Below, piece by piece: positions 1 through 42,234 of a stretch of 42,234 nt of DNA. Under the pieces are notes generated by a model. The model worked only from the letters and a program-made list of their open reading frames with translations, was not told the DNA's origin and did not search any database. Origin of the DNA: Klebsiella phage vB_KmiS-Kmi2C; the sequence record OP495736.1. The stretch is one strand, 5' to 3'. A program made the translations under genes and the position numbers. The number at the start of each line of letters is the position of its first letter. Position 1 is the stretch's first letter.

Positions 1-77
1 CGCTGGATGGAATAGGCATTGCCCCGGAACGATACGGAATTAGAGAACCGCTGTTACTTGAATTTAAAACTAACGGC
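1..77. repeat. Terminal direct repeat. It is identical to 42158..42234, consistent with an assembly overlap from a circular or circularly permuted genome.
   Basis: Exact 77-nt match between the window start and the window end. The reading frame of the ORF leaving the 3' end is continuous with frame 3 at the 5' end. Confidence 0.9.
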
Positions 78-533
78 ACTGGTTCAGGATATAGCAAATT
101 AATTAATGGCGGAATTCAGCTAGGGAAACCCGTTCATTTTTCCCAAATGTCAACGTATGGCACTAACCCGGCCTACGGATTTAAACACGGATTGTATTTA
201 AACACAAATAAAAATGATGACGATATTCATGTTGAAATTGTCGCATTAAGTGAAGATTTAGGCAAACAAAACATAGTTAAAGCTGAAAAGATTATATTGT
301 CAGAAACTCCACCGCCGAGACTTTCAGACAATCCGACTTTTCACAAATGCCAGTATTGCGCGGCTAAAGACGTTTGCCATACCGGGGCATTAGTTAATCG
401 TAATTGTCGTAGTTGCAAGTTTGCTAAACCTGTAGAAAATGCGGAATTCTTTTGCACTATTCATAATGGTATTATTCCGCGTGATTTTGTAATAACAACT
501 TGTGATAGTTATTCGAGCATTAACGATGATTAA
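3..533 (+). CDS. Cas4/RecB-like exonuclease, C-terminal part. It carries a QhxxY motif and a C-terminal Cys cluster of the Fe-S type.
   Basis: Frame 3 is open from nt 3 and is the same frame as ORF 147..533. Motifs seen: QMSTYG, then CQYCAAKDVCH...CRSCKF, a four-Cys cluster typical of Cas4-like nucleases. Confidence 0.65.
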   Translation: MDGIGIAPERYGIREPLLLEFKTNGTGSGYSKLINGGIQLGKPVHFSQMSTYGTNPAYGFKHGLYLNTNKNDDDIHVEIVALSEDLGKQNIVKAEKIILSETPPPRLSDNPTFHKCQYCAAKDVCHTGALVNRNCRSCKFAKPVENAEFFCTIHNGIIPRDFVITTCDSYSSINDD

Positions 534-2172
534 ACTACGTTATTATCAGGAAGATGCGATTAATGCTATTTTTAAATATTTCGGTTCGAATAAAGGAAAT
601 CCGATTTTAGCGCTTCCTACAGGAACCGGAAAAAGCATAGTTATCGCCGAATTTATTCGGCGAGTTTTGCAAACGTGGCCCGGTCAAAGAATTATTATGC
701 TTACCCACGTTAAAGAGCTAATCGCACAAAACGCCGCTAAACTGCAATCCGTTTGGCCTAATGCGCCGATGGGAATTTATAGCGCTGGCCTGAACGGTCG
801 AGATATGATGATGCCTATAGTTTTTGGCGGTGTTCAATCAGTATCTAAAGCAATTGAAAGGGAGTTAAAAGAACCAAACAATTATATTCCAGACCATAGA
901 AAACATTTCGGTCATAGAGATTTAATTATTATTGACGAATGCCATTTAGTTAGCGATTCTGAAAATACGCAATATCAATACATAATTAGCGAACTTAAAA
1001 AGATTAACCCTTACATAAAAGTAATTGGGCTAAGCGCTACGCCTTATCGATTAAAACACGGTATGCTAACCGAAGGCGATAGTATTTTTACCGATATTCC
1101 TTACGACATTACAGGGGTAGAATCTTTTAACAGGCTAATCGCCGAAGGATATTTATCGCCACTTTTCCCAAGACCGACTAACGCCGTTATAAATACAAAT
1201 GGCGTTGGCATGACTGGCGGTGATTTTAACAATAAACAAATGAGCGCTGAAGTCGATAAAGTAATTTATCAGGCTGTAAGTGAAATGGTTCAATTGGGAC
1301 AAGACCTTAAAGCGTGGTTAGTGTTTTCGCAAGGCGTAGAAAATGCCGAAAAGATTGCTTCTCTTTTAAATAGTTTTGGCGTAGACGCTTGCGCTACTCA
1401 TTCCAAATTAGGGGCTAAACAAAATGACGAAATAATAGCCGCGTACAAACACGGCGAATTAAGAGCATTGGTTAATGCAAACAAATTAACAACAGGCTTT
1501 GACCATCCACCAACCGATTTAATCGGAGTTCTACGCGCTACCATGTCGCCGGGGCTATGGGTTCAAATGCTAGGACGTGGAACAAGGCCAAGTCCCGAAA
1601 CTGGTAAAACGCATTGCTTAGTTTTGGATTTTGCCGGAAATACCAAACGACTCGGCCCGATTAATGATCCGGTTAAACCACGTAGACCGGGTAAAGGCGA
1701 ACCGGGCGACGCTATCGTTAAACTTTGCAAAGTATGCAACACGTATAACCACGGTTCAGCTAGATTTTGCGTTTGTTGTGGAAATGAATTCACATTTGAA
1801 AATAAGATATTTAAAACCGCATCGACCGAACAACTAATAGCTAGCGATTTGCCAGTAGTCGAATCTTTCAAAGTCGATAAAGTTTTATATAATTTACATG
1901 AAAAGAGAAGTAAAAGCGGGGCGCTTATGTCGCCGCCTTCTATGCGAGTAACTTATTTTTGTGGGTTAAGACGATTTGATGAATGGGTATGTTTTGAACA
2001 TAAAGGCTTCCCGCTTCATAAAGCCCACGAATGGTGGAAACAACGACACATTAGCGAACCGCCTATTTTTACATGGCAAGCTTTGCAAGTTGTTTCTGAA
2101 TTAAGAGCGCCTGAAACTATTAAAGTTTGGGTAAATAAAGACAATCCCGAAGTTATGTCGGCGGAGTGGTAA
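526..2172 (+). CDS. SF2 DEAD/DEAH-box DNA helicase with a C-terminal Cys4 zinc ribbon
   Basis: Walker A LPTGTGKS and DEAH-type box IIIDECH are present. Zinc-ribbon motif CKVCN...CVCCGNEF. The likely start is ATG 526 (MIKLRYYQ), where ATGATTAA overlaps the nuclease stop codon. Confidence 0.85.
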   Translation: MIKLRYYQEDAINAIFKYFGSNKGNPILALPTGTGKSIVIAEFIRRVLQTWPGQRIIMLTHVKELIAQNAAKLQSVWPNAPMGIYSAGLNGRDMMMPIVFGGVQSVSKAIERELKEPNNYIPDHRKHFGHRDLIIIDECHLVSDSENTQYQYIISELKKINPYIKVIGLSATPYRLKHGMLTEGDSIFTDIPYDITGVESFNRLIAEGYLSPLFPRPTNAVINTNGVGMTGGDFNNKQMSAEVDKVIYQAVSEMVQLGQDLKAWLVFSQGVENAEKIASLLNSFGVDACATHSKLGAKQNDEIIAAYKHGELRALVNANKLTTGFDHPPTDLIGVLRATMSPGLWVQMLGRGTRPSPETGKTHCLVLDFAGNTKRLGPINDPVKPRRPGKGEPGDAIVKLCKVCNTYNHGSARFCVCCGNEFTFENKIFKTASTEQLIASDLPVVESFKVDKVLYNLHEKRSKSGALMSPPSMRVTYFCGLRRFDEWVCFEHKGFPLHKAHEWWKQRHISEPPIFTWQALQVVSELRAPETIKVWVNKDNPEVMSAEW

Positions 2173-2174
2173 AA

Positions 2175-3296
2175 ATGAACGAATACGAAATCGATAATAA
2201 AGGTATTGATGATTTATTTGATGACGCGCCCAAGAAAAAAGGCCGCACTAAAAAAATCGTTGCCGTTAATCCCGCACAATCATTTTTAGATGCGGTTACA
2301 TTTGTTTCTAACGCTCAAAAGAAAACAGGTGAGCCAAATCATACCCATTGCGCTATTTCTGGCGGTTATGTTTGTGCCTCAAATGGCGAATTAACTATTG
2401 CCGCTAAAGTAGATGAAAATCTAACTATTGCCCCAAATACGTTTAAGTTAATTGCAGCACTTAAACAAGTTGTTAATGATGTTGCCATAACTAAATTATC
2501 AGAAACTAGTTTAGCTATCACTTCTGGTGATTTTAAAGCCGTTATACCTTGCTATGAAACTTCAGAAATATTTGGTATGTCCCCGCCAGATGAACCGCGA
2601 GCAACAGTTACTAATGATATTGTCGCATCCCTTAATGATGTTATGGTATTGGCTAACGATACAGCTTCCGAACCTTTATATGCTGGAATTCTAATTCAGA
2701 AAAATACTATAGTAGCTACAAATGGCGCTATAATTTTTGAGTCGTGGCATGGTATTGATTTACCTCCGGGAATGTTAATACCAAAATCAGCCGCTAAAGC
2801 TGTAGTTAAATCTAAAAAGAATTTAACTAAATTGGGTTTTTCCGAATCATCTTTAACATTTTGGTTTGATGACGATTCATTTATTAAAACTCAATTGTAT
2901 AAATTTAATTACCCACAATATGAGCAAGTTTTAACGACAACTAAAGAATATGAAGAAATTCCAGATATGTTTTTTAATGCGCTTAAAACTATTGCCCCTT
3001 TTGTGGAAGGAAACAAAGTAGTTTTTAAAAATGGTATGATTGTTACAGACTATCGAGAAGAAAACGCATCAACTTACAAAATTGATTCGCTTCCTGAAGG
3101 TGTGACTTTTAACCATAAATTTTTAATGCTACTTAAACCAGTTGCAACTAATTTTACTTTTGACGAAAATCCCGCTAAACTATACTTTTACGGCCCTAGA
3201 ACTAGGGGCGCAATTATGGGTATGAGTAACGGCGAGTTAACAAAGCATAAAGCCGAATCTCAAAACATAGAAATCGATGATGATATCCCATTTTAA
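2175..3296 (+). CDS. DNA polymerase sliding clamp, DnaN/beta-clamp-like. It has an N-terminal charged extension and a C-terminal SSB-type acidic tip DDDIPF.
   Basis: RBS ggag sits 8 nt before ATG 2175. The length, 373 aa, is close to beta clamp length (366 aa). Beta-clamp-like motifs: VATNGAI (cf. VATDGHRLA) and FNYPQYEQVL (cf. FPDYRRVLP). The last residues are EIDDDIPF. Confidence 0.55.
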   Translation: MNEYEIDNKGIDDLFDDAPKKKGRTKKIVAVNPAQSFLDAVTFVSNAQKKTGEPNHTHCAISGGYVCASNGELTIAAKVDENLTIAPNTFKLIAALKQVVNDVAITKLSETSLAITSGDFKAVIPCYETSEIFGMSPPDEPRATVTNDIVASLNDVMVLANDTASEPLYAGILIQKNTIVATNGAIIFESWHGIDLPPGMLIPKSAAKAVVKSKKNLTKLGFSESSLTFWFDDDSFIKTQLYKFNYPQYEQVLTTTKEYEEIPDMFFNALKTIAPFVEGNKVVFKNGMIVTDYREENASTYKIDSLPEGVTFNHKFLMLLKPVATNFTFDENPAKLYFYGPRTRGAIMGMSNGELTKHKAESQNIEIDDDIPF

Positions 3297-3309
3297 AAAG
3301 GTTTAGAAT

Positions 3310-5271
3310 ATGCTTGACAAAGACGGATTTATAGCCATAGGTAAGCAACAACCAACCGAACTAGCTAAACTGGTTAGACGCGAAGCAAAGCCTATTGTTC
3401 GTTTTTCAGACGAAGAACTAATGTCGCTTACTCCGGGAAGCGTTTTAGTTTTTGATATAGAGTGCTATATGAATTTTTTCTATATAGCGTTTAAATGCCC
3501 GTTATCTGGAAAAGTAGTCGATTTCGAATTGTCGGCGCGTTCACAAATTAACGTTATGAAACTACAGTTTATATTGTGGCGCTTCCTTATTGTGGGCTTT
3601 AACTCTAATGCTTACGATATGATGATGATTAGATTATGTTTAGAAGGTTTGCAACCTGTAGAATTAAAAGGATGGTCTAACCAAATAATTAATAGTGACA
3701 TGCGCGATTGGCAAACCGAACAACTTATAAATAAAGAATTCGGTAAAAAGCCATTTAACATAAACCACATCGATTTAATTGAGGTTTGCCCATTACAAGC
3801 TTCGCTAAAACTTTATGGCGGTCGATTGCATTCTACACGTATGCAAGATTTACCGTTTGATCATATGTCCGAATTAGAAGACAATGAGAAAGACGAAGTT
3901 ATTTATTATTGTGCTAACGATTTAGACGTAACTATTTTACTATTTGTAAATCTTAAAGACCAATTAGAGTTACGTTGTAGTTTATCGGAAGAACACGGCA
4001 TAGACTTACGTTCTAAATCTGACGCGCAAATCGCTGAAGCCGTAATTAAAAAAGAAGTAGAACGAATTACAGGATTTGCACCGCAAAAACCAAAGATAGA
4101 ATACGGCAAGAAATTTAAATTTATACCGCCTGACCATTTGCATTTTCAAACTGATTATATGAAGGAAAAATTTAATCAAATTTTAAATATGGAATTTGAA
4201 ATAAATGATAAAGGTACTGTAGTTTTAGAAGATTTAAGCGGATTTGACATTACTATAGGTAAGACTGTTTATCGAATGGGAAAAGGCGGTTTGCACAGTA
4301 AAGAAAAAATAGCATCGTATCGAGCTAATGAAAATATGCGTATTGTAGACCGTGATGTAGAATCATATTACCCACGAATGATTTTAAACTCCGGTTTATA
4401 TCCAGAAACTATGGGGCGCGTATTTTTAGATGTATTTGAAGTTATTGTAGACCGTCGATTAGCCGCTAAACATTCTGGCGACAAAAAAACTGCCGATAGT
4501 TTAAAAATCACCATTAACGGAACGTTTGGAAAACTAGGTTCTAAATATTCCGCAATGTATGCGCCTAATCTGTTAATTCAGGTAACTGTAGGCGGTCAGC
4601 TAAACCTTTTAATGCTTATCGAAATGTTAGAACTATACGGAATAACCGTAGTTAGTGCTAACACTGACGGTATTGTTAGCTTAGTTGAAAAGCATCAAGA
4701 AGAAGCTTTCTTAAATATAATTACAGGATGGGAACATTTAACTAAACTTAAAACAGAAGAAACCGAATATAAGGCGTTATTTAGTCGCGATGTTAACAAT
4801 TATATCGCAGTAAAACATGATAATTCGTGCAAGCTAAAAGGGACGTATTCTAACCCGTGGGCAGATGAGAAAATGGCAATTTTCCGTTTTCATAAAAACC
4901 CCGTTCACACAATTTGTATTGAGGCTGTAACCAAATTAATAACCGAAAATATACCGATTGAAAACACGATAGTAAATTGCAAAGATATAACTAAATTTAT
5001 TATTGTGCGTAACGTTAAGGGCGGCGGCGAAAAAAACGGTATTTATTTAGGTAAGGCTGTAAGGTGGTACTATGGCGCTGGTGAACGTGGCGCAATAAAC
5101 TATGTGGCAAGCGGTAATAAAGTGGCAACTAGCGAAGGCGCTATTCCTCTAATGGATTTGCCAAATGAATTACCTAAAGATTTAGATTACGAAAGATATA
5201 TTAATATAGCTAGTGAAATGCTATATGATATTGGATATTATAGACGCCCTGAGCAAATTATGTTTTTCTAA
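3310..5271 (+). CDS. Family B DNA polymerase, compact at 653 aa, with an N-terminal 3'-5' exonuclease domain
   Basis: Exo I FDIE. Motif A DVESYYPR (DxxSLYPS-like). Motif B KITINGTFG (KxxxNSxYG-like). Motif C ANTDG (DTDS-like). RBS aaagg before ATG 3310. The C terminus is ...EQIMFF. Confidence 0.85.
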   Translation: MLDKDGFIAIGKQQPTELAKLVRREAKPIVRFSDEELMSLTPGSVLVFDIECYMNFFYIAFKCPLSGKVVDFELSARSQINVMKLQFILWRFLIVGFNSNAYDMMMIRLCLEGLQPVELKGWSNQIINSDMRDWQTEQLINKEFGKKPFNINHIDLIEVCPLQASLKLYGGRLHSTRMQDLPFDHMSELEDNEKDEVIYYCANDLDVTILLFVNLKDQLELRCSLSEEHGIDLRSKSDAQIAEAVIKKEVERITGFAPQKPKIEYGKKFKFIPPDHLHFQTDYMKEKFNQILNMEFEINDKGTVVLEDLSGFDITIGKTVYRMGKGGLHSKEKIASYRANENMRIVDRDVESYYPRMILNSGLYPETMGRVFLDVFEVIVDRRLAAKHSGDKKTADSLKITINGTFGKLGSKYSAMYAPNLLIQVTVGGQLNLLMLIEMLELYGITVVSANTDGIVSLVEKHQEEAFLNIITGWEHLTKLKTEETEYKALFSRDVNNYIAVKHDNSCKLKGTYSNPWADEKMAIFRFHKNPVHTICIEAVTKLITENIPIENTIVNCKDITKFIIVRNVKGGGEKNGIYLGKAVRWYYGAGERGAINYVASGNKVATSEGAIPLMDLPNELPKDLDYERYINIASEMLYDIGYYRRPEQIMFF

Positions 5272-5276
5272 AAATT

Positions 5277-5305
5277 GGCCCGGAATTAACCGGGCCTTTT
5301 ATTTT
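5277..5305. terminator. Bidirectional rho-independent terminator between the convergent arms
   Basis: GGCCCGG aattaa CCGGGCC hairpin with an A-run on the 5' side and TTTTATTTT on the 3' side. It lies between the PolB stop (5271) and the stop of the minus-strand gene (5304). Confidence 0.8.
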
Positions 5306-6707
5306 AAAGAGCGTTGTAATAAGCTTCCGCTTGAACTTCCGATAGTTCTTCCGCCCAATAAACAATTTTCTTAATGTGGCCTGTAAACCAGTTAGTCGAA
5401 CCTAAATAACCGCGACCAACACAAAGCCTATTAAGCGAAACTGGCATAGTAGCCGGGTTAGCATATGCCCACACCTGACCATCATAAACTTTCATTGTTT
5501 TAGATGCCGTGTTAAATAAACAAATAGCGGATTGTTCCGAATCGCTAACCGGGGCTAATGACGGGATATTAACAGAAACGTTAGTGCCGCCTACGGCATT
5601 TAATTCACCAAATGCGGCTTGCCCGTACATATTATCGCGAGTTCTATAAGCTAAACGATAATGCGCTCCCTCTTCGGTGTTATCTAAAACAAAAACACAA
5701 GCCAATGACTGATAAGCCGTAGACAATAATTTTAAAGAAAACGGATGTTTCATTAATGCGAAACACGTTCCTTTAGTCGGGTCGATTAGCGTGTAACCCG
5801 TTGGCGTTGTCATTAAGTCAGCTTGTCGTGTAACTTCACCGCCTGACGTTGGGATGTAAGAAGTATACCCGGCAGCACGTTCAGCCTGAGACGCCCAAAT
5901 ATAGACCGAACCCGGAGACGTTGACGGATAAGAAGGCGTAACATCAGACGCGCTATTATTATTAATTAACGCGATAGTAAATTGAGGGTCTTCCGCAACA
6001 GTAGGATTAATAGTAATCGAGCACCTAAACCAACCGTTAGGGAATTTTTCAATATTTGCTTGCAACAGATTTGCAGTGCTTAATGTAACTTTGCCCGAAG
6101 ATAAATCGAAGTTTGCATATTGTGGGCTAGACACACCAGCTAACGCCGCTAACTGAACTTTTGTAGCGGTATTTGCTTTAATAAACGTGCTGAACGTATA
6201 CGGTTCACCAACTACAGCCGCCATAGAAACCGAAGTAGCTAATTTACGTTGTGACGGGGTGGTTGTGTCAGAAGTCGATTCAATTATTTTGGTGGCGGTC
6301 TTATTTCCGTTAGGGGCAATGGCATCATTAGCCGTTAACGTTAATCCTGTTTGCCCCCAATTAGCCGCCGAATAGTTTTCGCTATTTACAATTCGGTTTG
6401 TAGCATTATATTCAGCGCGAAAACCTAAACATTCTAAGCTGTTTTGGTCATATTCAATAACAACTTCATTAGCCGCCGCGTATTTTATTAGCCCATCATT
6501 ACCAACATAAGTAGCAATAGATGCTCTTTGAAATGACATTACATCCGCTGCCGAATTGCCGCGTAAAACTGAACCCGCTGCCGTTTTTCTGACAAACTGG
6601 CTATTTTCAAAATCTAAAAACATAATCGCGTTAACTGGTAACGGCGCGTCAGAAGAAACTAAAGAATTTCCAATGTATTTACCGTTTGATTTTAATTCAA
6701 GTGACAT
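5304..6707 (-). CDS. Tail fiber / second receptor-binding protein (structural, distal tail)
   Basis: 467-aa ORF, the last of the tail operon, immediately after the tailspike. Composition rich in Ser/Thr/Asn/Gly. No enzymatic motif recognised. Confidence 0.4.
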   Translation of the reverse strand: MSLELKSNGKYIGNSLVSSDAPLPVNAIMFLDFENSQFVRKTAAGSVLRGNSAADVMSFQRASIATYVGNDGLIKYAAANEVVIEYDQNSLECLGFRAEYNATNRIVNSENYSAANWGQTGLTLTANDAIAPNGNKTATKIIESTSDTTTPSQRKLATSVSMAAVVGEPYTFSTFIKANTATKVQLAALAGVSSPQYANFDLSSGKVTLSTANLLQANIEKFPNGWFRCSITINPTVAEDPQFTIALINNNSASDVTPSYPSTSPGSVYIWASQAERAAGYTSYIPTSGGEVTRQADLMTTPTGYTLIDPTKGTCFALMKHPFSLKLLSTAYQSLACVFVLDNTEEGAHYRLAYRTRDNMYGQAAFGELNAVGGTNVSVNIPSLAPVSDSEQSAICLFNTASKTMKVYDGQVWAYANPATMPVSLNRLCVGRGYLGSTNWFTGHIKKIVYWAEELSEVQAEAYYNAL

Positions 6708-6709
6708 AA

Positions 6710-8665
6710 TTATTCTCCGATTGCGCCGTCGTTATTTCGTTTAAATACGTTGGTTTGAGTGCCTGTTAAGTTTATGCTATTGTTAATATTTCCAACGCAA
6801 TGATTATCTGTAATTTTAACATCGGTTAAATTTCCAGAAATATTAACAGGATAATTTTGTGTTTTGGTAGTTTGCAAATCGCGAATTGCGTTATTTACAA
6901 TAGAAGAACCTGTAAACGGAACATCGATTTTAATAGCGTCTCCTGTTTCACTTTTTCCGTTTTCGTAAATTCTATTGTCTTTTATATCCATATTTTCTAC
7001 ATTACCTTTTTCTAAATAAATTCCATGTCGCCCATTATGATAAATTTCATTATCGTAAATGGTATTGTTTACATTTTTAACAGTGGAAACAGAATAATTA
7101 AAATTAATTCCGTCTTTAGCATTATCATAAATATGATTATTACTAAAAACATATTGCCCGGTTAATGGGTCAGTTTTATCACAAATCGAAGAAACACCAT
7201 TTTCGGTATTACCTCGGATAATGTTACCTTCCATTCTACCGCGACGCCCCGGTTTACCATCGTGATTAGTACCCGGATACATTAAAAATCCATGTACGTT
7301 ATTACGAAGACTATTATTTTTTACTAACAGACCTTCAATCCCACAATCTGCGATACCCGCGTAATTGTTAAGACATACGTTTTCAGCGCAAATAGCATCT
7401 TGTGCATTACCTGAACCCTGAGGTTCGAAAAATATACCGTAATTTTTATTATTAGTGCAAAGGTTTTGAGAAACAAAAATAGGTTCGCTATCCCATGCGC
7501 CAGTACCTAACCCTATACCCGATGCACCTAAAGAACCTACAGCCGCCAATCTTCCGCAATTGTCTACTTTGTTTCGTGTTACATAAACATTAATAGGCAT
7601 ATCCGTACCGATCCCGGTAGCACCAATATTTAAAATTTCCATACTATCAATTACAGTATTAGAATAAAATTGCAAAAATATACCTTTTATCCCAGGAACA
7701 TAACCGGAATTAGGGTCTAACGTCTGGTTTTCACCGTCAATCGTAAATTCAGAAAATAAAAGATTATCGATGTAATTAGTTTTACTTCCGCGAAATTCGA
7801 AAGCTGATGTATATCTAAATGGTAATAGTTTAGTTAAACCTTTGCCAGCGCCAATAAAGCCTACATTAGACATCATTATTAAACGTCTTGACAAGCGGTA
7901 AGAACCTTTAGGGATATATATTATACCACCGCCGATAGAGTTAACAAAAACAATCAGTCGTTGTAAAACGTAATAACAATCTTCTGAACCGTTTTGTTTT
8001 AATCCATAATCGCGAGCGTCGAACACTCGGCGAGTGTCAATTAAATTTTTTAATCGTTTGTTAATATTTTTAAAATTATTTTGAACGCTTCCGGTTAAAT
8101 TAGGAAGATGCAACCCGCCAAAATCATCAATTTTTTCGTATACAGCTTTGTTAGCGCCAACGATATTTAAAATATGTGGGGATTTATTTTCAGAAAGCGG
8201 TTTTATTTTTTTGTTTAAACTTTCGATATTATCAGGTGTAAAAATAGCGCCTTTATCATCTACAACTTGACTAACTACCAGTTGCGAATCATAAGTAATT
8301 TGTAGATTTAAATTATCGCTTTTACCTATTAAGCTTGCAATAGCCCCGGAAGCTAGAGTAGCTACAATTTCGGCAGTTCCGTTATTGTTAAGATAATAAA
8401 TAAATGCTAAGTCGCTATCTTCCCCTTGTGGCACCCTAAAATACTGACCATTGGTTGTATTAGCCAGCCCCTGAGAAACGGAAGGGTAAGTAGCTTCGGC
8501 AAATGAAACGTTATTTACCAAATCAACTAAAAATTTAGAAATAGAAGGGTAAGTAGCGCCAGTTCTGGTAACTACAGTTACAGTATTGTCACCATTGATA
8601 AACAATTGCCAAGAATTAGCGTCTAACGATGCGTTTTCTAATTGCGTTTTTGTAATAACAGTCAT
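6710..8665 (-). CDS. Tailspike with a right-handed parallel beta-helix (pectate-lyase-like) domain; putative polysaccharide depolymerase
   Basis: Repetitive beta-helix rungs: NNVHGF, IYDNEIYHNGRHGIYLE, NNHIYDNAKDGINFN, NNTIYDN. There is an N-terminal particle-binding domain. Confidence 0.7.
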   Translation of the reverse strand: MTVITKTQLENASLDANSWQLFINGDNTVTVVTRTGATYPSISKFLVDLVNNVSFAEATYPSVSQGLANTTNGQYFRVPQGEDSDLAFIYYLNNNGTAEIVATLASGAIASLIGKSDNLNLQITYDSQLVVSQVVDDKGAIFTPDNIESLNKKIKPLSENKSPHILNIVGANKAVYEKIDDFGGLHLPNLTGSVQNNFKNINKRLKNLIDTRRVFDARDYGLKQNGSEDCYYVLQRLIVFVNSIGGGIIYIPKGSYRLSRRLIMMSNVGFIGAGKGLTKLLPFRYTSAFEFRGSKTNYIDNLLFSEFTIDGENQTLDPNSGYVPGIKGIFLQFYSNTVIDSMEILNIGATGIGTDMPINVYVTRNKVDNCGRLAAVGSLGASGIGLGTGAWDSEPIFVSQNLCTNNKNYGIFFEPQGSGNAQDAICAENVCLNNYAGIADCGIEGLLVKNNSLRNNVHGFLMYPGTNHDGKPGRRGRMEGNIIRGNTENGVSSICDKTDPLTGQYVFSNNHIYDNAKDGINFNYSVSTVKNVNNTIYDNEIYHNGRHGIYLEKGNVENMDIKDNRIYENGKSETGDAIKIDVPFTGSSIVNNAIRDLQTTKTQNYPVNISGNLTDVKITDNHCVGNINNSINLTGTQTNVFKRNNDGAIGE

Positions 8666-8668
8666 ATT

Positions 8669-11227
8669 TTAATCCTCGGATATGATACCGTTTATAAAGT
8701 CTTTATCATTAGCGTAGTAACGTGAATCGTAGTTAATCGCCCTGATTGTATTTGTATATGTCGTATCTGGTTCCTTTTCGCTTACAATAAACGCTAATTG
8801 TCGCGCATCATCGCTAGCTACTATCTGATAAACAGTTTTAGCATAGTTTTCTGAATTTGTCACTAATGGCAATCGTGGCGCGGTTTGTAATATTACTTTT
8901 TTATTTCCGCTGCCCACACTAACAGGAATGGATTCTACAGTAGCGTCGGAAAGCTGTAGAAAAATCGAATACGATTTACCAGCAATAAAATTAACAGGCT
9001 GCGATAATGTTAATTCTAAACCATTTACCGAATTAACTTCCCCTTCCATTATGATTGGGCGCGTATTATCAGAATTTAAAATTCGATCTGTTAAAAGAAG
9101 CAAGTTAGATTCATGAGTCGCTATAAATTCAGTAGTTATATTTTGATAAATAATTTTATTATACGCTCGCCATGCTAAAAAGTGAGCATGTACTTTAGAC
9201 CTTACGCCTACAGTATCAAGTTTTTTAGGGTTAACTGCCGATTGGTCAGCAGGTACATAATATGTAACCTTTGCGTCATCGTCAGGCGAAATGTAATCTA
9301 ATTCTATTCCGTCATTATCGTTAATATAACCAAATGTAGCCGTTCTGGTTTCCGAACCCGGCAATTTATTACGATGGTTAAAAAGCATAACACTAGAATT
9401 TGTTTCTTTTTCAAACGTTAGTTTTATAGAACTTCCGCGACGATAAGCCTTGCAAAAAACAGCATCGGCTATAGCTGTAGCCGTTTCCTCAAACGAAATA
9501 TTGTTATCATCAAAAGTGTAACAAAATTGCGCGGCTAAATCAGTTCCGAAATAGCTTCTAACTGAATCTATAGTGTTATAGATATTAGAAATATCAAGTT
9601 CGGACAATTGACGATTACCAATAGTTTTATCTAAAGCTACAGCGCAAAAAATATCGCTAGCTAAACTTGTTGGATATAGTTCTGAAGTAAAAGTGTTATC
9701 TGGATTACGGCGAGGTAATTCTCGCTCACACAAAAGCTTTGTTTTACGTTCTTTAATAGCTAATGCGCTAGCTGTTGAATAAGTGCGAGTACGCAAAATA
9801 GTTACATCGCCGAAGGAATACGAATATAGAGCTTCCACAGCATAAAGTTCAGTTACTTTAATCGTGTCGCTGTATTGGTCGCCAGAATGAGAGTTAGTTT
9901 CGCTTGTTCTTCTGATTCGTATTCTACAAGGGCCAGTAAATGAAGTAGCAAAATCGACCGTTACGCCTACAGCGTCGCGAGCAGTAGCCGAGCCGCTTAT
10001 TTCACCATCATATACTTGCGTTAATCCTGTAGGATTTCCGCTATTATCTATCTGGTTTATTTCAATCTGAAATGTAACCGTTTCTTTGTATTGGTTGCCT
10101 GAATTCTTGCCTACTCTATAAAGTCCATTATTAGCCCTAATATTAACTAAAATCCGGTTACGTTCTTTCATGGTCAAGTCAAACGGGCCAACCCATTTAA
10201 CCGAATCGGTCGTTAAGTGTGGGCTAAGATTTCCGGTTTTTTGACCGGGTAAAGTTGCTAAATCGTCCCAATTTGCATTTACAGATGAAGGGTTAGACAA
10301 AATTATTTGCGAGTTAGTTACAGATAAAATTGTATAAGTACCGTCTAAATTTTTACTTCCTGTTACAGGGTCAGTAAAATATGTAGAATTGGCTATAACT
10401 AAAATATCATTATCTGAAAAGTAATCGGTAAAATCTAAATCCGTATCGTCAGTATCTATTGTTTCAGGATATGAAAAATAAATATTATTATCACCAGTTA
10501 AATCACCGCTGTTAGCTGGCATTAAAGTTTGCCCCGTAACAGAAGACGAAGCTTTAACGTTATAAACAGGCTGACCGATAAACGTAGAGCCAATTGTATA
10601 ATAAGGGGTATCTGATACAACGTTAGCATTTGGCCTGTAAACCATCATAGAGTTACCGGAAATTTCATCGAATCCGGTTTCATCGTCGAAAGCGTCATAA
10701 ATAGAATAGGAACCTTGTCCAAGACACATAACAGCATGTTCTATCTCTTGAGCGCCTTGTAATGTCTTATATGGGACACAAGCTAAATCTGGAGTAGCTA
10801 ACAATTTGCCCACAATATAGGGTATTCTTTCGTTTGGTCGAGCTTCGTTTTGTCGGTCTGATAATGAGTTGTTAGCCGAACCGCTTTTTTGACTTTTAGA
10901 TTCGACAACTTGCGGCAATTTAGGCGCTAAGAAAAACGCGGCAGCAACAGCAACAACAGCGATAACCGCCGCGATAATTGCTACAGCGCCTTCAGGCCAT
11001 AAAACGCAAAAAATAACCCCATCCAATTCTGATAAAGCTTCAATATCCTTTTCATCAACTGGTGTTACTTCAGTCATCGTTGAAATATGGTTATGATAAA
11101 GCCTTGCATTATCAGGAAAAAATTCGAAACGATTAGCTAATGATTCTAAAAGATTGTCACTTTCTATAGTTTCCCATGTTTCGGAATCGTGAGGGTTATT
11201 GCAAATAACAAGCTTAATTGATTTCAT
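8669..11227 (-). CDS. Host-specificity / central tail-tip protein (lambda J-like). An I-like N-terminal region may be fused to it, and it contains a hydrophobic helix.
   Basis: 852-aa ORF following NlpC/P60 K-like gene in an M-L-K-J order. Hydrophobic segment GAVAIIAAVIAVVAVAAAFFLAP near residues 80-105. Confidence 0.5.
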   Translation of the reverse strand: MKSIKLVICNNPHDSETWETIESDNLLESLANRFEFFPDNARLYHNHISTMTEVTPVDEKDIEALSELDGVIFCVLWPEGAVAIIAAVIAVVAVAAAFFLAPKLPQVVESKSQKSGSANNSLSDRQNEARPNERIPYIVGKLLATPDLACVPYKTLQGAQEIEHAVMCLGQGSYSIYDAFDDETGFDEISGNSMMVYRPNANVVSDTPYYTIGSTFIGQPVYNVKASSSVTGQTLMPANSGDLTGDNNIYFSYPETIDTDDTDLDFTDYFSDNDILVIANSTYFTDPVTGSKNLDGTYTILSVTNSQIILSNPSSVNANWDDLATLPGQKTGNLSPHLTTDSVKWVGPFDLTMKERNRILVNIRANNGLYRVGKNSGNQYKETVTFQIEINQIDNSGNPTGLTQVYDGEISGSATARDAVGVTVDFATSFTGPCRIRIRRTSETNSHSGDQYSDTIKVTELYAVEALYSYSFGDVTILRTRTYSTASALAIKERKTKLLCERELPRRNPDNTFTSELYPTSLASDIFCAVALDKTIGNRQLSELDISNIYNTIDSVRSYFGTDLAAQFCYTFDDNNISFEETATAIADAVFCKAYRRGSSIKLTFEKETNSSVMLFNHRNKLPGSETRTATFGYINDNDGIELDYISPDDDAKVTYYVPADQSAVNPKKLDTVGVRSKVHAHFLAWRAYNKIIYQNITTEFIATHESNLLLLTDRILNSDNTRPIIMEGEVNSVNGLELTLSQPVNFIAGKSYSIFLQLSDATVESIPVSVGSGNKKVILQTAPRLPLVTNSENYAKTVYQIVASDDARQLAFIVSEKEPDTTYTNTIRAINYDSRYYANDKDFINGIISED

Positions 11228-11567
11228 AAAACGACACCTTTTTAAATCCTAATTTTAACGTTTCTAATAGTTCTAGTTTAACGCCGTCTTCGGTTATATG
11301 CAAAACTCTATCGTCTAAATATATGCCAACATGAGAAACATTTTTAGAATGTAACCAAACAACGCAAGGCGATTTTGGATGTTCAATCTTTTTTAGTTTT
11401 CGCAATTCTGAAAGTTTAACATTTCTTTCAGTCTTTGCTTTCATAAAACCGCTTAGTTGCAAAGATAAATCGTAATTAAATAAATCTTTCCACACTTCAG
11501 AAACAAAATGAGCGCAATTGTAGTTACGCTTATCGTAGATTTTATTTAAATAAATATCGGTATTCAT
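11214..11567 (-). CDS. NlpC/P60-family cysteine peptidase domain protein (lambda gpK-like minor tail protein)
   Basis: Cys-His-His arrangement: NCAHFVSEVW...WLHSK..HVGIY. Positioned between L-like and J-like genes. Confidence 0.6.
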   Translation of the reverse strand: MNTDIYLNKIYDKRNYNCAHFVSEVWKDLFNYDLSLQLSGFMKAKTERNVKLSELRKLKKIEHPKSPCVVWLHSKNVSHVGIYLDDRVLHITEDGVKLELLETLKLGFKKVSFYEIN

Positions 11568-12067
11568 AAGAAACCGCGCAAAGTTCTAAATGGGCCGCTA
11601 ACAGAATATGTTATTCCAGTTCTGTTTATATTAAGCGAAGGGGCTTTAGCTTCAAATGTAGCGCCATCACTTTTAAAAGAAAAGTTTTTAGCTTCGAGAA
11701 TTAACGGCCCGTTCATTGGTGAAGACAAATCATCCGAACGATATTCGCGATATAGAATGCGCGGCTTAATACCCATAGCGTTAGCCGCTCTTACACGGTC
11801 TAATTCATCGGGTATAATTTCACCTAAATCACCGAAATCTATTTTTAATGAAAAATCTAAATCCCCAACGTCACTTTGACTTGTGACTTTAACGGGATAA
11901 TATTCAAAAAATACATTTTCGCCAGTTTCTAAAGTTGCCCACAATCCATTCTTATTGTTTCTTACAATTCTGTACCAGCGACTAAAATTAGGATGCTGAA
12001 TTTCAAATGTCTGCAAATCGACAACGCGACTAGGTGAATTAAAGAAAAAACCTACATAATCAGCCAT
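11564..12067 (-). CDS. Minor tail protein (lambda gpL-like)
   Basis: Position after the M-like gene. Start ATG 12067 (MADYVGFFF) follows a gggga RBS. ATGGCTGA overlaps the upstream stop. Confidence 0.5.
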   Translation of the reverse strand: MADYVGFFFNSPSRVVDLQTFEIQHPNFSRWYRIVRNNKNGLWATLETGENVFFEYYPVKVTSQSDVGDLDFSLKIDFGDLGEIIPDELDRVRAANAMGIKPRILYREYRSDDLSSPMNGPLILEAKNFSFKSDGATFEAKAPSLNINRTGITYSVSGPFRTLRGFL

Positions 12068-12548
12068 TATAAGGAATCCCCGGAACATCATAATTAACTA
12101 GCTTATTAAGCAAATTAAGAATTTCCAAAGCGTCTTGTTCGCTACCATATTCGGTAATGAGCATAATAATAGCTTCGTCATATTCGTAATCATGTTCAAT
12201 AGCTTCTATCTCAAGCTGACAACCTACCGTGTAAGTATGCCCTTGTTGACCAGTTAAGCCCCAACTACCCGGAATAAAACGCGCCGTGTATTGTGTGGGC
12301 ATAGGGCTATCTAAAATTAAGTCAATTAGAAACGGTTCATTTCCGTTTTTAATGTTGACTAAATAAAATCTTCTTAAGTATTCGTAATTATCCGGGCCAA
12401 CAGTCCAAGAGCAAGTTACATCACTTGACGCATTTAAAATATCAACACGGAAGCGACTAGCGCCCCCGTCTAATTTTGTTGATATTGTTTCCTGACCTAC
12501 CGAAACCGAATAGCCTGATTGATTAGGTGGAATAACTAATTTATACAT
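12060..12548 (-). CDS. Minor tail protein (lambda gpM-like / distal tail)
   Basis: 162-aa ORF immediately downstream of the tape measure gene. Confidence 0.5.
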   Translation of the reverse strand: MYKLVIPPNQSGYSVSVGQETISTKLDGGASRFRVDILNASSDVTCSWTVGPDNYEYLRRFYLVNIKNGNEPFLIDLILDSPMPTQYTARFIPGSWGLTGQQGHTYTVGCQLEIEAIEHDYEYDEAIIMLITEYGSEQDALEILNLLNKLVNYDVPGIPYNG

Positions 12549-12549
12549 T

Positions 12550-15500
12550 TTAGCGTTTCCTCGGCGCGTTTATGTTTCGTTTTAATCCTTGCGATGTTTT
12601 GCTATTAGGGTCATCCATATCTTTACCAACTACGCCGGGGGCGTCACGTCTTACAACTTCGGTAGCAACATCGTTAGCGATTAACCTTACGGTATTTTCA
12701 TCAATTTGTTGTGCCGTGTAAGTTTGCGGAGTTCCATTATTGATAACTTCGATATTTATCCCGCCAGAATTGCTACCAGATGAACGGGAAACCGACGACA
12801 TAGACGAAGAACCGTTACGCAAGCTTTCTAAATTATCCGCGCCAATTCTGCTAGTTGAAGCGGCATCAAAAACATATTCTTTACCGTGTACAACACCAGC
12901 AACGGCGTTGGTTGCCATATTACCAGTATAGCCGCCGCTCTGAAAGCCGCCTAACGCCGACGCTGCTGCGATAGTTTCAGCTACTCCAAATGTTGCGAGC
13001 ATACCTGTACTTGCCGGGGCACTGTTACCGCCAAACGTAGCGAGGCTGGCTAACGCTGCTGCTGGCCCCCATGCGGTAGCCATAGCGGTAGCGGCTGGCA
13101 CTGTAGCAGCCACTGACGCCGCCATAGCTGACGTTTGAAGCGTTTGGCCCAATGCAGCATTAACCGCCCATTGTATACCTAATTGAACAAGCGACGAAAT
13201 CAGCGCCCCTATAGCGTTTTGAGCCACATTATACAAAGCATCGCTAAAGCTTGTTGTTCCTACAATTGCGCCGCCTATAGCATCGGCAAAGCCTTTAGTA
13301 AACGTTTCATTAAACTGGCTAAAAGAATCAGCCATTCCTTTCATAACGCCATCGAAAGAACTAGCTAAACTACCGACTGAAGATAAAACAACATCGGAAA
13401 AATTACCTTCGCCCATAGATAACTTCAGATTAGTAGCCTGAACTCCTAATTGATTCATACTACGAACAAAAGTATCTTGTGTAATAGCGCCATTGGCTAA
13501 CGCTTGCGTATAACCTTGTGCGGTTAAAGTTAATTGCCGCAAACCTTCGAGACCTTGCTTAGAAATATCATCCATAGCAGACTGCACTAGTTTAGCGTCT
13601 TCTAATGCCTGAATTTTATTACGCAAAGCTTTGGTTTGAGCGTCGGTTAAAGTAACGCCGTCAGAAAGCAACTTATTTTCGATTTGTTGCATTTGTGACG
13701 AAGTTCCGCGAGTGGCTGAACTTTCTTTAATCAATGCTAATTGTTGGTCTAATTCTTTATTTGTTTGCCGCAAAGGGTCAATAGTATTTAAATATTCTTC
13801 TTTAGCTTTTAAAACTACCCGGTTATATTGTTCCTGATTAATAGTACCTTTAGCTAACAAATTGTTAGCGGCTTCTAATGTCAGATTATAACCCTGATAC
13901 GTTTTAGTTATATCCCGAACAATAGAATCCTGAACTTTTTGTAATTCAGATTTAGGCGCTTTTTTAGTTTTCTTTTTTTTACCGCCTGTACCTTCTCCCG
14001 TAATATCAGGGCCAGCGCCGCGTAATTGGCTAGGCGCGTTTCCTGCTAATTGATCAATCATACGGTTAACTGCTCGACTTTGAGCGTTTTTCTCGATCTG
14101 GTCGGCCCATTCGCCTACCCAATCTTTAGCTGAAAGTTTAGCGCTATCTTCAATTTCAGGCTTTAATTGTCTTTGGAATCCAGACAAATCAATTTTCAAA
14201 CCAGTGTTAAAAATATCGCTTCCGCCTAATTTATTAGATGCAGCATTAGCGAGAGAAAACAATTTATCAAATGCACCCATAATGCCATTAATCATTGTTT
14301 GAACAACGTCTAAAACGGCATTAGAAACACGGGTGATAACATTTGACAAAATCGTAGGAAGATTATTCCAAGCATTAACGATTAATGTTTTGGCATTAAC
14401 AAAAAAGTTAATTATTGCGTTAATCTCGTCTTTTGTATTAGCGCCTAAAGTTTTTAAATCTTCCCACATACCGGAAAGCATATCGGAGAATGACGGCCCC
14501 CATGCATCAATAACAGGGGCGATAGCTGAAGCTAGAAAATCAGTCACCGTTTCGGCTACAGCCATGATTGTGTCAAATGCACCAACGGCATAATCTTTAA
14601 GCGTAAGGAAAGAACTACCAAAAACGTTAATTTCATCGCCAGCTAAAACGATATATGCAATCAAACTAGAAATAGCTACAGCAATTAAGCCAATTGGATT
14701 TCGGGCAAGTGCTAAAGTAAACGTAGTTACTGAACGTGTAGCATTAGCCATCATCGCAACAAATGAAGGCCCGAAATAAGTAACCATCGCAGCGCCAGCG
14801 ACGCCAGCGGCTACGGCTACACTATTTAAGTTTTGAGAAAGCGTAATTATAATGGAAGATAACGCCCTGCTAGCGCCCGTAGATTGGTCTAGCTGACCGA
14901 TAAATTGAATCCATTCATTTCGTAATACTGCTACAGACTGGCTTAATGTGGGAATAGTTTTAGCAAATTTCGCATCAACCAAACTTTCCATAATTTTAAA
15001 AGCATCATACATTACTTTAGCTGTAATTTTGCCTTCGGTAGAAAGTTGTTTAACGGCTGAAATAGGTTTATTTAAAGCTTTAGCTACAGCGTCTAAAACC
15101 ATCGGCATGTTTTCAGATATAGACCTGAATTCATCGCCTTGTAATTTACCAGCGTTAAAAGCTTGCGATAACTGCAAAAGCGCCGATGCGGATTCTTGAG
15201 CGGTAGCCCCTGAAACGATAAGACCTTTGTTAATTGTTTCGGTTAGTCTTAACGTGTCTTCTTGCGTTTTACCCATATATTTTAATGCGCGGTCAAAACG
15301 AGTAAACGCCGTAGCTGTTTCTTCTACAGGTGTGCGAGTTTTATTAGCTAAATCAAAAAGTCTTTCGCTTAATTGCAAAACTTGAGTTTGGGTGTCGGAA
15401 ACGTTTTGCAATTTATTATTTAAATTAGTGTATGCGTCGGCGGCACTAACAACAGCGCTTATAGATTGAACTACGCCTAAATAAGCGGTTAATTGTGTCA

Positions 15501-15936
15501 CCAGTGAGCGAATACTTGTTGATGACTGGTTAGCCGTCGAAGAAACCTTACTTTGAGCTTGCGCTAAACGCAATGCGGCGAGTTCTGCGCGGCTTTCTGC
15601 CGCTGCCGCTGCCGATGCTGCCGCGCTAGCTCGACTCAATGCAGCGTCAGCCCTGGCATTTGCAGCGGCTAGTTTCGCGTTAGCTGTAGTAAGTCTTGCG
15701 GCGGCGTTCGTTGCTCGCGTCATTCCAGCGTCAAGACGATTTAAAGCCGGAACAATTTTAGCTAATTCCGCGCTTAATTGTCCTAAACTACCAATAGAGC
15801 CTAATTCCTTTTTTAAACGTGCGAGCGCTGGCGATGCTTTATCGGAAGCATTAGCAAGACTAATAAACGAATTAGCGATTCTATCGGCTTGCGCTGACGC
15901 TTTATCCGTAATCTGAATATCAATATTATCGGCCAT
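12550..15936 (-). CDS. Tail tape measure protein
   Basis: 1128 aa. Long Ala/Gln-rich coiled-coil N-terminus. Hydrophobic central segments. Gly-rich C-terminal region. Position after the tail assembly chaperones. Confidence 0.9.
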   Translation of the reverse strand: MADNIDIQITDKASAQADRIANSFISLANASDKASPALARLKKELGSIGSLGQLSAELAKIVPALNRLDAGMTRATNAAARLTTANAKLAAANARADAALSRASAAASAAAAAESRAELAALRLAQAQSKVSSTANQSSTSIRSLVTQLTAYLGVVQSISAVVSAADAYTNLNNKLQNVSDTQTQVLQLSERLFDLANKTRTPVEETATAFTRFDRALKYMGKTQEDTLRLTETINKGLIVSGATAQESASALLQLSQAFNAGKLQGDEFRSISENMPMVLDAVAKALNKPISAVKQLSTEGKITAKVMYDAFKIMESLVDAKFAKTIPTLSQSVAVLRNEWIQFIGQLDQSTGASRALSSIIITLSQNLNSVAVAAGVAGAAMVTYFGPSFVAMMANATRSVTTFTLALARNPIGLIAVAISSLIAYIVLAGDEINVFGSSFLTLKDYAVGAFDTIMAVAETVTDFLASAIAPVIDAWGPSFSDMLSGMWEDLKTLGANTKDEINAIINFFVNAKTLIVNAWNNLPTILSNVITRVSNAVLDVVQTMINGIMGAFDKLFSLANAASNKLGGSDIFNTGLKIDLSGFQRQLKPEIEDSAKLSAKDWVGEWADQIEKNAQSRAVNRMIDQLAGNAPSQLRGAGPDITGEGTGGKKKKTKKAPKSELQKVQDSIVRDITKTYQGYNLTLEAANNLLAKGTINQEQYNRVVLKAKEEYLNTIDPLRQTNKELDQQLALIKESSATRGTSSQMQQIENKLLSDGVTLTDAQTKALRNKIQALEDAKLVQSAMDDISKQGLEGLRQLTLTAQGYTQALANGAITQDTFVRSMNQLGVQATNLKLSMGEGNFSDVVLSSVGSLASSFDGVMKGMADSFSQFNETFTKGFADAIGGAIVGTTSFSDALYNVAQNAIGALISSLVQLGIQWAVNAALGQTLQTSAMAASVAATVPAATAMATAWGPAAALASLATFGGNSAPASTGMLATFGVAETIAAASALGGFQSGGYTGNMATNAVAGVVHGKEYVFDAASTSRIGADNLESLRNGSSSMSSVSRSSGSNSGGINIEVINNGTPQTYTAQQIDENTVRLIANDVATEVVRRDAPGVVGKDMDDPNSKTSQGLKRNINAPRKR

Positions 15937-15945
15937 AAATATAAC

Positions 15946-16377
15946 CTAAAATTTAAATTTAAGTTTGCTCGCGTATGCTTTGCCCACAATTACCGCACGT
16001 TCTACAAATCCGGCTGGGGCTTGCTTAGAGCTTCCGTTATTAAGTTCTGTAATATAATCAGCGTTGTTAGTAATAAAGATTGTTTCGCCGGGTTTCTTTT
16101 TGCTTATATTTCTTTCGGCTTCCGCTATAGTTTCGGCTACACTTTTTGTATAAGTGCTTCCGTAAATTCCGGGATAATGCGGTTCAACTTCTGAAGGGTA
16201 AGGCGCTATTAATGTAGCTTTCCAGTTAGAGATTGCTTTAGAAGTGTCTACAGGGGTAGTTTGAGCAAGTTCCTTTATAACTTCTAAGGCGGTGCCTTTC
16301 GCGAATTCATTAGCTTGTAAAGGAATCGACTTAGCCGCTTTTCTTAACTTTGCTGACAAATCGCGAAAGGTCGCCAT
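15946..16377 (-). CDS. Hypothetical tail-associated protein. It weakly resembles the HK97 gp10 family (PVDTSKAISNW).
   Basis: 143-aa ORF inserted between the chaperone T segment and the tape measure gene. Confidence 0.35.
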   Translation of the reverse strand: MATFRDLSAKLRKAAKSIPLQANEFAKGTALEVIKELAQTTPVDTSKAISNWKATLIAPYPSEVEPHYPGIYGSTYTKSVAETIAEAERNISKKKPGETIFITNNADYITELNNGSSKQAPAGFVERAVIVGKAYASKLKFKF

Positions 16378-16381
16378 GTTT

Positions 16382-16738
16382 TTATTTCCTTCTTCGTTTC
16401 TGGTTATGCTTACCTTTATCGATATTGTTAATCGATTTATTTTTGCTTATTAGTTTTGCTACGTGCGCTTTATCCATTTCTCTAACCAAATAAACTAAAT
16501 CTTCGGTTTGTTCAGCGTCAAAATCATAACAAGCTGCATAATCAAAAATTCGAATTAACGGTATTCTTTCGGGTCCGAAGGCGTTAGAACGTTCCGAATC
16601 TAATTCTAAAAACGCTTCTAAGTATAACGCTAATCCCGGTCGAAGTTCTGGCGCATTTTGGATTCGTTCAGGTATCGGCTTTCCTTCACGAACGGCCTGT
16701 TTAACTAATTGTTGCTCTATTGGGCCGATTTCAACCAT
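16382..16738 (-). CDS. Tail assembly chaperone T-like segment. It is probably made only as a G-T fusion by a -1 frameshift.
   Basis: The frame stays open 45 nt upstream of its ATG and overlaps the last 9 codons of the upstream chaperone ORF. No RBS before ATG 16738. The tail is strongly basic (KGKHNQKRRRK). Confidence 0.55.
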   Translation of the reverse strand: MVEIGPIEQQLVKQAVREGKPIPERIQNAPELRPGLALYLEAFLELDSERSNAFGPERIPLIRIFDYAACYDFDAEQTEDLVYLVREMDKAHVAKLISKNKSINNIDKGKHNQKRRRK

Positions 16739-16755
16739 ATACGCCAGAAATTCTA

Positions 16756-17178
16756 TTAGTTTTTTGCTTCTTCCTTCAATTGTTCATCGCGGAATAAAGC
16801 AATATCGGAAGCTTGCTCGGACAATTCCCGATAAAGTTCCGGTAGTTCAGTCATTAGTTTATATGCCGTGTCCTGATTAAACGGCAATACTTCGTTAAAC
16901 TGGTCGCGAACGTTAGACCAACCTTTTAGAATGGTCTTACAGAAGACGCGTTTTAAAATGTCTTCCGAAATCTTTTCGCTTAACGTTCCTTGTTGAAGCT
17001 GGCGCCGATAAGGGCGGGTAGCTTCCTCAAGCGCTTTTTGATACGCTTTATTAGCTCCCCCCATTCGCGCTACAACGAAACTAATAACTGAATTGTCGTC
17101 GTCATTAACACCAACTTCAATTGTTGCGCCAGTCGATTCTTTATCTTGATTAGTTGCATATTGGGAATATAAAGACAT
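16756..17178 (-). CDS. Tail assembly chaperone (lambda gpG-like)
   Basis: 140 aa, acidic, between the major tail gene and the tape measure. Ends ...QLKEEAKN with the slippery heptamer A_AAA_AAC just before the stop. Confidence 0.6.
   Translation of the reverse strand: MSLYSQYATNQDKESTGATIEVGVNDDDNSVISFVVARMGGANKAYQKALEEATRPYRRQLQQGTLSEKISEDILKRVFCKTILKGWSNVRDQFNEVLPFNQDTAYKLMTELPELYRELSEQASDIALFRDEQLKEEAKN
16759..16765 (-). other. Candidate -1 programmed ribosomal frameshift site A_AAA_AAC (minus-strand sequence) joining the chaperone G and T frames
   Basis: Plus strand gttttttgc is gcaaaaaac on the minus strand. Zero frame reads gca aaa aac taa. The -1 frame reads agc aaa aaa cta and continues into ORF 16382..16738. 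Confidence 0.55.
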
Positions 17179-17195
17179 TTTTATTTATCCTCATT

Positions 17196-17230
17196 AATTA
17201 AAAAAGGCCGGAATTACCCGGCCTTTTAAT
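17196..17230 (-). terminator. Rho-independent terminator after the major tail protein gene
   Basis: GGCCGG aattac CCGGCC stem-loop followed by T6 on the minus strand. Confidence 0.65.
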
Positions 17231-17240
17231 ACTAGCTTGT

Positions 17241-18782
17241 TTATTGCGGCATTGCAATATTCGGAAGATAGTTAAAACCGACATATAGCAAGGTATAGCC
17301 ATTTTCGTTTTCTTCGCCAGCAGGTTCAAGCGGTAGCATAACAGGTTCGTCTTTAGCAACATCGAGACGACCGCCGCCGCAACCTAAAAGCGGGATATCG
17401 AAAATAAAGCCTTTGTTATCGTGGGCAAAAATAGCATTTAACGCAATATCGGCATTATTACGAATAGCTCGAAGCGCTTCTACAGTCTGGAAATAGGCAG
17501 TTACTGAACCGCCTACCTCAAATTGCCCCGCGCTAATATCAAACGCGCCTAAAACACCGATTGCCTTATTAGCAGTTAAATTATTGTTAACTGTAATAGT
17601 GCCTTCGGAAATATAAGCAAAAAGCGCATCGGGATTTGATGACGTAGGGTCATCAATGTTCATTTTAAAGCGATAGACATTTGACGCCGTGTTATACGGG
17701 TCTTCAATAGCCACTGGCAAGCGAGTACCAGTTAAAATTTCATCGCCAGCGTCACCAGTTCGATAATACATATCGCAACCAGTGTATGAAATGTCAATGT
17801 TAATTAGTTCAGCTTGCGAAAGATTTAAGGTTAGCTCGCTGGCAACAGCCCCGGTTAAATATTCGGCTTGAGTGCTAACCGCCCCTTCGCCTAACTGACG
17901 TTCAAAGGTGTAAGAACGTTGTTTAATTAAAGAGCGTTCTTTTTCGTTTTTGATTACAACCCCGGCAAAGAATTTAATACTTTTCCCGGTTCCGCTTTCG
18001 TTTGACGGCGTAAAAGTAGTATCGTCAAACGAAACAGACTTAGCCGTAACCGATTTAATACGAACATAGCCCACATTATTAGCGAAACGGCTTGTAGCGT
18101 CATCACCGCCTAAGAACAACCAGTTACCCGGAATAAAGTTAGGGAACGTGGTAAAATCGGTAGTTGTTGAAATAATAGATGGAATACCATCGACAACAGC
18201 AAAGTTAACATCATCGGCTAAAAGCTGACCACCTACGCGACTAAATTTAGCGGTGGCTGGCGGAGCGGCTTCGTCTACTAAAGTTTCGGAAACAACAACA
18301 GCCGTAGCTGTAGACGAAACAACAGTTTTTAAACCATTATTACTTGCATTAGCAAACCCTTCGGCAAAAATAATTTGCCCCGCTACGAAATTAGTTCCGC
18401 CTGAAGCCAATGCATAAGTTTTATCGGCAGCAGTAACGCCAGTAATGGCGATTTGTGCGCCATTAAGCGGAGCAGTCGAAGAAGGTTCGCGAGCATCGGC
18501 AAACAAAAAGCCTTGCAGCAGTCGCGTAATATTGGAAACGGTAAAGTTTTGATTAATACCGCCTGAAGCGTCTAAATCGGTAATATTACCTTTTTTACGC
18601 TGGCGAGAAGCGGTAATAGGTTCAGCAGAAACGCGAGTATAATCACCGCCGAAATCACTATATTCATTCGGTTCGAGATTATACCAAATAGGCGTAGCTG
18701 GTAGTTGTTTTAAACATTCTTCTTCGGCATAAGCTAAAGAAGTGATATTAGAATCAATTTTGTTAATCGGGCAATCTGACAT
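17241..18782 (-). CDS. Major tail (tube) protein, large at 513 aa, probably with an extra Ig-like domain
   Basis: Sits between the tail-completion genes and the chaperones. A terminator follows, which suits an abundant protein. Ser/Thr/Gly/Ala-rich. Confidence 0.45.
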   Translation of the reverse strand: MSDCPINKIDSNITSLAYAEEECLKQLPATPIWYNLEPNEYSDFGGDYTRVSAEPITASRQRKKGNITDLDASGGINQNFTVSNITRLLQGFLFADAREPSSTAPLNGAQIAITGVTAADKTYALASGGTNFVAGQIIFAEGFANASNNGLKTVVSSTATAVVVSETLVDEAAPPATAKFSRVGGQLLADDVNFAVVDGIPSIISTTTDFTTFPNFIPGNWLFLGGDDATSRFANNVGYVRIKSVTAKSVSFDDTTFTPSNESGTGKSIKFFAGVVIKNEKERSLIKQRSYTFERQLGEGAVSTQAEYLTGAVASELTLNLSQAELINIDISYTGCDMYYRTGDAGDEILTGTRLPVAIEDPYNTASNVYRFKMNIDDPTSSNPDALFAYISEGTITVNNNLTANKAIGVLGAFDISAGQFEVGGSVTAYFQTVEALRAIRNNADIALNAIFAHDNKGFIFDIPLLGCGGGRLDVAKDEPVMLPLEPAGEENENGYTLLYVGFNYLPNIAMPQ

Positions 18783-18793
18783 ATAAAACCTCG

Positions 18794-19249
18794 TTAGCCT
18801 AATTCGTCGAAACGATATTCAATTATAACGTTATTTCTATAAAATAATTCTTCTTGCGATAATTCAATTATTCTAGGATTTCTAAACCAAATTCCGCCGT
18901 TAGCGCCTGAACTTCTAAACGAATTTCTAATTGCCATAGACAATCGTTTTAAAATATCGTTTGATTCAGCTAACGATTTAGGGGCGAAAACCTGAATAGT
19001 TAGCAAGCCTGTATTAGTATACGACTTTTTACCAATAGCGCCAACACAAACCGAAAGTGAAGTTTGTGGGCTACTTACCGTTTGATAGGAAACCCTAACC
19101 CAAAATTTAGAACCGTCTACATTTTCTTGTTTTTCAACGTTAGGCCATTGGATTTGTGGAAGATAACCGACGATTGGCGGAGCAATAATATTAAACGATT
19201 CTAAAAATTTAGAAAGAATAGAATCTACGGCGCTATAATAATCAATCAT
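18794..19249 (-). CDS. Tail terminator / tail completion protein
   Basis: 151-aa ORF in the neck gene block directly upstream of the major tail gene. Confidence 0.4.
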   Translation of the reverse strand: MIDYYSAVDSILSKFLESFNIIAPPIVGYLPQIQWPNVEKQENVDGSKFWVRVSYQTVSSPQTSLSVCVGAIGKKSYTNTGLLTIQVFAPKSLAESNDILKRLSMAIRNSFRSSGANGGIWFRNPRIIELSQEELFYRNNVIIEYRFDELG

Positions 19250-19623
19250 TTTTTAAATTCCACCGTATATAATATTTTTTGACCATTTGGCGATAACAAA
19301 TCTATATTTAAAATCTGATAAGTTACGCCATCTCTGATAACGATATCTTTTAACGAAGGTTCGAAAGATACATTACCCATTAATCCATAAACATCACCTA
19401 TTTTGGCCTCAGTCCCGGTAATAAAATGGATGAATTGGCGATTTTCTTTATTGATAGTAAAAAATGCGATTTCTGGCGTGTAGTCAGTTCCGGGTAAACT
19501 TTCAGGCTTCCACGGTTTACCAGCATCGGGAATAGTTTCGTTTAATTGACGCCATGTTACAGTTTGACCATTTTTCTTAATCAAACGTTTAGCCATTTCT
19601 ACTTGACGGTCAAATCTAGCCAT
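19246..19623 (-). CDS. Head-tail joining / head closure protein
   Basis: 125-aa ORF in the neck gene block, translationally coupled with its neighbours. Confidence 0.4.
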   Translation of the reverse strand: MARFDRQVEMAKRLIKKNGQTVTWRQLNETIPDAGKPWKPESLPGTDYTPEIAFFTINKENRQFIHFITGTEAKIGDVYGLMGNVSFEPSLKDIVIRDGVTYQILNIDLLSPNGQKILYTVEFKK

Positions 19624-20142
19624 TTATACACGCCTTGTTGTTAAAGACATTCCACAACCGCAACCGCCATTATAAAGTTTATTTAAAAGAGAGTCAGCCG
19701 CGCCAAAATGTTTTGTCATTCCCGCCTTAATAGGGTCAGCGTATTTTGTAGTAATCGGCCCTACTGTTTCTTCTGTAACATAATCCGACGGGCCATAGTT
19801 ACTAAATAAATCTACACCGGAATTAACTACAATGACTAATGAAGCTTGAGCGTCTTTTAATTGTTTTGGAATTTGATTATCTGGAAAAGGTTTGCAGTTA
19901 ACCATTGCGTCTTTTCTAGGCCAGCTTAACGCCTGATTATCATTAGTTCGTTCGCCTGAAAATTTACATTCTTTTGATTCTAAGTAATCAGAAGAATTAA
20001 TTAACATTGCCGCTATTTCGTCATCATCGCTAGGTAAAGTAACATTACGATTAGCCGCATAAGTTTTAGCGTATTCAACATCGATGTAAGAATTAGAATC
20101 TTCTTTTCCGGTTCCATCTTCTACAATAATCGTAATAGCCAT
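19624..20142 (-). CDS. Head-tail connector (gp6-like adaptor)
   Basis: ITIIVEDGTGKEDSNSYIDVEYAKTYAANRNV...DDDEIAAMLINSSDYLES resembles gp6-family connectors. ATG 20142 follows an aagg RBS. The track start at 20169 is a TTG codon. Confidence 0.5.
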   Translation of the reverse strand: MAITIIVEDGTGKEDSNSYIDVEYAKTYAANRNVTLPSDDDEIAAMLINSSDYLESKECKFSGERTNDNQALSWPRKDAMVNCKPFPDNQIPKQLKDAQASLVIVVNSGVDLFSNYGPSDYVTEETVGPITTKYADPIKAGMTKHFGAADSLLNKLYNGGCGCGMSLTTRRV

Positions 20143-20196
20143 TTTATTAACCTTATTTAGCGGCCCCAAAAGCCCACATATTGAGGCCGCGATTTA

Positions 20197-20550
20197 TTAA
20201 GAAAGCGCGATTGTGATAACGCCGTCAGTTACCGTAATTGTTGCCGTTGTTCCGGTTCCAGTTACTCCTGTAACCGTATCACCGTCAGTTACAATAGCTT
20301 GATTATCTGGTAGCGTTGGCGCTGGCGGGTTATCAGGGTCGATAACCGGAACCGAACTATAGGCGCTAGGGACTGTCCCAGCGACATAATCAGTGCTTTC
20401 TTTACCGGCACCATAGTTAAAGTTTCCTGCCGCGTTTCGTGTATAAACTGAATACGGCGCTTCGGCAATTGCATTTAGTTTGTCAATTGCTGTTTTTTCG
20501 GCGGCAGTTGCGACCGGGCCAGCAGTAAAATAAATAATTTTAGACGTCAT
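20197..20550 (-). CDS. Putative head decoration protein with a C-terminal Ig-like Thr/Gly-rich domain
   Basis: VTDGDTVTGVTGTGTTATITVTDGVITIALS repeat-like C-terminus. Located in the head module. Confidence 0.35.
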   Translation of the reverse strand: MTSKIIYFTAGPVATAAEKTAIDKLNAIAEAPYSVYTRNAAGNFNYGAGKESTDYVAGTVPSAYSSVPVIDPDNPPAPTLPDNQAIVTDGDTVTGVTGTGTTATITVTDGVITIALS

Positions 20551-20888
20551 TTTTTATCGCCCCAAGCTGGTTTAGAAGTCGATTTAGTTTCGGTTTTTAC
20601 TTCCTTAACTTCTTCGACTTTAGGCGGATTATCATCGCCATTAATAACTTCTTCGACTTTCTTTTTAAAACCCTTAATAGCTTCTTCAGCCGAAGGTTTA
20701 TTTTTGTAAATTTCGGGAATCATCCCCGCTACGCCGTCGCATTGTTCCAGACTTTCGGCATCACTTACGGCGCGAGCATTTCGGAAAACTACATGAGCTT
20801 TCATATTTTCAGCGGCTTCGAAATCTTTATTGCTAGGCGCTGGCCCATCGACGAAAAACAGGATTTTACATTTTTTGTTAAGTTTCAT
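20547..20888 (-). CDS. Hypothetical head-module protein
   Basis: 113-aa Lys/Glu-rich ORF downstream of the MCP terminator. Confidence 0.4.
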   Translation of the reverse strand: MKLNKKCKILFFVDGPAPSNKDFEAAENMKAHVVFRNARAVSDAESLEQCDGVAGMIPEIYKNKPSAEEAIKGFKKKVEEVINGDDNPPKVEEVKEVKTETKSTSKPAWGDKK

Positions 20889-20911
20889 AGTTTCAACCTT
20901 TAATCTTTAAT

Positions 20912-20935
20912 AAAAAAGGGGCCGAAGCCCCTTTT
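20912..20935 (-). terminator. Rho-independent terminator after the major capsid gene
   Basis: GGGGC ttcg GCCCC followed by T6 on the minus strand. Confidence 0.75.
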
Positions 20936-20963
20936 ATGTTCGGCATTAAGGCCGGGTTTAGAA

Positions 20964-21926
20964 TTAATGAGTTTTCAGCAGTACGCCAGCCAAATCTTTT
21001 TTATCAGTGGCGTAACGATCCCAGTTTGTGGAGGTCAGCAAAGCGGCGTTAGTTGGCGATTTACCACCGTTTGTTTTATCCCACGAATAACCTTTTACGC
21101 CGAGGTTGTATGACCATTCGGCTTGATAAGTTCGAACGATGTTTTCATCGCCGTTACTGGTATCAAAGTTATCATCGAAATCGTTATTCTGGTCAACACG
21201 CAGACCGCCAGAAACAAGGCCGAGCGTATTGTAAGTAGTACCGGAAACCAGTTGCGCCGAATCGGTCATAATCAGCAGTTTGCCGAACGGGTCGCGAGCT
21301 ACGTTAACGCTTTCATAGGTAAAAAGACGCTCGGCGTTATTAAGCGCATTACCATAGAGTTTATGAAGCGATGTAGAATGCATAACCCAAGCGAGAATTT
21401 CGCCGGAACGGTCGCCGAATTTAGATTGTGCCGTATTCAGGTTAACAAAACTCGGCTGGTCAGCCGGAGCAGTAGCGGCGGTTACATCGGTAATAATTTC
21501 GCTATCGTTAGAAAGCGCGGTAACGCCGCAACCAATCGCGATGTTAACCATATCCGCCAGCGTAGACACCGCAAGCTGACGGCCCAGCGCCGCGCCGCGT
21601 TCTTCCTGGCTACGCTGAATCCAGTTCATTTCGCCGGGGTCGAGGCGCACCGGAGGCGTACCAGCGGCAACTTTAACCATAGTGTCAACCAGATGTTGCA
21701 TATTAACTTCGGCAACAGTACCCGAACCGTAAGCGTTACGACGACGAACCAGACCGCTAATCTGTTTCCAAAACGCCTCGTCGCTGTAATCGCCTTGATG
21801 CGCGGCAGGTTGAAGAAGAATAGTCCCGGCTGACGCCTGATTAAAAAGCGCGATATTTTGCCGAAGAACTTCGGTCATAGACGAATAAACATATTCACTA
21901 AAAACGGCCAAATCTGAAAGTGCCAT
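20964..21926 (-). CDS. Major capsid protein (HK97-fold candidate)
   Basis: 320 aa, directly after the scaffold gene and followed by a strong terminator. Its GC content is clearly higher than the surrounding genome. Confidence 0.65.
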   Translation of the reverse strand: MALSDLAVFSEYVYSSMTEVLRQNIALFNQASAGTILLQPAAHQGDYSDEAFWKQISGLVRRRNAYGSGTVAEVNMQHLVDTMVKVAAGTPPVRLDPGEMNWIQRSQEERGAALGRQLAVSTLADMVNIAIGCGVTALSNDSEIITDVTAATAPADQPSFVNLNTAQSKFGDRSGEILAWVMHSTSLHKLYGNALNNAERLFTYESVNVARDPFGKLLIMTDSAQLVSGTTYNTLGLVSGGLRVDQNNDFDDNFDTSNGDENIVRTYQAEWSYNLGVKGYSWDKTNGGKSPTNAALLTSTNWDRYATDKKDLAGVLLKTH

Positions 21927-21940
21927 GATTTAATTTTCCT

Positions 21941-22630
21941 TTATTCCGCCGATTCTTTTTGTGCCTTCAAATGCGCGGCTAATTCCGCTGAAGACAATTT
22001 ATTTAAATCGACTTGTTGATTTTGAGGATTATTAAACTGATTACCACCGGAACCAGTTTCTTTATTTCCCCCGGCACCGCCAGAAGATTTGTTAGCAATG
22101 ATGATAGCAGAATAATCGGGGTTAGCAACAAATTCCTTTTCTAAGTCTTCCATGCTCATAGCCGAAACATTGCCGTCAGCGTCAGTAATGCGAATTGTGG
22201 GCTTGTCGCCTTCGATATCAGCCTGAAGACGTTTAGCAATTTCATTAACTAAAAGTTTCGGCGCTTTACTAATTCGGGTAGCAATAGACAATGCTTCGCT
22301 ATTAATAAGGTTAGAAGTAAGCTTATTAATTTTAGTTTCGAAAGCTGTTTTTTGAGTTTCTAATTTACCTTCGTAACTTCTGGTAAGCGTAGCAACATCT
22401 TTTTTAGATGTATCGGATTCAAGTTCAACTACGCGAGCTTCAGCAACAGCCAATTTATTTTCGGCTTCCTTGCGTAGTTCTGATTCACGGTCTTTAGCAC
22501 GTTTCAAAGCGCCAGTATCTTCAATCCCGGTAACGTCAAGCGAATAGCCTTCGCCTGAAGATTTATATTCGGCTTTGATTGCGTCAGGAAGGGATTCAAA
22601 TTCTTCTTTAGTAATTTTTAACTTTAACAT
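21941..22630 (-). CDS. Scaffolding protein
   Basis: 229 aa, highly charged coiled coil, between the portal and MCP genes. Confidence 0.6.
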   Translation of the reverse strand: MLKLKITKEEFESLPDAIKAEYKSSGEGYSLDVTGIEDTGALKRAKDRESELRKEAENKLAVAEARVVELESDTSKKDVATLTRSYEGKLETQKTAFETKINKLTSNLINSEALSIATRISKAPKLLVNEIAKRLQADIEGDKPTIRITDADGNVSAMSMEDLEKEFVANPDYSAIIIANKSSGGAGGNKETGSGGNQFNNPQNQQVDLNKLSSAELAAHLKAQKESAE

Positions 22631-22695
22631 AGCTACTAGCCTTCTTTTGGTTATGGCGGCACCGCCGCCGATTGATTGAATGTAGTTTAAATCAA

Positions 22696-24186
22696 CTATT
22701 GCGTAATGTCATTAGCTGAAGGCGCTGTTTTTTGAACTAATTCAGCTTGCGCTTTCTTATCGCTTAATATTTCCTGTTTAGCTTTGTCGTCGTCTTCCGT
22801 AGCAGTACCAGCACGACGCAAACCTACGCGCATTTCTGACCAGCTTATAGCGCCTTTAACCCATGAATCTATAATTTGATTTCGTTCTTCTGGCGTCGTT
22901 TTTGAAATATCAAAATCAGTATTTAAAACATATTCGTTTTTATCACTTAATTTGATATTCATATACATAGCGCATTGTTCCAAAGCCCACATTATAGCTT
23001 CGTTTACGTTTTTAGTAACGGTTCCGAGCGTAGAATTTTCACCGATGTTTTCTACTTTAGCTTCAAATGCAGTTCTTTGAACTTGTTTTTGTTCGACTAA
23101 TTTAGCGCCTAAAGCTACCATTTGACGCTCTTTAATTTCCATAGCTTCTTTAATCATGGTATTTGGTACGGCTTGAACTAGTTTTAAATCCATGTTCTCA
23201 CCTAATGGAACCCCGCCAATAGAACCGAAATTAATTTTCTTGTCTAATACGTCTTCATACCATGTTTGAGTTAAGCCAGTAACAACAGGCGTAGGTTGCC
23301 CAACGATGAAACAAGATTCTTCATAATCGGCGCTGTTTCGATAATGAGCAATATTTAAATCAGCCAAATCATAAAAGTTAGGATTATCTGGATTAGAATC
23401 ATTATTTTCCGAACCTACAAACATAAACGGAATAAATTTTAACGGCTTTCCGTCAGGGCCGCGAGGTTTAAGCGAAGTATGCAATTTAAATTGGGTATTA
23501 TCGTATTTTTTATCTTCTTTATAATCAGTATACGAGTTAGCTTCCCGATAAATATCAATATTATAATTACCTTCTTTATCGAGATATAAAACCCTGAATT
23601 GCGGAGCGTCTTTTCTTTCAAATCCATCATCAAAATAACAAAAAGATTCAGCTAACACAACTAGCGACAATCTTTCCTCGGCCCCCATTTCGACAATTCG
23701 CCAGTTTATAATTTCTAACGGCGAATAAACGTTAATAGTTGGTCTGATTCCGCCATCTTTCAAATCTTCTACTGTAGCGCCTTCTTCAGTAGTCGGATAG
23801 TCTACAAATATTCCTGAACGGGAATATGCAAGCGTCATAGAAAGCGACTTTTTAGAAAGCTGGTTAAGCGTAACACCGCCACCAGTAGCGTTATTAATAA
23901 TCGGTTCCATTTCTACAGGCAAATTAACAATCGGTTCCCTGTTAAAAACCTGACCGACTAAACCGATTAAGGTTCTTCTCGTTACATTATAGAAAACAGC
24001 GCGTTTTAAATATTGTTCATAACGAGCAATATTTTCTGGCGATTGATTTGTAGGATTAGGCATAGGTAAATATTGCTTACCACGCTCTTTAACCGTTTCT
24101 GAACCTGATAAGCAATCGCGAATAAGTTTGTAAAGCGGCATTAAAGACCGTACTTCTTTTCGGATAAAAGCAACGTTTTTAGACAT
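22696..24186 (-). CDS. Portal protein
   Basis: 496-aa ORF immediately downstream of TerL. Confidence 0.7.
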   Translation of the reverse strand: MSKNVAFIRKEVRSLMPLYKLIRDCLSGSETVKERGKQYLPMPNPTNQSPENIARYEQYLKRAVFYNVTRRTLIGLVGQVFNREPIVNLPVEMEPIINNATGGGVTLNQLSKKSLSMTLAYSRSGIFVDYPTTEEGATVEDLKDGGIRPTINVYSPLEIINWRIVEMGAEERLSLVVLAESFCYFDDGFERKDAPQFRVLYLDKEGNYNIDIYREANSYTDYKEDKKYDNTQFKLHTSLKPRGPDGKPLKFIPFMFVGSENNDSNPDNPNFYDLADLNIAHYRNSADYEESCFIVGQPTPVVTGLTQTWYEDVLDKKINFGSIGGVPLGENMDLKLVQAVPNTMIKEAMEIKERQMVALGAKLVEQKQVQRTAFEAKVENIGENSTLGTVTKNVNEAIMWALEQCAMYMNIKLSDKNEYVLNTDFDISKTTPEERNQIIDSWVKGAISWSEMRVGLRRAGTATEDDDKAKQEILSDKKAQAELVQKTAPSANDITQ

Positions 24187-24187
24187 T

Positions 24188-25762
24188 TTAAGCCCCGTAA
24201 TTTAATGAAATTTTAACGCCTTTACCCGCAAGTTTACCCGAACTTTTTAAGACGCGGTAACGGGTCATATCATAAGGATGGTCTTCTGACGTTGTATCTA
24301 CGTCATCTAAATTCTTATCATCGCGTGGCAATGTTGGAATTGTTGAAATAGATGCTACACAATTTTCCATAAAATATAAACCCGGTTCATTTTTATTTTT
24401 TAAAACGGCTTCTAATCGTTCCCTGACTAATTGCATACCGTTAATTCGCGAACCCGGCGATTTGTCTGATTTTTCCCATTCAATACCTTTAGCTTTCATT
24501 TTATCGTGTATTGTTTCAACATCACTTTCGTTTTTGTTATTAATCTGGTTATCGGCTGGCCCCGCTGAAGGCTTTTTAGAAATCCAACCGTTTAACATTA
24601 GTGAATCTTCTACGGCTTTAATTTCTAAAGCGATATCGCCAGCAGATTTTTTAAGACCTTTGTTTGTACCTATTTCTTTAGTTCCGTATAGTTCGAAAAT
24701 TTGAATTAATGTACCCTTAGGAGGACAAAACGAATATTCATTGCCTTCATATATTATAGTAGCTTCTTCGCCGTTAGCCTCGGCCCACCAGCCCACACTA
24801 TAGGGATGCGTTGAACCCCAATCAAAAGCGCGGTCTATATGCCAAGTATGCGGAATAACAAAGCGTGGAATAACATGTTTATTTCGTTGCCAAACATCAT
24901 CAAAAGCGCCACCTGTTACGATATCCCAATCGCCATAAAGCCAAGCGCGGCGAAGGTTTTCATCGGTAATGCTTTCGAGTTCTGCAACGTATTCAGGCGG
25001 AAGATAAATATTTTCACGATATGAACCGAAAATAGCAACTTGAGTTTTAGTTACTGTATCGTTCATTTGCGTTTGCGGGTTAAATACTTCGACTTCAGTT
25101 CTAACAACGCTACCGCGTGGCGCAACATCAATAAATCGACGTTTAACCCAATTATGCCCCGGCCCGTTAGGGTTAGTTGTACTGAATACTTCTAACGGTA
25201 TTTTCGGTAATGGCAATCCGTCAGGCGTTTTATAATTGCCGTCATCGTCTTTAGGCGTGTCGCGTTCAGGTACAAAAGTACAACGGTTAACCGACATAAA
25301 TTTATCATATAAATCACAAGTCGGATATTTCGTTAATTCGTTCCAACCAATGAACGGATATTCGTGACCGTGAAAACCATCGTAATCAGCGGGTTTTTTA
25401 ACGTGACGAAATAACAGTTCTTCGCCAGTGGGCCAAATCCATTTATAAGCGCTCGCCGATTCTAAAAATTTAGCTTCAGGAAAAATAATCGGAAACCATT
25501 TTTTAGATTCGGTTACAAGACCGGAAAGGTTATCAAATTCTCTATCGAAAATAACGCCTTTCCAGTATTTGCCGTAACCTAAACCAACGCGACTAGCAAA
25601 TCGCATTAATTGTGTAATTGTTTTACCGGGGCCGCGAGCGCCTTCATATAATATATGCGAGCAAGGGCAACTAATAGCTAATTCTTGCGAGCTATTAGGT
25701 ATAGGTTGCCAGCCTATTTCGTAGGCTAACGGGGTAGGTTTAGTGTCGAGTATCGCTGACAT
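24188..25762 (-). CDS. Terminase large subunit
   Basis: Walker A ILYEGARGPGKT. 524 aa. Followed by the portal gene. Confidence 0.85.
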   Translation of the reverse strand: MSAILDTKPTPLAYEIGWQPIPNSSQELAISCPCSHILYEGARGPGKTITQLMRFASRVGLGYGKYWKGVIFDREFDNLSGLVTESKKWFPIIFPEAKFLESASAYKWIWPTGEELLFRHVKKPADYDGFHGHEYPFIGWNELTKYPTCDLYDKFMSVNRCTFVPERDTPKDDDGNYKTPDGLPLPKIPLEVFSTTNPNGPGHNWVKRRFIDVAPRGSVVRTEVEVFNPQTQMNDTVTKTQVAIFGSYRENIYLPPEYVAELESITDENLRRAWLYGDWDIVTGGAFDDVWQRNKHVIPRFVIPHTWHIDRAFDWGSTHPYSVGWWAEANGEEATIIYEGNEYSFCPPKGTLIQIFELYGTKEIGTNKGLKKSAGDIALEIKAVEDSLMLNGWISKKPSAGPADNQINNKNESDVETIHDKMKAKGIEWEKSDKSPGSRINGMQLVRERLEAVLKNKNEPGLYFMENCVASISTIPTLPRDDKNLDDVDTTSEDHPYDMTRYRVLKSSGKLAGKGVKISLNYGA

Positions 25763-26210
25763 TAATTAATTCTTGTTGTTGTTTTTTGGCGGCGCTTTCC
25801 CATTCATCTAAATTTCCGTGGTCACGGATAACAATAACTTTTGGGACAACGTTATTAGTAACATTAACGGAAGCTTCTTTTTTAATAAATCCGTTAGATT
25901 CAGCATACAGTTTAGCTAATTTAGCAAAATCTGAATCGTCAAACGAACGTTTCATTCTTTCCCAAATAGCCATTTTGAAATCTATTTCTGTAGGTAAAAA
26001 TGATTCGCCTGTAGAATCAGAATCGCGAATATTTTGTTGAATCGACAAAACTTCCGGGTCGTTAGGCCAATGCGCGGCAACCCATATAGCACGATTGTTA
26101 TTGGAAGGGAACATAGCAAACGCTATTTTGTATGGGTCAGCGTCAGGACGCAACATTTTAAGCGCGAAGGCTTCTTTTTGCTGCCGCTCTAATTCTTGTT
26201 TTTCGCTCAT
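25740..26210 (-). CDS. Putative terminase small subunit
   Basis: 156-aa ORF overlapping the TerL start. It is the first gene after the lysis-cassette terminator. Confidence 0.45.
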   Translation of the reverse strand: MSEKQELERQQKEAFALKMLRPDADPYKIAFAMFPSNNNRAIWVAAHWPNDPEVLSIQQNIRDSDSTGESFLPTEIDFKMAIWERMKRSFDDSDFAKLAKLYAESNGFIKKEASVNVTNNVVPKVIVIRDHGNLDEWESAAKKQQQELINVSDTRH

Positions 26211-26212
26211 AT

Positions 26213-26260
26213 CAAAAAGCCTTTGGTAAGTTGAATGTTATCAACTATAAACCAAAGGCC
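26213..26260 (-). terminator. Rho-independent terminator after the lysis cassette
   Basis: GCCTTTGGT / ACCAAAGGC outer stem with inner AGTTGA / TCAACT stem, then TTTTT on the minus strand. Confidence 0.55.
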
Positions 26261-26268
26261 GGGAAAAG

Positions 26269-26544
26269 TCATTTATTTTTAGAGCAGTTGGCTTTATATG
26301 CTCTATTGTGGGCTAATATCATTTTAGCCGTTTCGGGGCTTATTTCGCCTTCTTCTATTAGCTTTATTTCATATTTGGTTAATGTAATCGGTTTAACCCA
26401 TTTGCAAGCGGTATCGATAATTATTTTTTCAGTTGCTACCGCTTGCGGAATTGTCGTCGGATTCTGAATCGGAGCGCGACCAATCGCGGCGCAATTCGTC
26501 AGCAACGGAATTAATAGGAGTGGCAATAACTTTATCTGTTTCAT
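26269..26544 (-). CDS. o-spanin (Rz1-like outer-membrane lipoprotein), overlapping the i-spanin 3' end out of frame
   Basis: Signal peptide MKQIKLLPLLLIPLLTNC with a Cys. The mature part is Pro-rich with Cys residues. It starts inside the i-spanin and runs past it. Confidence 0.65.
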   Translation of the reverse strand: MKQIKLLPLLLIPLLTNCAAIGRAPIQNPTTIPQAVATEKIIIDTACKWVKPITLTKYEIKLIEEGEISPETAKMILAHNRAYKANCSKNK

Positions 26545-26770
26545 CTTTAGCCGCCTTAATTGCGTTAACTTCGCTTTCTGAAGCGACGCGGCTTTTATTA
26601 ATTTCGTTTACCGCTAAAGCTTCGTTATCAGATATTTTTTGATTAGCGCTATCAACTTCGTTTTCGCTTTTACCGATTTTCTTTCCGGCAAAATAAACAG
26701 AAATTAAAGCGCCAATAGCTACAAAAAAGCCAACTAAATAAACTTTAAACTTAGCTAATAGCGCAATCAT
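26429..26770 (-). CDS. i-spanin (Rz-like)
   Basis: N-terminal TM helix VYLVGFFVAIGALISVYFAG. The periplasmic part is coiled-coil. Confidence 0.7.
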   Translation of the reverse strand: MIALLAKFKVYLVGFFVAIGALISVYFAGKKIGKSENEVDSANQKISDNEALAVNEINKSRVASESEVNAIKAAKDETDKVIATPINSVADELRRDWSRSDSESDDNSASGSN

Positions 26771-26771
26771 T

Positions 26772-27239
26772 TTAAATAAGCCCTTTATAAGCGTCGTATG
26801 TTCCGCTTTTCATAACTTCGGCATGACGTTTAGCGCGTTCGGGGGTTTGTTTTGCCCACAAACTAGCAAGCATCGCATCGCCAGCTTTAGAATATTGTTC
26901 TTCAGCAATAAGGCGCAATGTAGTTTTGAAATAATCAAGACCAGCAACGCCCATTTGATACGCCATAGAATAAAGGATATCGGCGCGAGCATCGTTACAT
27001 TTAAGCAACGCCTTAGCAATATCAGGACGTTTTTTCATTTCGGCGGTTTTAGTATCAATCATATATTGTTTCCAAACATCGCCAACTACGCGAGGAACCG
27101 TAAACGTATAATTAGACAATGCCGCGCCTTTTGGCCCGATTTTAATTCCCCCGGCAATTGTCGGATATCCTTCGGTATCACGATATACTTTTTCTTTATA
27201 ACCTTCTTCGAAATTAAGAATCGGAACCAGCTTCGTCAT
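26772..27239 (-). CDS. Endolysin, GH24 T4-lysozyme-like muramidase
   Basis: EGYKEKVYRDTEGYPTIAGGI matches the catalytic E...D...T region of T4 lysozyme. Confidence 0.9.
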   Translation of the reverse strand: MTKLVPILNFEEGYKEKVYRDTEGYPTIAGGIKIGPKGAALSNYTFTVPRVVGDVWKQYMIDTKTAEMKKRPDIAKALLKCNDARADILYSMAYQMGVAGLDYFKTTLRLIAEEQYSKAGDAMLASLWAKQTPERAKRHAEVMKSGTYDAYKGLI

Positions 27240-27498
27240 TATTCGAACCTTTTAATTTTGTTTGTTTTACAAGTCTTGCGACCATAGAAAGAATGAAAAT
27301 ACCAACGCCAATTAAAGGCGTGTATCGTTCAGGAATAAAAGCCTTTAAATCTGACGGAAGCAAGTTCCACGCATAAAGGGCAGCATCGGGAAAGGCGATA
27401 AGTAATGAAGTTAAAGCGGCACCAATTGCGGCTAATCTAATCGACCATAGTTTATGTGCTTGCTTCCATTCTTTTACTAATTCTACTTTTTTAATCAT
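27214..27498 (-). CDS. Holin (two predicted TM helices)
   Basis: 94 aa. TM helices WSIRLAAIGAALTSLLIAF and LIGVGIFILSMVARL. Charged C-terminus. It overlaps the endolysin start. Confidence 0.65.
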   Translation of the reverse strand: MIKKVELVKEWKQAHKLWSIRLAAIGAALTSLLIAFPDAALYAWNLLPSDLKAFIPERYTPLIGVGIFILSMVARLVKQTKLKGSNNDEAGSDS

Positions 27499-27806
27499 TT
27501 GACACGCGCCCCGCGTAAATAATTATCTACGTCTTTCTTTAGCGAATCAATGTCTTTTGTGTTAGCGTCAGTCTTAACAGAAATTGAATCTACACGACCG
27601 CCTAAAATCAAAACGTTTTGGTTAACTGTATTAAACGAATCGTTTTGTTTTTCCAGACGTTCGTTAATTTTATCGAAGGTATTAATAAGAGAATCGACTT
27701 TGACATATAACCCGCCAAGCGAAAATATAATCGCGGCAGCGCAACCAATTAACCACGGCAAAGGTAATTTTGTTTCAATCACGGTTTGTTTATTTTGCTC
27801 GCTCAT
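27495..27806 (-). CDS. Holin/antiholin-like single-TM protein
   Basis: 103 aa. TM LPWLIGCAAAIIFSLGGLYV followed by a coiled-coil region. First gene of the lysis cassette. Confidence 0.5.
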   Translation of the reverse strand: MSEQNKQTVIETKLPLPWLIGCAAAIIFSLGGLYVKVDSLINTFDKINERLEKQNDSFNTVNQNVLILGGRVDSISVKTDANTKDIDSLKKDVDNYLRGARVK

Positions 27807-27835
27807 TGCGAATTATCCGTTTGGGAGTTTTCACA

Positions 27836-27864
27836 AATATAGCGCGGGGAATGGGGCAGGTCAA
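27836..27864 (-). promoter_or_regulatory. Sigma70-like promoter for the lysis cassette
   Basis: Minus strand: TTGACC, 17 nt, TATATT. It lies about 25 nt upstream of ATG 27806. Confidence 0.55.
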
Positions 27865-27906
27865 AAAGAAAAAGCCCCGGTAACATATAAAATGTTCATC
27901 CGGGGC
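27862..27906 (-). terminator. Rho-independent terminator after the GC-rich moron
   Basis: GCCCCGG...CCGGGGC stem followed by TTTTTCTTTTT on the minus strand. Confidence 0.6.
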
Positions 27907-28036
27907 CAAGTTCCTTATGGCGGTCTTGAACTTAATCAATATGCCTAAAGGGAGGTAAATAAATCAAGTTACAGCGCAAACCCTACTACACAACCTAACG
28001 GGTTAACCATAACTTGATTACGACGATAATGCAAAT

Positions 28037-28594
28037 TTAGACTGCTACGCGACCAACGCGCACGCCGTCACCGTCGATAGTTGCGGCAAAGTTGCGGGTA
28101 TAAACTTTAACCGGGACGGTTTCGCCGGAACGATTGGTTTTGGTTTCGGTCGGATGTTCTTCGCTAAATTTATCTTTAGCGCCAGCAATATTGGACTGAA
28201 GCTTTTTCAACAGTTCTTCCGGCGTTTGGCCTTCTTCACACGGTACGCGGAAAGATTGACCTACTTCCAGTTTATCAAACGGATATTTCATCGCGCGACC
28301 AGCGGAACCACGGCGGGACGGCGTAACGGCTACGTCTTCGATTTCGAACATGGTAGATTGTACCTTTTTAGCAGGGGCCGGGGTAACGGCTTCGTTTTTG
28401 GTTTCGAGCGGAGCAAGCGAGCGAACGGCTACACGGCCTTCGGCATCGGTCATTTCGCGGTTAATTTCTACTTTGCTGTCTTTTTCCAGCGCTTCGGCAA
28501 TTTCAACAGGCTGATAGGAAAAGCCGGCTTCGGCAGTTTCGGCAACGATTACAGAAAGGGCAGCGGCGAGAATTGATTTAGTGATTTTAGCCAT
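28037..28594 (-). CDS. Secreted (Sec signal peptide) protein of unknown function. It is a GC-rich moron with its own promoter and terminator.
   Basis: Signal peptide MAKITKSILAAALSVIVAETAEA|GF with an AxA cleavage site. The ORF is visibly richer in G+C (roughly 50%) than the flanking DNA. It has no lipobox Cys. Confidence 0.7.
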   Translation of the reverse strand: MAKITKSILAAALSVIVAETAEAGFSYQPVEIAEALEKDSKVEINREMTDAEGRVAVRSLAPLETKNEAVTPAPAKKVQSTMFEIEDVAVTPSRRGSAGRAMKYPFDKLEVGQSFRVPCEEGQTPEELLKKLQSNIAGAKDKFSEEHPTETKTNRSGETVPVKVYTRNFAATIDGDGVRVGRVAV

Positions 28595-28652
28595 TTTTAA
28601 TAATCCTGTTAGGTTGTTTGAAAATTCTTTCGTGTTTCGTTCAGTGAATGTA

Positions 28653-28681
28653 ACTTTAAACTAGTCGGTTTTTGTTGTCAA
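28653..28681 (-). promoter_or_regulatory. Candidate sigma70 promoter for the moron
   Basis: Minus strand: TTGACA, 17 nt, TAAAGT. Confidence 0.4.
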
Positions 28682-28694
28682 CATCGATTTTAAA

Positions 28695-29063
28695 TTATTT
28701 TCTTTGCCTCCCCACAATATTAGAATTGATTTCGGCGGTTACTTCCCTAGCCAGTTCCTGAAGGCCAATAGAAGCGCCGCGTATGCCATTTTGAGCGACA
28801 ATCTCGGCCTCACGTATAGCGTAAAGCGCGCCGTGTTGTTTTACAGGGTCAATCGATTTTTCCACAACCTCTAGTAATCGAATGATGTTGCATAAACAAT
28901 GATGCATATGTGTAGAAGCTTCGATAACGTTAATCAAATCCTGATTAACCCTGCTTAGGTCAACTACAGGAAAATAACGTTCATCGCTATCTACTTTGAC
29001 TTTTAGCCAGTCGTTAGATTTGTCAACGACTAAATGAAGCTTTTCTAAATCGGAAGCATTCAT
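28695..29063 (-). CDS. Hypothetical early protein. The start is ambiguous. ATG at about 29063 follows ggtga; an alternative TTG start at 29129 would add a hydrophobic N-terminus.
   Basis: The ORF track gives 28695..29129 using a TTG start. The internal Met is MNASDLEKLH. Confidence 0.35.
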   Translation of the reverse strand: MNASDLEKLHLVVDKSNDWLKVKVDSDERYFPVVDLSRVNQDLINVIEASTHMHHCLCNIIRLLEVVEKSIDPVKQHGALYAIREAEIVAQNGIRGASIGLQELAREVTAEINSNIVGRQRK

Positions 29064-29211
29064 AGTGTCACCAAAGTATAAATAATACTGCCCCAAAACA
29101 GGAACAAACCAACAAAAATTAAACGCCAAACTGTGTGTCTTGCCATTTTGAAACCCTCCGATTTAGTGTATGAGTTAACTATAGCATAGCTAATCGACAA
29201 TGCAAGCGTTT

Positions 29212-29418
29212 TTATACGATATCTAAACGTTTTTCCATTCGTTTTAAAAATCGTAATAAGCTTATATCGCTTTCTTTCTTACATACAAACGTGTTTCTTC
29301 CCGGCCCCATGATTCTGTAAAGCAAAAATTCGCCGTTTCTGGCTACAACGAAACAGTTTTGTTTTCTTGCAAAATGGCGGCATAGCCTTAGCTCTTTACT
29401 TTCGCTTTTAGACGTCAT
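29212..29418 (-). CDS. Hypothetical small early protein (68 aa)
   Basis: ORF in a tightly packed co-directional array. Confidence 0.4.
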   Translation of the reverse strand: MTSKSESKELRLCRHFARKQNCFVVARNGEFLLYRIMGPGRNTFVCKKESDISLLRFLKRMEKRLDIV

Positions 29419-29611
29419 AGTTAGTTATCCTGTGTGGGCTAAATGGTGGAATCTTATTAGCTCTGAATACTTCACCTTCAGATTCGTAATAGTTTTCGCC
29501 AAATCTATTTGTAAGAAAGCTACAAATACGTGAAAGCGACCAACCTTCGTTAAGAAGGCCAGCCGCAAGAAAACGCGCTTTTCGTAGCTCGCATTTAGTA
29601 CAATTCATCAA
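29408..29611 (-). CDS. Hypothetical small early protein (67 aa)
   Basis: Overlaps its neighbours by a few codons, consistent with translational coupling. Confidence 0.4.
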   Translation of the reverse strand: MMNCTKCELRKARFLAAGLLNEGWSLSRICSFLTNRFGENYYESEGEVFRANKIPPFSPHRITNYDV

Positions 29612-29777
29612 CCTTATTTACTCGCTGAATAGCTTCAGTAAGAAGCCGTAAGTTTTCGCGAGACGTATCTAACATTTCTACGTCTTCCGGTTCGGCTGCA
29701 ACTTCGTTAAGCCGTTTATTAATTTTGGCTTCATTGGCCTTAATTTTAGCAAGAAGTTCGACTAGTTTCATTAACAA
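29595..29777 (-). CDS. Hypothetical small coiled-coil protein (60 aa)
   Basis: ORF in the array. Confidence 0.35.
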   Translation of the reverse strand: MLMKLVELLAKIKANEAKINKRLNEVAAEPEDVEMLDTSRENLRLLTEAIQRVNKVDELY

Positions 29778-29968
29778 ACCTTTTTAAATAAAATATGCGA
29801 ATCGAAAGTTTCAGTTTTGCAAATGAAACCGTTTTCAATTAATTTATTTCGTACTAACTTATGAGTATTCACACCTCCTAAAACAGATTTTAAAACTGGT
29901 ACACGTTGACGGCCCGATTTAAACCTGAATTCGATTTGTTCAACAAGCCAATCAACATGCGTAATCAT
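29771..29968 (-). CDS. Hypothetical small early protein (65 aa)
   Basis: ORF in the array. Confidence 0.35.
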   Translation of the reverse strand: MITHVDWLVEQIEFRFKSGRQRVPVLKSVLGGVNTHKLVRNKLIENGFICKTETFDSHILFKKVC

Positions 29969-30237
29969 TTTGGAACCTCAAAACCAAACCCCGGAATTAT
30001 TTCGTTTGGGTCACGTCCTGCCGCTTGCCAACCTCGCGCGTATTCCATAGCCTGTATTGCATCCATCCAGCCGCCACAATTAGAGCATTTAAGCTTTAAT
30101 TTAAACGGCAACGGCGCGTCGGGAACGACAAATAAATGTCGTTTACAATTATTAAGCGTTTCGCGATTTGCTTTTATTTGGTTAAAGATACCTTGCGGGT
30201 CGTCAAAGTTAATATGTGGATTACGTTCGCTAGTCAT
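29965..30237 (-). CDS. Hypothetical Cys-containing protein, possibly zinc-binding (90 aa)
   Basis: NCKRH...KCSNCGGW. Confidence 0.4.
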   Translation of the reverse strand: MTSERNPHINFDDPQGIFNQIKANRETLNNCKRHLFVVPDAPLPFKLKLKCSNCGGWMDAIQAMEYARGWQAAGRDPNEIIPGFGFEVPK

Positions 30238-30415
30238 CGTTCATTTCCTCGCTATCTTCGCTAAATAATCTTGCAGAATTAAGATGTTCGTTAATTCCAC
30301 CAAAACCAGTTAACGAACCTGTTTCCTCACTTAACATTAAAATTTCTTTATCGCCTAATGTTGGCGATTCGTCTACAGCTTCTTGTAAAAATTCTATAAG
30401 TTCGTTAACAGTCAT
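30230..30415 (-). CDS. Small acidic protein (61 aa)
   Basis: High Asp/Glu content: EDSEEMNDD, DESPTLGDKE. Confidence 0.35.
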   Translation of the reverse strand: MTVNELIEFLQEAVDESPTLGDKEILMLSEETGSLTGFGGINEHLNSARLFSEDSEEMNDD

Positions 30416-30416
30416 T

Positions 30417-30986
30417 TTAAAACCCTCGCTTACAATATTCGCGTAAATATCCGATTGCTTCTACATAAGTATAGCAAACTACAGCGACATAGCCAGCGGT
30501 TTTAGCATAGTTTATAAATTCTTTTTGAGATTCGCGTACACCGCCTTTTGAAGTTGCTTTTACTGGTCTTTCGCTAGGCTTTTTCATTTCGATATAAAGC
30601 CCACATACTAAAGCAAATCCGCCTAAAACTTTTGGTGTAACATGCTCGCCGAAGGTTTCAAAATCGGACTGGTCAACGAGTTTAGGCGCTGGTAAATAAA
30701 TATCTAAAACGCCGTCTTTAACACCTTCGGCTTTTAGTTTGGCACCGCGAATCATGCGCGACTTTTCGCTATCGCCACGGCTACCACCATTAGGGATATG
30801 GTGAAGCCAACGCAATTCATAAACAGCGTCGGTAGTTCCGTAAACTTGTTCGGCATAACCCGGTTCTTTATAGCATCGTTCATCGTCTGCCGCTTCGATA
30901 CCATGACGCGCCGCCATATTAGCCCAACAAAAAACGGCCTGCTGGTGTGAACTTTCGGATTCTTTAGCGAGTTGTGAAGGGGTCAT
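30417..30986 (-). CDS. VRR-NUC-type PD-(D/E)xK nuclease
   Basis: WLHHIPNGGSRGD...GVLDIYLP...GLYIEMKKP gives D...ExK with an upstream IPNGG segment, as seen in VRR-NUC domains. Confidence 0.55.
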   Translation of the reverse strand: MTPSQLAKESESSHQQAVFCWANMAARHGIEAADDERCYKEPGYAEQVYGTTDAVYELRWLHHIPNGGSRGDSEKSRMIRGAKLKAEGVKDGVLDIYLPAPKLVDQSDFETFGEHVTPKVLGGFALVCGLYIEMKKPSERPVKATSKGGVRESQKEFINYAKTAGYVAVVCYTYVEAIGYLREYCKRGF

Positions 30987-31165
30987 TTTCGGTTATTCCT
31001 TAAATAATTTAAACGATTAATATAGCAATACGCCATAATAAAATCGGCTTTATGTCTAAAGAATGGTTTAGGCATTGGGCTAACGTGCCAATAGCCAGCG
31101 TGTAAATAAATATGCGGTTTTGCGTGTTGTGTAGTTCTTAAATCAATCTGGTTTTGTGTCAACAT
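30983..31165 (-). CDS. Hypothetical small basic protein (60 aa)
   Basis: ORF in the array. Confidence 0.3.
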   Translation of the reverse strand: MLTQNQIDLRTTQHAKPHIYLHAGYWHVSPMPKPFFRHKADFIMAYCYINRLNYLRNNRK

Positions 31166-31346
31166 TAGTTTTACCCAATATCTTTAATACTTCGCTATCG
31201 TTACCGCGACGGCCTTTTCGGTTTCATGTATCGCCGTATTTTATAGCAAAGCTTACAGCGAGTTGAACGGCCTGTTTTACGGGCCGCATCGCGAAAGAAT
31301 TCTGTTTCCTCTTTGGTTTCTAAGCAAAGAGTACATGTAATAAATT

Positions 31347-31577
31347 TCACTTATACTTTCCAAAATCATCAAATGGAATATCTTGAACAAATTCTACTAG
31401 CGCTAAGGAATTACTTAAATCTTCAAACCATTTTAGCTTTTCATTTCCACGCTCTAAGCGTAAATGTGCCCTAATTGCAGTGGCTACCGTTTCGTTTTCA
31501 AAACCTGCTAAATAACAAGTTCTTAAAATATCGCGCAACTTTTCTAATTCTTCTTCAGTAAACGGATGATTTTTCAT
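31347..31577 (-). CDS. Hypothetical small early protein (76 aa)
   Basis: ORF with an RBS-like context. Confidence 0.4.
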   Translation of the reverse strand: MKNHPFTEEELEKLRDILRTCYLAGFENETVATAIRAHLRLERGNEKLKWFEDLSNSLALVEFVQDIPFDDFGKYK

Positions 31578-31586
31578 TTTAAGCCC

Positions 31587-31865
31587 TCAGAAATAAACAA
31601 CAGTTAAATAAATAACAATCATCATAACAATAATTGTAATGGAAATTGCGCCTAAAGTAAAGCCGACAACATTACTCTTTTTAGTATCGTTACAACTTTC
31701 GGCTAACGCATCCCCGAAACCTTGTTCCCATGCATAGAAAACAGGCCCATGAATAATTTCATCATAAGGATTATCGCTGTAAAACTGGTTTTTACCATAA
31801 GCTTTAAAACCTTGTTTGTAAGCGTTGTCTAAATCGTCGATAGTTACGGACGCGCCTTCGTTCAT
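31587..31865 (-). CDS. Small tail-anchored membrane protein (92 aa)
   Basis: C-terminal TM VVGFTLGAISITIIVMMIVIYLTVVYF. Confidence 0.45.
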   Translation of the reverse strand: MNEGASVTIDDLDNAYKQGFKAYGKNQFYSDNPYDEIIHGPVFYAWEQGFGDALAESCNDTKKSNVVGFTLGAISITIIVMMIVIYLTVVYF

Positions 31866-31999
31866 TTTCCAATTTCCTTAGCGAAATGATAAGTTTTGAG
31901 AATCGCCATAGCAACAAGCCAAGCGTCATGGTCTTTTTCTGAAGCCGCACGTTTGGCGGCATCTTGAGCAACGGCAAACAAAGATTCGGAAAGTTTCAT
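31862..31999 (-). CDS. Hypothetical 45-aa protein, below the length cut-off of the ORF track
   Basis: ATG sits 2 nt after the upstream TAA. Its own TGA overlaps the ATG of the downstream gene (ATGA). Predicted helical: MKLSESLFAVAQDAAKRAASEKDHDAWLVAMAILKTYHFAKEIGK. Confidence 0.3.
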   Translation of the reverse strand: MKLSESLFAVAQDAAKRAASEKDHDAWLVAMAILKTYHFAKEIGK

Positions 32000-32001
32000 A
32001 A

Positions 32002-32187
32002 TTAAAAACCATCACATTCGAAAATGTCGAAGTCGTCGCGTTCTTCTGTTTCTTCAACTTCGCAATCGTCGTAATAGTCCCAATCGGAATTGTAAGAACG
32101 AACGTCGCGCGGTAATTTCTTAGTCATTTTCGAATCCTCGTTTTGTCTTGATGGGATAATTATCGTATATCTCATCGTTTTAGTCAA
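32002..32187 (-). CDS. Small acidic protein (61 aa); candidate DNA mimic
   Basis: C-terminal half DWDYYDDCEVEETEERDDFDIFECDGF. Confidence 0.35.
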   Translation of the reverse strand: MTKTMRYTIIIPSRQNEDSKMTKKLPRDVRSYNSDWDYYDDCEVEETEERDDFDIFECDGF

Positions 32188-32221
32188 GCGTTTTTATTAG
32201 CGTATTCGTTATAATTAATTA

Positions 32222-32476
32222 TTAGCAAAGTTTATCTTGTGCAAGGAAGCTATGATTGAATTTGGCAATGCCTATTTCAAGCGACATAGTAGTATCGAGA
32301 ACGGTTAGAATTGAACCGTCTTTAAAGAAGATAACGCGCTTATGCAAGGTAACGCTCTTAACGTCTGCAATAAAGGTATTAAGAGCAGTCTCAAAACCTA
32401 CATCCGCGTTATGTTCCTTAATTCGAGTTGCGTTAAGTTCGTTAGCGATTTTTTCAGCGATGGTTAAAGTTTTCAT
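32222..32476 (-). CDS. Hypothetical early protein (84 aa)
   Basis: ORF in the array. Confidence 0.4.
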   Translation of the reverse strand: MKTLTIAEKIANELNATRIKEHNADVGFETALNTFIADVKSVTLHKRVIFFKDGSILTVLDTTMSLEIGIAKFNHSFLAQDKLC

Positions 32477-32526
32477 AATGTATTCCTTAAAGTATGTTTC
32501 GTTTCAATGAATACATTATCAGCTAT

Positions 32527-32769
32527 TCAATCGTCTTTGTCAACGGCTTTCAAAACATTTTTTCGTTCGTATTTAACCACGGCTATCTTATCGTCTGACG
32601 CAAGGGCTAGCTTAACGTCAGTGTAAGAATGCTTTACATATAGGAATTCAGACCAGCTATAAAGGCGTATGTAAGTTTTGCCTTCGTATCTGCCCACATT
32701 ACAAACATCGCGAACATCTACCAACATAGTTTCGTCGTCAATGTCTACAACTTCCAGCCAATCAGCCAT
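32527..32769 (-). CDS. Hypothetical early protein (80 aa)
   Basis: ATG 32769 (MADWLEV) sits 7 nt after GAGGG, which overlaps the upstream TGA stop. Confidence 0.4.
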   Translation of the reverse strand: MADWLEVVDIDDETMLVDVRDVCNVGRYEGKTYIRLYSWSEFLYVKHSYTDVKLALASDDKIAVVKYERKNVLKAVDKDD

Positions 32770-32779
32770 TTTGTAACCC

Positions 32780-33424
32780 TCAATTATTAAGCGCCGGAAC
32801 AACGATTTTAAACATTCTTCCGCCTGATTCGTATTTTTTAGAACTTACGTCTTTAGCTAATTCGATTAGATAGCCTTTTTCAACAGCCAAATCAACCAGT
32901 CTTTGAATCTCTTTAGTAGCGCCATTAACAGCATTACGAATAGATTTTTTACGTGCTAATTTACGATGCAAATAAGTATAAGTAATCACATTGTCAGGTT
33001 TAGTTTTATTAGATAGAGCACAATACGACATTGCCGTAGAAACTTCAGATTCCAAATAAACTTTTACAGTTTCTTTAAATTCTTCTTCGTTTTCTTCCAT
33101 GCTATCAGAATTGCCCACATTGTTAGCCAGCAAACGGAATAACCTGTAAAAAGATTCAACTTTAGAACCTTTAGGAAGTTGCGAAAACTCTAACCAATTT
33201 TGCGCTTTATGTTCCACCAGAACTACAGGTAAATCAAAAGCCGTTTGTGAATCGTTTAGAATCTGTTTTAGCAATTCATATCTATAGCTATCAATCCTTA
33301 TAAGAATTGATTTTTCGTTGTTAGATTCGTCTTTGAATCGTTCAGCAATCCGATTAACTAACAAAACATGTTCTTTATATTGGCAAATAATCGGCGAAGG
33401 TTCGTAAATAGTTTCGTCGTACAT
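32780..33424 (-). CDS. Early protein whose C-terminal domain is paralogous to the C-terminus of the primase-helicase (putative DNA-binding domain)
   Basis: VITYTYLHRKLARKK..NGATKEIQRLVDLAVEKGYLIELAKD compared with IIPYAYLHKKLARNV..TGATNAIKKALQTMMDRGDLLEISKP. It is the first gene after the AT-rich promoter region. Confidence 0.55.
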   Translation of the reverse strand: MYDETIYEPSPIICQYKEHVLLVNRIAERFKDESNNEKSILIRIDSYRYELLKQILNDSQTAFDLPVVLVEHKAQNWLEFSQLPKGSKVESFYRLFRLLANNVGNSDSMEENEEEFKETVKVYLESEVSTAMSYCALSNKTKPDNVITYTYLHRKLARKKSIRNAVNGATKEIQRLVDLAVEKGYLIELAKDVSSKKYESGGRMFKIVVPALNN

Positions 33425-33907
33425 CGTTATTATCTCCGGTTTGGTTGATTTAGTAAATAGTAGCAGTTTTTAATTTTTAAGTCAACAATCGTATTAATTT
33501 AACATATTTTTAACAAAATTTAGAGAAAAGGTATTATGAAAAATAAAGAAAAATATATCTCTAAGTATATGAAATATATATATATAATAAATATAATAAA
33601 CATAATAACTTCTTTATAGAAATCTCTTTAATATTTAAGAATCAATAATAGCACACCGTTTACTATCGTCCCTTAGTCCCCCTTAGCAGTTATTAAAGAC
33701 TTTGAATAGATATTCATAAGAATTTGTAACCTAATTTCTTTACTATCATAAAGTTAACGCAAATTATTTATTTTTGGTGTTTAATAATCGCATCCCAACT
33801 TGAATAGACATTCATTCACAATTTAATACATTTGAAAAATTAACCTTGATTATCAAAGATTGCGGCGTACTACTGAATGTTTATCATGAATAAAATATGC
33901 ATACAAT
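33425..33907. promoter_or_regulatory. AT-rich ORF-free early control region with (AT)n and A-tracts. It probably holds promoters and may hold an origin.
   Basis: No ORF of 60 aa or more on either strand in about 480 bp. A TTGACT, 17 nt, TACTAT element (minus strand, 33457..33485) lies just upstream of gene 32780..33424. Confidence 0.4.
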
Positions 33908-33938
33908 AAAAAAGCGCCCGGTTAAAGGCGCTTATTTA
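33908..33938 (-). terminator. Rho-independent terminator after the BRCT-protein gene
   Basis: GCGCC cggttaaag GGCGC with T6 on the minus strand (A6 on the plus strand). Confidence 0.7.
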
Positions 33939-33995
33939 GTGTTTACAGTATCGATTGATTAAAACGATTGATTACATGCTAACAATTCATAGTGC

Positions 33996-35267
33996 TTACA
34001 TGCTACGATGAACGAAATCAATAAGCCTGTTAAATGCGCTAATTTTATTGTTGTATTCTCTTGTACTGCCAGCTATTTTTCTTATTTCATTATTGACTAA
34101 ATCATAACGCTGATAATGTGAATGTCCGAATCCTGATTTCGATTTACCACAATAAGCGATAGCCAATTGTGATAACCAGATTGGAAAGTGATATTCTTCA
34201 CCATTATCTTTAACCGAAATGCTTCCATCATCTTTAAGCTCAAACTGATAGTTTACATGTTCAGGTTCGGCCCTGATTCCACGGCCTATAAGTTGAACGT
34301 AAAGTGGTTCATTATCAATTTTTGAAGACGCTCGTTTTAATTGCTTTTCGAATTCAGCAAGAATGTTTCTATGCTTAATATTTTGAAAAGCCATTCGTTT
34401 CAATTCCGCTTGCATAGCTTCAGAATTGAGAAACTTGTCAATCTCCCCGGCATATTGCGGTTCAGTCGCTGGCGTAATGTGGGCATCGTTGCTAAATCGG
34501 TTTAGTTCCGGCGATACTGCGTTATCTCCGGTTGGCTGGTGTAACCCTACAGCCTCACCGCAACGAGGGCTAATATAGACGCTGGCGGAAGTTGTGATTA
34601 CGTCTCTTACGCTGTAAACGCTAAAGCCTTCGGACATAACTTTGATAAAAGAAACGCCTTCATTAACGGCTAGTTCATCGGCTTTAACTAAAGCTTTTGT
34701 TAATTCTGAAGCTCGATTAATTCTTGCTATTATTTTGTCAGTTGCATTTTTAATTACTTGTTGCGCCGTTTGGTTTTGCCATTCAGCCTTAGTAACGAAT
34801 GGGCCTTGCTTTCTGGTTTTAAGCCATACGCTAAGAAATTCCGCGCTAATCATTGGAATACCTAACGACAATGCCCGGTTGATTTTAAGCGCGTTAGGCG
34901 CATTGCCCACAATAAGAAAATCGCAATCTTTCGACACGACCCCTTTACGGGAACCCGATTTATAATCTTTAGCTAAAAGTTCACATAGTTCGTAACGGTC
35001 ATAAATCGTTCCGGTTAATGCATAGCTTTTACCAGTTAAAAAGTTTTCATCTTCGATTAAACAATCGTTAATGATAAGAAAATGATTATCACCTAAATTT
35101 TGTTCGCAGAAATTTAAAAAACGATCTACGATGTTGCCCGGTTTTACTTCTTCAGGTTCGACAAGCATAACCGTTTTTTCATCTTCTTGTATTACACGAA
35201 TAACGCGTAAAGGGTATTTGCCCGGTAAAGGACATTTGCCATTAATCAGTCTGGTTTCAATTGTCAT
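33996..35267 (-). CDS. BRCT-domain-containing early protein
   Basis: LTGKSYALTGTI...VVSKDCDFLIVGNAPNALKINRALSLGIPMISAEFL fits a BRCT fold of the type at the LigA C-terminus. No ligase KxDG motif. ATG 35267 sits 9 nt after GAGG; the track start is a TTG codon. Confidence 0.5.
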   Translation of the reverse strand: MTIETRLINGKCPLPGKYPLRVIRVIQEDEKTVMLVEPEEVKPGNIVDRFLNFCEQNLGDNHFLIINDCLIEDENFLTGKSYALTGTIYDRYELCELLAKDYKSGSRKGVVSKDCDFLIVGNAPNALKINRALSLGIPMISAEFLSVWLKTRKQGPFVTKAEWQNQTAQQVIKNATDKIIARINRASELTKALVKADELAVNEGVSFIKVMSEGFSVYSVRDVITTSASVYISPRCGEAVGLHQPTGDNAVSPELNRFSNDAHITPATEPQYAGEIDKFLNSEAMQAELKRMAFQNIKHRNILAEFEKQLKRASSKIDNEPLYVQLIGRGIRAEPEHVNYQFELKDDGSISVKDNGEEYHFPIWLSQLAIAYCGKSKSGFGHSHYQRYDLVNNEIRKIAGSTREYNNKISAFNRLIDFVHRSM

Positions 35268-35469
35268 GATTATTAACCTCAATTTGAATAAAAATATCTG
35301 ATTTCTCAGGGTTTGTTAAATCGATTGAACTTAATTCAATTAAAACGTTATTTTGTTCGCTTAACTGATTATAAAGTTCTTCGATTCTGCTAACAGGTAG
35401 CAATAAAAGATAAGTTGGATTTTTACATATCTGATAAAAAGGCATTATTAAAGAGGCCATTTTATTCAT
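35257..35469 (-). CDS. Hypothetical protein (70 aa)
   Basis: ORF overlapping the next gene's start by 11 nt. Confidence 0.35.
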   Translation of the reverse strand: MNKMASLIMPFYQICKNPTYLLLLPVSRIEELYNQLSEQNNVLIELSSIDLTNPEKSDIFIQIEVNNHDN

Positions 35470-35705
35470 CCCATAATTTAATAGTTACTAATCGGTTTTC
35501 AATTGCTTTTAAAGATTGGCAATTTTCTAAAGATTTGAACTTTCTTTTTGTCATAGCTTCGTGCGGAAATACCGAAGCCCTATTAATATCTTTAATCCAG
35601 GTAATAACTTCGCGAGTTGGGGCAAATCCAGACGAGCTAGTTACACAAACGGCATATTCACCATTTTCATTTATAAAGATAAAGCCTTTTCGTTCATCAC
35701 TCATT
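35462..35705 (-). CDS. Hypothetical protein (81 aa)
   Basis: ATG (MSDERKG) preceded by ggag. Confidence 0.4.
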
Positions 35706-35966
35706 TTATTTACTCCAATGAGAAGAAGCCATTTTGTTATAGACCGCATTACCGTTAGGACGCGAGTTAACCCAAGATTCTACCGCTTTAGTAGCGCCTT
35801 TTTCAGTCTTGTAACCTTTGGTAATTTTTACCGAAGTCATTTCGCCGTAACCATAATCTTTTTCAAACATGCCATAAAACAAACCGTCAATATTTCTGAC
35901 AATGGCACGTTTAAACGCTTTGTTTCCGGTTTCTTTGTTGATTCGGTTTTCAAAGTAGATAGCCAT
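35706..35966 (-). CDS. Hypothetical protein (86 aa)
   Basis: ATG 35966 preceded by aggatga. Confidence 0.45.
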   Translation of the reverse strand: MAIYFENRINKETGNKAFKRAIVRNIDGLFYGMFEKDYGYGEMTSVKITKGYKTEKGATKAVESWVNSRPNGNAVYNKMASSHWSK

Positions 35967-36060
35967 TTTGATTCATCCTATGTTTCGTTTTGATGTACTA
36001 ACTATACAATCGACTTTAAAAATCGTCAATCATTATTTTGATTAAGTTTTGTAAAGACGT

Positions 36061-36086
36061 AAAAAAGCCGCATTTTCAGCGGCTTA
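36061..36086 (-). terminator. Rho-independent terminator after the primase-helicase gene
   Basis: AAGCCGC tgaaaat GCGGCTT followed by T6 on the minus strand. Confidence 0.65.
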
Positions 36087-36089
36087 GTT

Positions 36090-38402
36090 TCATATCCCAA
36101 ACGCTTTTGGGTTTGATATTGAAAACGCTCTTTGTGCGGTTCCGTATTCGGTTACTAGCTTCGGCTTTGATATCTCTAACAAATCCCCCCTATCCATCAT
36201 AGTCTGAAGCGCTTTCTTAATGGCATTCGTTGCCCCGGTTCGGTCTTTCTTAAAGTGAACGTTTCGCGCTAACTTCTTATGAAGGTATGCGTAAGGAATG
36301 ATGCGTTCACTATGCAATCTGGCGTTAGCTTCCCCGGCGTAAGGTTTGACTTCTGACCAGCTAGCAGTAACGTAGGTTTTAACGATTTCGCAAAGCTTAG
36401 AAATTTGTTGCGTTTCTTCGTTGTTAACGCCTACTTCGCCCATATCAAAGCGACGCATAATGTTATTAGCATCGGCTAAAACAAGGTTAATCGCCCATGT
36501 TGCCATATCGGAATTAATAACCGGGTCATAAGGGTTACATCCAACGGCTATCAATGCCGAAAGCTTAAGCGCTTTAATGTGGGCGCGGTTCCATAGTTCC
36601 GAGTTAACTTGATTGTTACTAGCCCTCATATTGTCATCGACATACAAGTTAAACTGTTTAAGCATTTGCGTAGCGTTTTCGTCTAACTGAACTTCTATCG
36701 CCTTATGTTGGTTGTTCAGGTTAAGGCAGTTAGCGCAAACTTGAGCGGTTTTATCAATCAAATCAAATTCAGGCCTTACATGTAAATGATTTTCGTTTAA
36801 ATACGGGCGTTTTCCATAGTATTCAATAATGGTAAAACGTGGTAACAATCCTTCGGTAATCATTCCTTCGTGTAAACCTTCGTAAAATCTTTCGGGCGTC
36901 GATTCACCTAACAACGTTACAGCCGGGGCTAAAATGTTATCTGTATTCTTTTCTCTATCGCTATAGATACTTTGCTTTAACATTTTTCCGTTACCGGATT
37001 TGTTATAGATATCGAGCAACATTCTACGCAAACCTAACATATGCGGCGAAGCGTTCACACTTCCCATTTGTTGTAAATGCAAACCAAATTCGCCAATCGT
37101 ACTAACAAAGCTTTTAGATGATTTCGACAAATATTTAATTAATGCTTGCGGCGAATTTATTTCTCCCGGCCCTATAAATTCCATCGCCGAAGGAACCATT
37201 TTAACAACTTCTCGCATTATTAAATCGATACCACTTGAAATAGCTTCTTTACCCGTACCAGTACCAGCGAGCAATAAAACATATTGGTTAAGGCCAGTAC
37301 CGGAAATGTTGTAAGCCCTGCCCACAATACCAGCAAACAAACCTATTGCCCCGGCTAAAGCAATTTCGGGAACCGGGCGAGGTGCGGCAGCGTAAATAAA
37401 CTGCGCTATTTCTCCTACCAGACCAGGCGGAACGGTAAACGCCGAGGTTACAGGCGTCGCAACTTCCGTAACATTTTGCGGGATAGCTTCAGCGATTTGC
37501 GATTGTGGAATATCGGCATTTTGCATCCTTTTTTCGATTATAGCGTTTATCTGGTCGCGTAGCCCTTCGATATCAACAGGCGGCAACATACGGTCAAAAC
37601 ATTTATCAAGCGCATATTTTAATCGATATTCGGCGCGGGATTTTTCGCGCTGGCCTAGCATAGAAGCTAAAAATAATTTTTTTACTTGTGCCCGGTTTTC
37701 ACTATAGAAAGCGATAATATCAATTAAAGCTAAATCGGCTTCAGATTGCGAAGGATAGTATTTTTGCCAGTTTCCATTGTCGTATAATTCTATGAATTTT
37801 TCGGCGTTTGCAGCATTACGCGCCATAGACATAACTTCTTCGTCAGTTCGTTTAGCTTTGTCTAATCCAGCGTAGTATGCTGTAGCGTTTGGCCCTTTGC
37901 CCATTTGAAGCCACAACGCATTGAATAGCGAATCGTAATCTTTAATGCTTTCATTACGGAAAATGTTTCCCGTCATCGTCATAAAACGAAGATTCGAATA
38001 TACTTCAATCGACGAACGTTTACGGCCTGAAGGAATGGAACCCTTAATAATGATATGTAATCCGGTGCCACTCGGCGAGCGTTCAGCATAAGAAACGAAT
38101 TCGTTATAGATTCGTAATTGTCTATCTGCGTTACCCTGATCGCCTTTAGTATCGTCTAAGTCAATAAATCCGTAAGGGTCATTTTCAGTTAAAACGAATC
38201 CTAATCCTGAATACATGCCAGAATTAAGAGCGCCTAAAGCGTCGTGATAGCTTCCCCATGTAGAAGAATCGTTAACCTTAGCCATTCTTCCATTTATAGG
38301 GGAGTAAGGAATCTTAGTCGGTTTGTCGCCTTCGGATTCTTCGAAGCGCCAAACAACCCATTGGTTATAAGCCCGCATTTCTACGGGAATGTTATCGAAC
38401 AT
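36090..38402 (-). CDS. Bifunctional primase-polymerase / SF3 (D5-like) helicase with a C-terminal putative DNA-binding domain
   Basis: The N-terminal prim-pol region WVVWRFEESEGDKPTKIPYSP...GLGFVLTENDPYGFIDLDD resembles that of P4-alpha/D5-like primases. Walker A LLLAGTGTGKE. The C-terminal 60 aa are shared with ORF 32780..33424. Confidence 0.75.
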   Translation of the reverse strand: MFDNIPVEMRAYNQWVVWRFEESEGDKPTKIPYSPINGRMAKVNDSSTWGSYHDALGALNSGMYSGLGFVLTENDPYGFIDLDDTKGDQGNADRQLRIYNEFVSYAERSPSGTGLHIIIKGSIPSGRKRSSIEVYSNLRFMTMTGNIFRNESIKDYDSLFNALWLQMGKGPNATAYYAGLDKAKRTDEEVMSMARNAANAEKFIELYDNGNWQKYYPSQSEADLALIDIIAFYSENRAQVKKLFLASMLGQREKSRAEYRLKYALDKCFDRMLPPVDIEGLRDQINAIIEKRMQNADIPQSQIAEAIPQNVTEVATPVTSAFTVPPGLVGEIAQFIYAAAPRPVPEIALAGAIGLFAGIVGRAYNISGTGLNQYVLLLAGTGTGKEAISSGIDLIMREVVKMVPSAMEFIGPGEINSPQALIKYLSKSSKSFVSTIGEFGLHLQQMGSVNASPHMLGLRRMLLDIYNKSGNGKMLKQSIYSDREKNTDNILAPAVTLLGESTPERFYEGLHEGMITEGLLPRFTIIEYYGKRPYLNENHLHVRPEFDLIDKTAQVCANCLNLNNQHKAIEVQLDENATQMLKQFNLYVDDNMRASNNQVNSELWNRAHIKALKLSALIAVGCNPYDPVINSDMATWAINLVLADANNIMRRFDMGEVGVNNEETQQISKLCEIVKTYVTASWSEVKPYAGEANARLHSERIIPYAYLHKKLARNVHFKKDRTGATNAIKKALQTMMDRGDLLEISKPKLVTEYGTAQRAFSISNPKAFGI

Positions 38403-38403
38403 G

Positions 38404-38622
38404 TTAAGCGCCTTTGTTAGCAGTTTCTTTTAAGTAGTCGCGTAATGCTTCGATTGAGTTAACGCCGGGGTTTTTAATCTTGCCTGTTTCTACTCCGCTA
38501 ATCCAACCTACCGACAAATCAAGCTCTTTAGCGATAATGGCGTTAGTTAACCACTTTGGGCGATTCGATAACAGATTTCGCGTTTCATCCAGTAAGGAAG
38601 GTTTTTTAATTTTATTTGACAT
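38404..38622 (-). CDS. XRE/Cro-type helix-turn-helix transcriptional regulator
   Basis: LTNAIIAKELDLSVGWISGVETGKIKNPGVNSIEAL has an HTH_XRE-like pattern. The gene is translationally coupled to the primase and divergent from the plus-arm promoter. Confidence 0.55.
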   Translation of the reverse strand: MSNKIKKPSLLDETRNLLSNRPKWLTNAIIAKELDLSVGWISGVETGKIKNPGVNSIEALRDYLKETANKGA

Positions 38623-38707
38623 TTCAACGCCTTGTGTAAAATGTGGGCTTATTCATTGCAGTAACTATAGCCGATTAAAATTTTATACGCAAGATACAAA
38701 ATAATGA

Positions 38708-38736
38708 TTGACATACGGCGGCAGGAGGTCTAATCT
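38708..38736 (+). promoter_or_regulatory. Sigma70-like promoter for the plus-strand recombination/replication operon
   Basis: TTGACA, 17 nt, TAATCT. RBS aagga lies 8 nt before ATG 38785. Confidence 0.5.
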
Positions 38737-38784
38737 TACACACATCGAAAGCAAACCCGAAACCTAACACAAGGATATAACGAT

Positions 38785-39222
38785 ATGTTTAACATGAATC
38801 CAAACGCAAACCGCGACGCTTTGTTAACCAAATGGCAAGAAGCTAAAAACGCTTTAGATGCTGCAAAGGCTATCGAAGCTGATTTACGCCGTGAAGTTAT
38901 GGAAACCCTGTATAACTTCGACGAAAACGAATTGCGTGAAGGTACTGAAAACATCGAATTGGGTAACGGCTATATTGCTAAAGCCGTGTTTAAAACTTCG
39001 TACAAACTTACTAATGACGTTGACGCGATGTTAGACAAACTCGAAACCACTAGCGAAGAAGGTAAATTTATCGCTGACCGTCTCGTTAAATTTAAACCTG
39101 AACTTTCTGTTACTGAATACAAAAACCTTCCGGCTAATCTCCGCTCTATCGTAAACATGGCGGTCGTAACTAAGCCAGCCATACCAAGCTTTGAAATTGT
39201 CGCACCAAAAGCGAAAAAATAA
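38785..39222 (+). CDS. Coiled-coil protein of the recombination module. It is tentatively Gp157-like.
   Basis: 145 aa with an N-terminal coiled coil. First gene of the Sak4/SSB module. The family assignment comes from memory only. Confidence 0.3.
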   Translation: MFNMNPNANRDALLTKWQEAKNALDAAKAIEADLRREVMETLYNFDENELREGTENIELGNGYIAKAVFKTSYKLTNDVDAMLDKLETTSEEGKFIADRLVKFKPELSVTEYKNLPANLRSIVNMAVVTKPAIPSFEIVAPKAKK

Positions 39223-39269
39223 TCGACTAGCCGCCTGAAATACGGCGGCAATATTTGAGGTTAAATAAC

Positions 39270-39704
39270 ATGAGTGACATTATTCTATACGCCAACGGCA
39301 AACCGTGTTCAGGTAAAACACGTTTACTTAACGAAATTAAAAACAAGTTGTCAAACGAATATTTATTTGTTGAAACAGGCGAACACTCTTTATCATGCAA
39401 AAAATTAGATTACGCTATTGTAGACAAAGCCCACATTAAAAATTCACACAAATTTAAAAAGAAACCTGTAGAAATTGAAGCTTTTAAGCTTTCAAATGTT
39501 TTTGAAATTGGTAGTACACCAGTTTGGTTTTCTGAAGCTGTAGTAAATGGCATCGCTATTTTTAATGACGATGGGACATTTACTATAAAAACTTTAGAAG
39601 GCGATCATTTAGCTAAAATTGGTGATTACATCATACAGGGCGTAAAAGGTGAATTATACCCATGTAAGCCGGATATTTTTGAACTAACCTACGAAAAGGC
39701 TTAA
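39270..39704 (+). CDS. Small protein with an N-terminal P-loop-like GKPCSGKT; function unknown
   Basis: ATG 39270 sits 9 nt after TGAGG. 144 aa is too small for a canonical NTPase. Confidence 0.4.
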   Translation: MSDIILYANGKPCSGKTRLLNEIKNKLSNEYLFVETGEHSLSCKKLDYAIVDKAHIKNSHKFKKKPVEIEAFKLSNVFEIGSTPVWFSEAVVNGIAIFNDDGTFTIKTLEGDHLAKIGDYIIQGVKGELYPCKPDIFELTYEKA

Positions 39705-39706
39705 TA

Positions 39707-40414
39707 ATGAATGTTCGCGATTTGCAACCATCCGGTAATCTTGCTAAGAAATTCGGCGTTAAGTCGATTGTTTACGGCAAGGCCGGAATTGGTAAAACGC
39801 CGATTGTTCAAACTGCACCGCGCCCGGTATTACTTGCTGCTGAACCGGGTTTGTTATCCATGAAAGGGACTAATATTCCGACATGGGAATGTTACGATAT
39901 TAATAATCCGACTGATACAAAAAAATCATATAACAGGGTTATTGAATTTTTTGATTGGTTTTTCCGTTCTAATGAGTCGAAAAATTTTGATACTCTAGCT
40001 ATTGATAGTTTGTCGCAAATTTGCGAAATTATTTTACGTTACGAATTAGGGCGTAATAAAGATGGGCGAAAAGCTTACGGCGAATTATCCCGCTTTATTA
40101 TGGAAAGTATTTGCGAACCTTTATACTATATGCCTAATAAGCATTTGTATTTAATTTGCAAACAATCTGTAAATGACGAAAACGGGCAAGCTGTCAAATG
40201 TCCGTATTTTCCGGGGCAAGATTTAAACGTTAAAATTCCGCATTTATTTGATGAAATTTTGCATTTAGATGAATATAATATTCCCGGTGTAGGTAAACAA
40301 GTCGCTTTTCGTTGTAAGCCGAGTTTTGATACTAAAGCTCGCGATAGAAGCGGTATGTTAAACGAGTTCGAACCGCCAAACCTCGGCAATATTTTTGCCA
40401 AATGTTCACAATAG
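39707..40414 (+). CDS. Sak4-like RecA-fold recombination ATPase (AAA_24 type)
   Basis: Walker A YGKAGIGKT near the N-terminus. Walker B TLAIDSLS. About 235 aa. Adjacent to an SSB-like gene. Confidence 0.65.
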   Translation: MNVRDLQPSGNLAKKFGVKSIVYGKAGIGKTPIVQTAPRPVLLAAEPGLLSMKGTNIPTWECYDINNPTDTKKSYNRVIEFFDWFFRSNESKNFDTLAIDSLSQICEIILRYELGRNKDGRKAYGELSRFIMESICEPLYYMPNKHLYLICKQSVNDENGQAVKCPYFPGQDLNVKIPHLFDEILHLDEYNIPGVGKQVAFRCKPSFDTKARDRSGMLNEFEPPNLGNIFAKCSQ

Positions 40415-40443
40415 TAATTAACGTTAATTAAGGAATTAAAAAC

Positions 40444-41178
40444 ATGGCCCAATTAATCAGCCCATTCAACCCGAATAACTACAACCCGGAACAAAGCGCT
40501 GGGCAAATGCCTATCGGTAAACATCCGGTAGTTATTGAAAGTTCTGAAGTAAAAGCAAATAAAGCTAATGACGGCGGGTATTTGCAATTTAATTTAAAAA
40601 TTATTGACGGCCCTAATGCTGGTATTACTGGCCCTTATCGCCTTAATCTTTATCACGCTGACCAAACTACTTGTGAAATTGCTAATCGCCAGCTTTCGGC
40701 AGTTTGCCACGTTGTTAATGTTTTCGGTGATTTGACAACTACCGATCCGCTTCACAATATTCCTTTTATTGTCGAAGTAGCTCCACAGAAAAAAGACCCG
40801 CAATATACGCAAGTTGTTAAAGTATTCGATATTAACGGCAACGAACCGGGCAAAGCGCCAGCAGGTCAGGCACAAACCCAACAAGCGCAACAGCCCACAC
40901 AAGGCGGCGCTGGTCAACAGTGGGGCGGTCAACAGCAACAACCAGCTAACAACGGCGGTTGGGGCCAGCCTCCGGCAAACAATGGTCATCAACAGCCGCA
41001 AGGCCAGCCGGAACAACAGCCTAACGGCGGTCAGCAATGGGGAGCGCCAGCAGGGGGCCAGCAACCAGCATGGGGGCAGGGTAGCCAGCAAACGCAACAG
41101 CCGCAAGGCGGCGCTAATAACTGGCAGCAACAACCAGCTAACGGCAATGCTGGCGGGGTTCCGTGGGGCCAGAAGTAA
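40444..41178 (+). CDS. SSB-like protein. Its long Gln/Gly/Pro-rich C-terminal tail carries WG repeats and lacks an acidic tip.
   Basis: N-terminal domain of about 140 aa, then QQWGGQ..GGWGQP..QQWGAP..PAWGQG..NNWQQQ..VPWGQK. In composition the tail resembles the E. coli SSB linker GGWGQPQQPQGG. Confidence 0.5.
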   Translation: MAQLISPFNPNNYNPEQSAGQMPIGKHPVVIESSEVKANKANDGGYLQFNLKIIDGPNAGITGPYRLNLYHADQTTCEIANRQLSAVCHVVNVFGDLTTTDPLHNIPFIVEVAPQKKDPQYTQVVKVFDINGNEPGKAPAGQAQTQQAQQPTQGGAGQQWGGQQQQPANNGGWGQPPANNGHQQPQGQPEQQPNGGQQWGAPAGGQQPAWGQGSQQTQQPQGGANNWQQQPANGNAGGVPWGQK

Positions 41179-41225
41179 TCCAATCGATAGGGGCAAGGAT
41201 GCCCCATTTTTAAAGGCTATTCATT

Positions 41226-41729
41226 ATGGGCAAATATCAAGATGTTTTACCCGCGCCTAATTCTTGTGATTGTTGCGGGTCAAAGAGAATAGTTTTTATC
41301 AAGTCTGACCGTAAAATTAAATCTACGCAATGGCCTTATATTTGGTTTTGCAAATCTTGTAAAGCTTCCGTTTTTTGTCATCCTGAAACTAATAACCCTT
41401 TAGGCTACATGGCCGATTCTAAAACAAGATTATTGCGTAGAATTTTACATATTAAATTCGATGTTATATGGAAATCTGGTAAACTAGGACGGCGCGATAG
41501 CTATAGATGGTTAGCGCTAAAGCTAAACATTCCTTTTGACAATTGCCATATTTCATGGCTAACGCCGAGGCAATTAAAAAGCGCTATTTCGATTGTAGAA
41601 GATTTTTTAAACACTCAAGAAACAGAAAATAAGGTAAATAAAAATGAGCGAAAACGAAGAAAAGAAAAATACAAACGAGATAGATTTAAATACAAAAGGG
41701 GTTATGTCACAACTTTCGAAACAGATTAA
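41226..41729 (+). CDS. Zinc-ribbon protein with a highly basic C-terminus
   Basis: CDCCGS...CKSCKASVFCH. Tail ERKRRKEKYKRDRFKYKRGY. Confidence 0.45.
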   Translation: MGKYQDVLPAPNSCDCCGSKRIVFIKSDRKIKSTQWPYIWFCKSCKASVFCHPETNNPLGYMADSKTRLLRRILHIKFDVIWKSGKLGRRDSYRWLALKLNIPFDNCHISWLTPRQLKSAISIVEDFLNTQETENKVNKNERKRRKEKYKRDRFKYKRGYVTTFETD

Positions 41730-42234
41730 ATCTGATATCGACGAATATTGCGAAAAGAAATTTGATGATGGTTTTCGCTGGCATTTAGGCGCGTCGTTAA
41801 TTGGTCACGAATGCAAACGATATTTGTTTTATGTGTTTCGCTGGTGCTTCAAAGAAAAATTCGATGGGAGAATGCAACGCCTGTTTAATCGTGGGCATCG
41901 CGAAGAAGAACGTTTTATCGAATGGTTAGAAGGTATTGGCTTTACTGTTTACGCTGACGATTGGTCTAATTGGTCATTATATTGGCATAGTGAAAGCGAT
42001 TCCTATTTTGTTGATAAAAAGGATATTGATTTACATGCTGGCGGGTATGATTTGGTAGATGTTACCGACAACGAAATCCATAGAAAAATAGCTAAAGCTA
42101 TGGGGGTTAAGTTTAAACAATATCGTATAAGCGAAGTTAACGGGCATTTCGGCGGGTCGCTGGATGGAATAGGCATTGCCCCGGAACGATACGGAATTAG
42201 AGAACCGCTGTTACTTGAATTTAAAACTAACGGC
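41644..42234 (+). CDS. Cas4/RecB-like PD-(D/E)xK exonuclease, N-terminal part. The gene continues at 3..533 across the contig junction. The full protein is about 348 aa.
   Basis: Open frame with no stop to the window end: MSENEEKK...GGSLDGIG...LLEFKTNG. The RecB-type motifs D and ExK are present. The ATG at 41644 lies downstream of an aagg motif. It overlaps the 3' end of the upstream ORF by 86 nt. Confidence 0.6.
   Translation, partial: MSENEEKKNTNEIDLNTKGVMSQLSKQIKSDIDEYCEKKFDDGFRWHLGASLIGHECKRYLFYVFRWCFKEKFDGRMQRLFNRGHREEERFIEWLEGIGFTVYADDWSNWSLYWHSESDSYFVDKKDIDLHAGGYDLVDVTDNEIHRKIAKAMGVKFKQYRISEVNGHFGGSLDGIGIAPERYGIREPLLLEFKTNG
42158..42234. repeat. Second copy of the 77-nt terminal direct repeat
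   Basis: Identical to 1..77. Confidence 0.9.

Follow-up and report, generated by a model that had tools for sequence, protein, structure and literature searches.

A beta-type sliding clamp of Klebsiella phage vB_KmiS-Kmi2C carries the C-terminal tip of bacterial SSB

Klebsiella phage vB_KmiS-Kmi2C encodes a predicted beta-type (DnaN-fold) sliding clamp whose last six residues, DDDIPF, are the C-terminal hexapeptide (SSB-Ct) of E. coli SSB (PMC5872125). As a sequence-only reading of the genome had stated, the hexapeptide is identical to the bacterial one; it lies at the extreme C-terminus, with a free end created by the stop codon. Most of the 107 database homologs of the clamp keep such a tip, the phage's own SSB has none, and in related phages it is found on other proteins. 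Our preferred explanation, which we advance tentatively and rate as somewhat short of probable, is that the clamp tail is an SSB-Ct tether, the tip having moved to a replisome component, and that host SSB partners, specifically chi, are its likeliest clients. In the literature we found no account of the clamp tail, including in a paper whose gene tables list the protein as 'replicative clamp'.

A clamp gene between helicase and polymerase

The window analyzed is the whole stretch of 42,234 nucleotides (OP495736.1), the complete ~42 kb genome of a siphophage with a GC content of 39% and a gene order syntenic with Septimatrevirus. A megablast search with its first 8 kb retrieved no close phage relative, the sole match being to Idiomarinaceae phage 1N2-2 (89 bp, 80%). 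The genes considered here are the following.

1..533, plus strand: C-terminal part of a Cas4-like (RecB-family) exonuclease (PHROG 1990 'Cas4-domain exonuclease', E=7e-38)
502..2172, plus strand: SF2 helicase (Pfam ResIII/DEAD/Helicase_C; PHROG 16, E=4e-96)
2175..3296, plus strand: phage beta-clamp homolog gene (ORF and translation: 373 aa plus stop, ending NIEIDDDIPF)
3310..5271, plus strand: divergent family-B DNA polymerase (PHROG 1252, E=6e-198)
5251..5268, plus strand: polymerase C-terminus PEQIMFF, resembling a clamp-binding motif (orthologue comparison)
36090..38402, minus strand: primase or primase-helicase belonging to this replication machinery (PHROG 3022 'DNA primase', E=1.5e-251)
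39707..40414, plus strand: Sak4-like RecA-family ssDNA annealing ATPase (Pfam AAA_24; PHROG 124 'Sak4-like', E=5e-42)
40444..41178, plus strand: DUF669-type SSB (Pfam DUF669; PHROG 6015 'single strand DNA binding protein', E=4e-75)

The clamp ORF directly follows the helicase stop codon (2172), starting at an alternative in-frame GTG (2166) would lengthen the protein by three residues, and the polymerase ATG (3310) lies 13 nt beyond the clamp gene. ORF and translation agree on a protein of 373 aa with DDDIPF as its last residues, and the strings VATNGAI, FNYPQYEQVL and GIDDLFDDA previously cited for the clamp are all found in the translation. Its location between helicase and PolB was confirmed by Pfam and PHROG matches of the helicase and by PHROG and weak structure matches of the polymerase. 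The N-terminal part of the exonuclease is encoded at about 41644..42234; the sequence ends overlap and the same peptide is encoded at both. Pfam and PHROG searches of the genes of the 42,234-nt genome detected no clamp-loader-like protein.

A Pfam scan of the clamp returned no family, including DNA_pol3_beta, even at E<=10, and a PDB sequence search gave chance matches only, so that structure prediction was needed to recognize the fold. The AlphaFold (AF2) monomer model (pLDDT 87.9, pTM 0.81) was compared with the PDB using Foldseek, and the 50 best matches listed were all bacterial DnaN clamps (E~1e-18, TM 0.71-0.73), aligned over ~360 columns, essentially full length, with DnaN chains of 356-384 aa. 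PHROG 947 'DNA polymerase processivity factor' matches clamp residues 31-352 over profile positions 6-365 of 368 (E=7.7e-57), and 302 phage records label clamp homologs as replicative clamp or processivity factor. The predicted structure supports a true sliding clamp of the beta type, the three-domain DnaN homolog that had been proposed from length and motifs, and the three-domain architecture suggests a head-to-tail dimeric ring. The hhalign comparison of the clamp family profile with a single E. coli beta sequence, which serves motif pairings only, was weak (probability 2.9%, E=0.015), and the DnaN assignment is therefore carried by the structural match. This alignment reproduced the pairings VATNGAI/VATDGHRLA and FNYPQYEQVL/FPDYRRVLP of the sequence-only reading and additionally paired GVTFNHKFL with EIGFNVSYVL.

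The phage clamp thus resembles DnaN (E. coli beta, PDB 6fvl; P. aeruginosa, 6pth) in its three-domain fold (~320 core residues, TM ~0.72), in the positions of the T-[DN]-G and F-P-x-Y motifs and in having a partner polymerase that ends in a clamp-binding-type motif. It differs in its low identity (12-16%) and lack of a Pfam DnaN match, in a Lys/Arg-rich N-terminal extension, in an acidic C-terminal extension of ~24 aa that E. coli beta does not have, and in being encoded by a genome without a cognate clamp loader. To our knowledge, no cellular beta clamp carries such an acidic C-terminal extension. Along the gene the clamp is organized as follows.

2202..2228, plus strand: residues 10-18, acidic-hydrophobic patch GIDDLFDDA (low pLDDT)
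2232..2255, plus strand: residues 20-27, Lys/Arg-rich stretch KKKGRTKK (translation)
2271..3221, plus strand: residues 33-349, three-domain clamp core of beta-alpha-beta repeats (pLDDT mostly >90)
3222..3275, plus strand: residues 350-367, acidic linker, flexible (pLDDT 53-57)
3276..3293, plus strand: residues 368-373, SSB-Ct-type tip DDDIPF at the extreme C-terminus, followed by the stop codon

The family-invariant residues W191-H192-G193-x-D195 and T182-N183-G184 both fall inside the core. The acidic-hydrophobic patch that the earlier reading pointed out near the N-terminus is present, but it is not a family-wide feature: GIDDLFDD is kept only in the small clade of this phage (closest relatives P0001-P0004 and L002), the other tailed clades having D-N-[VI]-P-[LI]-P at this position instead. 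The Lys/Arg-rich N-terminal extension is found in tailed and tail-less clamps alike, with a median net charge of +4.

The partner polymerase shows weak matches to the PolB structures 1s5j and E. coli Pol II. Its orthologues end in L-x-F-F or Q-I-S-F-F, which are similar to the bacterial clamp-binding motif; motifs of the QL[SD]LF type occupy a hydrophobic cleft of beta clamps. We compared 46 distinct C-termini of orthologues: the last residue is F in 35 of them and the one before it (-2) F or L in 42, the residue found most often at -3 and at -4 is L, and -5/-6 are mainly T, Q, A or E. The ends drift across orthologues (LFF, SFF, MFF, LFD, SLI). Tethering of a family-B polymerase to a clamp via an extreme C-terminal motif is known from E. 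coli Pol II-beta and from T4/RB69 gp43-gp45; E. coli Pol II ends in QLGLF, where the phage polymerases end in QIMFF, QISFF or xLFF. T4 differs in that its clamp is trimeric and its loader (gp44/62) phage-encoded, in contrast to the loader-less, beta-like clamp with three domains per chain described here, and in both the T4 and Pol II systems the clamp lacks the second, distinct docking motif that the phage clamp carries.

The C-terminal tail of the clamp and the end of the phage SSB

The linker runs beyond the endpoint of the tail-less clamps of the family and, judging from the full-length fit of the model to a ~366-aa DnaN, it would also run beyond the canonical beta-clamp endpoint. In homologs the C-terminal extension, linker and tip together, measures 9-64 aa (median 23) with a median net charge of -5, and the sequence of the linker is unconserved. 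Such a variable, unconserved linker of low pLDDT is what is expected for a tethered linear motif. In contrast to the linker the tip is conserved: out of 107 database homologs of the clamp, 86 end in hydrophobic-P-F and 74 exactly in IPF. Of the 89 sequences tallied, 76 have D at position -5 and 82 have D or E at position -4; acidic residues prevail at -8, -6, -5 and -4, and Y, F, L or M is frequent at -7. This pattern, [DE]-[YFLM]-[DE]-D-[DE]-I-P-F, resembles the bacterial D-[FL]-D-D-[DE]-I-P-F. A non-redundant search (50% identity) found the tip on 50 of the best 150 clusters. The tail is thus conserved on other phage clamps and, as judged from these counts, the occurrence of the DDDIPF ending is far beyond chance.

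With bacterial SSB-Ct the clamp tail shares the terminal D-D-[DE]-[IL]-P-F, here as the identical hexapeptide, preceded by an acidic, disordered linker that varies in length and is poorly conserved. It differs in its location on a sliding clamp and not on an OB-fold ssDNA-binding domain, and in a predicted two tips per dimeric ring on dsDNA compared with four per SSB tetramer on ssDNA. Because Foldseek identifies a DNA clamp fold and not an OB fold, the protein is a carrier of the tip and not itself an SSB.

Clamps of named Stenotrophomonas phages and of Pseudomonas phage PaMx42 end in [DE]DDIPF or SDDIPF. Those of Rhodobacter phages RcTitan and RcHartney end in DDEIPF, and a survey of 5,795 alpha-proteobacterial assemblies gives LDDEIPF as the SSB tip in R. 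sphaeroides (PMC13490951); this phage/host match concerns one phage clade, and the host data are from R. sphaeroides and not R. capsulatus. A scan of bacterial genomes for host-labelled clamp copies yielded just two contigs, both from MAG assemblies, so it is on the Rhodobacter-phage clade that any tracking of the host tip stands.

The sequence-only reading had described the phage SSB as having a Gly/Gln/Pro linker and no acidic tip. The C-terminal half is indeed Gly/Gln/Pro-rich, ends in GGVPWGQK and has no acidic tip. To call the SSB tip-less would however be only half right because the PWGQ[RK] ending is itself conserved: most orthologues end in a PWG[QA][RK]-type motif, and variants include PAWGKR and PPWSQ. 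In other phages, SSBs of the DUF669 type have the DDDIPF tip, some as PPW followed by DDDIPF, and the SSBs of relatives L140 and L186 end in VPPWAAKPAEGLDDDIPF.

Other carriers of the tip in related phages

The DDDIPF tip is not specific to clamps. In a sister clade with tail-less clamps, a small, zinc-ribbon-like Cys4 protein (PHROG 23504) encoded just upstream of the clamp ends in IPF. This protein is homologous to the last ~45 aa of the exonuclease, which form a Cys4 mini-domain (hhalign of the small protein against exonuclease C-termini: Prob 93%, E=3.6e-7; reversed control, 0.37). Among the small proteins [IV]PF alone is invariant and acidity varies. Homologous helicases in loci L110, L111 and L134 end in DDDIPF, and the tip is found once on an exonuclease (L078). 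When the sample was widened, most carriers of the exact tip were SSB-type proteins, which have several different folds.

Out of 77 loci with enough upstream sequence, 42 have a tailed clamp without the small protein and 27 a tail-less clamp together with a PHROG 23504 protein ending in [IV]PF; 6 are tail-less with neither and 2 have both a tailed clamp and the small protein. On the clamp tree, however, this pattern amounts to essentially one switch, with a few losses and one regain, and we therefore do not take these counts as independent support. In four tail-less loci without the small protein (L016, L024, L031 and L050) no other tip carrier was found within the DNA retrieved, indicating that the tip is not indispensable. 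Queuovirinae-type relatives (CAjan, RHEph04, Me-ZS1) lie outside the system: their clamp is tail-less, they have no small protein with the tip, and their polymerases do not end in FF.

Possible readers of the tip

SSB-Ct is a hub for chi, PriA, RecQ, ExoI, RecO, DnaG and others. The sequence-only reading had suggested that a clamp with this tip could divert the SSB interactome of the host to the phage replisome, for example through chi. In the reading that we favour, the clamp would be the processivity factor of the adjacent phage family-B polymerase, which would dock on it via its own C-terminal clamp-binding-type motif (QIMFF). The acidic, disordered tail of ~24 residues, appended to the last strand of the clamp and ending DDDIPF-COOH, would be exposed and act in trans as a flexible tether, its tip entering the SSB-tip-binding sites of other proteins, which consist of a hydrophobic pocket and a basic ridge. 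Phage ssDNA covered by the phage's DUF669 SSB, which lacks the acidic tip, would fail to recruit SSB-tip readers, and the tip would be supplied by another component of the replisome: the clamp here, the Cys4 adaptor in the sister clade and the helicase elsewhere. Beta clamps are loaded by AAA+ clamp loaders, and the loader of the host would load the phage clamp. We infer that the receptors are host SSB-partner proteins, and chi would be the likeliest client since the phage has a clamp and no loader, and since the chi-SSB-Ct contact normally holds the loader on the SSB-coated template. PMC13213242 and PMC3632105 describe chi-psi as connecting SSB with the clamp loader via the SSB C-terminal tail.

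A more general version, which we consider rather unlikely, is that the tip is a portable 'replisome plug' with which phages with a tip-less SSB restore the chi link via a clamp, an exonuclease-derived Cys4 adaptor or a helicase. If true, sliding clamps that bring their own tag for loader recruitment would have their first known example here, and this would explain how a clamp ~13% identical to host beta is loaded without a phage loader. A beta-type clamp is encoded without a loader in many phages, among them the Septimatrevirus and Titanvirus groups with the therapeutic Pseudomonas/Stenotrophomonas phages PaMx42, Ab26, DLP1 and DLP2, and a conserved, host-identical tip on the clamp offers a concrete handle on clamp loading and host integration. 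Work on SSB-Ct interactions as antibacterial targets is already under way, and could learn from tip mimics that occur naturally in phages.

The serious rival, which we regard as quite possible, is that the tail binds a phage protein, most plausibly Sak4, or else the polymerase, primase, helicase or DUF669 SSB, and so couples the clamp to recombination-dependent replication or organizes the phage replisome. A precedent is provided by T7, whose gp2.5 and gp4 have acidic tails with a terminal Phe that bind T7 polymerase; these too are flexible docking elements with an aromatic end on phage replisome components, but they are not identical to the host SSB tip, and T7 encodes no sliding clamp. A phage-encoded reader of an SSB tip also exists, since Sak4 of HK620 requires the last six residues (NDYPPF) of the DUF669 SSB of that phage (PMC5928155). 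HK620 has the same Sak4 and DUF669-SSB gene pair, and its acidic C-terminal PPF tip, which is on the SSB, recruits a phage protein (Hutinet et al. 2018, PMC5928155). Here, however, it is the clamp that bears the acidic IPF tip, and the SSB ends in PWGQK. By analogy Sak4 is a candidate phage-encoded reader of the clamp tip. Consistent with this, five clamp tails end in DNFPPF, like the HK620 tip, the L078 exonuclease that carries the tip is a recombination enzyme, and the tip-bearing modules in long-enough loci almost always encode Sak4, DUF669 SSB, helicase, exonuclease and PolB.

Several observations argue against a phage-internal receptor. Clamp cores have diverged to ~35% identity, yet their tip hardly varies and is identical to that of the host (IPF, acidic at -4 to -6), whereas presumed phage-internal motifs drift more, as seen for the polymerase ends and for NDYPPF in HK620, a phage of E. 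coli. The SSBs have a PP[WF]-type motif of their own (PWGQR here, YPPF in HK620, VPPW before DDDIPF in L140), which, from its sequence, may be the Sak4 determinant, leaving DDDIPF to a different reader. Finally, tail-less lineages retain all the same phage proteins.

It is also conceivable, but very unlikely, that the tip recruits nothing productively and competes with host SSB for ExoI, RecQ, RecJ, PriA or chi, with shutdown of host replication/repair or protection of phage DNA as the outcome. Identity with the host SSB-Ct would suit a decoy, and the free small tip-bearing protein of the sister phages fits a soluble competitor; a DNA-loaded dimeric clamp, however, is a poor stoichiometric competitor of tetrameric SSB, which is abundant, every carrier is a replisome component with its gene inside the replication operon, and there is no sign of toxicity or host shut-off.

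We give least credence to the idea that IPF folds into the peptide-binding cleft of the clamp's own or partner protomer and excludes host clamp binders until the polymerase displaces it, the Cys4 protein and helicase of sister phages then being ordinary clamp clients with IPF as their clamp-binding motif. The tail begins right after the last beta-strand of the model (residues 343-348), where the equivalent C-terminal residues of E. coli beta contribute to the cleft, I-P-F can be likened to the L-G-L with which the hexapeptide clamp-binding motif QLVLGL ends, and helicase, exonuclease and small protein are kinds of protein commonly bound by clamps. This idea is nevertheless hard to sustain, because AF2 leaves the tail undocked (pLDDT 53-57), the acidic residues that are conserved and the aromatic at -7 agree with SSB-Ct and not with clamp-binding motifs, the motif of the cognate polymerase is clearly of another class (Q/T-x-x-L-x-F-F), the exact tip resides mostly on SSB-type proteins in the wider sample, and no clamp gene was detected in the DNA retrieved for the helicase-tip loci L111 and L134.

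Whichever protein reads it, the movement of the tip among clamp, helicase, exonuclease and adaptor, together with the different end of the SSB, suggests from sequence comparison that C-terminal linear motifs, which can be exchanged, provide the wiring of phage replisomes. PHROG 23504, annotated as 'unknown function', is likely a replisome adaptor. Primase orthologues also share a conserved end, P[KG][AV]FG[LI].

Clamp gene and fold

The sequence represents an entire phage genome, circularly permuted, about 42 kb long and with a GC content of 39%, for which no close nucleotide relative was found in the phage collection. The gene encoding the Cas4-like exonuclease is split by the contig ends (1-533 and about 41644-42234), which overlap, each encoding the peptide LDGIGIAPERYGIREPLLLEFKTNG. 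The replication module has the gene order Sak4, DUF669 SSB, small Zn-finger protein, Cas4-exonuclease, helicase, clamp and PolB, which is that of Septimatrevirus phages such as PaMx42. The genes around the clamp are as follows.

502..2172, + strand: SF2 helicase (Pfam ResIII/DEAD/Helicase_C; PHROG 16)
2175..3296, + strand: clamp, 373 aa, C-terminus ...NIEIDDDIPF followed by the stop codon
3310..5271, + strand: DNA polymerase, 653 aa (PHROG 1252, E=6e-198)

Translation confirmed the clamp ORF and the DDDIPF end proposed in the sequence-only reading. The ORF starts two bases downstream of the helicase stop codon and ends 13 nt before the polymerase, whose sequence-level structural relatives are all family-B enzymes (S. 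solfataricus PolB1, Pol alpha and E. coli Pol II). No gene of the window specifies a protein resembling a clamp loader.

The clamp matched no Pfam model even at E<=10 and no PDB sequence, and it aligned with PHROG 947 ('DNA polymerase processivity factor') over residues 31-352 (E=7.7e-57). An AlphaFold2 model, computed from an alignment of 57 sequences, reached a mean pLDDT of 87.9 (mostly above 90 in the core) and a pTM of 0.81. When this model was compared with the PDB using Foldseek, the top matches were solely bacterial DnaN clamps, aligned over their full length (E about 1e-18, TM 0.71-0.73, identity 12-16%). The beta-clamp fold put forward from the sequence is thus borne out by predicted structure and not by sequence: the protein is, as modelled, a DnaN-fold clamp that fails the Pfam models. 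The motif pairings suggested at the same time (VATNGAI with VATDGHRLA and FNYPQYEQVL with FPDYRRVLP) were reproduced when the family profile was aligned with E. coli beta, with weak statistical support. Although it carries an SSB tip, the clamp lacks an OB fold and so does not count as an SSB.

The family is already known and widely annotated. It comprises 1,734 clusters (50% identity) at E<=1e-3 and 809 at E<=1e-30, and 302 phage records label homologs as replicative clamp, Pol III beta or processivity factor; a paper whose gene tables list gp28 of DLP1/DLP2 as 'replicative clamp' goes no further than giving its BLAST identity with the clamp of phage PA25.

We compared C-terminal motifs across 80 related IMG/VR loci and PaMx42. 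The window polymerase ends in EQIMFF (5251-5268), which resembles the clamp-binding motif, and its orthologues end in QISFF, QLQFF, xSLFF or LFD[F]. Among 46 distinct polymerase C-termini the last residue is F in 35 and the penultimate residue F or L in 42. E. coli Pol II, which ends in QLGLF, has a clamp-binding-type end in the same arrangement. From their sequences, these ends support a real clamp-polymerase pair.

The acidic tip and its carriers

The C-terminal hexapeptide of bacterial SSB (SSB-Ct) is a textbook motif, and the extended pattern of the clamp tails is similar to the SSB C-terminus D-[FL]-D-D-[DE]-I-P-F. A hydrophobic-P-F end was found in 86 of 107 clamp homologs (27-99% identity), 74 of them ending exactly in IPF, and the tip is present in 50 of the best 150 non-redundant clusters, so that the DDDIPF end proved to be conserved. 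Of 89 sequences tallied, 76 have D at position -5 and 82 have D or E at -4; in homolog C-termini acidic residues predominate at -6 and -8, and Y, F, L or M is frequent at -7. Relative to a core HMM, the extension of tailed clamps has a median length of 23 aa (range 9-64) and a net charge of about -5, and the tip is its sole conserved sequence; tail-less clamps end 2-7 residues past the last strand. The window clamp tail has a pLDDT of 53-57 in the AlphaFold2 model. Such features are the hallmark of a short linear motif on a tether. In a full-text literature search we found no sliding clamp described as carrying an SSB-Ct tip, and we therefore count it as new, within a known clamp family and a known motif.

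Two other features of the clamps vary by clade. The N-terminal patch GIDDLFDDA (2202-2228) is conserved solely in the window's own small clade; the equivalent site reads D-N-[VI]-P-[LI]-P in most other tailed clamps and PxDVLAAA in the Rhodobacter-like clade, and a Lys/Arg-rich stretch follows in all three variants. Tail-less clamps paired with the small adaptor described below mostly do without these motifs. In a Rhodobacter-phage-like clade (homologs P0017, P0021, P0028, P0029 and P0033, and locus L032) a Cys cluster directly precedes the tip, as in ...GRDCQCPDCEIPF or ...GCACADCEIPF (C-x-C-x-x-C-EIPF), and may serve in metal binding or disulfides.

Among loci with enough DNA upstream of the clamp, 33 have a tail-less clamp, and in 27 of these a small ORF directly follows the helicase and precedes the clamp. 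Its product (65-130 aa) belongs to PHROG 23504, annotated as of unknown function, matches no Pfam model and ends in [IV]PF, usually after acidic residues, for example ...IVSGCKDHDFEIPF. Its Cys4 pattern is homologous to the Cys4 mini-domain with which the module's Cas4-like exonuclease ends (Prob 93% and E=3.6e-7 by hhalign, against 0.37 for the reversed control). Judged by sequence, it is likely a replisome adaptor carrying an SSB-type tip; the literature search returned no description of this tip carrier either. Examples are found at L017:9254-9505, L033:9367-9606, L072:9154-9390, L083 (Sphingomonas phage Lucius):3746-3979 and about 25 other loci, with the pattern C-x-N-C...C...PP...GC-x-x-[HWY] and the end [DE]x[IV]PF.

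Clamp tail and small protein in the 77 loci with enough upstream sequence
Tailed clamp, small protein absent: 42 loci
Tail-less clamp, small protein present: 27 loci
Tail-less clamp, small protein absent: 6 loci, two with visibly degraded tails
Tailed clamp, small protein present: 2 loci

In a clamp-core tree the loci with the small protein group in a single clade that lies within tailed lineages. The complementarity therefore amounts to essentially one switch, with a few losses and one pair having both; it is suggestive, and the counts are not statistically independent.

Independently of this switch, clear homologs of the window helicase in three phages (E=1e-94 to 1e-147) themselves end in DDDIPF.

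L110:2-1126: tip-bearing helicase
L111, 4836-6536, - strand: tip-bearing helicase, in a locus whose DUF669 SSB ends in PPWKR
L134:870-2774: tip-bearing helicase

In L078 the clamp is tail-less, the Cas4-like exonuclease (6613-7638) ends in ...DSDIPF and the small adaptor is also present, ending in ...FDIPF. A scan for phage ORFs ending in DDDIPF-TAA identified at least 117, and the matches listed are mostly SSB-type proteins of several folds, together with helicases, a primase and several unknown families. No carrier was found in the retrieved DNA of a few lineages. The tip belongs to the replication module rather than to the clamp alone and is relocated among replisome components. The same IMG/VR scan placed the exact tip on PHROGs 862, 1811 and 6599, of unknown function, and on a helical-looking family of 73-76 aa (M..F[IV]EAL..KY[ED]AEI...IGEHPQF...) in L092, L102, L108, L133, L162 and L192, which suggests that use of the tip extends to more phage protein families than SSBs.

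Candidate readers of the tip

We infer that the tail works in trans, as a tether of the SSB-Ct type, and we favour host SSB-partner proteins as its readers for three reasons. The tip is host-identical and hardly varies among clamp cores whose identity has fallen to about 35%. In Rhodobacter phages the clamps end in DDEIPF, the alpha-proteobacterial SSB tip (PMC13490951), a match that concerns one clade and R. sphaeroides, not R. capsulatus, data. Finally, motifs presumed to serve phage-internal contacts show more drift, for example the polymerase C-termini and NDYPPF, the tip of the HK620 SSB. Among host readers the clamp-loader subunit chi is the most attractive candidate, its contact with SSB-Ct being described in PMC13213242 and PMC3632105 as the normal hold of the loader on SSB-coated template. 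A phage SSB without an acidic tip would break this link, the phage would require a loader for its own clamp, and a tip on clamp, helicase or adaptor would in each case restore the link at the fork.

The window SSB (40444..41178) indeed has no acidic tip, as had been noted from the sequence, and ends in ...GGVPWGQK (41158-41175). Most DUF669 SSB orthologues in the 80 related loci share a non-acidic ...PWG[QA][RK] end or a close variant; given this conservation the protein is not tip-less but has a different tip, and the literature search returned no description of the PWGQ[RK] end in these SSBs. Relatives L140 and L186 have a Sak4-adjacent DUF669 SSB that ends in ...VPPWAAKPAEGLDDDIPF, with VPPW and then ...EGLDDDIPF. 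Since further DUF669-like SSBs end in DDDIPF too, the window type looks like a version from which the acidic tip is missing.

The strongest alternative is that a phage-encoded protein such as Sak4, which is encoded in the window, reads the clamp tip. In HK620, Sak4 depends on the six C-terminal residues of the phage's DUF669 SSB (PMC5928155), and five clamp tails end in DNFPPF. However, the SSB keeps a PP[WF]-type end, and this PWG[QA][RK]-type sequence is possibly the Sak4 determinant itself. A pure decoy role is possible and ranks lower, as it fits the carriers poorly. Binding of the tail to the clamp's own cleft, also ranked below a phage reader, is disfavoured because the tail is undocked in the AlphaFold2 model, the tip and the C-terminus of the polymerase are of different motif classes, and the short contigs retrieved for the helicase-tip loci showed no clamp gene.

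Further C-terminal ends and early-region ORFs

Orthologues of the primase (36090-38402, - strand) share the conserved end ...P[KG][AV]FG[LI], ISNPKAFGI in the window. It recalls the L-G-L with which the hexapeptide clamp-binding motif closes, and the primase may be a second clamp client. The helicase C-terminus (2146-2169) is strongly conserved and acidic-aromatic, reading Y-P-E-[IV]-[LM]-S-[AY]-E-[WYF] in all orthologues and NPEVMSAEW in the window; it may be a structural element or a further docking motif. Two further ORFs lie within the early/replication region on the - strand: one of 214 aa (32780-33424) resembles the C-terminal part of the primase (PHROG 3022 positions 687-781, E=2e-9; PHROG 29311), and one of 428 aa (33996-35282) gave a single weak BRCT / NAD-ligase-like match.

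Follow-up and report, generated by a model that had tools for sequence, protein, structure and literature searches.

We find that the open reading frame at positions 3310..5271 (+ strand) of Klebsiella phage vB_KmiS-Kmi2C (OP495736.1) is best explained as the replicative, proofreading family-B DNA polymerase (PolB) of a ~42-kb Septimatrevirus-like siphophage. Its C-terminal pentapeptide, QIMFF, probably tethers it to the phage's own DnaN-like sliding clamp, which the host would load and whose C-terminal tip would in turn recruit an SSB-interacting protein. We refer to the whole stretch of DNA analysed, 42,234 nt in length, as the window.

The pairing of a PolB with a beta clamp is not new, and the outcome mostly confirms an expected layout that was already annotated. 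The existing annotation of vB_KmiS-Kmi2C lists a 'DNA polymerase processivity factor' and a 'DNA polymerase', PolB-adjacent genes in relatives are named 'replicative clamp' or 'DNA polymerase III beta subunit', and annotated PolB/clamp pairs are known in Septimatrevirus, KL1 and Rhodobacter phages. Neither the PolB tail motif nor its N-terminal alternative nor the SSB-type tip on the clamp turned up in the literature that we searched, which was not exhaustive. The analysis provides a testable account of how a PolB couples to a bacterial-type clamp in a large and common phage group: more than 1000 phage records carry the PolB and about 300 carry the clamp, and among the PolB-carrying phages are candidates for therapy against Pseudomonas, Klebsiella, Acinetobacter and Stenotrophomonas.

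A divergent family-B polymerase with intact motifs

The reading frame translates into 653 residues ending in ...DIGYYRRPEQIMFF*, in agreement with the initial annotation, which had described a PolB of this length with the C-terminus RRPEQIMFF. All 3'-5' exonuclease and polymerase motifs are intact: ExoI (FDIE), ExoII (GFNSNAYD; NSNAYD), ExoIII (YCANDLD) and, in order, polymerase motifs A (DVESYYP), B (KITINGTFG) and C (NTDG). The corresponding family-B patterns are DxE, Nx2-3[FY]D and Yx3D for the exonuclease and DxxSLYPS, KxxxNSxYG and DTDS for motifs A to C. Motif A, at 4354..4374 (+), holds the catalytic Asp349 according to motif alignment and hhalign, and residues D49, E51, D103, Y200 and D204 are invariant among 120 relatives.

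PHROG 1252, 'DNA polymerase', covers the protein over its full length (E = 6e-198), and hhalign aligns the family profile with E. coli Pol II at 94% probability, spanning motifs A to C. The AF2 model (pLDDT 90.6) retrieves archaeal PolB, Pol alpha and E. coli Pol II from the PDB at E values of 1e-16 to 1e-13, and its global TM score against the family-B polymerases there is only ~0.45. In a separate PDB search, 1s5j came first and Pol II second. Pfam returned no match at E <= 0.1, neither for DNA_pol_B (PF00136) nor for the family of protein-primed PolBs, although precomputed PF00136 matches exist for a few relatives; the best NCBIfam matches are Pol II models, at 22-27 bits where the cut-offs are at least 570. 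Judged by these profiles, the protein is a divergent member of family B. Its length had been singled out as small, yet its relatives span 618-706 aa, which makes 653 aa ordinary for the family; the small size is explained by the missing N-terminal domain usual in such enzymes, ExoI beginning at residue 48.

The same annotation had considered motif C degenerate. NTDG, at 4660..4671 (+), aligns with DTDS of E. coli Pol II in hhalign, the first Asp being replaced by Asn and the Ser by Gly throughout the subgroup; the second Asp is kept, as is the Asp of motif A. That description does not hold, as 120/120 relatives share NTDG, a published subgroup signature (PMC3201878); the invariance of all the other catalytic and exonuclease motifs in the same relatives likewise rules out an inactive polymerase.

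Kazlauskas & Venclovas (NAR 2011, PMC3201878) described NTDG as the hallmark of 'PolIIphages', an RNA-primed PolB subgroup delimited by this active site together with a similarity to E. coli Pol II greater than that to other PolBs. The subgroup includes Pseudomonas phage 73 and Burkholderia phage BcepGomr, with polIII-beta homologues (PMC3201878), and the PolB studied here is directly homologous to that of BcepGomr and to those of phage 73 relatives. On motifs, profiles and fold we place our PolB in this subgroup: NTDG is invariant, its best NCBIfam matches, though weak, are Pol II models, and a polIII-beta-like clamp is encoded alongside, all as in PolIIphages (PMC3201878). The E. coli Pol II clade proper is ruled out, as ExoII reads GFN (F97 is invariant in the alignment) and not GWN, the signature that defines that clade, PolII-like G1 (Kazlauskas et al. 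2020, PMC7544198).

A DnaN-like clamp encoded immediately upstream

The gene immediately upstream, in the same operon, encodes a DnaN-like three-domain beta sliding clamp (2175..3296, +), with AF2, Foldseek and PHROG 947 in support. Whereas the open-reading-frame list starts it at GTG 2166, we start it at ATG 2175, giving 373 aa; this Met, M4 of the longer frame, is invariant in the clamp alignment, and the homologues are 373 aa long. That the neighbour might be DnaN-like had been proposed initially, and the predicted structure bears this out: the AF2 model (pLDDT 87.7) folds as a three-domain beta clamp, and Foldseek matches it exclusively to DnaN, with E values of ~1e-18, TM scores of 0.70-0.73 and 356-370 aligned columns against the bacterial proteins. 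In bacterial DnaN, three clamp domains follow one another in a ~366-aa chain, and two chains form a closed head-to-tail ring that depends on a clamp loader. By sequence the phage clamp is a remote DnaN homologue, with no match to Pfam (DNA_pol3_beta 1-3) or NCBIfam (dnaN).

Cleft-equivalent residues were mapped with a weak hhalign alignment to E. coli DnaN (14.5% probability) that is collinear with the structural match. On this mapping, the positions kept in 55 clamps are T172->T185 (54/55), G174->G187, L177->L/I and P242->P250 (51/55), together with Y244->Y252, N320->N316 and M362->M351 and the equivalents of V247 and Y323. The clamp has a pI of 5.16, against 5.25 for E. coli beta. Since an acidic pI has served as a criterion for ring-forming clamps (PMC3201878), the protein presumably forms a closed ring. 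Its N-terminal extension (2175..2270, +) is predicted to be disordered (AF2 pLDDT <55 for residues 1-30) and runs from an acidic stretch into a basic one, KKKGRTKK, the latter conserved in the clamp alignment.

Conserved terminal peptides of the polymerase

Beyond its last thumb helix (627-640), the PolB ends in 13 residues, I641-F653 (IGYYRRPEQIMFF; 5230..5268, +), that AF2 models as coil with pLDDT falling from 79 to 51 and that consist of a basic linker and the terminal motif. The length of this disordered tail is constant across the PolB clade, at 11-13 aa. The candidate beta-clamp-binding pentapeptide QIMFF occupies the extreme C-terminus (5254..5268, +) and was singled out by the family logo and by co-occurrence with the clamp. 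An ending of [LFMI]F plus 0-2 residues is found in 116/177 unique family tails and in 2.5% of the remaining ORFs with 150 aa or more at the same loci, far above chance for the tails. Over these 116 tails the consensus is [KR]-P-[KE]-[TQ]-[LA]-[SKG]-[L/F]-F-COOH, in which the position [SKG] is also given as x; just 31/116 have Q at -4, T being equally common, and at -1 our PolB has F, not L.

The proposed resemblance to the end of E. coli Pol II is upheld, Pol II ending in ...TGQLGLF and the family consensus lying near bacterial QL[SD]LF. So is the expectation that orthologues would keep the pentapeptide: relatives of 78-96% identity retain EQI[MNS]FF (as EQIMFF, EQINFF or EQISFF), so that the x position alone varies. 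QIMFF also fits a motif defined as Qxx[LF]F that is usually terminal or part of a disordered region. These comparisons support treating the pentapeptide as a conserved motif for clamp binding; Kazlauskas & Venclovas reported no definite motif of this kind in the minor subgroups of PolB (PMC3201878).

At the other end of the protein, a ~45-aa N-terminal extension that is missing from clamp-less relatives opens with the peptide MLDKDGFIAIGK (3310..3345, +), in a segment of low pLDDT (residues 1-20). The peptide is the counterpart of a DxxG[FL]FW motif and may be a second contact, as it takes the same position as this motif in PolBs that are tail-less and clamp-associated.

Terminal motifs co-occur with the clamp gene

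Across 75 informative loci with adequate flanks, which are not phylogenetically independent, a PolB with either the C-terminal tail or an N-terminal G[FL]FW is accompanied by a clamp gene in 59/60 cases, whereas the clamp gene is missing from 13/15 loci whose PolB has neither motif and present in 2. This association (Fisher p = 1e-11 over the 75 loci) persists across 42 clusters at 60% identity. The tether motif is C-terminal in some lineages and N-terminal in others, such as Nonagvirus SE1 and BcepGomr, and clamp-less PolBs start straight at ExoI and stop at the last helix. As 22 clamp-associated PolBs are devoid of the C-terminal tail, this tail is not the sole route to clamp use. A search for adaptors among the small ORFs that lie between clamp and polymerase in tail-less phages (SE1 gp86, BcepGomr gp27) found no clamp-type ending. 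Tail type (LF, FF or N-terminal) and the cleft residues of the paired clamp differ clade-wide, in a way inseparable from phylogeny.

With 59:1 against 2:13, the reading of a PolB plus beta-clamp replisome is well supported, and binding of the tail to the clamp cleft is predicted from this co-occurrence. The replisome reading had been put forward at the outset in preference to a replisome of the PCNA/gp45 type, and remains the best reading, given a three-domain beta fold and a tail that predicts an adjacent clamp gene.

An SSB-type tip on the clamp

The clamp ends in EIDDDIPF, and its last six residues, DDDIPF (3276..3293, +), borne on a ~20-aa disordered tail (AF2 pLDDT 46-59), are identical to the C-terminal hexapeptide of E. 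coli SSB (SSB-Ct; PMC5872125, PMC11436948), the tip to which chi binds (PMC11436948). DDIPF terminates 82/120 of the nearest clamp homologues. The clamps of vB_KmiS-Kmi2C (host probably Klebsiella) and Burkholderia phage KL1 end in DDDIPF, as does the E. coli SSB tail FDDDIPF, and a Rhodobacter phage clamp ends in DDEIPF, the ending also of SSB from R. sphaeroides (LDDEIPF). Because the carrier is the clamp and not an OB-fold SSB, we regard the tip as a mimic or transplant and not as an SSB; a copy of the SSB docking tag on a sliding clamp is unusual.

In related phages the same tip is borne by the SF2 helicase, by a primase or by a small protein. It was not found in Acinetobacter phage Ab_SZ3 (whole genome scanned) or Xanthomonas phage Pfeifenkraut, both of which have the polymerase tail and the clamp, and the tip is thus dispensable for clamp use. 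Ab_SZ3, with none, also rules out a rule of one SSB tip per genome.

Other replication genes

The same replication operon encodes an SF2 (ResIII/DEAD) DNA helicase (502..2172, +; domain and PHROG matches). On the other strand, 36090..38402 (-) encodes an AEP-type primase(-polymerase) with a helicase-like part fused at its C-terminal side (PHROG 3022, E = 6e-252; NrS-1-like HBD); since such a primase supplies primers, replication would not be protein-primed. The phage SSB (DUF669 / PHROG 6015; 40444..41178, +) has a long Q/G-rich linker and ends in GGVPWGQK, the acidic tip being absent from its C-terminus. A Sak4-like annealing ATPase (39707..40414, +) is a possible phage-encoded receptor for the SSB-type tip, with a precedent in phage HK620, whose SSB tail NDYPPF recruits Sak4 (PMC5928155). 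No AAA+ or Walker-A candidate for a clamp loader was found within the window. A 428-aa ORF (33996..35282) shows a weak BRCT-like stretch alone.

A model for clamp tethering and its alternatives

In the model that we favour, the two terminal aromatics of the PolB tail would insert into the hydrophobic cleft between clamp domains II and III, and this contact would hold the polymerase on primed DNA for processive synthesis. The conserved N-terminal peptide, DxxGF[IV], may fill the second pocket of a clamp dimer. With no loader encoded and a ring that is presumably closed, the host gamma/tau complex would have to load the phage clamp. The DDDIPF tip, tethered beside the cleft, would most plausibly recruit one of the host proteins that interact with SSB, the leading candidate being the loader's chi subunit. 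The model predicts that the polymerase tether consists of the last five residues, that it has moved to the N-terminus in other lineages and that clamp-less lineages have neither tether.

A bolder version, which we hold only tentatively and think rather doubtful as a whole, has phages grafting the host SSB tag onto replisome proteins, the tip recruiting chi-psi, and QIMFF and DGFI both holding the clamp dimer. Such grafts would plug a foreign PolB replisome into the host SSB interactome, and recruitment of the chi-psi arm would get a highly divergent, loader-less phage clamp loaded. Mimicry of the SSB tip suggests a way in which a phage that encodes no clamp loader, no ligase and no enzyme for primer removal could draw on factors of the host; if true, it would represent a new form of hijacking of the host replisome and might help to determine host range.

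Other partners for the tail have to be weighed against the phage clamp. The tail could bind the host DnaN instead of, or besides, the phage clamp, which would then serve otherwise. Its motif is indeed close to those of bacterial ligands and Pol II (QL[SD]LF, QLGLF), and the phage clamp resembles E. coli beta at the cleft-equivalent residues, making cross-binding conceivable. We nevertheless consider this unlikely, as every host has a DnaN and the motif is nearly confined to clamp-encoding phages (59:1 versus 2:13), with the clamp gene directly upstream of the polymerase in a shared operon. It is similarly improbable that the tail docks onto the SF2 helicase, the AEP primase-helicase, the phage SSB or Sak4 and that the correlation with the clamp reflects shared module ancestry. 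The co-occurrence counts are lineage-structured, motif co-variation was examined with the clamp as sole partner, and the C-terminal tails of polymerases and SSBs in T7 and T4 mediate contacts with helicase or SSB. However, the association outlasts clustering into 42 groups (60% identity) and holds for N- and C-terminal motif positions alike, and [LF]-F at a free C-terminus behind a basic linker is the chemistry of known clamp ligands.

We give very little credence to the idea that the tail is an incidental hydrophobic C-terminus of an intrinsically processive enzyme akin to the compact protein-primed PolBs. The polymerase is short (653 aa) and unrecognised by Pfam, as this idea would have it, but conservation of its tail is strong, with a background of 2.5%. 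A protein-primed compact PolB of the phi29/PRD1 type would show a DNA_pol_B_2 signature with TPR1/TPR2 insertions, use a terminal protein and need neither primase nor clamp; it is itself ruled out by the lack of a match to the corresponding Pfam family, by best structural matches that are RNA/DNA-primed PolBs, and by an AEP primase and a clamp encoded in the same genome. Tethering to the phage's own clamp therefore remains the reading that we prefer.

Relation to known systems

In its proposed binding mode the PolB resembles E. coli Pol II, to which its sequence is only distantly similar, also a family-B enzyme with an extreme C-terminal Qxx[LF]F pentapeptide and a three-domain beta clamp as partner; Dalrymple and colleagues reportedly found in 2001 that it binds the clamp via its C-terminal QLGLF. 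Whereas Pol II is a host repair polymerase, the phage PolB is replicative, has a clamp of its own and is without the N-terminal domain. In bacteria, SSB-Ct is the hub on which chi, DnaG, PriA, RecO and other proteins converge, and the same hexapeptide here ends a disordered acidic clamp tail; its carrier is SSB in bacteria, but the clamp in this phage and a helicase, primase or small protein in relatives.

As in T4 and RB69, where gp43 is held on gp45, a viral PolB would be held by a short hydrophobic C-terminal tail on a virus-encoded clamp. In contrast to gp45, a two-domain, trimeric, PCNA-like clamp with a gp44/62 loader, the vB_KmiS-Kmi2C clamp is of the three-domain DnaN type, with no loader encoded. 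Some tails in the family (LFDF, LFEGLF) end in sequences that we take to resemble the C-terminal peptide of RB69 gp43.

A compact family B polymerase of a known phage subgroup

The 653-aa product of 3310..5271 (+) is not recognised by Pfam, and we identify it as a family B DNA polymerase (PolB) from three sources together: an end-to-end match to PHROG 1252 'DNA polymerase' (E = 6e-198), a profile of 40 relatives that aligns with E. coli Pol II over motifs A–C (94% probability) and an AlphaFold2 model (pLDDT 90.6) whose PDB matches are family B polymerases (E values of 1e-16 to 1e-13). PolB has the complete set of exonuclease (ExoI, ExoII, ExoIII) and polymerase (A, B, C) motifs, all invariant in 120 relatives. 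In the RB69 and phi29 polymerases, metal is bound by the carboxylates of the Asp in motif A and the second Asp in motif C, and PolB retains both. The initial annotation had called motif C degenerate, but NTDG occurs in 120/120 relatives, so that it is not a decayed DTDS, and is the signature by which Kazlauskas and Venclovas (2011) defined the 'PolIIphages' subgroup (PMC3201878). Neither is the small size unusual, as had been supposed, since family members range from 618 to 706 aa; the compactness reflects a missing N-terminal domain, with ExoI beginning at residue 48. Assignment to the E. coli Pol II clade proper was rejected, as ExoII reads GFN and not the clade-defining GWN, and a protein-primed polymerase was likewise considered and rejected.

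The upstream gene encodes a bacterial-type clamp by fold

The ORF upstream of PolB (2175..3296, +) has no match in Pfam or NCBIfam, but its predicted fold is clearly that of a three-domain bacterial-type clamp: the AlphaFold2 model (pLDDT 87.7, pTM 0.82) retrieves only bacterial DnaN clamps from the PDB with Foldseek (E ~ 1e-18, TM 0.70–0.73), over about the full three-domain length. By sequence the protein resembles E. coli DnaN only marginally (hhalign, 14.5%), although the alignment is collinear, and in this marginal alignment conserved residues fall opposite the E. coli peptide cleft (E. coli residue first: T172->T185, G174->G187, L177->L/I190, P242->P250, Y244->Y252, V247->V/L255, N320->N316, Y323->F/Y319 and M362->M351). 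The protein is acidic (pI 5.16, compared to 5.25 for E. coli beta), which fits ring-forming, loader-dependent clamps by the criterion of the 2011 study (PMC3201878); no AAA+ loader is encoded within the window. Translation most likely starts at ATG 2175 (373 aa), as initially annotated, and not at the GTG 2166 chosen by the ORF lister, because the Met is invariant in the alignment of homologues and close homologues have 373 aa.

The N-terminal extension (2175..2270) is disordered, with an acidic GIDDLFDD followed by a basic KKKGRTKK. Homologues retain the basic stretch, often with a (V/I)PxP peptide, and the extension is missing from clamps of lineages with tail-less PolBs.

The pairing of a PolB with a beta clamp, which the initial annotation implied to be unusual, was reported for PolIIphages in 2011 as a PolB with a polIII-beta homologue (PMC3201878), and the usual annotations for clamps in this group are 'replicative clamp', 'DNA polymerase III beta subunit' and 'processivity factor'. 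Genes 1–4 of vB_KmiS-Kmi2C itself are annotated as a Cas4-domain exonuclease, a DNA helicase, a 'DNA polymerase processivity factor' and a DNA polymerase (bioRxiv 10.1101/2023.01.12.523727).

Terminal peptides of the polymerase co-occur with the clamp

PolB ends in ...DIGYYRRPEQIMFF, as first read, and E. coli Pol II ends in TGQLGLF. In the model the last helix spans residues 627–640, and residues 641–653 form a coil of dropping confidence. As anticipated, the tail is conserved in homologues: 116 of the 177 unique C-termini of PolB relatives end in [LFMI]F plus 0–2 residues, a rate that falls to 2.5% among the other long ORFs from their loci; the logo is [KR]-P-[KE]-[TQ]-[LA]-[SKG]-[L82/F29]-F. 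The nearest relatives (78–96% identity) end in EQIMFF, EQINFF or EQISFF, varying solely at the unconstrained position of QL[SD]LF.

The strongest line of evidence for a clamp-binding tail is comparative. We scored 80 viral contigs with PolB relatives, each including as much as 10 kb of flank if the contig was long enough, for PolB termini and a clamp homologue. A clamp gene lies directly upstream of all 37 PolBs that carry the C-terminal motif and have adequate flank (32 with this motif alone, 5 with motifs at both ends). PolBs that lack it but have a clamp carry a conserved N-terminal M-x-R-x-D-x-x-G-[FL]-F-W-[ED]-D, exemplified by MRKDAIGFFWTDLP in Nonagvirus SE1 (L085:3342-3400, contig coordinates) and MRFDSDGLFWQELP in BcepGomr (L084:3354-3410). 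In the group with neither peptide, PolB begins at ExoI, without an N-terminal extension, and ends at the last helix, and there is no clamp within 10 kb. Overall, a clamp gene is present for 59 and absent for 1 of the PolBs with any terminal motif, compared to 2 present and 13 absent for those with none (Fisher p = 1e-11; counts not phylogenetically independent; the association persists across 42 clusters formed at 60% identity); one of the two clamp-positive exceptions bears a near-variant, SLLWDEP.

A short hydrophobic terminal peptide that switches ends between lineages and is lost where the clamp is missing is difficult to account for except as the clamp tether. Together with the conserved tail and the DnaN fold found by Foldseek, this co-occurrence favours the beta-type replisome initially proposed, and we infer that the tail quite probably tethers PolB to the phage clamp. 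The N-terminus of PolB, MLDKDGFIAIGK (3310..3345), corresponds in position to the N-terminal motif, shows conservation across its clade and may provide a second contact with the clamp dimer. The 2011 survey could conclude no definite clamp-binding motif for minor PolB subgroups (PMC3201878), and an incomplete search of later literature returned nothing on the tail motif, its N-terminal alternative or the SSB-like clamp ending described below. The tail was thus read correctly but is to be expected in a system already known; more originality lies in the side observations.

An SSB-type tip on the clamp

The clamp ends in ...NIEIDDDIPF, and its last six residues (3276..3293) equal the C-terminal hexapeptide of E. 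coli SSB, its binding site for chi, DnaG and numerous further proteins (PMC5872125, PMC11436948). This tip sits on a disordered tail of about 20 residues, which emerges at the border of the peptide cleft, from the core strand that corresponds to the C-terminus of the E. coli clamp. Among the 120 closest clamp homologues, 82 end in DDIPF and 90 in [DEN][IVL][PQ]F; in the fetched loci the tip is found on 18 clamps, all paired with a C-tailed PolB. It occurs 27 times in the full set of 11,055 ORFs with 50 aa or more, where roughly 0.1 would be expected by chance from residue frequencies. Its placement, conservation and frequency, and the lack of an acidic tip on the phage's own SSB, are evidence that the tip is a functional element.

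Outside clamps, the tip ends orthologous SF2 helicases (L037:1-1764, L042:17483-19246, L059:2170-3900), a primase (L077:1-1353), small PHROG 23504 proteins (L006:8649-8942, L034:5582-5872, L035:2427-2624, L040:880-1116; two of these four lie immediately upstream of the clamp) and a 107-aa protein without a family match (L066:2306-2626). The SSB-type ending looks like a tag that is movable between proteins of these replication modules. Related phages with a tip-less clamp carry a [DE][DEN][IVLM]PF-COOH ending on helicase, primase or small proteins instead.

In isolated phages, the sequence of the tip seems to track the host. Clamps end in DDEIPF in RcHartney (Rhodobacter), DDDIPF in KL1 (Burkholderia), EDDIPF in HHBS29_1 (Pseudomonas) and DDDIPF in the present phage (probably Klebsiella); SSB ends in LDDEIPF in R. 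sphaeroides and FDDDIPF in E. coli, so that DDEIPF in Rhodobacter phage clamps matches the alphaproteobacterial SSB tail. The tip is absent from the clamps of Ab_SZ3, Pfeifenkraut, SE1 and BcepGomr, which makes it an accessory and not a requirement.

In our preferred reading the tip would recruit a host SSB-interacting protein, and for a clamp without its own loader the most logical recruit would be chi of the clamp loader. Alternatively, the receptor might be the phage Sak4, as Sak4 of HK620 depends on the SSB tail NDYPPF of that phage (PMC5928155). The phage SSB here adjoins the Sak4-like gene as in HK620, whose SSB, however, does bear a functional tip. The tip might also bind PolB itself, or occupy the clamp's own cleft in cis. 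The phage SSB (40444..41178) has a Q/G/P-rich linker of about 110 residues, like that of E. coli SSB, and ends in GGVPWGQK with no acidic tip.

Genome layout and further ORFs

The replication operon runs rightward and continues across the window ends: a Sak4-like annealase (39707..40414), the SSB (DUF669/PHROG 6015), a Cas4-type exonuclease that spans the junction, an SF2 helicase (502..2172), the clamp (373- or 376-aa ORF, from 2175 or 2166) and PolB. An AEP primase-helicase (36090..38402) lies on the opposite strand. The first 77 bases of the window (1..77) are identical to the last (42158..42234), which resembles a k-mer overlap left by the assembler at the ends of a circular contig, whose true length would then be 42,157 bp; ORF 147..533 is only the C-terminal part of the exonuclease, as the gene crosses this junction. 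No record in the phage collection searched exceeded 60% protein identity to the window.

Two further ORFs lie on the minus strand. The 428-aa product of 33996..35282 shows only a weak BRCT-like stretch (residues ~77–150), similar to the C-terminus of NAD-dependent ligases, and lacks a Walker A motif, and is thus not an obvious loader or ligase. The 214-aa product of 32780..33424 resembles the AEP primase family over its C-terminal ~100 residues (PHROG 3022 positions 687–781; also PHROG 29311), and may represent a separately encoded copy of that primase domain.
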